In this document: positions 1 to 64,000 of the stretch, piece by piece
How positions within the stretch are numbered: the first letter of the stretch is position 1
How the letters are laid out: each line of letters starts with the position of its first letter
Assembly (NCBI GenBank): GCA_032718475.1
Contig: JAUCBJ010001165.1
Span: 1 to 64,000, forward strand
Origin: Nemertoderma westbladi
Taxonomy: Eukaryota; Animalia; Xenacoelomorpha
Direction: 5' to 3'
DNA: 64,000 nucleotides
Notes under the pieces: generated by a model
Database searches by the model: none
Told to the model about the DNA's origin: nothing
What the model saw: the letters and a program-made list of their open reading frames with translations, nothing else
Translations under genes and position numbers: made by a program

Positions 1-980
1 TTTATGTATTATTATAATTTGTATATTTCTATAGCGCCAAATTTACATGAAAACACCCTGTGGTGCTAAAACTTATTTTCAACTCTTAAGTTTCGATTTA
101 AAAAGTTCAAAGCCGTCCATCTTTTCTTTCCGGTAATTCGTTCCTAAAACTACAATGAGAACATCACAGATTGCAGGGCAGTCACGTATATTTAAATCAA
201 ACCAAACCTAAGCTTTGAAACTATATCAAATTTGAGGGGCGAGTCAAAACTGCGAGCCATCAGCGAAATGTTATAATTATATTATGGCCGTTTTCTAAAA
301 GTCTCTGGGGTCGGGTGTGTGTGTCAGTGTGTGTCGGAAGTCATAATTGTCGAAATCCAGAGATATAACTAGCCATAGTAAATTTATAATTGTTCGCTAA
401 GATATCTTGTAGCTTTTGCTGCACAAAGGCCCCACTACAGTTTAGTGTCATTGTTATTTTCAATTAAGGTAATATATCAATTCAAACTAAACTTCATGCT
501 ACTGTGTAATACTTTTGTTCAATAGACCATGCAGCAGTTGACTGTATTGTTTAATTATAATTCCCACAGCCGGAACCAGTACAGTATTGGGTCTCAGTGG
601 ACTAAATATAAGATATAATACCACAACCGAGTGAATATAATACCCCGACTTCCTGTTACAGTATTCAGCAGACCGAAATAATACTTTAATTACCTTCTAC
701 TTACAGTAATTGTTGTGAAACTACAGTATGCCTACAGTCTACAGTGTTTGGTTGGTTTTGAGTAAAATTTAATCCCCACACAAACCCCAGTCACGAACAA
801 TAATTGCTTACCAGACCATCTACCGTGATCATAGACGTTTTGTGACACTGATGGTGATGGTGGCTGGTTGCGAGAAAAGGGACCTGGGGGTCGATTTTGC
901 GTTTTTAGGCCTATTAGATGCAGAATTTTCTGGGCTTTCCGAATATGGAGCCAGTTTTCGTTAATATCGTTTTTCGTTAA

Positions 981-1394
981 AAAGTTAGGAGTGTTTAAAT
1001 AAAAACAAAAAATTAAAAACGCAGGTCCCTTTTCTCGCAACCAATGTTAATTTTTTGATGTGGTCCCTTTCTCTGGTCCATCTCAGGTATTTTTCGTGCT
1101 AAAATTTTCAAATGTTTTTATAATTCACTAAAATTAATTTTTTTGCGCTATATAGCGGTTTTTTTGTACACTGATCACAAATATTGAAAGTTAGGAGTGT
1201 TTAAATAAAAACAAAAAATTAAAAACGCAGGTCCCTTTTCTCGCAACCAATGTTAATTTTTTGATGTGGTCCCTTTCTCTGGTCCATCTCAGGTATTTTT
1301 CGTGCTAAAATTTTCAAATGTTTTTATAATTCACTAAAATTAATTTTTTTGCGCTATATAGCGGTTTTTTTGGACACTGATCACAAATATTGAA
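981..1394. repeat. 206-bp internal sub-repeat with variable copy number (2 copies here, 1 in unit 2, 4 in unit 3 at 6391-7216)
   Basis: AAAGTTAGGAGTGTTTAAATAAAAAC starts at 981 and 1187, at 3745, and at 6391, 6597, 6803 and 7009. Confidence 0.92.
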
Positions 1395-2249
1395 CTCAAA
1401 TACAACATTCTAGAAAATTGTTGGTAATTTTGAATGTGCCCTCTGGGTCACGAAAAAAAATCGTAGTGTAAATATGATAATGAAAAATCACCACAAAATT
1501 AAATTTGTTTTATAACCATATGGTTTTTTTGGAATGCTGAACACGAATAAAACATTTTTTTTTATATGTGTCAATGTGCGGCACGAAAAATACATGTACC
1601 GGTTGCAAAAGTTTGATAACCAAAAATCATTACCAAATCAACCTGATTTTTAGACATTATGGATTTTCTGGGACGCTGATCACGAATATGACACTCAAAA
1701 ATATCGTTTTATCCAACCAAATTCGCTTTTTGCAATTTGAAATGTTTGCTACTTGTAATTTTCGTCCCACCAGACAAGCACCAAAATTTACAGTTGCGTC
1801 ACCACGAATGATTTGTAATGTGTTGTATCGTGATCAACTACCTTGAAAACCAGTATAGCAACAGAATTACAAAACCAAAGGCAAAATTTAATAGTTTATA
1901 TGTTTGTGCTACTTGTAATTTTCGTTCTGGGGCACTAGAATGGCACTAAAATTGGGTTTGCATTACCAAAAATATTTATAACTAGTTTCATCGTAATCAG
2001 AGACCTCGAAAACACCTGTTACAGTATTCAGCAGACCGAAATAATACTTTAATTACCTTCTACTTACAGTAATTGTTGTGAAACTACAGTATGTCTACAG
2101 TCTACAGTGTTTGGTTGGTTTTGAGTAAAATTTAATCCCCACACAAACCCCAGTCACGAACAATAATTGCTTACCAGACTATCTACTTAGTATATTAGTA
2201 TATTTAGTAATTAGTATATTTGATAAAAAAATGTCAAATATTGAAATAT

Positions 2250-2695
2250 AATTAAGAAACATCTCCATTAATCACAAAATAGTGTTTAAATAGAACCGTC
2301 ACCGAATATTCTAAAAACGCGAAAATCGGAGTGGAGAGGAAGCGAGCAGAGTGGAGTAGGGGGGGCGGGCCGTACCTGAAATCGCGAAGGGCCTGAGCGC
2401 GTGGGCGCGAGGATTGATTCAAGGTAAGAACCCGGGCCTTAAATGTGCAGGAAATTACCACGAACAATACCTTGGGTACTAGTGAACGGAAAGTGAAGTA
2501 CTGGCGCAGCGGTAAGTCTCGTTTGCCTGACGTGAAATTCGGGCTCGGTTCAACCGTCTTCTTAAATCTTCAGCTCAGCAGCTCTCTTCATTTTTTTTGT
2601 ATTTGCAAAGACGGCAATGACGTCCAGGTGGGATCGAACTGGTGACCACCGCGGTTGGAAGTCTGACACTTGGTGGTGACACTGACAGTTGGTAG
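2250..2695 (-). mobile_element. Possible tRNA-derived SINE (second copy at ~4896-5341)
   Basis: The minus strand at ~2695-2618 reads ...GACTTCCAACCGCGGTGGTCACCAGTTCGATCCCACCTGG. This has a B-box-like GTTCGATCC and a CTTCCAA anticodon-loop-like heptamer, followed by a GC-richer body. No intact cloverleaf. Confidence 0.4.
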
Positions 2696-4569
2696 TTTAT
2701 ATTAAACATGAACCATCACGGCTACAATGATTAACTATACACTCTACAGTAACTATGTAATAATTTTATGTATTATTATAATTTGTATATTTCTATAGCG
2801 CCAAATTTACATGAAAACACCCTGTGGTGCTAAAACTTATTTTCAACTCTTAAGTTTCGATTTAAAAAGTTCAAAGCCGTCCATCTTTTCTTTCCGGTAA
2901 TTCGTTCCTAAAACTACAATGAGAACATCACAGATTGCAGGGCAGTCACGTATATTTAAATCAAACCAAACCTAAGCTTTGAAACTATATCAAATTTGAG
3001 GGGCGAGTCAAAACTGCGAGCCATCAGCGAAATGTTATAATTATATTATGGCCGTTTTCTAAAAGTCTCTGGGGTCGGGTGTGTGTGTCAGTGTGTGTCG
3101 GAAGTCATAATTGTCGAAATCCAGAGATATAACTAGCCATAGTAAATTTATAATTGTTCGCTAAGATATCTTGTAGCTTTTGCTGCACAAAGGCCCCACT
3201 ACAGTTTAGTGTCATTGTTATTTTCAATTAAGGTAATATATCAATTCAAACTAAACTTCATGCTACTGTGTAATACTTTTGTTCAATAGACCATGCAGCA
3301 GTTGACTGTATTGTTTAATTATAATTCCCACAGCCGGAACCAGTACAGTATTGGGTCTCAGTGGACTAAATATAAGATATAATACCACAACCGAGTGAAT
3401 ATAATACCCCGACTTCCTGTTACAGTATTCAGCAGACCGAAATAATACTTTAATTACCTTCTACTTACAGTAATTGTTGTGAAACTACAGTATGCCTACA
3501 GTCTACAGTGTTTGGTTGGTTTTGAGTAAAATTTAATCCCCACACAAACCCCAGTCACGAACAATAATTGCTTACCAGACCATCTACCGTGATCATAGAC
3601 GTTTTGTGACACTGATGGTGATGGTGGCTGGTTGCGAGAAAAGGGACCTGGGGGTCGATTTTGCGTTTTTAGGCCTATTAGATGCAGAATTTTCTGGGCT
3701 TTCCGAATATGGAGCCAGTTTTCGTTAATATCGTTTTTCGTTAAAAAGTTAGGAGTGTTTAAATAAAAACAAAAAATTAAAAACGCAGGTCCCTTTTCTC
3801 GCAACCAATGTTAATTTTTTGATGTGGTCCCTTTCTCTGGTCCATCTCAGGTATTTTTCGTGCTAAAATTTTCAAATGTTTTTATAATTCACTAAAATTA
3901 ATTTTTTTGCGCTATATAGCGGTTTTTTTGTACACTGATCACAAATATTGAACTCAAATACAACATTCTAGAAAATTGTTGGTAATTTTGAATGTGCCCT
4001 CTGGGTCACGAAAATAATCGTAGTGCAAATATGATAATGAAAAATCACCACAAAATTAAATTTGTTTTATAACCATATGGTTTTTTTGGAATGCTGAACA
4101 CAAATAAAACATTTTTTTTGATATGTGTCAATGTGCGGCACGAAAAATACATGTACCGGTAGCAAAAGTTTGATAACCAAAAATAATTACCAAATCAACC
4201 TAATTTTTAGACATTATAGATTTTCTGGGACGCTGATCACGAATATGACACTCAAATATCGTATTATCCAACCAAATTCGCTTTTTCCAATATGAAATGT
4301 TTGCTACTTGTAATTTTCGTCCCACCAGAGAAGCACCAAAATTTACAGTTGCGTTACCACGAATGATTTGTAATGGGTTGTATCGTGATCAACTACATTA
4401 AAAAATTAAATTATTAGACTATTAAATTATTAATACAATTATTAATTATTATCAATCATTAATATTAAAATAACAACTTACTGCAGGCAAGTTATGCCTA
4501 CAGTATCCGATAAAAATATGCAACAACTACTGTAACAATAGCCTGTGATGTACAGTACACCTTAGTGGG

Positions 4570-4615
4570 TGTAAAAGCTTTTGTGGGATAACTGATTCAT
4601 TTTGCCTTGCTAACA
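4570..4615 (+). mobile_element. Short fragment of the same BEL/Pao family LTR 5' terminus
   Basis: TGTAAAAGCTTTTGTGGGATAACTGATTC matches the start of the copy C LTR (reverse complement ending at 57732). The following TTTGCCTTGCTAA matches the copy B LTR near 29407. Confidence 0.7.
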
Positions 4616-7600
4616 AATAATTCCTTGTCAAAAGCCGTCAAATTCTGTGCAAGTATGAATAACTCGTAATTTGAATACCAAGTATGAATACCTACAACCA
4701 ATGCACTTTAACGAATTTACAACAATATTTCCGTTATTAACAATTAACAATATTAACTATTAATAATACCGATAACTTCATAAGCAAACCAATCTTAATT
4801 TCATTTTAATTAACATTAACAATTAACAATATTAACTATTAATAATACCGATAACTTCATAAGCAAACCAATCTTAATTTCATTTTAATTCACATAATTA
4901 AGAAACATCTCCATTAATCACAAAATAGTGTTTAAATAGAACCGTCACCGAATATTCTAAAAACGCGAAAATCGGAGTGGAGAGGAAGCGAGCAGAGTGG
5001 AGTAGGGGGGGCGGGCCGTACCTGAAATCGCGAAGGGCCTGAGCGCGTGGGCGCGAGGATTGATTCAAGGTAAGAACCCGGGCCTTAAATGTGCAGGAAA
5101 TTACCACGAACAATACCTTGGGTACTAGTGAACGGAAAGTGAAGTACCGGCGCAGCGGTAAGTCTCGTTTGCCTGACGTGAAATTCGGGCTCGGTTCAAC
5201 CGTCTTCTTAAATCTTCAGCTCAGCAGCTCTCTTCATTTTTTTTGTATTTGCAAAGACGGCAATGACGTCCAGGTGGGATCGAACTGGTGACCACCGCGG
5301 TTGGAAGTCTGACACTTGGTGGTGACACTGACAGTTGGTAGTTTATATTAAACATGAACCATCACGGCTACAATGATTAACTATACACTCTACAGTAACT
5401 ATGTAATAATTTTATGTATTATTATAATTTGTATATTTCTATAGCGCCAAATTTACATGAAAACACCCTGTGGTGCTAAAACTTATTTTCAACTCTTAAG
5501 TTTCGATTTAAAAAGTTCAAAGCCGTCCATCTTTTCTTTCCGGTAATTCGTTCCTAAAACTACAATGAGAACATCACAGATTGCAGGGCAGTCACGTATA
5601 TTTAAATCAAACCAAACCTAAGCTTTGAAACTATATCAAATTTGAGGGGCGAGTCAAAACTGCGAGCCATCAGCGAAATGTTATAATTATATTATGGCCG
5701 TTTTCTAAAAGTCTCTGGGGTCGGGTGTGTGTGTCAGTGTGTGTCGGAAGTCATAATTGTCGAAATCCAGAGATATAACTAGCCATAGTAAATTTATAAT
5801 TGTTCGCTAAGATATCTTGTAGCTTTTGCTGCACAAAGGCCCCACTACAGTTTAGTGTCATTGTTATTTTCAATTAAGGTAATATATCAATTCAAACTAA
5901 ACTTCATGCTACTGTGTAATACTTTTGTTCAATAGACCATGCAGCAGTTGACTGTATTGTTTAATTATAATTCCCACAGCCGGAACCAGTACAGTATTGG
6001 GTCTCAGTGGACTAAATATAAGATATAATACCACAACCGAGTGAATATAATACCCCGACTTCCTGTTACAGTATTCAGCAGACCGAAATAATACTTTAAT
6101 TACCTTCTACTTACAGTAATTGTTGTGAAACTACAGTATGCCTACAGTCTACAGTGTTTGGTTGGTTTTGAGTAAAATTTAATCCCCACACAAACCCCAG
6201 TCACGAACAATAATTGCTTACCAGACCATCTACCGTGATCATAGACGTTTTGTGACACTGATGGTGATGGTGGCTGGTTGCGAGAAAAGGGACCTGGGGG
6301 TCGATTTTGCGTTTTTAGGCCTATTAGATGCAGAATTTTCTGGGCTTTCCGAATATGGAGCCAGTTTTCGTTAATATCGTTTTTAGTTAAAAAGTTAGGA
6401 GTGTTTAAATAAAAACAAAAAATTAAAAACGCAGGTCCCTTTTCTCGCAACCAATGTTAATTTTTTGATGTGGTCCCTTTCTCTGGTCCATCTCAGGTAT
6501 TTTTCGTGCTAAAATTTTCAAATGTTTTTATAATTCACTAAAATTAATTTTTTTGCGCTATATAGCGGTTTTTTTGTACACTGATCACAAATATTGAAAG
6601 TTAGGAGTGTTTAAATAAAAACAAAAAATTAAAAACGCAGGTCCCTTTTCTCGCAACCAATGTTAATTTTTTGATGTGGTCCCTTTCTCTGGTCCATCTC
6701 AGGTATTTTTCGTGCTAAAATTTTCAAATGTTTTTATAATTCACTAAAATTAATTTTTTTGCGCTATATAGCGGTTTTTTTGTACACTGATCACAAATAT
6801 TGAAAGTTAGGAGTGTTTAAATAAAAACAAAAAATTAAAAACGCAGGTCCCTTTTCTCGCAACCAATGTTAATTTTTTGATGTGGTCCCTTTCTCTGGTC
6901 CATCTCAGGTATTTTTCGTGCTAAAATTTTCAAATGTTTTTATAATTCACTAAAATTAATTTTTTTGCGCTATATAGCGGTTTTTTTGTACACTGATCAC
7001 AAATATTGAAAGTTAGGAGTGTTTAAATAAAAACAAAAAATTAAAAACGCAGGTCCCTTTTCTCGCAACCAATGTTAATTTTTTGATGTGGTCCCTTTCT
7101 CTGGTCCATCTCAGGTATTTTTCGTGCTAAAATTTTCAAATGTTTTTATAATTCACTAAAATTATTTTTTTTGCGCTATATAGCGGTTTTTTTGTACACT
7201 GATCACAAATATTGAACTCAAATACAACATTCTAGAAAATTGTTGGTAATTTTGAATGTGCCCTCTGGGTCACGAAAAAAAATCGTAGTGTAAATATGAT
7301 AATGAAAAATCACCACAAAATTAAATTTGTTTTATAACCATATGGTTTTTTTGGAATGCTGAACACGAATAAAACATTTTTTTTGATATGTGTCAATGTG
7401 CGGCACGAAAAATACATGTACCGGTTGCAAAAGTTTGATAACCAAAAATCATTACCAAATCAACCTGATTTTTAGACATTATGGATTTTCTGGGACGCTG
7501 ATCACGAATATGACACTCAAAAATATCGTTTTATCCAACCAAATTCGCTTTTTGCAATTTGAAATGTTTGCTACTTGTAATTTTCGTCCCACCAGACAAG

Positions 7601-7916
7601 CACCAAAATTTACAGTTGCGTCACCACGAATGATTTGTAATGTGTTGTATCGTGATCAACTACCTTGAAAACCAGTATAGCAACAGAATTACAAAACCAA
7701 AGGCAAAATTTAATAGTTTATATGTTTGTGCTACTTGTAATTTTCGTTCTGGGGCACTAGAATGGCACTAAAATTTGGTTTGCATTACCAAAAATATTTA
7801 TAACTAGTTTCATCGTAATCAGAGACCTCGAAAACACCTGTTACAGTATTCAGCAGACCGAAATAATACTTTAATTACCTTCTACTTACAGTAATTGTTG
7901 TGAAACTACAATATGC

Positions 7917-10046
7917 CTACAGTCTGTAGTGAATGGATAGCTTATTATCAACCAACCACTCATTACAGGATTCTAGAACTGCACTTAACTTTTGGGAAAT
8001 ATGGATAGGATCTTTATGAGAGAAAATAAGAGCACTGTTTTCGGCATATAAAATGAGTTTAAAATCGGGATCTATACTACTTATCATATCATTTACATAG
8101 CATACAAAAAGCAGAGGACCTAATATACTACCTTGCGGTACACCACAGGTAATCTCTTGTACAGTAGACAGCGATTTGCTAATGACTACAGTTTGACCTC
8201 TGTCTGACAGGTAGGACTTGAACCAGTCTATAGAACCTACACCTATCAGGCCTAACTTACCAAGCAGAATTTCGTGATCTACAGTATCGAAAGCCTTTTG
8301 TAGGTCCAACATTACCATACCAGTATATAAACCCTTTGCGTTATTACATCTAATTGTATCAGTTAAGTTAATAAGGCAGGTGTCTGTAGAATATGATTTA
8401 CGAAAACCGGACTGAAGTTCATAGATCAGATTTAGCCTACTAAGATGTGCTTCCAGCTGTAGAAAAACAGAACGTTCTAGAATTTTAGATACAATACTTA
8501 AGATACTAACAGGTCTGTAATTACAGGGTTCTACTTTACTATTCTTTTTATACAGAGGAACAACCTTAGCTAATTTCAGTTCGTCTGGTACTACATTATC
8601 TACGATAGAGTAATTAATAATAAAAGTAATAGGCACTTTAAGTACTTCAGCACCATCCTTAAGAAAACGGGCAGGTATTAGGTCTAGACCGGTACTTTTT
8701 GAGGCTGATAGGCTAAGTAGATTTTTAAAAACGAAATCCTCAGAAACGGGTTTTAAAAATAACTTTTCTGAATTTTGTAACTTTTCTAAATAAAAATTAT
8801 TTAGAGTTTCGGACCCTATACTATATTTATTACTTGATAACGGTAATTTCTTAACTAAATTAGAGGCAACATTAGTAAAATAATCATTAAATAAATTACT
8901 AACTAGAGTATGATCATGAATCAGCTCACCGTTATCTTGCAGAACAATATTCGATTTAGATTTAAGGTTTTTATAACCTAAAGATTTTAGGGTAGACCAT
9001 AGACTTTTAGGATTATCTTTATTCTCACTTATTTTGTTGTACAAATATTCAGATTTAGCTTTTTTTATTTCCCGTTGGACAAGGTTTCTATATTTGCAGT
9101 AATTATTATAATCAGCTAAAACACGGTATTTCCTAAATTTATACAAATAGTTATCTCTTTCTCTGATATTACTAAGAATACCCGAGGTCATCCAGGGCTC
9201 AGTGCGTTGTTTAAGACTAATTTCTTTAATTGGTGCTACAGTATTAAGTGCCTTTAAAAAGATATCTTTAAAAACAGTGTACGCAAGGTTAATGTCAGCG
9301 GCCTTAAAACAGGGTTCCCAGTCAGAATTAACTAACAAACTTAAAAAGCGTTCCTTGCTGTAATTTTTCATAGACCTAACTGTTACTGTTTTATGATCCC
9401 CGAAAAAAGATTTTTGTGTCTTTCTTGTGCAAAAAACTATAAAATGATCGCTTAGACCTATAGGTAAAACCCCAGATTGAGAAATAATATCAGTATTATT
9501 ACAAAGGATGTGATCTAGTAAAGTAGAAGTTTTACTGGTAATTCTGGTAGAATCTCGAATAATTTGTTTTAAACCAAACAAATTTAAAATACTTTGGTAC
9601 TGTTTACAGATGGGGGATGCTTTGTGATGGTAACAGATATTAAAATCACCTAAGAAATATATTTCACAGTCTGACCTAAGATTACATAAAATTGTATTTT
9701 CAAAATTTTGCAAAAAATCTGATTGTTTAGGGGGCCGATATAAAGTACCGATTAAAATAGGTTTAGTTTTAGGAAGTAAAAGTTCCACCAGTAAAACTTC
9801 GTCACAAGTCTCTAAATCTTCCCTACGATTAAAAGCTAAATCACATCGAATGTAAGTACAGACACCACCACCGTGTCTGTCCCTATCCTTACGTAAAACT
9901 ACGTAATTATCAATATAAATTTCTCCATCAGAAACACTATCATCGAGCCAAGTTTCAGAGATTGTTAAAACTGCTGGGTTGGATTTATTGATTAAAATAC
10001 GAATTTCGGAAAGTTTTGGAAGCAGAGATCGTGCGTTTAAATGCAA
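7917..10046 (-). pseudogene. LINE AP endonuclease + reverse transcriptase (catalytic YADD changed to YAEN; C-terminally truncated)
   Basis: APE motifs: HLNARSL, ISETWL, GGGV, LYRPP, GDFN, LLDH, SDH. RT motifs: [44 protein letters not shown]. Confidence 0.92.
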
Positions 10047-10147
10047 AAAATGCAGACCTTTTTTCTTAAAAAAATTAAAAGTTTCACTCTCAGCATCACT
10101 TGGAGTTTGCAGAGACGATGTGAGAAATGAATCGTCGGTTTCTGATT

Positions 10148-10684
10148 CTAAAATTGTATCATGAAAGGGAAGTTCGGTAAAAATACAGCTATTGCAGAGA
10201 AAACTTGGTTCAAGATTGTTTCTGGCTGTCTGGTGGAGAATAAATTACTGCGTTTCCTACGGTAACATTTTAAATGTACAAATGTGTCACAACTCTCGCA
10301 TTGGACGATCTTACTCCGAGAGTTTGTTCCTCGTTGACAGACGGGACAGTTGATCTTCGGGGCCCGCGTCCTGCTGGGTCCTGGGTTGGTCTCAATATCC
10401 CCAGCCAGAGACAGAAGACAGAGTTTAGCGATTAGGCCTCTAGATCGTGGAGAGGAGACCCAAGATCTTCTTCCCCGACGAGAGCAGTAGAGGCTAAATC
10501 CACTCGTCGACCACATCTCCGTCGATTCGGCGCGGCAGTTCGAAACGGTAGCGACAGGGTGTTCCGCAAACCAGTCCAATACGGGTATTGGGTGGGTTGC
10601 AGGGTTACCCCGCGAATCGGATGGTTCTGCCACAACAAAACGACCCAGAACGATGAAAACTGTGGAGATTAAGAGCGGGGACAT
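10148..10684 (-). pseudogene. N-terminal part of the same LINE ORF: hydrophobic N-terminus, 2A-like motif, PHD finger; frameshifted from the APE-RT frame
   Basis: LSLAGDIETNPGP (DIETNPGP at 10376-10399) is followed by CPVC...CESC....H..C. The closing CNSC and ELPF lie in the APE-RT frame near 10160-10200, implying a frameshift at ~10200-10260. Confidence 0.8.
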
Positions 10685-10808
10685 TGTGCTGTCTGGCTGT
10701 AGTCTGACTCAGGGATAAAAACTGTATAGGCCTAGTACCGGTATCTTTCTTGGTCTTATTGTCGGCAGGCCTACAGTCTATCTCAGTCTAACTGTACTGT
10801 GTCTCAGT

Positions 10809-11729
10809 GCTGTACTGGTTGGATGTAACCCATGGGTTACCCGTTGGGTCTACGAGTTGGATGTAACCCATGGGTTACCCGTTGGGTCTACTGGTTGGAT
10901 GTAACCCATGGGTTACCCGTTGGGTCTACTGGTTGGATGTAACCCATGGGTTACCCGTTGGGTCTACGGGTTGGATGTAACCCACGGGTTACCCGTTGGG
11001 TCTACGGGTTGGATGTAACCCATGGGTTACCCGTTGGGTCTACTGCTGTACTGGTTGGATGTAACCCATGGGTTACCCGTCGGGTCTACTGCTGTACTGG
11101 TTGGATGTAACCCATGGGTTACCCGTTGGGTCTACTGCTGTACTGGTTGGATGTAACCCATGGGTTACCCGTTGGGTCTACGGGTTGGATGTAACCCATG
11201 GGTTACCCGTTGGGTCTACGGGTTGGATGTAACCCATGGGTTACCCGTTGGGTCTACTAGTTGGATGTAACCCATGGGTTACCCGTTGGGTCTACTAGTT
11301 GGATGTAACCCATGGGTTACCCGTTGGGTCTATGGGTTGGATGTAACCCACGGGTTACCCGTTGGGTCTACGGGTTGGATGTAACCCATGGGTTACCCGT
11401 TGGGTCTACTAGTTGGATGTAACCCATGGGTTACCCGTTGGGTCTACTAGTTGGATGTAACCCATGGGTTACCCGTTGGGTCTATGGGTTGGATGTAACC
11501 CATGGGGTACCCGTTGGGTCTACTGGTTGGATGTAACCCATGGGTTACCCTTTGGGTCTACTGCTGTACTGGTTGGATGTTACCCATGGGTTACCCGTTG
11601 GGTCTACTAGTTGGATGTAACCCATGGGTTACCCGTTGGGTCTACGGGTTGGATGAAGCCCTCGGGTTACCCGTTGAGTCTACGGGTTCCATCTATCCTT
11701 TATGGGATTCCTACTGCGGTTCCTGGAAC
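10809..11729 (+). repeat. 38-bp palindromic minisatellite (GGTTGGATGTAACCCATGGGTTACCCGTTGGGTCTACT) plus unique tail; left arm of a long inverted repeat
   Basis: About 22 units, some 46 bp with an extra GCTGTACT. Each carries the 16-bp palindrome GTAACCCATGGGTTAC or a 1-base variant. The array and its tail are mirrored at 52727-53355. Confidence 0.95.
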
Positions 11730-12301
11730 GGTTTCATAGGCAGCTTTAAAATTCACTGCGTGCTAAATGTAATTCTACACATTGGTATCATGAATTACCC
11801 ATGGTGTTATTGGGATTAAGGTCTGTAATTGGTTTACACGAATATTCTCCGTCACAAATGGTATATGGATCTGAACTTTGTTTACCCGGGCAGTGTTTTG
11901 AATCAACATTACAGGAGACAATGAGTGTACCGACGTACATTTCTAAACTATTCACGAAAATTGATAGTTTGGTTCCACCAGTCCGTAATTATTCATGTAA
12001 ATCGTCAGTTCCATCTCAATTATCGAATGCAACAAATGTATGGATAAAAGATCCTATTAAAAGATCCTCACTGGCACCCTTATATACAGGACCGTTTCGT
12101 ATAGTTTCATTAACAAATAAAACTGTAACAATTGTGCACAAGAACGAGCAACACGTTGTATCGCTGGATAGGGTAAAACCAGCTGTATTATCTAACTTGG
12201 AAAATAATGAAATCGGAGACAAACCACAAGTCTTATTAACGAATAAAATAAAACAAACAAAAAGTGTACGGTTTAATTTAATCTGTGATCTATATGATTA
12301 A
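11727..12301 (+). pseudogene. Ty3/Gypsy-type integrase C-terminal remnant (GPY/F domain)
   Basis: In frame: ERFHRQL*NSLRA...W...LPMVLLGLR...SPSQMVYG..L.LPG...LAPLYTGPFRIV...VSLDRVKP. It has one in-frame stop and no N-terminal part. Confidence 0.85.
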
Positions 12302-12521
12302 CGTAATAATAAAGGACTGCAATATTATTTTCTTAGTGTCTTAATTTTAAGTCAGAGATATTTTTGGAACGTGTACCAATTATACTACGTAACCTATTTA
12401 GTTACAATATATTAATTATTATAATAGTTATCCTACCCATAGAAATAAAATATAATTTTATAAAATTTTTATAAAATTTAAATATTTATAATTTTATAAA
12501 TAAAATAAAATTAATTAATTA

Positions 12522-14648
12522 GGCATGTCCGCCTGTGAAACCGCCACAACTTTCTAGGGGGCATGTCCTCCTGTGACACCGCCATCACTTTCTAGGGGGC
12601 ATGTCCTCCTGTGACACCGCCATCACTTTCTAGGGGGCATGTCCTCCTGTGACACCGCCATCACTTTCTAGGGGGCATGTCCGCCTGTGACACCGCCATC
12701 ACTTTCTAGGGGGCATGTCCTCCTGTGACACCGCCATCACTTTCTAGGGGGCATGTCCGCCTGTGACACCGCCATCACTTTCTAGGGGGCATGTCCGCCT
12801 GTGACACCGCCATCACATTCTAGTGGGCATGTCCGCCTGTGACACCGCCATCACTTTCTAGGGGGCATGTCCGCCTGTGACACCGCCATCACATTCTAGT
12901 GGGCATGTCCGCCTGTGACACCGCCATCACTTTCTAGGGGGCATGTCCTCCTGTGACACCGCCATCACTTTCTAGGGGGCATGTCCTCCTGTGACACCGC
13001 CATCACTTGATAGGGGGCATGTCCTCCTGTGACACCGCCATCACTTTCTAGGGGGCATGTCCTCCTGTGACACTGCCATCACTTTCTAGGGGGCATGTCC
13101 TACTGTGACACCGCCATCACTTTCTAGGGGGCATGTCCTCCTGTGACACCGCCATCACTTGATAGGGGGCATGTCCGCCTGTGACGCCGCCATCACTTTC
13201 TAGGGGGCATGTCCTCCTGTGACACCCCCATCATTTTCTAGGGGGCATGTCCTCCTGTGACACCGCCATCACTTGATAGGGGGCATGTCCGCCTGTGACA
13301 CCGCCATCACTTTCTAGGGGGCTTGTCCGCCTGTGACACCGCCATCACTTTCTAGGGGGCATGTCCTCCTGTGACACCGCCATCACTTTCTAGGGGGCAT
13401 GTCCGCTGTAACGCTGCCATAACTTTCTAGGGGGGATGTCCTCCTGTGACACCGCCATCACTTTCTAGGGGGCATGTCCGCCTGTGACACCGCCATCACT
13501 TTCTAGGGTGCATGTCCGCCTGTGACACCGCCATCACTTTCTAGGGTGCATGTTCTCCTGTTTCACCGCCATCACTTTCTAGGGGGCATGTCCGCTGTAA
13601 CACTGCCATCACTTTCTAGGAGGCATGTCCTCCTGTGACACCGCCATCACTTTCTAGGGGGCATGTCCGCTGTAACACTGCCATAACTTTCTAGGGGGGA
13701 TGTCCTCCTGTGACACCGCCATCACTTTCTAGGGGGCATGTCCTCCTGTGACACCGCCATCACTTTCTAGGGGGCATGTCCGCCTGTGACACCGCCATCA
13801 CATTCTAGTGGGCATGTCCGCCTGTGACACAGCCATCACTTTCTAGGGGGCATGTCCTCCTGTGACACCGCCATCACTTTCTAGGGGGCATGTCCGCCTG
13901 TGACACCGCCATCACTTTCTAGGGGGCATGTCCTCCTGTGACACCCCCATCACTTTCTAGGGGGCATGTCCTCCTGTGACACCGCCATCACTTGATAGGG
14001 GGCATGTCCGCCTGTGACACCGCCATCACTTTCTAGGGGGCATGTCCTCCTGTGACACCGCCATCACTTTCTAGGGGGCATGTCCTCCTCTGACACCGCC
14101 ATCACTTTCTAGGGGGCATGTCCTCCTGTGACACCGCCATCACTTTCCAGGAGGCATGTCCTCCTGTGACACCCCATCACTTTCTAGGGGGCATGTCCTC
14201 CTGTGACACTGCCATCACTTGATAGGGGGCATGTCCGCCTGTGACACCGCCATCACTTTCTAGGGGGCATGTCCGCCTGTGACACCGCAATCACTTTCTA
14301 GGGGGCATGTCCTCCTGTGACACCGCCATCACTTTCTAGGGGGCATGTCCGCTGTAACACTGCCATAACTTTCTAGGGGGGATGTCCTCCTGTGACACCG
14401 CCACTAGGGGGCATGTCCGCCTGTGACACCGCCATCACTTTCTAGGGTGCATGTTCTCCTGTTTCACCGCCATCACTTTCTAGGGGGCATGTCCGCTGTA
14501 ACACTGCCATCACTTTCTAGGAGGCATGTCCTCCTGTGACACCGGCATCACTTTCTAGGGGGCATGTCCGCTGTAACACTGCCATAACTTTCTAGGGGGG
14601 GGTGTCCTCCTGTGACACCGCCATCACTTTCTAGGGGGGATGTACTCC
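12522..14648 (+). repeat. 38-bp satellite (GCATGTCCTCCTGTGACACCGCCATCACTTTCTAGGGG), left part, ~56 units
   Basis: Direct tandem periodicity of 38 bp (GCATG at 12561, 12599, ...). The array resumes in register at 48541. Confidence 0.97.
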
Positions 14649-17426
14649 TGTTCGCGCTTTTAACCCTATTAGTACCGGGCTATAAAATGTTGTACAAATA
14701 CCGGGGGGGGGGGGGGGGGTCATATTGACCCCCCCCCCTCTAAAATCTACAAATATTTACGAAAACGTCTGATTTTTTGTTTGTACGTAGGTATCACTTG
14801 TCTGGATGCGACCGAAAAAAAAAAATTTCGAAAAAATGTACTGGGGTGGTTATATTGCCGCACCAAAATTATAAGTAGTGCACAATTTTCACAAAATTTG
14901 AAAGTTAAATTTTCGGCTAATTATTTTTCAATACAGGTTTTCTGGGGTGCAAAATACATTGGAAAATATTTAAAAATGATATGATTACTATAAATGGCTG
15001 TTTAGTCCTCTCTGCGTAGGAAAAAAATGAAAAAAACAAGTAAACAGCACTTTTCAGTTAGAACACAAAATTTTTAAGTCACTTATACGATGCTATAAAT
15101 TTACATTTTCAGGTTTTCGAGGGCGCTGATTCTAATGGAATACATTTCTAATATGCCAGATCATTGCTACTTATATTTTTCGGCGTAATTTGGCAAATTT
15201 TGGTGCTAGCACCAAATTTCATACCCATCACCAAAAAGTACAAGTTTGCGATGTCCAGTGCTGTTTTTATTGATTCTATCGGATTCAGGACCCTCATAAA
15301 CCCGTATAACGCAAGAAACAAGGTGATACTATCTACTTATCAATTTGCATATTTTCCAAAATTTGGTGCTGGCACAACAATTTTCACCCACCGGCGAAAA
15401 ATACAAGTTTGAGAACTCTTATGAAATTTTTACTGATTCCATTGAATTCAGAACCATCACAAACCCGTATAACGCAAGAAACAAGGTGACACAATCAATT
15501 GATATATTTGATGGTTTTCAAATTTTGGTGCTAGCACCACATTTTGCACCCACATCCGAAAAATACAAGTTTGAGATGTCTAGTTCGCTAATTATATTTT
15601 CTATTGAATTCAGAACAGCCATAAACCTCTAAAACGCAAGAAATAAATTGTCACAAGCAATTTTATCTATTGAATGGATTTTCAAAATTTCGTGCTAGCA
15701 CCAAAATTTGCACACAGCACCGAAAAATACAAGTTTGATACGCTTGGTGCAACTCGTATATATTTCATCGAATCCAGAACCCCAAAAAACCTCAATTGTG
15801 CAAAAATCAAGTTTCAAACAATCAATTTACAAAATTGACTTATTTCAAAATTTGGTGCTGGCACCAAAATTTGGCACCCACCAAAAAAAACAAGTTTGAA
15901 ATTTCTAAATCAATATATATGAATTCCATCCAATTTCTAACACCAAAAAACCGGTGTAAATCAAAAATAGAGATGTTACAATTCATATTTAATGAAATGT
16001 AATTTTCAAAAAACGTCTCAAAAAAAGTGCCAAAAGTAGGGTTAAAAAATGGTGCTATAACTCGAAAAGTACCCAATATTTTTAAAAACGGTTTTCACTA
16101 CTAGGAAGACAATAGATTTTTAGGAAAAGTCATAAAATTTCAGATTCCCAACTGCGTTTGTTTCAGAATTATAATAAAAAAACCACGGGGGGGGGGGTCA
16201 TATTGACCCTCCCCCGGGTTTAATAGGGTTAAGACCTTTGGCAGTTTAACCCGCCAAATCTATATGTCTTCTAGGTTATAAATCGACTTTAGCCTATGAC
16301 AAGTATTTGATACAAATAAATCCAACATTAGCCGAAGCCAGTCTATGCGCGACCATTCACCCACTGGATATACCCGGGAGACTGGATTTGGATGCATTAA
16401 TTTGATTGCGGTGCAGGCCTACCGTACTATTCGATTGATCGTTAATATATAATCTCTGACAAATATTATTCACTTTCGGGAAATATTAGCAGTTCCTTTA
16501 GGACGTGGCGCTCTATCCATATAAACAGAGCTATGACTTACACTATACACAACGGGATGGCTTATAGATCACAAAAGGTGCATTCTTTAGGAAATGCTTT
16601 GTTACTCGGTCAAGCACATACAGACTATTGCACACCACTGCACACTGAATTGCCGATATTCACTGATTTTAATCATGTATAAAGAGAATAGCAACCGACA
16701 TTTGTAGGGCCTATTAAGTAGCATTGAATTCACTACAAACCACGATAATGTATGTCGCAATTGCTATATGTAACCGGTCTCTCTAACCTTAGTGTATCAA
16801 GAAGATTGGGGTTTCTGATCGTTTATCAATATTCTCCAAATAACAATATGCAAACGAATGATACAATTAATAACAAACGGTAAATAGCAGTAAATAATGC
16901 GGTGAAAAGCAGTTTGAGTTTACAGCACGTAGTATGCAGTACCGTGCCAGACCAGGTAGGTAGTGTGCCAAGTTAACCAAGATAACAGTTTTGTGATCCT
17001 TTAATTAAAGACGTTCTAATGTTGGAATAATTCAGAAACATTCCACAGCCGGTGTTCTAAGCTGGGAAAAACGTCATTACTGAATCATGTGATTCTGCTG
17101 TACAGTTTTCATACAAAGAGGAAAATCTCTCTGATTGGTCAAACTGGCTGAGCCGAACAAAGAACCAAAGCTCCTGGCAAAAAGCTCTACGTGTACAGCT
17201 CAGCTGTTAGCTGTCGTCATAGTAACTACACTGTTTCAAGAGGATTTAGCGTATTGCGTCATAGAATTGCTAGTTATGTCCGCTAAAGTACACATACAGA
17301 AGAAATGGCTCTTTTATGTCCACTAAAACACCAGTACAGTAAGGATACGGCTTTTTAGGCCTGTTAAACCAACTACAGAGTACTTTGCGGGGAAAATAAC
17401 CAGCCAATTCCGCAAAAGCTTTTACA
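14649..17426 (-). repeat. Copy A 3' LTR (~1.2 kb net, interrupted by the TTAA element)
   Basis: TGTTCGCGCTTTTAA|GACCTTTGGCAG... matches 28405 onward once 14664-16232 is removed. Confidence 0.93.
14664..16228. mobile_element. Non-autonomous piggyBac-type (TTAA-specific) DNA transposon
   Basis: TTAA at 14660-14663 and 16229-16232; TIRs CCCTATTA...TAATAGGG; subterminal G-run-TCATATTGA-C-run palindromes at both ends. The empty site is visible in the sister LTR at ~28415. Confidence 0.92.
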
Positions 17427-17504
17427 CCGCTCCCAGAAAATGGGATTTAATTCTATAAAATATAAAAAATCACAGTTTCTAAAATATAAAAATACTCTAA
17501 ACAG

Positions 17505-19023
17505 TTAGTTTTTCTTGCGCGGACGGCGTTTACGCAGTTTTTTGAGGCTAGCAAGAGTCCTTTTCTCTTTGGGACGAGCCACTTTACTAGGAGTGCTGTA
17601 AATCCTGGGTGAAGGGTGCAATACAATTGCATCAGAAGGTTTAGGGTTACGGTCGATGTCTCATCCATTTCGATATGCTTCTCCTCAAGCTGATTTTCCT
17701 CCGCTTATCGTTGGATGCGTTTGTCCAAAACTCTTGCAGAGAATAGGGTCGTCCAAGTTCGATATCTTCTTAGAGATTCTGGATTTCTTGATCGAACTGA
17801 GATAAAGCCAATTCGTTTACCGCTTGGACTTGCTGTTACAACTTACGTTTTTCTAAACAAACGCAGGTTTCCTTTCTGATCTTTGTAGAATATCGTTTAA
17901 CTCGTTTCGTACAACGCTCTCCTCCACCTTGATGAAGGGTTGTATCGCGTTAAACTGGGACGACCATACGGTTGAATGGTGATATTAGGTGTCCGCGTCC
18001 AAATCCGGCTAGATAAGATGGGCGGATAGCTAGAGCTCACTGCCGGAGAGTTACTGATTAATTGTTAGGGTAGCACTAGATCTTTGAACAGTGAATACAG
18101 CTCGTGAAGATCCGTGATACTATCAGAATCGCAAGTCTGAGGTCTAATTAAGGAATGAGGAGGTCTGACCGAGTATTCCGGAACTCCGATCGTAGGTTTA
18201 CTCAAGGATCGTTTGAACCGAGTGAGCGTAGGTGATACGTCGAATAAGTTTCGCTCAAAACTCCAGTAAGTATAACGAGTACAACTGTGTTTAGCACAAC
18301 GTTTCCATGGATGTTTATGTCTTTCCGTTTATTAGTTGGGTCTAGGGTATTTATTGTGATAATACCAAAGACGCACGTCCTGCAGGGGAAACGCGAGTGA
18401 TCGTTCGCCGGTTTTACAATATTCCTCCATCTGTTCGAAGCTATCCGGTACAACAGGTAGCGGTCGATCGGCGGTAAGATACATCATAGTAAAATAGAGT
18501 CGTTTGAGTTCTATCATAGGGTCATGATGTATACCTTGAGGATATCGAGTTTCTAGGTTCTGTTGACTGGCAATATTGAGATATGTTTCGCTCAAAATTC
18601 CAGATACTCATTGAAGTTGCTGCTCTTATCCGGATCTTCAACGTCCTCTCTTTCGAGTCGGTTCCGAATAGAATTCTCGTGTTCTATTCTCGGTTTATCG
18701 TTACGACTACGCTGGGCATGGTATTTAAATAAAACCATTTCCCTTTCGGTGTCTACGTCGTCCGTATCGTGTAAATCGATAGAATGGCCAGTGGTTAAGA
18801 AGTCCATATACGTACCATTACGATGCGTGTAGCGAGCGGTGAATTTTCCATAGTCCAATTCACGCGTAAGTTGCTTCTAGGAAATCGGCGGTTTGATATA
18901 ACGACCATCGTCCTCCCTAGTAGTTGGACTAGCATCGCCGCGTATCAAGCTATCAACAATCGTTTGTAAAGGTAGAGTATATCATTCCCTGATACCAAGA
19001 CCATCTTCTATCAACTCCGTCAT
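17505..19023 (-). pseudogene. Copy A accessory ORF2 remnant (stops, frameshifts, large internal deletion)
   Basis: Homologous to 42532-46765: starts MTELIEDG, retains YTHRNGTYMDFLTTGH and ends near KKLRKRRPRK. A deletion near 17655 removes the exonuclease and zinc-knuckle regions. Confidence 0.9.
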
Positions 19024-20677
19024 ATCTGCTATATGAGTTTATTAATATTATAATGAGTTTGTAATTAGGCTAGCGAGCGTCGCTGCCTACCCCAATCGGC
19101 CCCCGGACAGTGCGAGATCCTTAGCGCCGATGTGCTGTCGCCGCGGTGCTTTCGCCAACGTAGTAGCTACACCACGACAACGACAACCGGCACAAGTCAC
19201 TCGACTGTCCGTCCCAAAGGCTTGGATTCACTTCAGGTTCTTACTGGAGAGTTAGGGTTACTTTCACAATTGCGACTCGCTACTGTAAACACACTTTAGT
19301 AGTAACATTCTCCTATAAACACATGAATTCCACACAAATGTCACAAATTACACACACTTGGGCCATTTGTCCGTTAGTCAGTGCCTTCCAGAATGTCATG
19401 TTATTATTATGTATCCTTGGATACTAGCAGTGCGCTATTTATTCCTTATGCTATGCAATGGGGCAAGCTTTCTATTGTTCTTTTTAACTCACTTCTAATT
19501 ATAGCGTTGGTGTTAATATGGTGACATTATAGAAAGCTAGCGGTAGAATTAGGGTAATTCCAATGCATACAGATCTGGGATGCTATTCAATAGTAATTAT
19601 TTAATGGTCAATATCCCGTTTATACATGATTTTATAAATTTTATCGGCTATTGACTTATACATTGGAGATTCTCACACTCTAACACACTTAATAGGATGA
19701 ATCTCCGCTCCCGTGATCTATTAATTAATGGGATTTTGGGAATGTTATAAATTGCATAAAATTGCAATTTATTAAATTCATTAAAATATGAACTCAAATT
19801 TATTCCCGGAAATTTTATTATTTGATAGTTAGATTGACACAATTTTGATTCCAGAGCATATCTGGGGACATAGGATCCTTGATTCTAGGAAAATTGTCTT
19901 TTAAGAGTATCGGTAAGTGCTACGATATGTTAATTCGACTAGGACTAGGATTTAAAGGATCTGAATTTTACAGATTTTGATTTATAAATTTGTAAATATT
20001 AAATAATTAATATTTGAGATGGGCACCGATTTATTCCAGAACTAGTCTGTGGACGTTAACCACTGATTCTAATATTTGTCTTTCAAGTATATCGGTGGGT
20101 GCCGCGATATCTTAATCGACTAGAATTACAGATGGTCAAAAGGTTTAACAGATTTATTTTGCGTTTTACGCTACTGTTAGAGGGACATCACGCTACTATA
20201 TGTATTATTATATATGGTATGAGAGCAATATCGCACGAAGCAATGTCAGTGTGAAGAGGCAAGTCGTTTCCAAGGTCTACCCAGGGCTTGGTTTAGCCGA
20301 GACACTAGGATCTGAACTTTGCATTCCTAATACTCTGCCTACCAATAATACTTGAATATAGTAGTGGCTTTATTGTATTTTAATAAGTACGGACATTTCG
20401 TCTTAAGTAGTCATGTATTTATAAGATAATACAGATAGTAAGGAAAGAAAAATAATTATTTCTTGTCGTCGCACTAAATATATATTATAAGTAATTACGT
20501 AAGTAATAAACACTAATATATATTGCACTAATCTACTAAATAATCGCTAAAATAATATTCTACTAAATAAAATTAAAGAACACGATTATAATAAAATTAC
20601 ATAATAATACCTACATAAATATAAAAATAATAAAACGAATTTAAAATAATATAGTCACACACCCACTCCATATGTGG

Positions 20678-23600
20678 TTACGTTATGGAGTCCCTAGATG
20701 TTTGTAGGATTAGGGAGGTGGTCGTGGGAAGAGTATCTTGCCTTCCACAGTTTACGGAGAGTCCTCTATCCCCTTCCAGTAAACATAAACGACTGACTGG
20801 GCGATTGAGTCGCTGCATCCCGAATACAATTCCAGGTTTCCTCTTCGTCCTGGAATAGTGACAATAGAAACATCGCTCTAAGTACACGACGGCCTTACAA
20901 AGCCGATTCCAAGAGCTATAGTGGTCCGTCGCTCCCGACAGGAGAGGTGAGAGTCCCTGCGAGACGTCTGGTGTTCTAGATCTCCAGTCAGTCTCTCTGA
21001 TCTCCACGACAGATCCGCTCGCGGTGGGGAGGTTCAGATCCACAGCGTCGTCCCTGGCAATGTGTAATACAGACAGATCTATCACGGGTTTAAATAACCT
21101 CAATTTACTCGTCCGGGTTTTAGGTTTGACTTTCTCCGCTCCCTTGGCTTGTCTAATCTCAGCCGGGGTAAGATGGGGAGGCCCTTCATTGTCTTTACTT
21201 ACGAAGTCGGGTTCACCTAACCAGTCTGGAGTATCTGTCAGTTCTTGAGGAGTTGCTCCTCTGGAAGCGATGTCGGCTAGATTAATCGTCTTGGGGCAAT
21301 GTCTCCATTGATCTACATTAGAGCTAATATTGTCATTATCTGAGGATTGTGGTGTTCCCTCAGTTGGGTCATCTCCCTCACTAGTATCATCTTCCCATTC
21401 ACTCACCTGGCAGACGCGATCTTGAGGCAGTCTTTCCCTGAGCGTTCTACGGGAAGGTCCAGTAAGGTACCAACCTACTCTAGTTCTTCCCGCATAGGTT
21501 TGTAGTGGTTGCGGTTGAGCAGGTCGTTTCTCCAATGTCTCTAGCGCCTCATGCGCGTTTTGACCGATGAGTATTTGTACTCCAGGATAATCAGTGTCGA
21601 ATCTAGGGATGTTAAGTTGCTGGGCGTAATCATCTTCGTCCCAATTATTAGGTTCCACCTGTCTGGTAGCGAAGTTCTTTATTGCCACCATCTTTACTGA
21701 CCTTATACTGTGTTCTCCTAGTTCATCCTGGGGGGTGGACAACGCACCTACATAATAATCCGCGATTACTGTAGATTTCCAAACCTGCATAATTCCGGAC
21801 ATGTTTAACTTAGCTCGGAACTTGGGTTGTCCAGCAAATATGTCTTCGGCTAGTTCTTTGTCGATGAATGTTCCTGTGCTACCGGAGTCAAGGAGGGCGT
21901 TCACTATATAACTCCTTGTAGGTCCATGGACCCTTAACTGTACTACAGGAAATTCTCGGATTCCTACATTGGAAGTTGGTGCTTTCCAAGATGGTTGTCT
22001 GTCAGAAGTAGTTAGGGGGAGCTCACCGTTGGTATCCTTTTCATACGTATGTGCTCGATACACTGCGATATTTATCTGATAACAGGATTCGTTTTCGTCG
22101 GAGAATTCGTACGTATAGAATCCTTCCATCTCAGAAGTTTGGTCAGTGTTGTTCACATCACTGAATTGGACATGTAGTTCGGACTCACTTACCTGACTCG
22201 AGCTGCTTCGTTCGAATTCAGTGTGCAACAAGATATGATGTTTTGCGCCGCACTTTGCACACCTTGCGTCGGAGTAACAGGTTCGCCGTTGGTGTCCTCG
22301 TCTGAGGCAATTATAACACAACAGCTTATCCCACATGACTTTACGTCGATCCCTTAATGATTTCTTTAAGAATTCATCACATCCACTTAAGCGATGGGGC
22401 CCGTCACACAGCGCACATTTCGGTTTGATGTTACTTACTTTAACCTGTGCTGTGTGGTGCACACTTGTTCTTTCCTCGGGCTTTCTTACATGAATTCTCT
22501 TAGGAGACGTAGGAGGAGTTTTTCTTACCTGTTCTCTCCTGTCATTGGTTTGAGACTTATATTTACTTACCTGTTCTTTAGGCGTTTTATTGACATAATA
22601 AGATCTTTCAGTGTCTTTCCCGCTGTCTTCTTCTTGAGAAGCCTGGCTTTCGCCGTTGTCGGTATAACACACTGGTGTTATCTTTCTCCTAGAAACGGGT
22701 TTCTCACTTACCTTGTTTTCCGGTGTCTTCTCTCTGGACTGCTTTAGGAGCTGTAATTTCACCTCGCCATCCAAGAATGACAAGAGATCAGCCATGGTAG
22801 GATCTCTTCGTTGTTGTTCCATCATATATAACACTGTCTTGTCCCAGCGTGTACATACTCCGCCCTTGGGCAAATTAGATGCTAAGGCTCCTACAACCAT
22901 AGAATTCTGGTATTCATGAGACTTACCTAACCAATCTAGTTGTCTACAGATCTCCTGAATATCGTCGGAAAACTCTATAATCCCGCTGCTAAGAAACTTT
23001 CGGGGCGCCATTAATTTCGCATATAAATACCTAGCTATGTTAGTCCTATTACCATACCTGATGTTCAGTGTATCCCAAACTTGTCTTAATCCATCTGGAT
23101 GTCCAATAAACTTTAACGCCATTAACTTGGGAGATCCTTCCAAGCACTCAATGAGGAATCTAAGTTTCTCTCCGTTAGATAGCACAGAGCTCTGTATGTT
23201 ATCTTTGTAATATTCATTAAAAGGTAACCATTTCATCTCATCTCCATTGAATTTGACGATCTCTCCCACCTTTACCGCTTGACGGGCTTCGGTTCTAGCC
23301 ATTTGACGCATAAAACTTTCTTGGGCCATCGTGTTATTGAATATCGAATTATCGGTATATAAATTTCTCGGATTATGATCAGGTCTATAGGGAATCTCAT
23401 TGTCCACAGGTTTATAATTACCCTTAATAGGGTTTACTATAGGAGTTTCCACTTCGCTAGCAGTATAGATGCGTGTAGGCTCCACACCTTGCGCATGAAA
23501 TACTTCATTGTTACATTGTTACAGGGGGTGGTGGTATACCCTTTTGTGTACTTACTAATTTATCGCGTTCTAACGCGATACTTTGCTGCACTTCTTGCAA

Positions 23601-25636
23601 CTCTAACCTACTTTCCCTTACTGTGCCCTTGAACTGCTTAACAGTCTCCTGCATCTGCTCGAGCAGGAGATCCATCCCCCGCCGTCTCTCATCCACCCAT
23701 TCGACCGCCGAAGCGGGAGTCGCCAACGTTTTAGCGGGCAGACGAGGGACAACGGGCGACAAATCATTAATATTTCGCTCGGAGTCCAGGACATGAACTG
23801 TCTCAGGTGTTGTTTTGGGGGGCACAGGTAGCTTAGTGCTGTGCAGAGGGAATTTAGAGGTAGGTTCAGGGAGCACAGGTGTCTCTATCACCGAAGGGGT
23901 GATTTCCAGAACAGGCCTAATTATTTCAGGCTCATCTACTATAGTAGGGAGTCTTTCTATTTTAATTATTTGGTCTGTGGGTTCTGTACTACCCAAGCCT
24001 GTGTTAGCTAGTTGTTTTCGAACAGTTGGGGGCAAATCAAGCAATTTTTGACGGTGGGACATTCTTCTACGTCTGCTTAGGCGAGATCGATTTCCTCCGC
24101 CTTCAGGATCGGTGGTATCGCCTTCCTCAGATGATGTATATCCCTGTCTTTTGGGAGTTGATCGATTCATCATCTGCATATTACTAGCTGTTAACTGTTT
24201 ATTAAAGTTGTCTTGCTTCTCTTGAAGACTTTCCAACTCTAGTTGGGTTGCTTCTTCAGATGCCCTCCGTTCTGCTTCTGCCACTGCTATCCTTCTTTCC
24301 GCTTCTGCCGCTGCCGCTTTCCTATCCGCTTCTGCCGCTTTTCTATATGCTTCTGCCACTTTTCTATCCGCTTCTGCCGCTGCCGCTTTCCTATCCGCTT
24401 CTGCCGCTGCCACTGCTGCTGCTGCTGTCTTTCTATCTTCTATACATTTTTTCTTTAACTGATCTTCTTGGACTCTTGTGATGCAGAGTTGTTCATCAAA
24501 TTTAGCTTGGTTTGCAGCTATCATATCCGCATCGATTGCGTCCAACACAAGCTTGGCTCCTTCACTATTAGGGCTAAGTCCCTCCAGCCGTCTCCTCAAC
24601 TCTTCGTCTCCTACAAAGCGTTGATAGTCTGACAGATAGATGTCAATAGCATCCCTCTTATGCAGTTTCTCTGCTGTTGCTTCACTTTCCACTTGAGAAA
24701 AGGTAGCGTCTGTTGATTCTCCAAGGTTTGAGCGCTCCTCTAACTGCGATTTCCACGGGGCAGTTCTTTGAACTTGGAGACTCACCCGCTGTAGCCAAGT
24801 CTTTACGGCAACTTGCAACGACGTGTCTTGTTTTCTTTTCGAAGCCTCCTCAAAGGCAGATAAGATTAGTCTGATTCTTAGAATTCTTTCTCTAACTTGA
24901 TAAAGCAGCTCTCCCTGCTCTTGAGGTCCTTGTGGTTGTCTAAACAGTTGTTCCTCTAATCGCTCCATAGAGCTGAAGAATCCCTGTACGTATCCGGCTG
25001 TTGACCTCTTCCATACAGCTGGATCGATGGTTTCCTTTGTTACTCCCAAAGTATGTGTATGTCTTCCCAAGCAGCTTCCGATAAGTCAAACGGTAGTCCG
25101 GGTCCGGGGGAGTTCCATTGCGACTCGACAATAGACTTCAGTTCTTCCCGTGTATATCCCGCATAACTATCCTTGGTCGATCGCTTACTTCTCGTCCAAT
25201 CAATCTGGTGTTCCTCCACCGCAATCAATACCCTGGTGAGTACGGCTGCAGGAAGGATGAGAAGGGGATCCGAATAAACCGCTTCTGCCATCTTTGCTCC
25301 GCACTCGGGTGTCAGCTCTACAGTATCCGCACTACTGGAGCTGTCGGGCCGCTGAGAAATAAGTTCTCGGCTCGCGGGTTGTTGCTGTTCCGCTGCTTCT
25401 TGGTCCTGCTTGACTTGAGCTCGAGTGCCTATGATAGACCTACGGTGTTGGACCAGCCTAGGGTCTGATATCACTACTGTAGGGATGACCTTGCTTACAG
25501 TAGGAGGGGACTTGGACTTTGGTCTCAGACGTTCTATACTCTTAGCTGAGTCCCAGATCTTTTTAAGACCCTGTCTAACACTCATTCTAGCACTTTCTAA
25601 GAGACTATCTAACAGTGTTTGTTTTGTGTCAGACAT
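20678..25636 (-). pseudogene. Copy A gag-pol, disrupted; gag and protease kept, RT/most of RNase H and integrase deleted
   Basis: Three ORF pieces (25040-25636, 23511-25070, 20678-23485) are colinear with copy B. The triple Cys/His knuckle and ALLDSGS are retained. Junctions SSDNDN|ISSNVDQWRHCP and YSRTK|RKPGIVF mark the deletions. Confidence 0.93.
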
Positions 25637-26970
25637 GTTTGATTGTACAGTTAAATGCCTACTGCTATATTACAGTTAAAGCAAGTCTAGTAATTCAGTA
25701 TCACTGTTAGCCTAGTAATTAATTACCGATACTGTTACTCAGTGTAACGTGATATATATACAATATATTAGAATACCGGTATGCTTATAGTATATATATA
25801 TAAGTATTATTACAGACTAGGTTTGTCACAGAATACCGGAATATAATTTTAGCACAAATATATATAAATATATAATAGGCCTATCGTGAATACCGGTATA
25901 CAGCTTACACTTATAGTATATATAAGTATAATTATGGACTAGAATTAATTACAGAATACCGGTATAATTTCAGCCTAAATTTATTGAAATAAATATAATA
26001 AGCCTATTGTAAATACCGGTATGTCAATTATTTTAAAATAATTGAATTTCTGAATGTTAGGGGTTACTTGGTTACTTTACCTTACTTTATTACCGTTATT
26101 TAAGCAGTAGTCCAACTGATATTGAGACCTAATTGTTGTATGGCAGACCTACTATTTATAAATCGTTTGAGTTGATTTATAATATTTATACCCGTATGAG
26201 GGTTTTTGTTACAATATTGAAATAGATGTTATTATTTCTGGGAAGAAGTCACTACACAGAAGCTGTGCGCTCTCAGTGAAGTGCTACTTGTTGGACACTA
26301 AAACAAATAATTATAATTTACCTAAGTTACTTAATACTACAAGTTACGTACAATTTGGGGTGAGATTACAATCTCTAAATAAACGCAGAAATTACACGTA
26401 CGAAATTTTGGGTAATTTTACAAGAAGTCTACAAACCAGCCTAACAGAGGGTTAGATTATCTGGTTATTACAACGGACAGGGTACTACGGTATTTGAAAA
26501 TAATAAGTAGTAGTAAATATACTGCGTTGTCCAGATAGGAAAAATACCACCGTCTGACGACCTATAGCCGTATCGCTATAGGTACTACGTTATGTATCAC
26601 GGAGTGTTCCTACCTAGAGATTAATTACCGCAGTCTACCAGAACCAACGTGGCTATTAACCACTTTACAACACAAATATACTGCCTACACACTAATTACC
26701 TTCGGAAAGCACTGTACACTAAACCCTAAATTAGGTACAAGTACTTATAAAACAGATAATCAGCAGTTAAAAATACTTGTACAGCCAAAAGAACCACGGT
26801 ATCTGCTGGAGTGACTGGGGCACAAGATCACCAGTCTTTACCTACGCCAAGCAGCCCTGATGTAGTACCGGGGTTAATTTAACTATAATGGTATGTTAAC
26901 AAGCACAATTACTGTAGGAATAAACTTGGGGATATGAATGTTGCGAATAATCGCATAAACTCTGAATAAT

Positions 26971-28125
26971 AAATATTACGCTACGCGTACAAACTACTCA
27001 AACAAAATGCAGACCAAATGCTGACAGACTACTATCAAGCCTAAACAAACTACGGTATATGCAGACTCCGAAATGGTTAGTTAGTATGCGTTCTAACTGA
27101 GTAGTACGACTTATTCTTTCGAGGGGGTTTACCTCACAGCACTGGAAGCCCCTACGTTCCTAACTGGCACTTTATCGGACATACACTCTATACACAACGT
27201 AATCTCCTTCGACCTAACAACAGTCAGACAACAATCCAGCCTACAAATTATCTAAATAAGAAATATTACGCTACCTGTGCAGACTATACAAACAAAGTAC
27301 AGACCAAACGCTGGCAGACTACTATCAAGCCTAAATAAACTACAGTATATGCAGACTCCAAAATGGTTAGTTAGTATGCGTTCTAACCGAGTAGTACAAC
27401 TTATTCTTTTGAGGGGGTTTACCTCACAGCACTGGAAGCCCCTACGTTCCTAACTGGCACTTTATCGGACATACACTCTATACACAACGTAATCTCCTTC
27501 GACCTAACAACAGTCAGACAACAATCCAGCCTACAAATTATCTAAATAAGAAATATTACGCTACCTGTACAGACTATACAAACAAAGTACAGACCAAACG
27601 CTGGCAGACTACTATCAAGCCTAAATAAACTACAGTATATGCAGACTCCAAAATGGTTAGTTAGTATGCGTTCTAACCGAGTAGTACAACTTATTCTTTT
27701 GAGGGGGTTTACCTCACAGCACTGGAAGCCCCTACGTTCCTAACTGGCACTTTATCGGACATACACTCTATACACAACGTAATCTCCTTCGACCTAACAA
27801 CAGTCAGACAACAATCCAGCCTACAAATTATCTAAATAAGAAATATTACGCTACCTTTACAGACTATACAAACAAAGTACAGACCAAACGCTGGCAGACT
27901 ACTATCAAGCCTAAATAAACTACAGTATATGCAGACTCCAAAATGGTTAGTTAGTATGCGTTCTAACCGAGTAGTACAACTTATTCTTTTGAGGGGGTTT
28001 ACCTCACAGCACTGGAAGCCCCTACTTTCCTAACTAGTACTTTTTTGGACATACGCTCTACACACACTACAATCTCTTCAGACTTAACAACAGTCAGACA
28101 ACAGTCCAGCCTACAAATTTTCTGT
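26971..28125. repeat. 290-bp tandem repeat (~4 copies) in the copy A 5' leader
   Basis: AAATATTACGCTAC at 26971, 27261, 27551 and 27841. Confidence 0.93.
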
Positions 28126-28393
28126 ACAATCTGAGCAGGCTTACATGCCTTCTGCACAATATTGGCCTACAAATAAATAAAACCTGACAGAAATTAGTAA
28201 AATCTCAATGAAAAACCAGGGCTGCAGTCCCTGACTTAATATCAAGACCTACCGGTATATAATTATCAAAATCGAATAATACTGCTGTACCTCTACTGCT
28301 GTAAGTACCGGTCCGGATGGTTAGGTAGTCAGGCCTACTGGGTACCGGTTGCCGGTACTTCAGCTTTATTGCATACACTGCAATCTAGAAAAT

Positions 28394-28404
28394 AAAACTG
28401 TTAT
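28394..28404 (-). promoter_or_regulatory. Copy A primer-binding-site position, ATAACAGTTTT (not tRNA-like; complementary to LTR 11-mer at 29169-29179)
   Basis: Directly abuts the LTR end, has no TGG, and has an exact 11-nt complement inside the LTR. Confidence 0.65.
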
Positions 28405-29239
28405 TGTTCTCGCTTTTAAGACCTTTGGCAGTTTAACCCGCCAAATCTATATGTCTTCTAGGTTATAAATCGACTTTAGCCTATGACAAGTATTTGATAC
28501 AAATAAATCCAACATTAGCCGAAGCCAGTCTATGCGCGACCATTCACCCGCTGGATATACCTGGGAGACTGGATTCGGATGCTTTAATTTGATTGCGGTG
28601 CAGGCCTACCGTACTATTCGATTGATCGTTAATATATAATCTCTGACAAATATTATTCACTTTCGGGAAATATTAGCAGTTCCTTTAGGACGTGGCGCTC
28701 TATCCATATAAACAGAGCTATGACTTACACTATACACAACGGGATGGCTTATAGATCACAAAAGGTGCATTCTTTAGGAAATGCTTTGTTACTCGGTCAA
28801 GCACATTCAGACTATTGCACACCACTGCACACTGAATTGCCGATATTCACTGATTTTAATCATGTAGAAAGAGAATAGCAACCGACATTTGTAGGGCGTA
28901 TTAAGTAGCATTGAATTCACTACAAACCACGATAATGTATGTCGCAATTGCTATATGTAACCGGTCTCTCTAACCTTAGTGTATCAAGAAGATTGGGGTT
29001 TCTGATCGTTTATCAATATTCTCCAAATAACAATATGCAAACGAATGATACAATTAATAACAAACGGTAAATAGCAGTAAATAATGCGGTGAAAAGCAGT
29101 TTGAGTTTACAGCACGTAGTATGCGGTACCGTGCCAGACCAGGTAGGTAGTGTGCCAAGTTAACCAAGATAACAGTTTTGTGATCTTATAATTAAAGACG
29201 TTCTAATATTGGAATAATTCAGAAACATTCCACAGCCGG
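28405..29239 (-). repeat. Copy A 5' LTR, first part (continues at 48173-48540)
   Basis: Matches 16233-17052; interrupted by copy B at GCCGG. Confidence 0.95.
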
Positions 29240-30562
29240 TGTAAAAGCTTCTGTGGGATAGAACTGGCACTTAGCTCCGCAATCCAGTTATCTCCCCGTG
29301 CGCTCAAATACTCTAAAACCCTGCTGTGGAGTGTTTACGGATATAATCCGTTCCCTGGCTCACAAAGTACCGTATATGTAAAAGCTTTGTGGGATGACTG
29401 GCTCGTTTGCCTTGCTAAACAGTTCCCCCCCCCATCGCTGTGATACTCTCAAAGGGATCTGGCTTGAATGGCAAGCTGCCTGTTGGTTGGCTAGATTGCT
29501 CCTCCCTGGATGGAAGCTCTCAATAAGCCTGCCTGACATATCTGCCAATAAGATTGGAGCTAGTTCTGATTTTGTCCAATACCAAGCTACTGAACTGAAA
29601 ATCCGCTCTGTATGCTCCTAGGTTTCGCTTTTGATTAAAGTTCTTAGTTTTTCATCATTCAGTCACGAGTTTTAGACTTCTAAGCGAGGAGTGTTATAAG
29701 ATCGGTTCTGAGATGACGAAATGTTTTCTGCCTTTTGTACGAACATTGGTAGGCTAAATTATAGAAAGCATAACTGTTATCTTACTTAAATTAACAACTT
29801 ACCATATTTCTCGTTCAATCACTTAATAACTCGACTCAATGCAACAATTATATCTTAACCTACCGTCATACTGCTTTTACTGTTTGTAATTTTGTATCAG
29901 TATAATTGGATGTTATTATTTGAAGAATATCAATAATCAACCCACATTTTCCCAATCTCCTTGATACACTACAGGTTAGAGAGAAGGGTTATGTACAACA
30001 ATTGCGACTTTATTATTGTGTTTGTAGTGAATCTAATGTTGTTTGACAGACACTACCTGAGTCCAGTGCATATCTCTTTATACCTGATCAAAGTCAGTAA
30101 ATGTCGGCATACCAGTGAGCAGTATTGTGCGTTACCGGTAGCGTGAGTGATTGTAACGTGATTGGATCTGATAACAAAGCATTCCTAAAGAATGCGCCTT
30201 ATGCTTGAAATATAAGCCCTATCGTTGTGTTTAATATAAGTCATAACTCTGTTTACATAGGTAGAGCGCCACGTCCTAAAAGGAACTGCTAATATTTCCC
30301 GAAAGTGAATAATATTTGTCAGAGATTATATATTAGTGATAAATCGAATAATACAGTAGGCTTGCCCGCAAATAAATTTAAGCCCACGAATCCAGTCTCC
30401 CGGTGTTATATAACGGGTCATTTGGACGCGCATGGACTGGCTTCGGCTAATGTTCTGACTTGTTTTTATATTAAATCTTGTCATCGTATAAAAGGCTATT
30501 TATCAATAAAGACATATAAATTTCGGCAGGTTAAACTGCGGAAGGTCTACAAAGCGCGTACA
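29240..30562 (+). repeat. Copy B 5' LTR (1323 bp)
   Basis: Direct repeat of 46844-48167. Confidence 0.97.
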
Positions 30563-30573
30563 ATAACAGTTAT
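30563..30573 (+). promoter_or_regulatory. Copy B primer-binding-site position, ATAACAGTTAT (complementary to LTR 11-mer ATAACTGTTAT at 29770-29780)
   Basis: Directly abuts the LTR end, has no TGG, and has an exact 11-nt complement inside the LTR. Confidence 0.65.
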
Positions 30574-32618
30574 AAATCTTAATTTGCGGCAAGCAATAAG
30601 GTTAGAAAGTACCGGTCGACCGGTAAAGTAGAACCGGTACTCCAGTAGGTCCGTAGGTCCAACTGCCAGAACCGGTACTCTTGTAGGTCAGTAGGCCCTA
30701 CTGCCTGAACCGGTACTGCTGTACAAGTACCTTAGTATTATTTCGATTGTGATATTATACATTGGTAGGCTGTTTAAGAAATTAGGGACTGTACGTACAC
30801 CCCTTGTTTCTTTTGGAGCTTATTTATTTCTGTCAGTTCTTATTTACGTGTAAGTTAGTATTGAGTAGAAGACGTGTAAGTCTGCTCAGATTGTTCAGAT
30901 CATTGTAGGCTGGACTGTTGTCTGACTGTTGTTAGGCTTGAAGATTACAGCGTGTGTAGAGAGTCTGATAAAGGCCAGTTAGTAAGTTGAGGCAACTCAT
31001 AGTTGTAAGGTCAACCCTCTTTAAAGAATAAGTCGCGCTACCGTATTAGCACGCATACTCACTAACAAGTTTCAGAATCTGCATATACTGTGGTTATTTA
31101 GGCTTGATAGTAGTCCGTCAGCGTTTATACTGTACTGTCTGTATAATCTGTTCAGGTACCGTAATAGTATTATTTAGATATTTTGTAGGCTGGATTGTTG
31201 CCTAGCTGTTGTTGGTCTGAAGAATTGCCGCGTGTGTAGAGTGTGTCTGATAGGTGCCAGTTAGTAAGTTGGGGCAACTCGTAGTTGTAAGGTCAACCCC
31301 CTCTAAAGAATAAGCCGCGCTACCGTGTTAGCACGCATACTCACTAACGAGTTTCAGAATCTGCACATCCTGTAGTTTATTTAGGCTTAATGGTAGTTTG
31401 TCAACATTTGGTTTGTATTTTATTTGAGTATTCTGTACGGATAGCGTAATATTTATTACTCAGAGTTTATGCGATTACTCGCAACATTCATGTCCCCAAG
31501 TTTATTCCTACAGTAATTGTGTTTGTTATACATACCGTTATAGTTAAATTAACCCCAGTACTACACGGGCTGCTTGGCGTAGGTAAAGACTGGTGACTTA
31601 GTGCCCCGGTCACTCCAGCAGATGCTGTGGTTCTTTTAACTGTTCAAGTATATTTAACTACTGGTTATCTGTTTGACAAGTACTTGTACCTAATTTAGGG
31701 TTTAGTGTACAGTGCTTTCCGAGAGTAATTAGTGTAGGCATTATTGTGTTGTAAAGTAGTTAATAGGCACGCTCGTTCTGGTAGACGGCGGTAATTAACT
31801 TCTAGGTAGGAACACTCCGTAGATACATAACGTTGTACCTATAGCGATACGGCTGTAGGTCGTCAGGCGGTGGTATTTTCCTATCTAGACAACGCAGTAT
31901 TTACTTCTGCTTATTATTCTCAAATACCGTAGTATCCTGTCCGTTGCAATAACCAGAAGATCTAACCCTTTGTTGGACTGGTTATTAGTTCCCTGTAAAA
32001 TTGCCCTAAAAATTTCAGTGCGTAACGTTTTGTCTGTTTATTAGAGATTGTAATCTCACCAATAGTAAGTAACTAGTAGATAAGTAACGTAGGCCAGTAG
32101 AATTATTCTGTATAGTGTCTCATAGGTAGCACTTCACTGAAAGCGCACAGCTTCTGTGTAGTGGTATTTTACTGGAAATAGTAACACCTATTTCAATCTT
32201 GTAACAAATCCCTTATCAGGGTATATATATATTATAAATCAACTCCAAAGATTTATAAATCAGTAGGCCTGTCATAAAACAAGTAAGTCTCAATATCAGT
32301 TGGACTACTGCTTACATAACGGTAACAGAGTAACTCAAGTAACTAAGTAACTTATAATTTCAGAAATTCAATTATCCTAAATAATTGATGTACCGGTATC
32401 TCTAATAGGCTTATTATACAATTGTATATATTTGCACTGAAATTATATACTGGTATTCTGTGAAAAACCTAGTCTGTTATACTTATATATACTATAAGTG
32501 TATACCGGTATTTTAATATTGCAATTAATTACCGGTACTAGGCCAACAGTCTTACTGAATTACTGGACTTGCTTTAACTGTGACTATAGCAGTAGGCATT
32601 CAACTGTGCAACTGAGAT

Positions 32619-35600
32619 ATGTCTGACACACAACAGAATCTGTCGGACAGTCCACCAGACATTACACAGAACCTGTCGGACAGTCCACCAGACACTACCA
32701 TCTGTGACTCAGATAGGAGTGATAAGACTGATAGGACTCAGACAGAGCCCAGTTCACCTCCTACTGAAAGGAAAGTCACCCCTCTAGTAGTAGAATCAGA
32801 TCCCAAGCCAACACACCATAGGTCTATTATAGGCACTCGGGCCCAGGTAAAACGGAACCGAGAAGAAGCTGGCCCATCACAGCAACCTCCTGGCCAAGAA
32901 CCTAGTTCCCAGCAACCCGATAGCTCCAGTAATTCTGATACTGTAGAGCTGAACCCCGAACGCGGAGTGGAGACAGTGGATCCATCTTACCTTGATCCCT
33001 TTCTCACTCTCCCGACCGCGAAGATGGCTGCGGTCTTGATTGCGGTGGAGGAACACCAAGGAGATTGGGCGAGAAATAAGAAATCGACCCAAGAGAGTTA
33101 TTGGGGATACGCAAGGGAAGAATTGATGTCTGTCGTCGAGTCAAACTGGAATAATCCTGGAATAGGATTACCGCTCGATTTGTCAGAAGCGACTTGGGAA
33201 GATATACACAAGATGGGTGTGGCTAAAGATACTATGGATCCAGCTGTTTGGAAGAGGTCCGCAGCAGGATATGTGCAGGGATTCTTCAGCTCCTTACAGA
33301 GGCAGGAAGAACAGCTGTTTCGACAAACCCTAGGACCTCAAGAGCAGGAAGAGCTGCTTTATCAAGTACGTGCAAGTACATTACGCATTAGGCTGATCCT
33401 ATCGGCCTTTGAGGAAACATCTAAAAGAAGGCAAGACACGTCGCTGCAAGTGGCGGTCAAGACTTGGTTCCAGCGGATAGAGCCCAAGGTTAAAGAAACA
33501 GCCCAGTGGAAATCCCGACTGGCTGAGCGACCAACCGATGAGGAATCAACTGGTGCCATCCTTTCTCAAGTGGAAAGTGAAGAGGCGGCAGAGGGACCGC
33601 GAAAGAGAGACGCAATCGATACCTATTTGTCAGATTATCAGCGATTCATAGGAGACGAGGAGCTGAGAAGACGGCTGGCTGGATTTTCACCTAATAGTGA
33701 AGGAGCTAAGCGTGTGTTGGACTCAATTGATGCTGAGATGTTAGCTGCACATCAAGCTAAATTTGATGAAGAAAGACGCATCGCTAGAGCCCAGGAAGCA
33801 CAAGTCCAGAAAAAACGAATAGAAGATCGAAAAGCAGCTGCAGTGGCAGCAGCAGAGGCAGAGGCAGAAAGAAAAGCAGCAGAGGCAGAAAGAAAAGCAG
33901 CAGAGGCAGAAAGAAAGGCAGCAGCAGCAGAGGCAGAGGCAGAAAGAAAGGCAGCAGCAGCAGAGGCAGAGGCAGAAAGAAAGACAGCAGCGGCAGAAGC
34001 AGAAAAGAGAGCGTCTGAAGAGATCGCCCAACTAGAGTTGGAAACTCTGCAAGAGACCCAAGACGACATTAGTAAGCGTTTTACAGAAGGTCGAATGCAG
34101 ATAAAAGGTCGATCTAATTCCAAACGCCTAGGGTATACATCCTCGGAGGAAGGAGATACCACCGACCCTGAAGGTGGAGGAAATAGATCTCGTCTCAGTA
34201 GGCGTAAAAGAATGTCTCCCCGTCAGAGATTGCCTGATTTGCCTCCAGCTGTTAGAAGACAAATATCTAGCACTGCAGTAGGTAGTACAGAACCCACAGA
34301 CCGAACTATTACCATCACCAGACTCCCTACTATAGTAGATGAGCCGGAAATAATTAAGCCTGTTCTAGAAAACACCCCTTCGGTGAGAGAGACCCCTGTA
34401 CTCCCCAAACCTACTACAAAATTCCCTTTACACAGTACTATTAAATTGACTGCACCTGGTGGAGCAGCCCAAGTCCCAGTTCTGGAGACCGAGAGAGACA
34501 TACAAGATTTGTCTCCCGTCGTCCCGATGCGGCCCGCTACAACGTTGGCGACTCCCGCTTCGGCGGTCGAGTGGGTTGAGAAGGGACGGCGGGAGATGAG
34601 TCTCTTGCTCGGTCAAATGAGAGAACAGCGGGACTGTTCCTCCCAACAGATCCGGGACTTAGAAGGGACTGTCTACCAACTCAAGGGAACAGTAAGGGAT
34701 AGTAGGATAGAGCTGCAAGAAGTGCAGCAAAATATCGCGCTCGAGCGCGACAAATTAGTCAATATACAAAGGGGAATACCAACACCCCCTGTAACCCTGT
34801 GTCAACCTGCTAGGTCTGAAGTGTATCATGCGCGAGGTGTGTCGCCTACACGCATATATACTGCTAGCAAAGTAGAAACACCCCCCGTAACCCTGAGTCA
34901 GCCTGTTAGGTCTGAAGTATATCATGCGCAAGGTGTGTCGCCTATACGCATATATACTGCTAGCGAAGTAGAAACTCCTATAGTAAACCCTATTAAGGGA
35001 GATTACAAACCTGTGAGTGATGATATTCCCTATAGACCTGATAATAATCCGAAAAATTTATATACCGATAATTCGATATTAAATAACACGATGGCCCAAG
35101 AAAGCTTTACGCGTCAGATGGCTAGAACAGAAGCCCGCCAAGCGGTCAAAGTGGGAGAAATTGTCAAATTCAACGGAGATGAGATGAAATGGTTACCTTT
35201 TAAAGAATATTATGAAGATAGCATACAGAACTCTGTACTATCTAGCGGAGAGAAACTGAGATTCCTCATCAAATGTTTGGAAGGACCTCCCAAGTTAATG
35301 GCGTTGAAGTTTATTGGACATCCAAATGGATTAAGACAAGTCTGGGATACATTAAACACCAGGTATGGTAATAAAGATAATATCGCTAAGTATTTGTATG
35401 CAAAACTGGTAGCTCCCCGAAAGTTCCTTAGTAACGAGATTATAGAGTTTTCCGATGAGATTCAAGAAATCTGCAGGCAATTGGATTGGTTAGGTAAGTC
35501 CCATGAATATCAGAGCTCCATGGTTATCGGAGCCATAGTCTCTACTTTGCCAAAGGGTGGAGTATGTACACGTTGGGACAAGAAGGTGTTGCATATGATG

Positions 35601-38600
35601 GAACAACAACGAAGGAGTCCTATCATGGCGGATCTCATGTCATTCCTAGACTGCGAGGTCAAACTACAGCTAATCAAGCAATCCCGAGAAAAAACATCGG
35701 AAACCAAGGTAAGTGAGAAACCCGTTTCTAGGAGGAGAGTAACCCCAGTATGTTATACTGACGAAGGCGAGAGCCAAGTTTCTCAAGAAGAAGACAGCGG
35801 AAAGGACACAGACCACTCTTATTATTTTAACAAAAACTCGAGTGACGTAAGTAAATACCAACCTCGAACCAATGATAGGAGAGATAAGTTTACCAAGACC
35901 CCTCCTCAGTCTCCCAAAAGAATTCAGGTAAGAAAGCCCGAAGAAAGAACCAAAGTGCATAACATTACCCAAGGTAAAGTGAGCAACATCAAGTTAAACT
36001 GTGCACTGTGCGACGGGCTCCACCGCTTGGGTGCGTGTGCTGAATTCCTAAAGAAACCCCTAGCAGACAGGAGAGAAGTCGTGTGGAATAAGCGGTTATG
36101 TTATAATTGCCTCAGACCAGGACACCAACGGCAGACCTGTTACTCCGATATAAGGTGTGCAAAGTGCGGTGCGAAACATCACAGCTTGCTACATAGTGAA
36201 CTCGACCGAAACCACCCGAGTCAGGTAAGTGAGCCCGAACTGCACGTCCAATTCAGTGATGTGAACGACACCGACCAAGGTTCTGAGTGGGAGGGATTCT
36301 ACACAGACGAATTCTCTGATGCCAACGAATCCTGTTATCTAATAAACACCGCAGTGTATCGAGCACTTACGTACGAAAAGGACAACGATACGGAGTTTCC
36401 ATCAACCCCCTTGGATAAGCAACCATCTTGGAAAGTTCCAACATCCAACATAGGAATACGAGAATTTCCGGTAGTCCAGGTAAGAGTTCACGGTCCCAAC
36501 AAAAGTTACATAGTGAACGCCCTCCTTGACTCAGGTAGCACCGGAACATTCATCGACAAGGAATTGGCCGAGGATATTTTTGCTGGACAACCCAAATTCC
36601 GAACTAAGTTAAATATGTCCGGAATTATGCAGGTTTGGAAATCTACCTTAACGGCAGATTACTATATCGGCTCATTGTCCACTCCACAGGATAGATTAGG
36701 GGAACAAAGTATAAGGTCAGTAAAAATGGTGGCAATAAAGAACTTCGCTACTACTCAAGTAGAACCTTATGACTGGGACGAGGACGAGAACATCCAACAT
36801 CTAGGAATACCTCGATTCCAAACTGATTATCCTGGAGTACAAATCCTCATAGGCCAAAACGCGCACGAGGCGCTCGAGACGTTAGAGAAACGGCCTGCTC
36901 AACCGCAGCCATTACAACCTTATGCGGTGAGAACTCGAGTAGGTTGGTACTTCACTGGCCCTTCCCGTAGAACCCTTGAAGAAAGACTGCCACAAGACCG
37001 GACACTTCAAGTGAATGATTGGGAAGAGGAGAGCAGTGAGGTTGACGAACTCACTGAGGGAATACAATACTCCTCAGACAACGACAACACCTACCAACTC
37101 TTCGAGGAAGAGCACACGATCGATTTATTAACCGAGAATAACACATGGAGTGACCAGCAAACTTTGTGTCAACTAATTTATCCATCAGGATCTATGGACT
37201 ACAATGACGAACTCAATGAAGAGATAGAGCGTCACAACGCTAGAACCCGAGACGAACTTGCCGTACGATTCTTTACCCAAGAGCTAGTAGAACCAAATTC
37301 GTACGATAAGGCTCTATCAATAGAAGAGGAAAGAGCCAAGCAAATTCAGGAAACAACTACGCGTTTTCTAAAAGATCAGGGTAGGTATGAAATCGGCCTA
37401 CCATTTCGAAAACGAGAACCTAGATTTATAAACAACAGACCCTTGGCCGAGAAAAGACTCTCTCAATTGCATCGACGCCTTACGGCAAACGCTTCAGCTA
37501 AAGAAATGTACCAAACGCAGCTGAAGAAATTTATTAGCAAGGGTTATGCGGAGCGAGTACCGGAAGAAACACCCATAACAGAGAGAACATACTACCTAAC
37601 ACATCATTATGTTCCCAAACCCGGTAAACCACATGAAGTACGCGTGGTATTTGATGGCTCCGCCCTATATAAGGGTCAATCTCTGAATTCCGAGTTGCTA
37701 CCAGGACCCAACTTACTACAATCACTGTTGGGAATACTTCTGAGATTAAGACAATATTCTATAGCGTTCGCCTCCGATATCGAAGGAATGTTCTTACAGG
37801 TTAAGGCGTTAGATAAAGATAGAGACAGTTTAAGGTTTCTATGGTGGCCTGAAGGAGACCTCCAACGGACACCAGAGGAGTACTGGATGACCATCCAAGC
37901 TTTTGGGATCATATCCAGTCCTTCCAACGCCTGCTCCGTAGTACGAACTACTGCGGATGACAACCGAGACGCCTTCTCCAAAGAGGTGATTGACAACATC
38001 AAGAAGAACATCTACATGGACGACAATTTAAAGTCCCTTCCATCGGTAGAACAAGCCATTGAGGTCGCGAAAGGAACGGTAGAGTGTTTGAAAAGAGGTG
38101 GATTTCGACTGACGAAATTCACTAGCAACTCCCGCGAGTTTCTAGAAGCGATACCGATAGAAGACCGAGGAGCGAAAGACCTCGATCTGATAAAAGACGA
38201 TCTTCCAGAGACCAAGACGCTTGGCTTAAAATGGGACACAGAAAGAGATATCCTGTTTTTTCAACTAAAACAGCGCGAGAATCCAGTTCGGACCAAACGG
38301 ATTTGTCTAAGTATCCTGAGCACTTATTTCGACCCATTAGGATTTATTAGTCCAGTCATATTGATTGCTCGGAGTTTAGTACAGCAAATGTGGCTGGAAA
38401 ACCACTCATGGGACGATCCACTTACGGGAGAGCTACTAAAGAAATGGATGAAATGGGAGGATTCTCTACCTGCCATCGAGAGTTTTATAATTTCCCGTTC
38501 ATATTTTGGTCATGTTCTCCCTACGTATTCCTATCAACTCCATGTGTTTGGAGACGCGAGCGACACGGGAATAGGAATAGTAGCATACCTTCGAGTCGAG

Positions 38601-40898
38601 ACTCCAGATGGAATCAAAGTCGCCTTGGTTACCTCTAAGGCATTGATTAATAACAAGTTGAAGGTTCCTCGAGCGGAGTTGAAGGCGGCTCTCTACGCTA
38701 CAGCCATCGGACGGAATGTAACGGAACAGATCGATTATACACTGGAGAAAACTGTGTATTGGACCGACGCTTTGCTCGTGTTGGAATATATAACCAATGA
38801 AGTCTGTCAGTTCAGCGTCTTTGTCACCAACCGAGTGGCCATCATCCTCAGTCGCACAACGATAGACCAATGGAGACACTGCCCTGGTACGATTAACCCA
38901 GCTGATATCGCCTCCAGAGGAGCAACTCCACAAGAACTGATAGATACTCCAGACTGGTTGGGTGGACCCGACTTCCTAAGCAAGGAAGAGGACGAATGGC
39001 CTCCTCACCTTACTACGGCGGAGATCAGACAAGCCAAGGGAGCGGAAAAGATTAAACCAAAAACCCGAGCGAGCAAATCGAAGTTATTCAAACCGCCGAT
39101 CGATCTATCTGTATTACATGCTTCTGGAAATGATGCTTCGGATCCACAATCCCTCGTCACAAACAAATCTGTTGTGGAAATTAAGGACAAAGATTGGCGA
39201 TCTGGAACACCAGACGTCTCGCAAGGAATCTCACCCCTGTTGCAGAGAGCAATACAACATTACAGTTCCTGGAATCGGCTCTGTAAGGCCGTCGCTTATT
39301 TAAAACGATTCTTTCATCATCGTTATTCTGGGACGAAGACCACTGGTGATGCTGCACCACTGACAACAGCCCAAGTCCATGTTATTAAAGATTTACCGAA
39401 ATACAAAACACCATGCCGGTTTCTAAAAGAAAAGATCAGTTATCAGGAGCATGAAGAAGCCAATAAACAAATACTGCGGCTCCTGCAATGCTACGAGGAT
39501 TCTGACAAGTACTTCCTGCTGTTAAGAAACCCGCAGATGCGCTTGAGGGATCGCTTCTCTAGCATAATGATCGATGGGTTAATACGTGTTGGAGGAAGGC
39601 TTACCAACGCGCCATTGTCCTTTGACACTAAATTCCCCATAATAGTTAGAAATCTTGAAGTACAAATCAAGATGATTGTAGACGCCCACAGTAAATTATA
39701 TCATGCTGGTAGAGAACGAGTTCTTAGCGAAATTCGAACGCGCTATTATTTCTATAAACCCCGTAGAGCTCTAAATCAAGTTCTTAGGAACTGCATACCC
39801 TGTAGGAAAGCATTCAGTAGGCCTTTAACACAGCGAGAGGCAGAATTACCTAGGGAACGAGTAAGCTTTTATGAACCACCCTTTACTAATACTGGTGTGG
39901 ATTTATTTGGCCCTATTGAAGTATATCGTGCTAGGACTATAGTCAAGAGATGGTGCGTCGTCTTCGTGTGCATGACTTGTCGAGCCATCCATCTTGATAT
40001 GGTGAACGATCTATCCACTAACAGCTTCGTCTTAAGTTTACGACGACAGATCGCTCGCTTCGGAACTAGTAATACCATGCGATCGGACAAGGGAACGAAC
40101 TTCATTGGCGCCAATAACGAAATCCAGGCTTACGTAAAGGACTGGAACCAAAGACAGGTGGACGATCAGCTAAGAATAACCGCGTCTAGCTGGACCTTCA
40201 ACGCCGCCGACGCCCCTTGGTGGGGAGGAAGTTGGGAGAGATTGATTCGGAGTGTTAAGACAGCATTTCACTTTATAGTGCCGTGCCGTGCGTATCTCAC
40301 CGACGAACTTTTGCGAACGTTAATGGAGGAAATCGCTGCCTATCTCAACGAGAGACCGCTTATGCCAGTCTCATGGAGTCCCGATTCCCTGGAAGCGCTA
40401 ACACCCGCGCACTTCCTACTTAAGAAACCTGTAGCCATGCTTCCCCAATCCGAGATTGCCGACGGAGACGAATATTGCCGCCGAACTTGGCAACTTATGC
40501 AGTTGCTATCTCGTCGTTTCGCTGATCACTTTGAAAAGCATTATCTGCCCACACTACAACTTCGAACTAAGTGGTTTGCGCAGCAAGAAAATGTCAGCGC
40601 CGGAGACATGGTGCTTATTGTGGATCCCGACCTCCCACGTAAGCGGTGGCAGACAGGACGCATCATAGAGACTCACATTTCAAGTGACGGTTTGGTACGA
40701 TCAGTAGAACTCGTAGTTATGCGGCGTAACTTCAAAAAACCGGGAATAATATTTGAGACGCAACAACTCAATCGCCCAGTTGGTCGTTTATGTTTATTAG
40801 AAAGAGACAGAGAACTCTCCGGAAACTATGGAAGGCAAGACACTCTTCCCACGACCACCTCCCTAATTCCTCAAACATCTAGGGACTCCCCGCCTTAA
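32619..40898 (+). CDS. BEL/Pao Gag-Pol polyprotein, 2759 aa, intact
   Basis: BEL-type triple knuckle (CALCDGLHRLGAC, CYNCLRPGHQRQTC, CAKCGAKHHSLLH); protease ALLDSGS; RT RVVFDGS, SDIEGMFLQV, YMDD; RNase H HVFGDAS, PRAEL, WTDA, NPADIASRG; integrase H..H/CIPC, GVDLFGP, SDKGTNF, WERLIRSVK; C-terminal DGLVRSV/RPVGRL. Confidence 0.98.
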   Translation: MSDTQQNLSDSPPDITQNLSDSPPDTTICDSDRSDKTDRTQTEPSSPPTERKVTPLVVESDPKPTHHRSIIGTRAQVKRNREEAGPSQQPPGQEPSSQQPDSSSNSDTVELNPERGVETVDPSYLDPFLTLPTAKMAAVLIAVEEHQGDWARNKKSTQESYWGYAREELMSVVESNWNNPGIGLPLDLSEATWEDIHKMGVAKDTMDPAVWKRSAAGYVQGFFSSLQRQEEQLFRQTLGPQEQEELLYQVRASTLRIRLILSAFEETSKRRQDTSLQVAVKTWFQRIEPKVKETAQWKSRLAERPTDEESTGAILSQVESEEAAEGPRKRDAIDTYLSDYQRFIGDEELRRRLAGFSPNSEGAKRVLDSIDAEMLAAHQAKFDEERRIARAQEAQVQKKRIEDRKAAAVAAAEAEAERKAAEAERKAAEAERKAAAAEAEAERKAAAAEAEAERKTAAAEAEKRASEEIAQLELETLQETQDDISKRFTEGRMQIKGRSNSKRLGYTSSEEGDTTDPEGGGNRSRLSRRKRMSPRQRLPDLPPAVRRQISSTAVGSTEPTDRTITITRLPTIVDEPEIIKPVLENTPSVRETPVLPKPTTKFPLHSTIKLTAPGGAAQVPVLETERDIQDLSPVVPMRPATTLATPASAVEWVEKGRREMSLLLGQMREQRDCSSQQIRDLEGTVYQLKGTVRDSRIELQEVQQNIALERDKLVNIQRGIPTPPVTLCQPARSEVYHARGVSPTRIYTASKVETPPVTLSQPVRSEVYHAQGVSPIRIYTASEVETPIVNPIKGDYKPVSDDIPYRPDNNPKNLYTDNSILNNTMAQESFTRQMARTEARQAVKVGEIVKFNGDEMKWLPFKEYYEDSIQNSVLSSGEKLRFLIKCLEGPPKLMALKFIGHPNGLRQVWDTLNTRYGNKDNIAKYLYAKLVAPRKFLSNEIIEFSDEIQEICRQLDWLGKSHEYQSSMVIGAIVSTLPKGGVCTRWDKKVLHMMEQQRRSPIMADLMSFLDCEVKLQLIKQSREKTSETKVSEKPVSRRRVTPVCYTDEGESQVSQEEDSGKDTDHSYYFNKNSSDVSKYQPRTNDRRDKFTKTPPQSPKRIQVRKPEERTKVHNITQGKVSNIKLNCALCDGLHRLGACAEFLKKPLADRREVVWNKRLCYNCLRPGHQRQTCYSDIRCAKCGAKHHSLLHSELDRNHPSQVSEPELHVQFSDVNDTDQGSEWEGFYTDEFSDANESCYLINTAVYRALTYEKDNDTEFPSTPLDKQPSWKVPTSNIGIREFPVVQVRVHGPNKSYIVNALLDSGSTGTFIDKELAEDIFAGQPKFRTKLNMSGIMQVWKSTLTADYYIGSLSTPQDRLGEQSIRSVKMVAIKNFATTQVEPYDWDEDENIQHLGIPRFQTDYPGVQILIGQNAHEALETLEKRPAQPQPLQPYAVRTRVGWYFTGPSRRTLEERLPQDRTLQVNDWEEESSEVDELTEGIQYSSDNDNTYQLFEEEHTIDLLTENNTWSDQQTLCQLIYPSGSMDYNDELNEEIERHNARTRDELAVRFFTQELVEPNSYDKALSIEEERAKQIQETTTRFLKDQGRYEIGLPFRKREPRFINNRPLAEKRLSQLHRRLTANASAKEMYQTQLKKFISKGYAERVPEETPITERTYYLTHHYVPKPGKPHEVRVVFDGSALYKGQSLNSELLPGPNLLQSLLGILLRLRQYSIAFASDIEGMFLQVKALDKDRDSLRFLWWPEGDLQRTPEEYWMTIQAFGIISSPSNACSVVRTTADDNRDAFSKEVIDNIKKNIYMDDNLKSLPSVEQAIEVAKGTVECLKRGGFRLTKFTSNSREFLEAIPIEDRGAKDLDLIKDDLPETKTLGLKWDTERDILFFQLKQRENPVRTKRICLSILSTYFDPLGFISPVILIARSLVQQMWLENHSWDDPLTGELLKKWMKWEDSLPAIESFIISRSYFGHVLPTYSYQLHVFGDASDTGIGIVAYLRVETPDGIKVALVTSKALINNKLKVPRAELKAALYATAIGRNVTEQIDYTLEKTVYWTDALLVLEYITNEVCQFSVFVTNRVAIILSRTTIDQWRHCPGTINPADIASRGATPQELIDTPDWLGGPDFLSKEEDEWPPHLTTAEIRQAKGAEKIKPKTRASKSKLFKPPIDLSVLHASGNDASDPQSLVTNKSVVEIKDKDWRSGTPDVSQGISPLLQRAIQHYSSWNRLCKAVAYLKRFFHHRYSGTKTTGDAAPLTTAQVHVIKDLPKYKTPCRFLKEKISYQEHEEANKQILRLLQCYEDSDKYFLLLRNPQMRLRDRFSSIMIDGLIRVGGRLTNAPLSFDTKFPIIVRNLEVQIKMIVDAHSKLYHAGRERVLSEIRTRYYFYKPRRALNQVLRNCIPCRKAFSRPLTQREAELPRERVSFYEPPFTNTGVDLFGPIEVYRARTIVKRWCVVFVCMTCRAIHLDMVNDLSTNSFVLSLRRQIARFGTSNTMRSDKGTNFIGANNEIQAYVKDWNQRQVDDQLRITASSWTFNAADAPWWGGSWERLIRSVKTAFHFIVPCRAYLTDELLRTLMEEIAAYLNERPLMPVSWSPDSLEALTPAHFLLKKPVAMLPQSEIADGDEYCRRTWQLMQLLSRRFADHFEKHYLPTLQLRTKWFAQQENVSAGDMVLIVDPDLPRKRWQTGRIIETHISSDGLVRSVELVVMRRNFKKPGIIFETQQLNRPVGRLCLLERDRELSGNYGRQDTLPTTTSLIPQTSRDSPP

Positions 40899-42531
40899 TG
40901 CGTCTGGAGTGGGCGTATGACTATAATATTTTCTCTGTTTTATTTATTTTATATAAATATTATTATTTACTTTATTATAATCGTTTTTATTTAATTTTAG
41001 TTAAGTAGAATGTTATTTTGGATTATTTGGTAGACTAGTGCAATATATTAGTGTTTATTACGTAATTACCTAATATACTTAGTGCGACGACGAGAAACAA
41101 TTATTTTTCTCTTTCCTTACTGTCCGTATTATATTATAAACGCGAGACTATAGTAAGATGATATGTCCGTACTTATTAAAGTACAATAAAGCCACTACTA
41201 TATTTCGTGTATTATTGGTAGGCAGAGTATTAGGAATGCAAAGTTCAGATCCTCGTGTCTCGGCTAAACCAAGCTCTGGGTAGACCTTGGAAACGACTTG
41301 CCTCTTCACACTGACATTGCTTCGTGCGATATTGCTCTTCTACCTATATTAAATAATACATATAGTAGCGTGATGTCCCTCTAACAGTAGCGTAAAACGC
41401 AAATAAATCTGTTAAACTTTTTGACCATCTGTAATTCTAGTCGATTAAGATATCGTGGCACCCACCGATATACTTGAAAGACAAATTCTAGAATCAGTGG
41501 TTAACGTCCCCAGACAAGTTCTGGAATAAATCCCGTGTAGTGCCCATCTTAAATATTAATTTAATATTTATTAAAATCTGGCAAATTCAGATCCTTTAAA
41601 ATTTCTAGTCAATTGAGATATCGTAGCACTTACCGGTATTCTTAAAAGACCATTTTATAGAATTAAGGATCTTATGTCCCCAGATATGTTCTGGAATCAA
41701 AATTGTGTCAATTTCACCATCAAATAATAAAATTCACGGGAATAAATCTAGAATTCATATTTTTATGAATTTAATAAATTGTCATTTTGCACAATTTCTA
41801 ATATTCCCAAAATTCCACTAATTAATAGATCACGGGAGCGGAGATTCATTCGATTGAGTGTGCTAGAGTGCGAGAATCTCCAACATATAGTCAATAGCCG
41901 ATAAAATTCATAAAGTCATGTATAAAGAGGATATTGACAAACTAAAGACTTACTATCAAACAGCATCCCAGATCTGTATGCATGAGAACTACCCTAATTC
42001 TACCGCTAGCTTTACATAATGTCACCATAGCAACACCCACGCTAGAATTAGAAACGAGTTAAAAGAACAATAGAAAACTTGTACCGTTGCCTAGCATAGT
42101 GATTATATAGCACACGGTTGGTATCCAAGGATACACAATAACAACAACGTGACATTCTGGAAGGCATTGACTAACGGACAAATGGCCTGTATGATGGTAG
42201 TTGGTAGCTGTTGTGTGGAATTTGTGCGTTTGTAGGTGAATGTTGCTGCTAAAGTGTGTTTACAGTAGCTAGTCGCAATTGTAAGATAACCCAACTCTCC
42301 CATAGCAAGAACCTCAAGTGATTACAAGCCTTTGGGACGGACAGTGGAGTGACTTGTGCCGGTTATCGTTGTCGTGCTGTTGCCACAACGTTGGCGTAAA
42401 CACCGCGACAGCGGTACATCGGCGCTGAGAATCCCACTGCCCGGGGGGCCTCGATTAGTAGGCAGCGACGCCCGCTAGCCTAAAACATATATATAAACTC
42501 GTTACAATATTGGTGGATCGCGATAGCAGAT

Positions 42532-44943
42532 ATGACGGAATTGATAGAAGATGATCTTGGTATCAGGGAGCGATATAATGTACCTTTGCAGGCGTTTGTG
42601 GATAGCTTGATAAGTGGTGAACCCGGTCACACCACTACGGAGGAAGATGGTCGTTACATCGAACCGCCAATGTCCCAAGAGCAACTCACGCGTGAATTGG
42701 ACTATAGAAAATTCACCGCTCGCTATACGCATCGTAATGGTACGTATATGGACTTTCTAACCACCGGCCATCCGATCGACCTACATGATACGGACGATGT
42801 AGACACCGAAAGAGAAATGGTTTTGTTTAAATACCACGCTCAGCGGAGTCGTAACGATAAACCAAGAATAGACCACGATAACTCTATTCGTAACCGGCTC
42901 GACCGAGAAAACGTTGAGGAACCCGATAAGCGTATCAACTTCAACGACTACCTGGAATTTTTGAGAGAAACTTATCTCAATATTGCCAGTCAACAAAACC
43001 TAGAGACTCGATATCCTCAAGGTATACATCATGATCCCATGGTAGAACTCCAACGACTCTATTTCACCATGATGTATCTCACGGCCGATCGTCCACTACC
43101 CGTGGTTCCCGATAGCTTTGCACAAATGGAGGAGTATTGCAAAACTGGAGAACGATCACCCGCATTCCCTCTACAGGACGTACGTCTATGGTATTATTGT
43201 GACGAATGCCCTAGACCCAACCAACAAACCGAAAGAAGTAAACATCCGCGGAGACGTTGCGCTAAACACAGTTTTACGCGTTGTACGTACGGGAGTTTCG
43301 AGCGAAACCTGTTCGATGTATCGCCCACGGTCGCTCGTCTCAAACAATCACTCAATAAACCCATGATCAGAGTTCCGGAATACTCGGTCAGGCCTCCTCA
43401 TTCCCCTATTAGACCTCAAACTCTTGATCCTAATAGTATCACTGATCCTCCCGAACTATATTCTCTGTTCAAAGACGTGGTGTTACCTGAGCAGTTAATA
43501 GGTGGTACTCCGGTAGTGGGTTCTTTAGACATTCGACCATCCTACCTAGCCGGATTGGGACGCGGGCATCTTATATCGCCATTTAATCCCTACAACCGCC
43601 CCGGATTAACCCCGATTCAACCTGCCACGGAAGTCGAGGAGAGCGTTATCAGAAATGCTTTAGACGCTATTCGACAGAAAATCGGGAAAGGAACACAGGA
43701 TTACCTCGAGAAACGTAAATTACAGCAACAAGTCCAAGCGGTGAAGGATTTAGCCTTACCACAGTTCGATCGAGAGATACAAAACCTCGAGAACGACATC
43801 GAGCTGGGACGCACGTACTCTCTACAGGAGTTTCTAGATGAGCGTATGCGACAACGAGCGGAGGAGAACCAACTCGAAAGGAAACATACGGAAATGGACG
43901 AGAGGGAAGAAGCCGCTTTAGCTCAACCCGAAGCCCAAATCCTTATGACGGACCTCTACTCTAAAACTATCCGTCATCCCTCGATGATTCCCAACTTCGG
44001 AGATAAACTCTTCGCGAAAGTACAACCCCAACCGGTCGATATTAGTACAGGATCGCACCAGCTTATCGCCGACGCCCCCATGTTACAGCGCCCGCCGATC
44101 GAAGCTGCTCGCGTTGACAGTATACTCGTTGAACCTCCGGACAATCGAGCGGATCTTATCCGTCGTATGGTACACGATGTCAACATACGCGCTCGTCCTT
44201 TAACGAACTCGTTTTATGGGATTAAAGATCACCCTTATTACGTTAATCTGACTCAATATTATATGATAAAACCGGAAGATCCTATGCATAGCTTGAAGTT
44301 TCTACCGTTAATAAATCCTCTGGACATTGTCGAACTCGAGCAATTACAGAAACATTTGGATCAGTTAGTAAAGGTAAACTCATTTAGAAAACCATATAAC
44401 ATTTCTAGAATTGAGAATGATACGATACCTCCTTATAACCTCGATGGCTTCATTAAAACTCGATTAGTCCATTGGAATCTCGACGTATTATTCGAGGAGG
44501 AGAGAATAAAAAGACACGGAAATATGGAGACGTGTAACACTCAATCCTTGAAGTATAGTGATCTCCCTGACGCTAACCAATGTGCTACCTTGTGGCACCC
44601 GGTAGGGATGACCCTCGAGAACGCTACAAAGGAGTGGAATGAAACTCTTAATATCATTGAGATGTATGGAGTAGTTACCTACGATAATGAAGGCAGCGTT
44701 CCAGTCGGAGAATTAGGAACTACGCGCATGATCCATATACGCGGATTAGCCGGTTCTACCCACGTGTTTACTCAAGCGTGCTCCGACGTGATTGATTATT
44801 CTTTTGAAACTCTCACCGAAACACAAAAGAATCTCCGGCATGGACAATTCGTACTCGCGCAGCGTTACGTCATTGACACCGAACGTAAACCGGATGCTAC
44901 CCCAACCCGTGCTCGAGATGTTGTTCAACGAAAAGATCCTTAA
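42532..44943 (+). CDS. Accessory ORF2, N-terminal 803 aa (Cys/His cluster, Pro-rich region, coiled coil, exonuclease motif I); frameshifted at 44893
   Basis: Long open frame homologous to copies A and C. GVVTYDNEGS has its D/E at 44683-44691. A 20-bp deletion relative to copy C shifts the frame. Confidence 0.85.
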   Translation: MTELIEDDLGIRERYNVPLQAFVDSLISGEPGHTTTEEDGRYIEPPMSQEQLTRELDYRKFTARYTHRNGTYMDFLTTGHPIDLHDTDDVDTEREMVLFKYHAQRSRNDKPRIDHDNSIRNRLDRENVEEPDKRINFNDYLEFLRETYLNIASQQNLETRYPQGIHHDPMVELQRLYFTMMYLTADRPLPVVPDSFAQMEEYCKTGERSPAFPLQDVRLWYYCDECPRPNQQTERSKHPRRRCAKHSFTRCTYGSFERNLFDVSPTVARLKQSLNKPMIRVPEYSVRPPHSPIRPQTLDPNSITDPPELYSLFKDVVLPEQLIGGTPVVGSLDIRPSYLAGLGRGHLISPFNPYNRPGLTPIQPATEVEESVIRNALDAIRQKIGKGTQDYLEKRKLQQQVQAVKDLALPQFDREIQNLENDIELGRTYSLQEFLDERMRQRAEENQLERKHTEMDEREEAALAQPEAQILMTDLYSKTIRHPSMIPNFGDKLFAKVQPQPVDISTGSHQLIADAPMLQRPPIEAARVDSILVEPPDNRADLIRRMVHDVNIRARPLTNSFYGIKDHPYYVNLTQYYMIKPEDPMHSLKFLPLINPLDIVELEQLQKHLDQLVKVNSFRKPYNISRIENDTIPPYNLDGFIKTRLVHWNLDVLFEEERIKRHGNMETCNTQSLKYSDLPDANQCATLWHPVGMTLENATKEWNETLNIIEMYGVVTYDNEGSVPVGELGTTRMIHIRGLAGSTHVFTQACSDVIDYSFETLTETQKNLRHGQFVLAQRYVIDTERKPDATPTRARDVVQRKDP

Positions 44944-44989
44944 AATCGGTTCCGCTGTTTATTGAGATCTACAAAATGACTTTCGAAAT

Positions 44990-46765
44990 ATGGAGGATAC
45001 ACCATATCCATTTGTAGATATGCAGTTAATTGCCCCTTGGGCAGAAGGCCGAGGTTTCTTCCATACCATGTACGCTAATACGTCTAACGACATTACTAAA
45101 GTTCAACGAACTTCCATCGGACATATTGCCTTTCAGGAATACGGATGGAATTTCAAGGTTGGAAATCCCCTTAATTATCAACAAGTATATGGAGACCATT
45201 ATTCCCGATTATACTTTGACGGACCGTTGACCGCACCTGGCGCCGTGTATAGCTTCATGAGTGTTCCACTCCGTCCCTCTTTAGCTATCTACACGATCTT
45301 GGAAAATACCGCACTTTCCGGTTGGCTAGCCGACGTGTGCAGTCGTACTATACGCTCCCATCCGTTAATACTTGGGACCAAACTCGCTAAGCTAGATGAA
45401 CATAATAAATTCATACGCTTTGAATGTTTCCGGCGATTTCTAACCCCGTTCCGCAACGTGGATAGCCAATTTAAAGATCGCGCGTTGACCAAACTCAGCC
45501 TAAGAAACTCAGCTGCTGAGAAGTTGGATAGTGCCGGATTTGCCCTATTTAAGGATATTTGTATCGAGAATTTACATTCTTCTGTTATACAAAGACCTCG
45601 AATCACCACAGGTTATTCTGTCGTTGAGATTCAAACAGTGGGTCCACCAGAAGAGTCAACTACGCTCACCGCATCTACGCACTGGGAAGACGAGCCTATG
45701 TGTATGGAATCTGAGGAGATTCAACCCACTACGCCCCGGAACAGCGACAACGATTACATTATCGAATGGTATCAAGGTCCACAGTGTCTCACTGCGTATG
45801 ATTATCGCCATGCCAACTATGTTGATCGTCAGCGTTGTCGGTTATGCGCATCTAGAGACCATATTACGCCTATGGATACGAATATCCCATGTTCCTATTT
45901 CCAAGAACAGCCTTCAATGGAAATTTACTGCGCTTATTGTCGACTCAATGATTCGCACATTTTTGCTGTCTGCCCCCAGTTCATGACGCAATGCCACCAT
46001 TGTCAGTTGAAAGGACACGCCAGCTTTGATTGTCCCTTTAATAAAGACTTGGAGAGTGTAGACGAAATGATTGTACTCCGTTATATTCGAGCTTGGGAAG
46101 CGAACGCTGATTTACATTGTGACTCACGTCATCGTTACTACCCTGGACGCGCTTACGAAGGAGTTTATGCGTTCCATCCGTATTTATTCGCTTCTGTCGA
46201 ACAGAAAGCGTGCATCCCGAGTTACGAGCTATTAAAGCGCGTCGGAGAATGTATTTCGACTAAGTTTGTGCGCAAATTCCTTAGAAGAGTTAACCCCAGT
46301 GATATTCATTCCTATTATTTAATCAATTTTATCCGACACGATCCGGACTATGGAGAATTATTCGTTAACTCGCATCCTGAGTTACAAGAAGTATATCGAA
46401 GGCCTTACGAATATCGAGCCCGCGAACGCGAGTTGGAGAGAACCATTAAACCAAGACAGTTTCTGACAGCCTACGGTCCACCCACGGCTTCCGTTCAGAC
46501 CACTCGCAGAGGACCTGTGAGAGCAGCCGCCCTAAAGCGAGCTCTAAAGGCCGTTAGACCCCAGTCCCCCGATGTTGATGGCAACCTACCCGGAACCTCA
46601 ACCGGCGGATACACCGACAACAACCCTGCACCCTCTGATGCAATTATATTGCACCCTTCACCCAGGAGCTATAGCCCTCCTTGTAAAGTGGCTCGCCCCA
46701 AAGAGAAAAGGACTCTGGCTAGCCTTAAAAAACTGCGTAAACGTCGTCCGCGCAAGAAAGACTAA
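44990..46765 (+). CDS. Accessory ORF2, C-terminal 591 aa (rest of DEDDy-like exonuclease, zinc knuckles, basic tail)
   Basis: PFVDMQLIA, SIGHIAFQEYG and PLRPSLAIYTILE; CRLC....H, CAYC.....H....CP and CHHCQLKGHASFDCP; ends KKLRKRRPRKKD. Continuous with the upstream part in copy C (ORF 58591-60072). Confidence 0.85.
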   Translation: MEDTPYPFVDMQLIAPWAEGRGFFHTMYANTSNDITKVQRTSIGHIAFQEYGWNFKVGNPLNYQQVYGDHYSRLYFDGPLTAPGAVYSFMSVPLRPSLAIYTILENTALSGWLADVCSRTIRSHPLILGTKLAKLDEHNKFIRFECFRRFLTPFRNVDSQFKDRALTKLSLRNSAAEKLDSAGFALFKDICIENLHSSVIQRPRITTGYSVVEIQTVGPPEESTTLTASTHWEDEPMCMESEEIQPTTPRNSDNDYIIEWYQGPQCLTAYDYRHANYVDRQRCRLCASRDHITPMDTNIPCSYFQEQPSMEIYCAYCRLNDSHIFAVCPQFMTQCHHCQLKGHASFDCPFNKDLESVDEMIVLRYIRAWEANADLHCDSRHRYYPGRAYEGVYAFHPYLFASVEQKACIPSYELLKRVGECISTKFVRKFLRRVNPSDIHSYYLINFIRHDPDYGELFVNSHPELQEVYRRPYEYRARERELERTIKPRQFLTAYGPPTASVQTTRRGPVRAAALKRALKAVRPQSPDVDGNLPGTSTGGYTDNNPAPSDAIILHPSPRSYSPPCKVARPKEKRTLASLKKLRKRRPRKKD

Positions 46766-46834
46766 CGGTTTAGAGTATTTATGTATATTAGAAACTGCGA
46801 TTTTGTATATTTTATAGACTTCAATCTCATTTTC

Positions 46835-46843
46835 TGGGAGCGG
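46835..46843 (+). promoter_or_regulatory. Polypurine tract TGGGAGCGG
   Basis: Abuts the 3' LTR; identical in copies A (17427-17435) and C (57733-57741). Confidence 0.8.
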
Positions 46844-48167
46844 TGTAAAAGCTTCTGTGGGATAGAACTGGCACTTAGCTCCGCAATCCAGTTATCTCCC
46901 CGTGCGCTCAAATACTCTAAAACCCTGCTGTGGAGTGTTTACGGAGATAATCCGTTCCCTGGCTCACAAAGTACCGTATATGTAAAAGCTTTGTGGGATG
47001 ACTGGCTCGTTTGCCTTGCTAAACAGTTCCCCCCCCCCATCGCTGTGATACTCTCAAAGGGATCTGGCTTGAATGGCAAGCTGCCTGTTGGTTGGCTAGA
47101 TTGCTCCTCCCTGGATGGAAGCTCTCAATAAGCCTGCCTGACATATCTGCCAATAAGATTGGAGCTAGTTCTGATTTTGTCCAATACCAAGCTACTGAAC
47201 TGAAAATCCGCTCTGTATGCTCCTAGGTTTCGCTTTTGATTAAAGTTCTTAGTTTTTCATCATTCAGTCACGAGTTTTAGACTTCTAAGCGAGGAGTGTT
47301 ATAAGATCGGTTCTGAGATGACGAAATGTTTTCTGCCTTTTGTACGAACATTGGTAGGCTAAATTATAGAAAGCATAACTGTTATCTTACTTAAATTAAC
47401 AACTTACCATATTTCTCGTTCAATCACTTAATAACTCGACTCAATGCAACAATTTTATCTTAACCTACCGTCATACTGCTTTTACTGTTTGTAATTTTGT
47501 ATCAGTATAATTGGATGTTATTATTTGAAGAATATCAATAATCAACCCACATTTTCCCAATCTCCTTGATACACTACAGGTTAGAGAGAAGGGTTATGTA
47601 CAACAATTGCGACTTTATTATTGTGTTTGTAGTGAATCTAATGTTGTTTGACAGACACTACCTGAGTCCAGTGCATATCTCTTTATACCTGATCAAAGTC
47701 AGTAAATGTCGGCATACCAGTGAGCAGTATTGTGCGTTACCGGTAGCGTGAGTGATTGTAACGTGATTGGATCTGATAACAAAGCATTCCTAAAGAATGC
47801 GCCTTATGCTTGAAATATAAGCCCTATCGTTGTGTTTAATATAAGTCATAACTCTGTTTACATAGGTAGAGCGCCACGTCCTAAAAGGAACTGCTAATAT
47901 TTCCCGAAAGTGAATAATATTTGTCAGAGATTATATATTAGTGATAAATCGAATAATACAGTAGGCTTGCCCGCAAATAAATTTAAGCCCACGAATCCAG
48001 TCTCCCGGTGTTATATAACGGGTCATTTGGACGCGCATGGACTGGCTTCGGCTAATGTTCTGACTTGTTTTTATATTAAATCTTGTCATCGTATAAAAGG
48101 CTATTTATCAATAAAGACATATAAATTTCGGCAGGTTAAACTGCGGAAGGTCTACAAAGCGCGTACA
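46844..48167 (+). repeat. Copy B 3' LTR (1324 bp)
   Basis: Direct repeat of 29240-30562. Confidence 0.97.
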
Positions 48168-48172
48168 GCCGG

Positions 48173-48540
48173 TGTTCTAAGCTGGGAAAAACGTCATTAC
48201 TGAATCATGTGATTCTGCTGTACAGTTTTCATACAAAGAGGAAAATCTCTCTGATTGGTCGAACTGGCTGACCCAAACAAAGAACCAAAGCTCCTGGTAA
48301 AAAGCTCCACGTGTACAGCTCAGCTGTTAGCTGTCGTCATAGTAACTACACTGTTTCAAGAGGATTTAGCGTATTGCGTCATAGAATTGCTAGTTATGTA
48401 AAGTACACATACAGAAGAAATGGCTCTTTTATGTCCACTAAAACACCAGTACAGTAAGGATACGGCTTTTTAGGCCTGTTAAACCAACTACAGAGTACTT
48501 TGCGGGGAAAATAACCAGCCAATTCCGCAAAAGTTTTACA
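48173..48540 (-). repeat. Copy A 5' LTR, second part
   Basis: Matches 17053-17426; ends in TTTTACA. Confidence 0.95.
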
Positions 48541-50477
48541 CCTCCTGTGACACCGCCATCACTTTCTAGGGTGCATGTTCTCCTGTTTCACCGCCATCAC
48601 TTTCTAGGGGGCATGTCTGCTGTAACACTGCCATAACTTCCTAGGGGGGATGTCCTCCTGTGACACCGCCATCACTTTCTAGGGGGCATGTCCGCTGTGA
48701 CACCGCCATCACTTTCTAGGGGGCATGTCCGCCTGTGACACCGCCATCACTTTCTAGGGTGCATGTTCTCCTGTTTCACCGCCATCACTTTCTAGGGGGC
48801 ATGTCCGCTGTAACACTGCCATCACTTTCTAGGGGGGATGTCCTCCTGTGACACCGCCATCACTTTCTAGGGGGCATGTCCTCCTGTGACACTGCTATCA
48901 CTTTCTAGGGGGCATGTCCTCCTGTGACACCGCCATCACTTTCTAGGGGGCATGTCCTCCTGTGACACTGCTATCACTTTCTAGGGGGCATGTCCTCCTG
49001 TGAAACCGCCATCACTTTCTAGGGGGCATGTCCTCCTGTGACACCGCCATCACTTTCTAGGGGGCATGTCCGCCTGTGACTCTGCCATCACTTTCTAGGA
49101 GGCATGTCCTCCTGTGACACCGCCATCACTTTCTAGGGGGCATGTCCTGCTGTGACACCGCCATTACTTTCTAGGGGGCATGTCCTCCTGTGACACCGCC
49201 ATTACTTTCTAGGGGGCATATCCTCCTGTGACACCGCCATCACTTTCTAGGGGGCATGTCTGCTGTGACACTGCCATTACTTTCTAGGGGGCATGTCCTC
49301 CTGTGTCACCGCCATCACTTTCTAGGGGGCATGTCCGCCTGTGACTCCGCCATCACTTTCTAGGGGGCATGTCCTCCTGTGACACCGCCATCACTTTCTA
49401 GGGGGCATGTCCGCCTGTGACTCCGCCATCACTTTCTAGGGGGCATGTCTGCCTATGACTCCGCCATCACTTTCTATAGGGCATGTCCGCCTGTGACTCC
49501 GCCATCACTTTCTAGGGGGCATGTCCTCCTGTGACACCGCCATCACTTTCTAGGGGGCATGTCCGCCTGTGACTCCGCCATCACTTTCTAGGGGGAATGT
49601 CCGCCTGTGTCACCGCCATCACTTTCTAGGGGGCATGTCCGCCTGTGACACCGCTATCACTTTCTAGGGGGCATGTTCGCCTGTCACACCGCCATCACTT
49701 TCTAGGGGGCATGTACGCCTGTGACACCGCCATCACTTTCTAGGGGACATGTCCGCCTGTGACACCGCCATCACTTTCTAGGGGATATGTCTGCCTGTGA
49801 CACCGCCATCACTTTCTAGGGGGCATGTCCGCCTGTGACTCCTCCATCACTTTCTAGGGGGCATGTCCGACTGTGACACCGCCATCACTTTCTAGGGGAC
49901 ATGTCCGACTGTGACACCGCCATCACTTTCTAGGGGACATGTCCGCCTGTGACTCTGCCATCACTTTCTAGGGGGCATGTCCGCCTGTGACACCGCCATC
50001 ACTTTCTAGGTGGCATGTCCGCCTGTGACTCCGCCATCACTTTCTAGGGGGCATGTCCGCCTGTGACACCGCCATCACTTTCTAGGGGCATGTCCGCCTG
50101 TGACTCCGCCATCACTTTCTAGGGGGCATGTCCGCCTGTGGCTCCGCCATCACTTTCTAGGAGGCATGTCCGCCTGTGACTCCGCCATCACTTTCTATGG
50201 GGAATGTCCGCCTGTGACACCGCCATCACTTTCTAGGGGGCATGCCTGCCTGTGACACCGTCATCACTTTCTAGGGGGCATGTCCGCCTGTGACACCGCC
50301 ATCACTTTCTAGGGGGCATGTACGCCTGTGACACCGCCATCACTTTCTAGGGGACATGTCCGCCTGTGGCTCCGCCATCACTTTCTAGGGGGCATGTCCG
50401 CCTGTGACTCTGCCATCACTTTCTAGGGGGCATGTCCGCCTGTGACACCGCCATCACTTTCTAGGGGGCATGTCCGC
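48541..50477 (+). repeat. 38-bp satellite, right part, ~51 units
   Basis: Same unit and orientation as 12522-14648. Confidence 0.97.
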
Positions 50478-51593
50478 AGACCTTTAAACTATAGGAATTT
50501 TAAGTAAAATATTTTATAATGCGCGAGATTCTTTAATGTAGGGGGCCTATGTTCTTTCATTTAATTTTAAACTTCTGTATTTCCAGGGGACCCCCATGGG
50601 AACGAGACATTGTCTCATGGGGCTATCCCCGACATCATGTTTCACTTATATTTTAGTATAACTCGAACTACCGGTAGTAATCTCATGTGCAAGTCCGTCT
50701 TAAATTATGTATAAATTTGTTTCTCTGGATCGGTGTTTGTCTATACTCCATACCACATTTACTTTCGTATTGTTTTCATATTTTGATGTCAATAAAATAA
50801 TTCCAATTCCAATTCCTAGCCATCTTTTTAACAAAATACTTAAAATTTCCGCTACAATCCTTTTGGTTTACCTATTCATGATAAATTTATTTGTTACCAT
50901 AATAATTCCCTGTTCTAGAATCTTTTATTAGTTGCAGTTCCGTTGTAAAATAATACAGGTTTGCATTTTTATTTTTATATTTATGGTATTACTACCGTAT
51001 GTTTACACCAAATTTAGGAAAATAATGCCAGTGTTTTGCTACGGAACATAAATTAATTTAAGTTAAATTGTTTTTCCTGGCTTATATTATAGTATTGTAC
51101 ATTTATTTTGACATATTCCATACAATCAAGACATTTTGGAATGTTTTTTATTATTAAATGTTTAGTTTTCTACTTTATGAATAAAATAAACTCTAGCTAG
51201 TAAACAATTATTACATAATATATTTGATCTACCATGACTCGGTAAGTTTTCCTGGAAAATTTATTTTATATTTGATTAGGATTAAAATATTTATTTTTTC
51301 AACTATAATTTTTTTCCTAGCTCGTAAAAAGTAGTAGCTGACTCAAAATTTAAAATACCATCTACTTCTTACTACAATCTAACTGTTAGAAGGACAACTT
51401 TTTGTTTAAAAAACTCTGGCATTACATAAGGGCTTATGAAATTTTCAAATTTTGGTGTAAATATATTATAGTGATAAATATATTGATTGCAAATTTGCAA
51501 AAGACGAAAGATCTCAGAAGTCAGGAATTCTTACCGTTACGAATACAATTGATTAAATAATTATTTGTACAAGTCTTGCTTCGCATTCGAACA

Positions 51594-52517
51594 ATGCCAG
51601 GTCTACCAGCTGTTGAAGAAATCGAAGTGGATGAAGTTCAGCTGCCGATCGCCCCTCAGCCGAACAACAACGCCAACCAATCAAACTGGCTGTGCCGAAT
51701 GCTGCTGGATGATTGCGATAATCTAATGAAAGTTTTAGCCGCGGCAATAGGAATTCTTCTAGTTGCTCTAGTAACAGTAATCATACTGATGCTGTTACCG
51801 TCGGGAGCAGACGTGACGACCACAATCAGCTCAATAGGGGAAGCTGGATTAATCACCATGACTACAATTACTTCAACGACAATCTCCACAATCACTTCAA
51901 CAACAACCTCCATAGAGGACAAGTTTTATCACTCGTTTATTGAATGCATTGAGCTACCATGTCATCTCTACGCTTATTCTAATATATGCTATAAAGCTAC
52001 ACAATCCGAGACCCAATATACCGTCGGTGGAGCTGATACCATTAAGTATCTATCCACCTCCAAGAGTCAACTCAGATGCGACGGAGGCTGGATTATATTC
52101 TACAGTCGCATCAACAACGACATTAACATCTGGGATGAAGATACTTCTAGTTACTACAGAGGATTTGGAGATCCCAACGGATCGTACTTCCTAGGAGTGC
52201 AAAATATCCATCTGCTGACAAAGGAGAAGGATTGTTACGTAAAGGTCGACATGGGTAACTGGACGAGAATCTACAGCAACTTTACGGTGGGGGTTCTTTT
52301 TTTTAAGCTAAAGATAGCAAATTATACCAATCCACGTACTGCTGGGACCGCTGTTACCGGTGTATTGGATAATAGGGAATACGATCTAACGGTCCTGGAT
52401 AACATAGAGTTTGACTCCGACAAAGTATGGTGGACTGGTGGAACTCATCCCAATAAATGGGAACTGCAGGAAAAAACATTAGAGATGAAACTTAAATGCA
52501 AGCCGAAACGAACCTAA
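51594..52517 (+). CDS. Intronless type-II membrane protein with Thr-rich stalk and divergent fibrinogen C-terminal (FReD) domain, ~307 aa
   Basis: ATG at 51594; hydrophobic VLAAAIGILLVALVTVIILMLL; TTITSTTISTITSTTTS stalk; DGGWIIFYSR...YYRGFGDPNGSYFLGVQNIHLLT matches the FReD GGW..FQRR...Y..GFG...GEFWLG...IH.LT pattern; AATAAA shortly after the stop. Confidence 0.8.
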   Translation: MPGLPAVEEIEVDEVQLPIAPQPNNNANQSNWLCRMLLDDCDNLMKVLAAAIGILLVALVTVIILMLLPSGADVTTTISSIGEAGLITMTTITSTTISTITSTTTSIEDKFYHSFIECIELPCHLYAYSNICYKATQSETQYTVGGADTIKYLSTSKSQLRCDGGWIIFYSRINNDINIWDEDTSSYYRGFGDPNGSYFLGVQNIHLLTKEKDCYVKVDMGNWTRIYSNFTVGVLFFKLKIANYTNPRTAGTAVTGVLDNREYDLTVLDNIEFDSDKVWWTGGTHPNKWELQEKTLEMKLKCKPKRT

Positions 52518-52726
52518 AGAGTTCAAGTTCCAGAAATAAACAAACTGTACCGTAGCCCGTAACAGTAGGTGTTTCTGTAACAAACTAATATAATATTCTC
52601 TAATAGTAAGTAACAATAATAGAAACAGAAATAGTTCTACCAACATGTTTTAATAATATCCTCTGAGTTACAATAAACAAATGAACGGCACTGCCGTAGG
52701 TCGTGTGGCCTCCGTTGGGAACGTCG

Positions 52727-53393
52727 GTTCCAGGAACCGCAGTAGGAATCCCATAAAGGATAGATGGAACCCGTAGACCCAACGGGTCACTCATGGGTTA
52801 CATCCAACTAGTAGACCCAACGGGTAACCCATGGGTTACATCCAATCCTTAGACCCAACGGGTAACCCGTGGGTTACATCCAACCAGTAGACCCAACGGG
52901 TAACCCATTGGTTACATCCAACTAGTAGACCCAACGAGTAACCCATGGGTTACATCCAACTAGTAGACCCAACGGGTAACCCATGGGTTACATCCAACTA
53001 GTAGACCCAACGGGTAACCAATGGGTTACATCCAACCCATAGACCCAACGGGTAACCCATGGGTTACATCCAACCAGTACAGCAGTGGACCCAACGGTAA
53101 CCCATGGGTTACATCCAACTAGTAGACCCAACGGGTAACCAATGGGTTACATCCAACCCATAGACCCAACGGGTAACCCATGGGTTACATCCAACCAGTA
53201 CAGCAGTGGACCCAACGGTAACCCATGGGTTACATCCAACCCGTAGACCCAACGGGTACCCTATGGGTTACATCCAACCCATAGACCCAACGGGTAACCC
53301 ATGGGTTACATCCAACCAGTACAGCAGTAGACCCAACGGGTAACCCATGGGTTCCATTCAACGAGACGCCCTCCGGCTGTTAAACCTAAAGGG
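52727..53393 (-). repeat. Inverted copy of the 38-bp palindromic minisatellite plus tail; right arm of a long inverted repeat
   Basis: GTTCCAGGAACCGCAGTAGGAATCCCATAAAGGATAGATGGAACCCGTAGAC is the exact reverse complement of 11678-11729, followed by ~14 units. The outer boundary (GGG at 53391-53393) is tentative. Confidence 0.9.
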
Positions 53394-54706
53394 TAGAAAC
53401 AAATAATGTAGTTTATAAATAAATTAAGAGTTTATTATTGTTTCCGTAAGAATAATATAATTCAGCTAATTGATATTAATATTATGGTACTTACCATTAT
53501 TGGTTATTATATTTAGTCTCTTATCTTGAACTCAATAGGAAACAGATCGTAGATAATCGTTTGTGTCGTTCCCAGCAGGCAGCAGCGACTGCAATTTGGT
53601 TTCACAGAATAGGCCTATCGTGATTCTTTAATTTAATCTGACATCGACGATACAATATGTAGGAGATTCAACTGTAACTGTATGTAGGCCTATCAACAGT
53701 ATCAAACTATGTGATACTAGAACTACAGAACTGCAGTCATAGTAATAATAGTTTGGTACACTGGTGTAGGCACAGAACCGGAGTGGAGAAACTGAAAGTA
53801 AATAGTACCGGTAGAACTAGGGAAGTGGTTACCTAAACCAAGGCCTAGCCTATCCCGGTAACAGAATGGAGAATGAATTGAATTGAGAAGGTTTATTTAT
53901 TAATTAAGCAAGAATAAAATTAATTATTAAGTTAAAATTAAGTAAAAAATATAGTTACATGAAATAGTATACTACAAAGTTAAACAGCAATAATGTGGCA
54001 AATAGTGGACCGCAGTAAATACGTATATTACCAGCCCGGCGTGTTGCTGCGGGGCGAATCATGTTAGTGGGTGGAGCTGTTGTGGACGTCCATTAATGTG
54101 ATGGTGCACTATTCATTTGTCTGACCATATATGGGATTGTTGAATTTCTATATCTTTCAGTTTTAGCTATTGGCGGTAACGTATTATATTATTGTCATTT
54201 CTGAGTTGCATTTGGTTTCTAATTTCAAATCGCAATGAAGGTAGTAAAGTATCTGTGGCGTAGATAAATTGTTTTTGCAGAATTTAAACAGAGTTTTTCG
54301 CGTCTGTCAGTATTGCATCATATAAGGCAACATCACCTCATATCATAAGCAACAATAAATGGTAGTGATTGGATATTCCTACATGAACGGTATAGTGTTT
54401 ATTAATAAATTTTGCGGGAATGATTTTACAATCGTGTCCGCTAAATTACAGTTCTAATATGTAGTACAGTGCTTGTAATTTTGATTTTGTGTAAGATAGA
54501 ACTTTTTTCATGATGTGATGTAGATACTTATTGTATTAAAATTATATACCGATTATAATATTAATAATTAATTAGAAATGGAGATCAAATTAACTAAATA
54601 AATGAATACGAGTCCATGTTCTCTATAACGAATACAAGTAAATGTTTTCTGATACATAACGTCTAAAACTGTTGCGGGTCCTTACTCCCTCTCGCCTCTG
54701 ATCCTA

Positions 54707-55034
<328 letters not shown>

Positions 55035-55288
55035 CTTTTTTTAAAATTATAATTTAATCCACAATTATTTGTCTGGAATTATTAATGAGTCATAGTAGCT
55101 AGGAATTTTTAATAGATAGTTAGCGTACCAAGTAATTATTTACTAGCTAGTTTTTTTATACAATATATCGATGGCTGCCAAAATATCGTATTTTTTTAAT
55201 TCGGCTTGAACAATTTTTCTTTTTTCAGTGTTCTAGAACAAAAAATTTTACAAAAAATTTAGAACAATTTATTTATTTAATATTATAT

Positions 55289-55548
55289 GTATTATACACT
55301 ATTCTAGAGCATAAATAATACAAATGATATAATGTTCTAGAACATATAGTTAGTTATTTTTCAAATTTAGAATAGCTAGTAATACAAAAAAAATTATTAT
55401 TTATACTATTTATTTATTAAAAATGTTATCTACCAAATTGGATATTTTTTTAAATTTACTAGCTATTTCAAAATTAAAAAAAAACTAGCTATATGTTCTA
55501 GAACATTATATTTTTTATTTTATTTATGTTCTAGAATAGTATATAATA
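55289..55548. repeat. AT-rich imperfect inverted repeat (~100-bp arms, ~50-bp spacer) rich in TTCTAGAA and TAGCTA
   Basis: GTATTATACACTATTCTAGAGCATAAATAA...ATGTTCTAGAACATATAG is mirrored by CTATATGTTCTAGAACAT...TTATTTATGTTCTAGAATAGTATATAATAC. Confidence 0.75.
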
Positions 55549-55887
55549 CTTTTCTATTGTTCTAGAACTCTTCAATGTTGCCGTAGTAACAATGAGATAT
55601 GTTTTAAAAATGCAGTTCTATACTAAACTCTAGCCCCAAAAAAGTGTTCTAGAACCTTAATTGATAGCTAACATGTTCTAGGACTTTAAAAAGTAGCAAA
55701 AAATAGCTAGTTTAAAAAATTTATGATTTTTTTTTAATGTGTTCTAGAATACCAATATTCAACATCATTTTTTTTTGTGCTACAAACTGCAGTTAGTATA
55801 GGCCCTATAAGCTTTGATATTTAAGAAATATACTGAAGAAAGACTTTACAAACTAAAATATATTATGTTCAAGCAAGAATAGGTGCA

Positions 55888-56277
55888 CATGTGAAGAATA
55901 CCAGGATTTCACTTTTCGGTCGACCTTTCATTAGAATTTTATATATGAATATTATTTATTTTTTTAAATTTATCATTATTAAGTGTTTTATACTGTAGCG
56001 CTTATTTCTGTCTTACTATATAACCTGAACATATACAAATTCGTTTATTTTTTGGTTAATTAAATTCATCTCTTCTGTAATCTGTGTTTTTATTGAAAAC
56101 CTGGTATTCTTCACATGGGGGTAACTGCAAAGTGAAATATAACGGTAGAAAGTCTGGTATTCTTCACATGGGGGTAACTGCAAAGTGAAATATAACGCTA
56201 GAAAGTCTGGTATTCTTCACATGGGGGTAACTGCAAAGTGAAATATAACGGTAGAAAGTCTGGTATTCTTCACATGG
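55888..56277. mobile_element. Small MITE-like element whose right end is amplified as a 53-bp tandem repeat
   Basis: CATGTGAAGAATACCAGG at 55888 is inverted relative to CCTGGTATTCTTCACATG at 56100. The motif recurs at 56101, 56154, 56207 and 56260. Confidence 0.6.
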
Positions 56278-56358
56278 GCCAAGATTCCGTTGCTACACTG
56301 GGTAGAAATCGCCGAAAATAAATATAAAGGAAAATACCATATTGGTTTACTGTATATT

Positions 56359-56553
56359 GAAGAGAGGTGGACAATACTGTAGGTGTGGTATCCGTGACAG
56401 TGTTATGGATTTGGGTGCAACGTGAAGAGAAGTGGACAATACTGTAGGTGTGGTATCCGTGACAGTGTTATGGATTTGGGTGCAACGTGAAGAGAGGTGG
56501 ACAATACTGTAGGTGTGGTATCCGTGACAGTGTTATGGATTTGGGTGCAACGT
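56359..56553. repeat. 65-bp tandem repeat, 3 copies
   Basis: GAAGAGAGGTGGACAATACTGTAGGTGTGGTATCCGTGACAGTGTTATGGATTTGGGTGCAACGT x3. Confidence 0.95.
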
Positions 56554-56559
56554 GCAGCG

Positions 56560-57732
56560 TGTACGCGCTTTTGGAGACCTTTAGCAGTTTAACCTGCCAA
56601 AATTTATATGTCTTTAGTTGGTAAATTGACTTTATAAGATGACAAGATTTAATACAAAATAAACACAACATTAGCCGAAGCCAGCCTGTGCGCGTTCATT
56701 CACCCGATGGTTACACCCGGGAGACTGGATTCGTATGCTTAGATTTATTGCAGTGAAGCCTACATGTATTATTCGATTGATCACTAATATATAATCTCTG
56801 GCAAATATTATTCACTTTCGGGAAATATTAGCAGTTCCTTTAGGACGTGGCGCTCTATCTATGTAAACAGAGCTATGACTTATACTACACACAACGATAT
56901 GGCTTAGAATTCACGTATGAGACGCATTCTTTAGGAAATGCTTAGTTATCAATCACGATCACAATCATACACACTACCGGTACCGCACAATACTGCTCAC
57001 TGGTTTGCCGACAGTTACTGACTTTGATCACGTATAAAGAGAACAGCAATTGACTCATGTAGTGGCTACCAAATAGCATTATATTCACTACAAACCACGA
57101 TAATATAAGTCGCAATTGTTATATATAGCCTGTCTCTCTAACCTGTAGTGCATCAAGAAAATTGGGAAATTTGGGTTATTTGTTGATATTCTCCAAATAA
57201 TAACATCCAACTAACTGACACAAATAATTACAAACAGTAAAAGCAGTAAGACGGTAGGTTAAGATATGATACAATATAAAACGTGACTCGACCGAGTTGG
57301 AACGATGCGATATGATCGATAAGATAAGATAACAGTTATACGCTCTATAATCTAAGCATACTAATGTTTCTTATAAAGTCAGAAAACGAATTGATTCTAT
57401 AGCCGGTGTTCCTGGCCTAGAATAAACCAACACACTGAACGATGATAGGAAAGAACTATATGAATACCAGCTACCCTTATTTTACAAAGGATCCCACCCA
57501 CCACAGAGAATGAGCATACAGATAGGAAAATCAGTTCAGTAGATCTGTGATAGGTCAAAATCAAAACCAACTCAAATCCTATTGGCAGATACAGAAAGCA
57601 GGGCTATGGGGCAACCTTCCTACAGGGAAGAGCAAATCAGCCAATCAACAGGTAGCTTGTACCATTCAAGCTAGAGATCCTTTTTTAGAGTATTCCAGTA
57701 AACGAATCAGTTATCCCACAAAAGCTTTTACA
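56560..57732 (-). repeat. Copy C 3' LTR (1173 bp)
   Basis: TGTACGCGCTTT...AAAGCTTTTACA termini are homologous to the LTRs of A and B. Confidence 0.9.
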
Positions 57733-57811
57733 CCGCTCCCAGAAAATGGGATTTAAGTCTATAAAATATACAAAATCACAGTTTCTAAAATACAAAAAAT
57801 ACTCTAAACAG

Positions 57812-60800
57812 TTAGTCTTTCTTGCGTGGACGGCGTTTACGCAGTTTTTTAAAGCTAGCCAGAGTCTTTTTCTCTTTGGGGCGAGCCACTTTACAAGGAG
57901 GGCTATAACTCCTAGGTGAAGGGTGCAATATAATTGCATCAGAAGGTGCAGGATTGTGGTCGGTGTATCCTCCGGTTGAAGTGCCTGGTAGGTTGACATC
58001 AACTTCGGGGGACTGGGGTCTAACGGCCTTTAGAGCGCGTTTTAGGATGGCTGCTCTTATGGGTCCTTTACGAGTGGTCTGAACGGAAGCCGTGGGTGGA
58101 CCATAGGCCGTCAGAAACTGCCTTGGTTTAATGGTTCTTTCCAACTCGCGTTTGCGGGCTCGATATTCGTAAGGCCGCCGATATACTTCTTGTAACTCAG
58201 GATGTGAGTTAACGAATAATTCTCCACAGTCCGGGTCGCGATGGATAAAATTAATTAAGTGATAGGAACGAATATCACTGGGATTAACTCTTCTGAGGAA
58301 TTTGCGCACAAACTTAGTCGAAATGCATTCTCCGACGCGCTTCAGTAGTTTGTAACTCGGTATGCGTGCTTTCTCTTCGACAGAAGCGAATAGGTAAGGA
58401 TGGAACGCATAAACTCCTTCGTAAGCGCGTCCAGGGTAGTAGCGATGACGTGAGTTACAATGCAAGTCAGCATTCGCTTCCCAAGCTCTGATATAACGGA
58501 GTGTAATCAATTCATCTACACTTTCTAAATCGTTATTAAATGGACAATCAAAGCTGGCGTGTCCTTTCAGTTGACAATGGTGGCATTGCGTCATAAATTG
58601 GGGACAGACTGCAAAATGTGCGAACTATTGAGTCGACAATAGGCACAGTAAATTTCCATTGACGGTTGTTCGTGGAAATAAGAACATGGGACGTTCGTGT
58701 CCATGGGCGTAATATGGTCTCTAGATGCGCATAACCGACAACGCTGTCGATCAACATAGTTGGCATGGCGATAATCGTACGCAGTGAGACACTGTGGACC
58801 TTGATACCATTCTAGAATGTAATCGTTGTCGTTGTTCCGGGGCGTGGTAGGTTGAATCTCCTCGGATTCTAGACATATTGGTTCGTCTTCCCAGTGCATA
58901 GCTGAGGTGGGCATAGCTGTCTCTTCCGGGGAACCTACTGTTTGAATTTCCACGACAGAATAACCTGTGGTGATTCGAGGTCTTTGAATAACAGAGGAAT
59001 GTAAATTCGATGTACAAATATCCTTAAAAATGGCAAATCCAGCACTATCTAACTTCTCAGAGGCTGAGTTTCTTAGGCTGAGTTTGGTCAATGCGCGGTC
59101 TTTAAATTGGCTATCCACGTTACGAAACGGTGTTAGAAATCGTCGGAAACATTCAAAGCGGATGAATTTATTATGTTCATCTAGCTTAGCGAGTTTGGTC
59201 CCAAGTACTAATGGATGGGCGCGTATAGTACGACTGCACACATCGGCTAGCCAACCGGAAAGTGCGGTGTTTACAAAGATCGTGTAGATAGCTAAGGAGG
59301 GACGGAGTGGAACACTCATGAAGCTATACACGGCGCCAGGTGCGGTCAATGGTCCGTCAAAGTATAATCGGGAATAATGGTCTCCATATACTTGTTGATA
59401 GTTTATGGGATTTCCAACTTTGAAATTCCATCCGTATTCCTGAAAGGCAAGATGTCCGATGGAAGTTTGTTGAACTTTGGTAATGTTGCTAGACGTATTA
59501 GCATACATGGTGCGGAAGAAACCTCGGCCTTCGGCCCAGGGGGCAATTAACTGCGTATCCACGAAAGGATATGGTATATCCTCCATATTCCGAAAGTCGT
59601 TTTGGAGATCGCCATAAACAGCGGAACCGATTTTAAGGATTCTTTCGTTGAACAACATCTCGAGCACGGGCTGTGGTAACATCGATCCATCGATACCCAT
59701 GGCCGGTTTGCGTTTGGTGTCAATGACATAACGCTGCGCAAGTACGAATTGACCATGTCGGAGATTCTTTTGTGTTTCAGTGAGAGTTTCAAAAGAATAA
59801 TCAATCACGTCGGAACACGCTCGAGTAAACACGTGGGTAGAACCGGCTAATCCGCGTATGTGGATCATGCATGTGGTTCCTAATTCTCCGACAGGAACGC
59901 TGCCTTCATTATCGTATGTGACGACTCCATACATCTCAATGATATTAAGAGTTTCATTCCACTCTTTTGTAGCGTTCTCGAGGGTCATCCCTACTGGATG
60001 CCACAAGGTGGCGCATTGGTTAGCGTCAGGGAGATCACTATACTTCAGGGATTGAGTGTTACACGTCTCCATATTTCCATGTCTTTGTATTCTCTCTTCC
60101 TCGAATAATACGTCGAGATTCCAATGGACTAATCGAGTTTTAATGAATCCATCGAGGTTATAGGGAGGTGTTGCCTCATTCTCAATTCTAGAGATGTTAT
60201 ATGGTTTTCTAAATGAGTTTACCTTTACTAACTGATCCAGATGTTTCTGTAATTGCTCGAGTTCGACAATGTCTAGAGGATTTATTAACGGTAGAAACTT
60301 TAAGTTATGCGTTGGATCTTCCGGTTTTATCAGATAATATTGAGTCAGATTAACTTAATAAGGGTGGTCTTTAATCCCATAAAACGAGTTCGTTAAAGGT
60401 CTAGCGTGTATGTTGACATCGTGTACCATACGACGGACAAGATCCGCTCGATTGTCCGGAGGTTCAACGAGGATACCGTCAACACGAGCAGCTTCGATCG
60501 GCGGACGCTGTAACATGGGGGCGTCTGCGATAAGATCGTGTGATCCTATACTGATATCAACCGGTTGGGGTTGTGCCGTCGCAAAGAGTTTGTCTCCGAA
60601 ATGGGGAATCATCGAGGGGTGACGGATGGTTTTAGAGTAGAGATCCGTCATAAGGATTTGGGCTTCGGGTTGGGCTAAAGCGGCTTCTTCCCTCTCGTCC
60701 ATTTCCATATGTTTCTTTTCGAGTTGGTTCTCCTCCGCTTGTTGTTGCAGACGCTCATCCAGAAACTCCTGTAGGGAATACGTGCGTCCAAGCTCGATAT

Positions 60801-62064
60801 CTTCCTCCAGGTTTTGGATTTCTCGATCAAACTGTGGTAAGGCTAACTCCTTCACCGCTTGGACTTGTTGCCGTAATTTACGTTTCTCTAAGCAATCCTG
60901 TGTTCCCTTCCCGATTTTCTGTCAAATAGCGTCTAAAGCATTTCTTATAACGCTCTCCTCGACTTCCGTGGCAGGTTGCATCGGGGTTAATCCGGGACGG
61001 TTGTAAGGATTAAATGGCGATGTCAGATGCCCGTGTCCCAATCCGGCTAAGTAGGATGGGCGAATGTCTAAAGAACCCACTACCGGAGTACCACTTATTA
61101 ATTGCTCGGGTAACACTAAATCTTTGAACAGAGAATATAGTTCGGGAGGATCAGTAATACTGTTAGGATCAAGAGTTTGAGGTCTCACCGGGGAATGAGG
61201 AGGCCTGACCGAGTATTCCGGAACTCTGATCATGGGTTTATTTAGTGATCGTTTGAGGCGAGCGATCGTGGGTGATACATCGAACAGGTTTTGCTCGAAA
61301 CTCCCGTACGTATAACGCGTAAAACTGTGTTTAGCGCAACGTCTCCGCGGATGTTTATGTCTTTCCGTTTGTTGGTTGGGTCTAGGGCATTCGTCACAAT
61401 AATACCAAAGACGTACGTCTTGGAGAGGAAACGCGGGTGATCATTCTCCAGTTTTACAATATTCCTCCATTTGTTCAAAGCTATCGGGAACAACGGGTAG
61501 TGGACGATCGGCGGTGAGATACATCATAGTGAAATAGAGTCGTTTGAGTTCTACCATAGGGTCATGATGTACACCTTGAGGATATCGAGTCTCTAGGTTC
61601 TGTTGACTGGCAATATTGAGATAGGTTTCTCTCAAAAATTCCAGGTAGTCGTTGAAGTCGATACGTTTATCTGGTTCCTCAATGTTTTCTCTTTCAAGTC
61701 GGTTGCGAATGGAGTTCTTGTGATCTATTCTAGGTTTATCATTACGACTCCGCTGAGTATGATACTTAAATAAAACCATTTCCCTTTCGGTGTCTACATC
61801 GTCAGTATCATGTAAATCTATAGGGTGACCGGTAGTTAGGAAGTCCATATATGTACCATTACGATGTGTATAGCGAGCCGTGAATTTTCTATAGTCCAAT
61901 TCATGCGTGAGTTGCTCTTGAAACATCGGCGGTTCAATATAACGACCATCATCTTCCGTAGTAGTGGGATCGGGTTCACCACTTATCAAGCTATCCACAA
62001 ACGCTTGTAAAGGTAGAGTATATCGCTCCCTGATACCAAGGTCATCTTCTATCAGCTCCGTCAT
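57812..62064 (-). pseudogene. Copy C accessory ORF2, full length but with several stops and a frameshift; exonuclease region open in 58591-60072
   Basis: Fragments 61441-62064, 60922-61233, 60355-60855, 58591-60072 and 57812-58594 are colinear with 42532-46765. Confidence 0.92.
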
Positions 62065-63529
62065 ATCTGCTGTCGGAGTTTATTAATGTTACAACGAGTT
62101 TATATTGTATATTTTAGGCGAGCGGGCGTCGCTGCCTAACACTCTCGGCCCCCCGGACAGTGGGATCCTCAGCGCCGATGTACCGCTGTCGCAGTGTTTA
62201 CGCCAACGTTGTAGCAACAGCACGACAACGATAACCGGCACAAGTCACTCCACTGTCCGTCCCAAAGGCTTGGATCCACTTGAGGTTCTTTATATGAGAG
62301 TTAGGTCTACTTTACAATTGCGACTAGCTAAGTAGCTAGTACTGTAAACACACTTTAGTAGCAACATTCACCTACAACACACAAATTCCACACAACTGTC
62401 ACCAATTATAAGCATACAGGCCATTTGTCCGTTAGTCAATGCCTTCCAGAATGTCACGTTGTTATTGCGTATCCTTGGATACTAAACAGTGTGCTATGTA
62501 ATCTCTATACTAGGCAATGGGGCAAGCCTTTTATTGTTCTTTTAACTCGCATCTAATTCTAGCGTGGGTGTTGCTATGGTGACATTATGGAAAGCTAGTG
62601 GTAGAATTAGGGTAATTCTCATGCATACAGATCTGGGATGCTATTTAATAGTAATTCTTTGATTGTCAATATCCTCTTTATGCATGATTGTATGAATTTT
62701 ATCGGCTATTGACTATATGTTGGAGATTTTCGCACTCTAATACACTCAATAGGATAAATCTCCGCTCCCGTGATCTATTAATTAATGGAATTTTGGGAAT
62801 GTTATAAATTGCATAAAATGACAATTTATGAAATTCATTTAAGATATGAATTTAAATTTATTCCCGTGAATTTTATTATTTGATGGTAAAAGTGACATAA
62901 TTTTATTCCAGAAATTTTCTGGGGACGTTAACCACTGCTTCTAGAATTTGTCTTTCAAGTATATCGGTGGATGCCGCGATATCTTAATCGACTAGAATTA
63001 CAGATGGTCAAAGGTGTAACAGATTTATTTGCGTTTTACGCTACTGTTAGAGGGACATCACGCTACTATAGGTATTATTTAATATAAGGTAGAAGAGCAA
63101 TATCGCACGAAGCAATGTCAGTGTGAAGAGGCAAGTCGTTTCCAAGGTCTACCCAGAGCTTGGTTTAGCCGAGACACGAGGATCTGAACTTTGCATTCCT
63201 AATACTCTGCCTACCAATAATACCTAAATATAGTAGGAGCTTTATTGTACTTTTAATAAGTACGGACATGTAATCTTACTATAGTCTCGCATTTATAATA
63301 TAATACGGACAGTAAGGAAAGAGAAAAGAATTATTTCTCGCCGTCGCACTAGATATATTATGTAATTACGTAATAAACACTAATATATTGCAATAATCTA
63401 CTAAATAATCTAAATAACATTCCACTAAATAAAATTAAATAAAACGATTATAATAAAGTACATAATAATATTTACATATAAAATAGAATAAAATAGATAA
63501 ATAATAGTCATACACCCACTCCATACGCG

Positions 63530-64000
63530 TTACGGCGGGGAGTCCCTAGATGTTTGAGGAATTAGGGAGGTGGTCGTGGGAAGAGTGTCTTGCCTTCCAT
63601 AGTTTCCGGAGAGTTCTCTGTCTCTTTCCAGTAAACATAAACGACCAACTGGGCAATTGAGTTGTTGCGTCTCAAAGATTATGCCGGGTTTCTTGAAGTT
63701 ACGCCGCATGACGACGAGTTCTACTGAGCGCACTAAACCATCCTCCGAGATGTGCGTCTCGATGATACGACCTGTCTGCCACCGTCTACGTGGAAGGTCC
63801 GGATCTACAATAAGCACCATGTCTCCGGCGCTGACATTTTCCTGCTGCGCAAACCACTTAGTTCGAAGTTGTAGCGTGGGCAGATAATGTTTCTCAAAAT
63901 GGTCAGCGAAACGACGGGATAGCAACTGCATAAGTTGCCAAGTTCGACGGCAATATTCGTCTCCGTCGGCGATCTCTGATCGTGGGAGCATGGCTACAGG
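63530..64000 (-). CDS. Copy C Gag-Pol C-terminus (integrase tail), partial
   Basis: Nearly identical to the last 153 aa of the copy B polyprotein. Confidence 0.93.
   Translation of the reverse strand, partial: PVAMLPRSEIADGDEYCRRTWQLMQLLSRRFADHFEKHYLPTLQLRTKWFAQQENVSAGDMVLIVDPDLPRRRWQTGRIIETHISEDGLVRSVELVVMRRNFKKPGIIFETQQLNCPVGRLCLLERDRELSGNYGRQDTLPTTTSLIPQTSRDSPP

What the first reader, a model, noticed from the sequence alone, without database searches (positions are those of the whole stretch)
28394..30573. Candidate tRNA-independent self-priming in a BEL/Pao retrotransposon, supported by a compensatory base change
Seen: neither 5' LTR is followed by TGG. In copy B the next 11 nt (ATAACAGTTAT, 30563-30573) are the exact reverse complement of LTR 29770-29780. 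In copy A the next 11 nt (ATAACAGTTTT, minus strand 28404-28394) are the exact complement of its LTR 11-mer (29169-29179). The two copies differ at one position and both partners change together. Pairing stops after exactly 11 nt in both. Copy C keeps the LTR 11-mer (~57329-57339) amid diverged flanks. Established: fission-yeast Tf1 primes with the first 11 nt of its own transcript, whereas BEL/Pao elements are normally described as tRNA-primed. Inference: transcription starts at the 11-mer and the RNA self-primes. I know of no such report for BEL/Pao but cannot check the literature.
Basis: partly seen in the sequence, partly recalled or inferred. Interest (0 to 1): 0.9.

Follow-up and report, generated by a model that had tools for sequence, protein, structure and literature searches.

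The report
Self-priming BEL/Pao retrotransposon family
A large jumping gene of the BEL/Pao group lacks the usual tRNA landing site; the 11 bases found there pair perfectly with 11 bases inside its own terminal repeat, and most distant relatives that could be checked show the same self-match with different letters (often across a predicted splice joint), so these elements likely start copying themselves with a piece of their own RNA.

Summary
Observation confirmed. Copy B is an 18.9-kb BEL/Pao-type element nested in the 5' LTR of copy A. Neither 5' LTR is followed by TGG; each is followed directly by 11 nt complementary to its own LTR 11-mer (shuffles 35 and 22 of 20,000), with one compensated change. 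Relatives add the main support: in 15 of 18 distant elements (39-44% RT identity where measured) whose LTR end could be read, the site pairs over 10-15 nt with the element's own LTR, 13 of them only across a GTRAG...YAG junction; the same test gives 1 of 370 for swapped pairs and 4 of 600 for leader windows. The two TGG elements show no self-match. Self-priming is likely (about 0.8), contrary to the ICTV description. Not shown: start site, cleavage, cDNA. Against: high-depth contigs carry two changes in the LTR 11-mer and matching PBS changes were not seen (test incomplete); no TATA box upstream. A spliced primer in this family is a live rival. I found no paper on BEL/Pao self-priming; this scan noted it earlier on other genomes (four notes, read after my own result).

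The parts
29240..30562 (+). 5' LTR of element B (1323 bp, TG...CA)
   Evidence: 1321 of 1323 aligned bases identical to the 3' LTR plus one 1-base gap
29770..29780 (+). LTR 11-mer of B, predicted self-primer
   Evidence: exact complement of 30563-30573; part of the only block of 7 or more bases identical in A, B and C between 29250 and 29860
30563..30573 (+). Primer-binding site position of B, flush with the LTR end, no TGG
   Evidence: no substitution row inside it in laid contigs, divergence starts at 30573/30574
29953..29985 (+). Conserved acceptor-like block (CTTGAT...YAG|GTTAG), AG ending at 29974; possible 3' end of a vestigial or atypical intron starting at 29776
   Evidence: no consensus donor, so function unproven
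32616..40898 (+). Gag-Pol frame of B (2760 aa stop to stop): Gag DUF1759, protease, RT YMDD, Pao RNase H region, integrase, DUF5641
42484..44943 (+). Extra 3' ORF 1 of B (819 aa), no Pfam match
44966..46765 (+). Extra 3' ORF 2 of B (599 aa), CCHC-like motifs, no homologue found
46836..46843 (+). Purine-rich tract (PPT position) before the 3' LTR of B
46844..48167 (+). 3' LTR of B, 11-mer at 47375-47385
29235..29239 (+). Left copy of the 5-bp target duplication GCCGG (right copy 48168-48172)
28405..29239 (-). 3' part of the 5' LTR of element A (the rest lies at 48173-48540, split off by B)
29169..29179 (-). LTR 11-mer of A, predicted self-primer
28394..28404 (-). Primer-binding site position of A
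16229..17426 (-). 3' LTR of A (tip displaced by another insertion), 11-mer at 16982-16992
56560..57732 (-). 3' LTR of element C, 11-mer at 57329-57339

Best explanation
This BEL/Pao-type family has no tRNA site, and the 11 bases flush with its 5' LTR pair exactly with an 11-mer inside the LTR, so it likely primes reverse transcription with that piece of its own RNA, which would be cut free as in yeast Tf1. Steps: (1, shown) perfect, conserved, co-varying 11-bp complement at the PBS position; (2, inferred) the transcript starts at or just before 29770 and its 5' end folds onto the PBS, closing a loop of 782 nt; (3, inferred from Tf1) the element's RNase H cuts after base 11 (29780/29781), leaving a 3' OH opposite the first PBS base; (4, predicted) RT copies U5 from 30562, giving an 11-nt RNA joined to 782 nt of strong-stop DNA; (5, inferred) plus-strand synthesis copies the primer back into the PBS, which would make the two sites change together. 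In most relatives the same primer would be assembled by splicing an intron out of the 5' LTR transcript; this family, L004 and L032 carry the contiguous form.
For: Chance 35 and 22 of 20,000 shuffles. Compensated A/B change. 11-mer in the only well-kept block of a poorly conserved LTR part, near the border with the better-kept 3' part. PBS 11-mer without substitution rows in laid contigs while variation starts at its 3' edge. Helix is in the predicted minimum-energy fold when the RNA starts at the 11-mer (pair probability about 0.42 in B, 0.88 in A) and is lost in B if it starts 40 nt earlier. RT and RNase H acidic motifs present. Relatives: 17 of 20 elements (18 fetched plus A and B; 12 of 15 families) have a 10-15 nt perfect self-complement, against 1 of 370 swapped pairs and 4 of 600 leader windows; 14 different 10-nt PBS starts among the 17; compensated changes L070/L071 and L009/L045; both TGG elements score 4.
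Against: No start site, cut or cDNA observed. High-depth contigs in three DNA runs carry 29773 A>G and 29776 G>A (96-98% of summed depth); against an unchanged PBS this leaves a mismatch and a wobble (-3.9 versus -10.1 kcal/mol). No TATA[AT]A upstream of the 11-mer in B, A (3' LTR) or C. Whole-fold z-score -1.36 and the centroid lacks the helix. The nearest relatives found are only 39-44% identical in RT-RH, so their evidence is by analogy within the group. One compensated pair only inside this family.
Confidence: 0.68

Rival explanations
1. Self-priming, but the primer of this family too is made by splicing: six bases (29770-29775) would be joined to GTTA at 29975 after removal of a 199-nt intron, giving a 10-bp match at a 1-nt offset; the contiguous 11-mer would be a by-product of intron and exon starting with the same four bases, or the descendant of a decayed intron.
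For: 13 of 18 relatives use a junction. An acceptor-like block with a branch-like CTTGAT about 11 nt before YAG|GTTAG is kept in A, B and C. Under this reading the high-depth variant pairs fully (-9.8 kcal/mol) because 29776 is the first intron base, and a first-position PBS variant seen in one run falls in the spacer.
Against: The donor would be GTTATC, far from the GTRAG seen in all 13 spliced relatives and from the minor-intron donor (consensus recalled); G>A at its first base would normally block splicing; the strong-site search finds no junction in B; AG+GTTA is a 6-mer expected fairly often by chance, and the surrounding LTR is conserved anyway.
Confidence: 0.13
2. A host RNA (a tRNA half or another small RNA) primes at this site, and the LTR complement only shields or regulates the PBS.
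For: tRNA halves prime some Ty1/copia lineages (PMC6317226, passages); ICTV describes BEL/Pao as tRNA-primed; the host tRNA set was not available.
Against: No TGG, so no mature tRNA 3' end; 14 different PBS starts in 17 elements, each matching its own LTR and not another family's; a host primer would reset the PBS, not track LTR changes.
Confidence: 0.07
3. The pairing is real but structural (packaging, dimer formation or 5' end closure) and priming uses another route, such as a protein or a hairpin further into the leader.
For: B's PBS is a near-palindrome (homodimer -5.0 kcal/mol); several relatives have palindromic cores; the leaders hold repeated ACCGGT palindromes.
Against: In A the palindrome is broken while the LTR pairing is kept; the helix always ends 0-4 nt from the LTR end, where minus-strand synthesis must start, and is absent from the two TGG elements.
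Confidence: 0.08
4. Chance complement in an A/T-rich LTR.
For: With offsets and G-U pairs allowed, 11-nt runs are not rare (p about 0.13-0.28 in 60 shuffles).
Against: Exact offset-0 match p about 0.002 and 0.001, conservation in three subfamilies, and 17 of 20 versus 1 of 370 in the group test.
Confidence: 0.04

Closest known systems
Tf1/Tf2 of Schizosaccharomyces pombe, Tj1, and the Tf1/sushi group (Ty3/gypsy chromoviruses)
   Same: PBS complementary to the element's own LTR RNA; 11 nt; no tRNA. Tf1: first 11 bases pair with the PBS and RNase H cuts between bases 11 and 12 (PMC7175516, passages; PMC4600332, passages).
   Different: Different superfamily (Pao domains). Loop of 782 nt. Start site and cut shown for Tf1, only inferred here. 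Most relatives here split the primer with an intron, which I did not find described for Tf1/sushi.
BEL/Pao elements (Belpaoviridae, genus Semotivirus) as described by ICTV
   Same: TG...CA LTRs, 5-bp target duplication, one Gag-Pol frame with PR-RT-RH-IN order, purine tract, extra 3' frames.
   Different: ICTV gives an 18-nt PBS for tRNA-Arg or -Gly, genomes of 4.2-10 kb and LTRs of 0.2-1.2 kb (PMC8742986, whole text); here no tRNA site, 18.9 kb and 1.32 kb. Extra frames have no envelope match in Pfam.
Predicted self-priming plant lineages Tcn1 (Ty3/gypsy) and TAR/Houba/Osr-1 (Ty1/copia)
   Same: Called by the same criterion: at least 10 bp in the 5' LTR complementary to a site 0-5 bp after it (PMC6317226, passages); A and B meet it.
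   Different: Other superfamilies and hosts; contiguous primers only in what I read.

Membership tests
BEL/Pao (Belpaoviridae) | Pol with PR-RT-RH-IN order and BEL/Pao-type domains | tested here: met
   Peptidase_A17 E 2.8e-36, DUF5641, DUF1759, integrase H2C2 in order; motifs located; best database hits share this domain set
BEL/Pao (Belpaoviridae) | LTRs with TG...CA ends, target duplication, purine tract | tested here: met
BEL/Pao (Belpaoviridae) | 18-nt PBS complementary to the 3' end of tRNA-Arg or tRNA-Gly (ICTV) | tested here: not met
   no TGG within 18 nt of either 5' LTR; so filed as BEL/Pao-type by its proteins, departing from the ICTV description
BEL/Pao (Belpaoviridae) | Genome 4.2-10 kb, LTR 0.2-1.2 kb (ICTV range) | tested here: not met
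   29240-48167 = 18.9 kb; LTR 1323 bp
BEL/Pao (Belpaoviridae) | Placement in a named clade (Bel, Pao, Tas, Sinbad, Suzu and others) | not tested
   the tree holds no named reference element; B is a long branch
Tf1/sushi self-priming group | Ty3/gypsy chromovirus Pol | tested here: not met
   Pao-type domains, no chromodomain hit; works like Tf1 but is not a member
Tf1/sushi self-priming group | PBS next to the 5' LTR complementary to about 11 nt of the LTR | tested here: met
Tf1/sushi self-priming group | Primer is the first 11 nt of the transcript | not testable with these tools
   only contigs were laid, which cannot show RNA starts
Tf1/sushi self-priming group | RNase H cut between bases 11 and 12 | not testable with these tools
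   RNase H acidic motifs present in B; activity not observable
Tf1/sushi self-priming group | Supporting RNA structure around the PBS (U5-IR-like; known to me from a reference title only) | tested here: inconclusive
   helix in minimum-energy fold, absent from centroid, z -1.36

The most novel reading that the evidence does not exclude
A large part of the BEL/Pao superfamily is tRNA-independent and uses the host spliceosome to build its own primer: a few bases of a micro first exon are joined to the start of exon 2 inside the LTR, so reverse transcription is gated by splicing. Contiguous Tf1-like primers (L004, L032, this family) arose repeatedly when the intron was lost or bypassed, and this family may still carry the remains of that intron at 29776-29974.
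Probability: 0.55. Interest if true: 0.92.

Novelty: new variant of a known kind. Interest (0 to 1): 0.8.

Why it matters
ICTV lists BEL/Pao replication as poorly understood and primed by host tRNA. If these elements self-prime, self-priming exists in all three LTR superfamilies, tRNA-based annotation tools miss the PBS of many animal elements, control by tRNA fragments would not apply to them, and a primer assembled across a splice joint would tie reverse transcription to nuclear RNA processing. The claim is directly testable with 5' end mapping and cDNA end sequencing.

Tried and rejected
No genome was held, so no copy-by-copy table and no host tRNA search; the window has no tRNA gene. Run search: no RNA holder listed. 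Exact LTR-end pattern in metagenome contigs: 0 matches. Viral contigs: no relative in two scans. Contiguous pairing alone was weak in relatives (6-8 nt in 13 of 15 non-TGG loci with a full LTR) until junctions were allowed. My advance prediction of PBS changes at 30567 and 30570 was not seen; coverage fell from about 190,000 at 30540 to 500-1,700 at the PBS, so the high-depth contigs were not tested. The near 2:1 depth ratio of B-type 11-mer to B-type PBS is not used, since depth is no copy number. Blind junction search: 33 of 40 further loci gave nothing (many appear to hold little LTR), L081 did not land after a CA; L027, L064 and L075 were ambiguous. The tree (66 of 83 matches kept, 17 short ones dropped, 7 database proteins added) does not group the contiguous types and was not used for order of events. 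A conserved TATA-like motif 11 nt before the 11-mer was set aside because A's 3' LTR lacks it. Extra ORF 2: no homologue; the Atlas gave no answer. Four primary Tf1 papers or reviews were not held, so Tf1 details come from two secondary papers.

Full report
Anatomy. Self-alignment and end inspection show three related LTR elements. B (+ strand, 29240-48167, 18.9 kb) has LTRs of 1323 and 1324 bp that differ at two bases and one gap, a GCCGG target duplication, a purine tract and one 2760-codon Gag-Pol frame with DUF1759, protease, RT, Peptidase_A17, integrase and DUF5641, followed by two frames of 819 and 599 codons. B is inserted in the 5' LTR of A (minus strand; frame breaks and internal deletions). 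C runs off the window. The three LTRs are 76-80% identical over the part they share. The best database hits to RT-RNase H are 46% identical or less; named ones among the 120 listed are mostly marine invertebrates.

Observation. Confirmed as written. An exact 11-nt complement at offset 0 appears in 35 of 20,000 (B) and 22 of 20,000 (A) shuffled LTRs, 128 and 111 with offsets 0-5; with G-U pairs allowed the run is not unusual. In a three-way LTR alignment, identity of all three is 0-43% per 50 bases up to 29840 and 47-94% from 29840 to 30540; AACTGTTATCTT (29772-29783) is the only identical block of 7 or more bases between 29250 and 29860. The base before the 11-mer is a pyrimidine and its first base is A in A, B and C, as in an initiator (motif recalled), but there is no TATA[AT]A upstream. 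Folding from the 11-mer puts the helix in the minimum-energy structure (pair probability about 0.42 in B, 0.88 in A); adding 40 upstream bases removes it in B; the overall z-score is -1.36.

Other copies of the family. Only assembled contigs of public runs could be laid. Over 28250-30750 (40 of 268 difference rows shown) 96-98% of summed depth at the 11-mer in runs X1, X2 and X3 (two studies) reads 29773 A>G and 29776 G>A. I noted in advance that the PBS should then show 30567 C>T and 30570 T>C. The prediction is neither met nor properly tested. A loose-end cell in X3 shows G at the first PBS position, which a G-U pair would tolerate. This is the main open point against strict covariation.

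Distant relatives. An alignment of B's Pol with 29 hits fetched 68 metagenome loci and 20 loci from prokaryote assemblies. 37 of 88 had long direct repeats; I kept the 18 whose LTR right end could be read and left out 19 with contig-end overlaps or only the LTR start. Three ends were set by hand: L052 by 1 nt, L088 by 6 nt from its sister, and L051 after I had seen its match; L023's second LTR stops at the contig end. Two (L028, L078) have TGG at or near the LTR end. Contiguous runs were 11 (L004), 10 (L032) and 6-8 in most others. L033 then showed a TATA-like motif, a GTAAGT donor, a pyrimidine tract and AG, with the PBS complementary to the exon-exon joint (noted). A search that asked only for GT and AG gave 10-15 nt matches in 13 loci, with a GTRAG donor as sole best in 11 and tied in 2; only 43 of 975 GT in these LTRs are GTRAG. 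Scoring contiguous or GTRAG...YAG matches alike for all pairs, 17 of 20 elements (18 loci plus A and B; 12 of 15 families) reach 10 or more with their own LTR, against 1 of 370 cross-family pairs and 4 of 600 leader windows; with any GT...AG the controls are 14 of 370 and 24 of 600. The strict rule was chosen. Without L051 and L088 the count is 15 of 18. Misses: the two TGG elements (4) and L058 (6), whose junction has one G-U pair where its sister L059 is perfect. The 17 positives have 14 different 10-nt PBS starts. Sisters L070 and L071 differ at two exon-1 bases and at both partners, and swapping drops the score from 11 to 8; L009 and L045 differ by one compensated pair. A blind search of 40 more loci, not given the LTR end, found 7 matches, 6 of them 2-4 nt after a CA; two repeat families already counted. 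L015 has a 157-nt intron while its relative L032 (67% RT identity) has a short LTR and a contiguous site with the same flanks, which suggests intron loss.

Mechanism. Shown: a PBS-position sequence that is not a tRNA site and tracks the element's own LTR. Inferred from Tf1: 5' end pairing, RNase H cut at the end of the helix, extension into U5. Inferred: copying of the primer into the new PBS explains covariation in one step (a reference title says the Tf1 primer is not removed; I did not read that paper). For spliced relatives, the intron lies 5' of the cut, so progeny LTRs would take it from the unspliced 3' copy; splicing of that copy would give intron-less families. For this family the contiguous reading is preferred, but a 199-nt intron from 29776 to 29974 gives a 10-bp alternative with a conserved acceptor-like block and a poor donor.

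Literature. ICTV profile PMC8742986 (whole text): 18-nt tRNA-Arg or -Gly PBS, replication poorly understood. PMC4580426 (passages): a tRNA-Tyr PBS in a fly element. PMC7175516, PMC4600332, PMC6317226, PMC5443660, PMC3601003, PMC6934838 (passages): self-priming named for Tf1/sushi, Tj1, Tcn1, TAR and fungal elements, none for BEL/Pao in the passages shown. BEL/Pao papers PMC554778, PMC3118150, PMC2774666, PMC6238403 (term look-ups) do not mention a PBS; PMC13524379, PMC3286476, PMC12440569 (passages) have no self-priming. Nine searches ran on BEL/Pao and priming or on Tf1 plus one for the ICTV profile; no listing reports BEL/Pao self-priming or a spliced primer. The library lacks most subscription papers and Repbase Reports, where I recall, unchecked, notes on self-priming palindromes for some LTR families; no supplements were read. 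Four earlier notes of this scan describe the same on other genomes; I read them, and they are not counted as support.

Verdict. Real feature; self-priming about 0.8 in total (contiguous 0.68, spliced 0.13). New variant of a known kind. Interest 0.8.

Noticed in passing
window 42484-44943 and 44966-46765 (+); counterparts in C at about 57800-62100 (-): Two long extra 3' frames inside the element, about 90% identical in DNA between B and C; no Pfam match above cut-off, no homologue for the 599-aa one, which has CCHC-like motifs. They make the element nearly twice the ICTV size range.
   Followed up: partly
window 32616-35100 (+): About 850 residues precede the Gag DUF1759 domain, with Ala/Glu/Arg/Lys-rich repeats; far longer than in the database hits (about 2000 aa in all).
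   Followed up: no
window 12521-14651 and 48541-50477: Two arrays of the same satellite (offsets of about 38 bp) flank the A/B nest, as if A had inserted into one array.
   Followed up: no
window about 16150-16228: The tip of A's 3' LTR is replaced by another insertion that begins at a TTAA (label 'piggyBac-like' would be recalled, not tested).
   Followed up: no
window 26961-28123 and 30891-31464: Tandem repeats of about 280-290 bp in the leaders of A and B, and ACCGGT palindromes just after the PBS (5 in B, 3 in A within 540 nt).
   Followed up: no
window 7917-10244 (-); 51561-52517 (+): A LINE-type endonuclease plus RT frame, and a fibrinogen C-terminal domain frame.
   Followed up: no
L078:7559-13538: A BEL/Pao element with both LTRs, a 5-bp target duplication and a TGG PBS lies in a record titled as a Wolbachia chromosome of 1.44 Mb: host sequence in the assembly or a true insertion.
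   Followed up: no
L069-L088: 20 contigs of prokaryote genome assemblies carry BEL/Pao Pol genes, probably animal host DNA binned with symbionts.
   Followed up: no
L015:1209-1640 and L032:1685-1880: Related elements with and without the LTR intron, same flanks around the primer: a likely precise intron loss.
   Followed up: partly
L082:1623-6342: A second LTR element with 331-bp LTRs and no TGG is nested inside the BEL/Pao element.
   Followed up: no

Follow-up and report, generated by a model that had tools for sequence, protein, structure and literature searches.

What does the long second gene (ORF2) of a BEL/Pao retrotransposon from Nemertoderma westbladi encode, and what could it do for the element? 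The window, i.e., the whole 64,000-nucleotide stretch of DNA analyzed here, holds three copies of the element (A, B, and C), and copy B is inserted inside the 5' LTR of copy A (Table 1). The size of copy B agrees with the ~19 kb given in an earlier note. As is typical of BEL/Pao LTRs, those of copy B are of the TG...CA type with a 5-bp target-site duplication; an alignment of the two over 1,324 columns shows 2 substitutions and 1 gap. The unbroken gag-pol displays the PR-RT-RH-IN order, an integrase zinc domain after RH, and the markers Peptidase_A17 (E = 2.8e-36), DUF5641 (1.6e-19), and DUF1759 (5.7e-13). Judged by these domains, copy B is a BEL/Pao LTR retrotransposon. ORF2 begins 1,633 bases after pol (stop at 40898) and ends before the 3' LTR (46844), where relatives keep env.

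Table 1. Positions of the element, its genes, and the predicted parts of ORF2 in the window
Feature	Position	Strand	Remarks
ORF2 remnant of copy A	17547..19023	-	Nuclease and knuckles deleted; 8 stops and 6 frameshifts
Copy B, full-length BEL/Pao element	29240..48167	+	18,928 bp (18.9 kb); 5-bp target duplication GCCGG
5' LTR of copy B	29240..30562	+	1,323 bp
11-base LTR sequence, candidate self-primer	29770..29780	+	Complementary to primer-binding site; second copy 47375-47385
Non-tRNA primer-binding site	30563..30573	+	No TGG start
gag-pol of copy B, unbroken	32616..40898	+	2,760 codons; pol stop 40898
gag-pol domains of copy B	32616..40898	+	DUF1759, three gag knuckles, protease, RT (YMDD), Peptidase_A17, integrase, DUF5641
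Long conserved hairpin	42338..42443	+	~90 bases upstream of ORF2; z -4.3 (B), -4.9 (C), -6.1 (A)
CAG-AT-ATG, candidate splice acceptor and start codon	42527..42534	+	Invariant in 3/3 copies; putative role
ORF2 (second gene) of copy B	42532..46765	+	~1,400 codons; ATG 42532, stop 46765
N-terminal ~700 residues, no known family	42532..44610	+	Under purifying selection
Cys/His cluster in N-terminal part of ORF2	43198-43284	+	From sequence
Predicted DEDDy-class 3'-5' exonuclease	44671..45304	+	Motifs, profile match, language-model neighbors
ExoI DxE, copy B	within 44680-44694	+	Motif
ExoII D, copy B	44966-44968	+	Motif
DxQ motif, copy B	45014-45028	+	Motif
ExoIII PL-x6-Y-x3-E, copy B	45266-45304	+	Motif
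Three Cys/His knuckles	45836..46033	+	One canonical CCHC, two variants
Basic C-terminal tail	46727..46762	+	Possibly NLS-like or RNA-binding; end of homologue P0008 also basic
3' LTR of copy B	46844..48167	+	1,324 bp
ORF2 of copy C	57812..62064	-	3 stops and 1 frameshift outside nuclease; ExoIII acid replaced

None of the three window copies carries an unbroken ORF2. The nuclease region of copy B is broken twice, by a deletion near 44,890 that shifts the frame and by a stop at 44,963-44,965, while copy C keeps the whole region, ExoI through ExoIII, in a single natural open frame (58591-60354, minus strand). Of copy A, only ~480 codons at the start and ~40 at the end remain. The earlier statement that all three copies possess the gene is therefore correct for B and C, the two copies that keep the nuclease region; copy A has lost nuclease and knuckles and keeps only the two ends. 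ORF2 is conserved under purifying selection. Between B and C, dN/dS is 0.13 over 1,380 codons (95% bootstrap 0.10-0.16); the nuclease by itself (237 codons) gives 0.12 and the knuckles (79 codons) give 0.05. The value is likewise 0.13 between B and A (441 codons), compared with 0.16 for a gag-pol segment. The N-terminal half of the protein, of no known family, is as conserved as the nuclease. Because dN/dS is ~0.13, far from the neutral value near 1 that the earlier note had set against a functional gene, ORF2 is not a drifting passenger.

An env or viral fusogen identity was considered for ORF2 and is not supported. Across four window frames, 19-residue hydropathy peaks at 1.09 to 1.33 in three and at 0.37 in the other, the N terminus is acidic, and neither Pfam nor the PDB gave a fusogen match. 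The protein is thus predicted to be free of transmembrane segments, and the non-env assignment made earlier is supported.

The middle of ORF2 is predicted, with high probability, to adopt a DEDDy-class fold with D-E-D-E acids. All motifs quoted in the earlier note were located. ExoI (VVTYDNEG) is present in copies B and C; copy C carries LPQPVLEMLFNERILKIGSAVYGD, FVDTQLIA, and SIGHLA, with FVDMQ and SIGHIA as copy B variants; ExoIII closes with E in B but with V in C, at a PL-x6-Y-x3 spacing as in RNase D; and the basic tail reads KKLRKRRPRKKD. Combining B and C, as had been done to read these motifs, is unnecessary, since the copy C frame suffices. The ExoI DxE ends a hydrophobic strand in VVTYDNE (B and C), ILSIDVE (the homologous protein P0008, see below), and AIALDTE (RNase D), although the ExoI-ExoII distance is longer in ORF2 (101 residues) than in P0008 (68) or RNase D (57). 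The ordered motif set, a pattern drawn up post hoc from these sequences, occurred in 0 of 20,000 shuffles; ExoI alone, the weakest motif, occurred in 2,325 (12%). Three knuckles are present as previously claimed (CX2CX4HX9C, CX2CX5HX4C, and CX2CX4HX4C), but only the third is canonical.

Profile searches point to the same family. TIGR01388 (RNase D) matches residues 228-273 with an E value of 0.0096, at 15.2 bits versus a curated cut-off of 299. An 81-sequence RNase D profile aligns over 47 ungapped columns with the ExoII Asp and the downstream DTQ of the DEDDy class in register, and scores 11.0 against a maximum of 8.0 in 1,000 shuffles; the two matches cover the same segment and are not independent. 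The three best language-model neighbors score 0.94, with 172 to 177 of 256 features in common and PF01612 on 28 to 51% of their members, on an Atlas background where shuffled proteins reach 0.9 in 4 to 10% of cases. The nearest Atlas clusters to the nuclease are large-DNA-virus proteins, with no sign of transfer. A distant homologue, P0008, was found among 1.84 billion proteins (E = 1.4e-5; 28% identity over 173 columns, ~26-28% overall). It carries DxE, D, DTQ, PL-x6-Y-x3-E, three knuckles, and a basic tail, its ExoI aligning with that of ORF2 in one of three MAFFT runs. PF01612 matches P0008 at E = 0.2 (11.9 bits versus a curated cut-off of 23.6), and its knuckles resemble those of retroviral nucleocapsid (E = 1e-4) and, weakly, Air2. 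The Atlas cluster closest to P0008 is of a euglenozoan exonuclease-plus-CCHC type (0.86; a lead only), and an EXD1-like cluster reaches only 0.77.

Could the motifs be a chance likeness, or a captured host fragment devoid of a nuclease fold? Pfam searches of the window frames at E<=1 returned no exonuclease match and no PF01612, and the HRDC domain of Rrp6 and RNase D proper was absent at E<=1 from these frames and from P0008. Profile-profile alignment of ORF2 to RNase D gave a probability of 0.1, and two AlphaFold models (pLDDT 30.5 and 30.6) were too poor to read a fold. Nevertheless, language-model neighbors, RNase D profiles, and P0008 agree on family and segment, and dN/dS excludes a drifting passenger, so we regard chance likeness as very unlikely. 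The earlier reading of a WRN-exo/Mut-7/EXD/Egalitarian nuclease can be kept, as a prediction, at the level of the broad RNase D/WRN (DNA_pol_A_exo1) class with knuckles; Mut-7, EXD, and Egalitarian are not singled out.

Our preferred explanation, a tentative one when its whole chain including the substrate is considered, is that ORF2 may be an accessory RNase D/WRN-type 3'-5' exonuclease with knuckles that acts in trans on host small silencing RNAs. ORF2 would be expressed from a spliced or internally started RNA, as suggested by the conserved CAG before the ATG and the hairpin. The knuckles might hold on to single-stranded tails of RNA and direct the 3' ends into a two-metal site, following the example of trypanosome TbRND, the basic tail could confer a nuclear or perinuclear location, and small silencing RNAs or their precursors would be shortened or destroyed. 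Action in trans is suggested because mobile derivative copies have lost the gene: copy A, with LTR pieces that agree with its 3' LTR at 97 to 99%, lacks the nuclease, and DNA contigs of public runs contain 2.0- to 2.8-kb skips within ORF2. On the other hand, no window copy joins an open frame with all four acids, and such constant purifying selection is more in keeping with a housekeeping function than with an arms race. Mature piRNAs, moreover, carry 2'-O-methylated ends that withstand trimming. TbRND trims U-tails of small guide RNAs, which are depleted on its overexpression (PMC7797062). DEDDy genes appear repeatedly in retroelements unrelated to each other (PMC5408684) and in ampeloviruses (PMC8297929), and this generality speaks for a role that is not tied to a single mode of priming. 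Counter-silencing is weakened by the rotifer DEDDy-bearing families, which remain covered by small RNAs without clear copy-number gain in the available text of PMC5408684.

The primer-binding site suggests another role. In copies A and B, all 11 bases after the 5' LTR are complementary to the element's own LTR, with one compensatory change in site and partner between the two copies; shuffled LTRs gave an 11-base complement in 31 and 18 of 20,000 trials. This is the Tf1-type arrangement (an LTR complement of at least 10 bases; PMC6317226) rather than the 18-nt tRNA primer site of the ICTV description, although an internal tRNA match may also exist, and the element appears to be self-primed. The sole TATA common to all three LTRs lies 234 to 236 bases from the LTR end (47932 in copy B) and is followed by A(A/T)TAAA at 184 to 192 (AATAAA at 47976 in copy B); the 11-mer lies at 764 to 782, ~550 to 600 bases upstream of both signals in copy B. 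A textbook LTR layout with these downstream signals would place the 11-mer in U3, near the 3' end of the RNA and not its start. The knuckles could then anneal the 11-mer to the primer site, and the nuclease could trim the 3' extension or poly(A) down to the duplex, leaving a paired 3'-OH for RT. The complementarity with its compensatory change, the distant shared signals, an ATTATA common to the LTRs 6 to 7 bases before the 11-mer, and selection on ORF2 as strong as on gag-pol all favor such primer maturation. However, use of the downstream poly(A) signal would mean trimming away ~600 conserved bases, an AG-GTTAG donor-like site in all three LTRs would be compatible with transcription that starts before the shared TATA, and the 11-base Tf1 self-primer, as outlined in PMC7175516, consists of the first RNA bases and is cut by RNase H without an exonuclease. 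We consider primer maturation unlikely. Less likely still is the fuller proposal that tRNA priming has been replaced by a primer cut from the 3' part of the element's own RNA, with a dedicated exonuclease-knuckle protein annealing the 11-mer and trimming the tail; if true, the element would be primed in a way distinct from tRNA priming and also from the RNase H cut of Tf1.

Catalysis might instead be secondary or absent, with ORF2 serving as an RNA adaptor or decoy that protects or exports unspliced element RNA or competes with 3'-end surveillance (Rrp6/TRAMP-like or Egalitarian/EXD1-like). Consistent with this are the ~700 residues of no known family, half of the protein and conserved like the nuclease, the basic tail and knuckles, an ExoIII position that holds E in place of D and, in copy C, a non-acidic residue, and the strong conserved hairpin just upstream of ORF2 as a possible binding site; inactive DEDD derivatives work in piRNA pathways, according to the available text of PMC5408684. 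The four acids and the Tyr are all present in P0008, at ~26-28% identity, and in the copy B codons, which favors catalysis and leaves the adaptor reading with a low probability. A WRN-like activity that trims single-stranded cDNA ends or by-products in the nucleus is quite improbable: the DEDDy class, as summarized in PMC5408684, includes DNA exonucleases, the nearest Atlas clusters are large-DNA-virus proteins, and the tail is NLS-like, but the best profile matches are RNase D, and the knuckle-plus-exonuclease precedents act on RNA. A proofreading role like that of nidovirus ExoN, serving the reverse transcription of an exceptionally long genome, has the least support of the three roles offered earlier (with counter-silencing and primer trimming) and is extremely improbable, since, against an element size of 18.9 kb versus a family range of 4.2 to 10 kb (PMC8742986) and the same proposal for ampelovirus DEDDy genes (PMC8297929), ORF2 lies 1,633 bases from pol with no evident RT link, ORF2 and the spacer themselves make up ~1/3 of the element, and rotifer carriers have short LTRs (159 to 551 bp) and are not reported as oversized in the available text of PMC5408684.

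Our literature search found no DEDDy third gene for BEL/Pao, but the novelty implied by the earlier note was too high, as such genes have been published for rotifer LTR elements. According to the available text of Rodriguez, Kenefick, and Arkhipova 2017 (PMC5408684), ORF3 of the bdelloid LTR retrotransposons Juno and Vesta encodes a DEDDy exonuclease shared with Athena/Terminon, and both 3'-end processing and a link to silencing were already raised there. Like ORF2, it is a non-env gene downstream of pol with an RNase D-like nuclease, an altered acid set, no transmembrane segment, and the same proposed roles. Compared by description, Juno and Vesta are gypsy-like rather than BEL/Pao, and their motif is DEED, not the DEDE of ORF2, which also differs in its ~1,400 codons, ~700-residue N terminus of no known family, three knuckles, basic tail, strong purifying selection between subfamilies, and a host element that appears self-primed. 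ORF2 brings one more superfamily to the nuclease-bearing retrotransposons and shows selection between subfamilies (dN/dS ~0.13), where the rotifer study, in its available text, found none within genomes. Unrelated retroelements have repeatedly captured 3'-5' exonucleases, often with knuckles, which suggests that a step in the transposon-host conflict or in RT priming is still unsolved.

The element shares the gag-pol PR-RT-RH-IN order, BEL/Pao Pfam markers, and long terminal repeats of the Belpaoviridae, whose ICTV profile lists sizes of 4.2 to 10 kb, no genes besides gag, pol, and env, and a primer site of 18 nt for tRNA-Arg/Gly (PMC8742986). Copy B, by contrast, is 18.9 kb, nearly twice that size range; its second gene is not env, and its primer site is complementary to the LTR over 11 bases. 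Large BEL/Pao elements may be under-sampled because a 2011 survey favored candidates of 2 to 15 kb where its two finders disagreed (PMC3118150). Self-priming is known from Ty3/gypsy and has been suggested for some copia elements (PMC7175516, PMC6317226); Tf1/sushi elements likewise have an 11-base primer site complementary to their own LTR, but the LTR partner in copy B lies ~780 bases from the LTR end. TbRND resembles ORF2 in its 3'-5' DEDD exonuclease followed by tandem CCHC knuckles without HRDC, and differs as a cellular mitochondrial enzyme with four fingers (PMC7797062); TbRND PDB entries gave no sequence match at E<=10. The ampeloviruses CaAV-1 and PAVA are, like this element, mobile RNA genomes with a captured DEDDy exonuclease, although theirs are small stand-alone proteins (p27b and p25) of plant RNA viruses with strong WRN_exo matches (PMC8297929).

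Self-comparison of the window revealed three related BEL/Pao elements, copies A, B, and C. Copy B, inserted in the 5' LTR of copy A, has LTRs (1,323 and 1,324 bp) whose alignment shows differences in 3 columns, and its unbroken gag-pol of 2,760 codons displays the BEL/Pao markers Peptidase_A17 (E = 2.8e-36), DUF1759, and DUF5641. The second gene of copy B ends 78 bases before the 3' LTR and is disrupted within the predicted nuclease by two lesions, a frameshifting deletion (near 44,890) and a stop (44,963-44,965). In copy C, the whole nuclease region lies in a single natural 587-residue frame, with 3 stops upstream of it and 1 frameshift among the knuckles. The remnant in copy A comprises residues 1-479 of the first frame of B and about 40 C-terminal codons, and harbors 8 stops and 6 frameshifts. 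The gene had been described as present in all three copies, which is true of some part of it; the nuclease is found in two of the three, and no copy of the gene is intact.

Coordinates of the element copies, their features, and their surroundings in the window
Feature	Position	Strand	Remarks
Copy B	29240-48167	+	whole: two LTRs, 5-bp target duplication, unbroken gag-pol
Copy A		minus	deleted derivative without most of RT/RNase H and integrase
Copy C		minus	extends past window edge
Second gene, copy B	ATG 42532 to 46765	+	start 1,633 bases past pol stop
Hairpin upstream of second gene, copy B	42338-42443		
Hairpin, other copies	62147-62262 and 19098-19214	minus	equivalents of that in copy B
Non-tRNA primer site and LTR partner	30563-30573 with 29770-29780; copy A after 28405 (minus)		11-base complement
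Most conserved LTR block	47844-47943 (B LTR 1001-1100)		92% three-way identity; shared TATA at its end
Nested insertions	12522-14651, 48544-50477, 14652-48541		copy A in 38-bp satellite, copy B in copy A
TTAA-flanked insert	about 14662-16229		breaks up end of copy A 3' LTR; presumably piggyBac-like
Second 38-bp tandem repeat	10798-11729 and 52727-53362		inverted pair enclosing whole nest
Copy A 5' leader array	26961-28123		290-bp unit, four times
Copy B leader array	near 30900-31460		shorter, diverged version of the 290-bp unit array
Non-LTR retrotransposon frame	7917-10708	minus	AP endonuclease and RT domains; unrelated to second gene
Duplicated blocks	1-7925		97-100% identical; 206-bp tandem unit
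Open frame	51561-52517	+	318 codons; satellite on one side, copy C on the other

Copy A is flanked in the satellite by a 5-bp duplication with one mismatch, and the leaders measure 2.1 and 2.7 kb. The inverted repeat pair around the nest looks like the two ends of a large fold-back element, while the duplicated blocks at the start of the window represent a recent duplication or an assembly artefact.

The second gene is a real gene. Between B and C, dN/dS was 0.129 over 1,380 codons (Nei-Gojobori; bootstrap, 0.10 to 0.16), not the value near 1 that the earlier note had named beforehand as counting against it. By region, the N-terminal 567 codons gave 0.13, the nuclease 0.12, the knuckles 0.05, and the C terminus 0.15. 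The ratio between B and A was 0.127 over 441 codons; the last 156 codons of pol and a 724-codon gag-pol segment gave 0.04 and 0.16. Gap and stop codons (3 stop codons in B/C and 8 in B/A) and positions 44887-44965 of B were left out of these estimates. Hydropathy over 19 residues reaches a maximum of 1.33, and no fusogen match was obtained in Pfam or PDB; the second gene is therefore not env, in agreement with the earlier note.

Three converging lines, language-model neighbors, RNase D profiles, and a distant homologue (P0008), indicate that the second gene very probably encodes an exonuclease of the DEDDy class with a D-E-D-E acid set, although it passed no curated family cutoff (Pfam, RNase D profile, PHROGs). 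Its N-terminal 700 residues could be assigned to no family. For residues 120-430 of copy C, the nearest language-model clusters are named 3'-5' exonuclease (score of 0.94, where 0.9 is also reached by 4 to 10% of shuffles), share 172 to 177 of 256 features, and carry PF01612 on 28 to 51% of their members. Residues 228-274 of C are matched by RNase D profiles (E = 0.0096), and an 81-sequence RNase D profile aligns over 47 ungapped columns in which the ExoII Asp and DTQ line up with their counterparts, an alignment that outscores 1,000 of 1,000 shuffles. The ordered motif pattern, drawn up after the sequences had been viewed, is shared by RNase D, P0008, and C, and none of 20,000 shuffles contains it. 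The ExoIII spacing is identical to that of E. coli RNase D, in which the final acid is D; ExoI is the weakest assignment, requiring an insertion of 30 to 45 residues and being aligned in one of three MAFFT runs. PHROGs gave no match, PDB sequence searches with the window frames gave no significant one, a profile search of PDB placed RNase D at E = 0.99, and hhalign of single sequences against a shallow RNase D alignment did not recover the match. AlphaFold models from a single sequence and from a 4-row alignment had a pLDDT of about 30, too low to inform on the fold. The predicted class agrees with the earlier reading, while Mut-7, EXD, and Egalitarian, also named there, are not singled out.

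A search of 1.84 billion proteins returned two matches, of which P0008 is real. The other, P0007, a repetitive trypanosomatid protein, matches an acidic linker by composition and not by homology. P0008 (648 amino acids, from a 9,449-base contig) is not known to derive from a retroelement. Its motifs are DxE, the ExoII Asp, DTQ, and PL-x6-Y-x3-E, and it has a basic tail as well as three knuckles. Its knuckles match HIV nucleocapsid (E = 1e-4); those of the second gene, spaced CX2CX4HX9C, CX2CX5HX4C, and CX2CX4HX4C, hit Pfam zf-CCHC_3 below the cutoff (E = 0.056). Shared-word protein searches found none among 3,111 candidates (longer proteins), none among 596, and P0008 itself only among 1,303. 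In viral and metagenome contigs, neither P0008 nor the C frame nor the RT region had any related locus, and tblastn against phages and plasmids gave no relevant match.

Contigs of four public, presumably DNA, sequencing runs fill every one of the 30 bins into which 40700-46900 was divided; one of the runs, X6, may be RNA. The deletion of copy B is crossed by two records (X4 record 22 and X6 record 29), which contain the stretch missing from it, and several contig joints omit 2.0 to 2.8 kb within the second gene (42050-46367). The family is therefore widespread in these runs, in which depths are not copy numbers, the B lesion is not family-wide, and nuclease-less derivatives are common. These skips retain the 3' end of the gene, as in copy A, and that end may overlap a cis-acting signal.

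The second gene message is likely spliced or internally started, judging from its upstream region. At the gene start, the three copies agree exactly in CAG-AT-ATG but not in the preceding bases, and the 280 bases upstream contain no ATG. The upstream hairpin is kept in all three copies (z of -4.3 to -6.1; 0 of 200 shuffles each) and has no Rfam match. It is retained even in copy A, where most of the second gene is gone.

By analogy, it is tempting to assume that the second gene product is a trans-acting RNA 3'-5' exonuclease, which would shorten host silencing RNAs from their 3' end. We prefer this tentative role because exonucleases recur in retroelements with differing priming modes and because the nearest architectural precedent, trypanosome TbRND, acts on small RNAs. 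Against it, selection on the second gene is of a steady, not a rapid, kind, and in rotifers the carriers of such genes do not clearly evade small RNAs, according to the available text of PMC5408684.

One alternative, maturation of a self-primer by the exonuclease, is unlikely. The first 11 bases past the 5' LTR are fully complementary to a stretch within the LTR in copies A and B, between which one compensatory change occurs (shuffle control, 18 and 31 of 20,000). Such pairing qualifies as self-priming as described in the available part of PMC6317226. The window contains no tRNA genes, and Rfam found nothing above the gathering score in 28300-48600. The partner in the LTR is kept in A, B, and C amid poorly conserved surroundings. 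Just one TATA is present in all three LTRs; this TATA and the poly(A)-like hexamer that follows it lie 550 to 600 bases downstream of the 11-mer. The 11-mer would therefore fall in U3, near the RNA 3' end, a location in which there could be a need for trimming. However, a donor-like site common to the LTRs, between the 11-mer and the shared TATA/hexamer, fits the opposite layout, with the RNA start at the 11-mer, and self-priming in Tf1, whose primer is the first 11 bases of its RNA, cut by RNase H, needs no exonuclease (PMC7175516, in the part available). That the exonuclease makes the element's own primer seems quite improbable. It is similarly doubtful that the product is a binding-only adaptor or decoy; DNA trimming and a product that is no nuclease at all are each remote, and proofreading is very hard to credit. 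Shortening of silencing RNAs remains our preferred role, and overall the observation of the earlier note is confirmed in part and its interpretation supported in part.

Literature searches outside Repbase, GyDB, subscription journals, and supplements, which could hold a precedent, found no BEL/Pao exonuclease. A nematode BEL/Pao element, Cer, is said to have once been drawn with an exonuclease domain, an uncertain report that the searches did not support. In the available main text of PMC3118150, PMC2774666, PMC13524379, and PMC9094657, the word "exonuclease" is absent, and that of PMC11599104 and PMC11662393 has one unrelated use each.

The ICTV profile describes BEL/Pao elements as 4.2 to 10 kb, gag/pol/env, and tRNA primed (PMC8742986); the carrier here is oversized and apparently self-primed. 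According to the accessible text of Rodriguez et al. 2017 (PMC5408684), rotifer Juno and Vesta elements and Terminons possess DEDDy ORF3s, for which 3'-end processing or a silencing link was suggested, and reviews restate these findings in their accessible parts (PMC5718144, PMC6431247, PMC6338049). The motif of these rotifer ORF3s is DEED, whereas the second gene has D-E-D-E. The present gene extends the DEDDy-class accessory gene to another retrotransposon superfamily, in a much larger architecture and under clear selection. The nearest Atlas cluster of P0008 has a TbRND-type architecture (score of 0.86, a lead only). As far as described in the available text of PMC7797062, TbRND shortens guide RNA U-tails and depletes guide RNAs when overexpressed, and consists of an exonuclease followed by tandem CCHC fingers, much as the predicted exonuclease of the second gene is followed by three knuckles.
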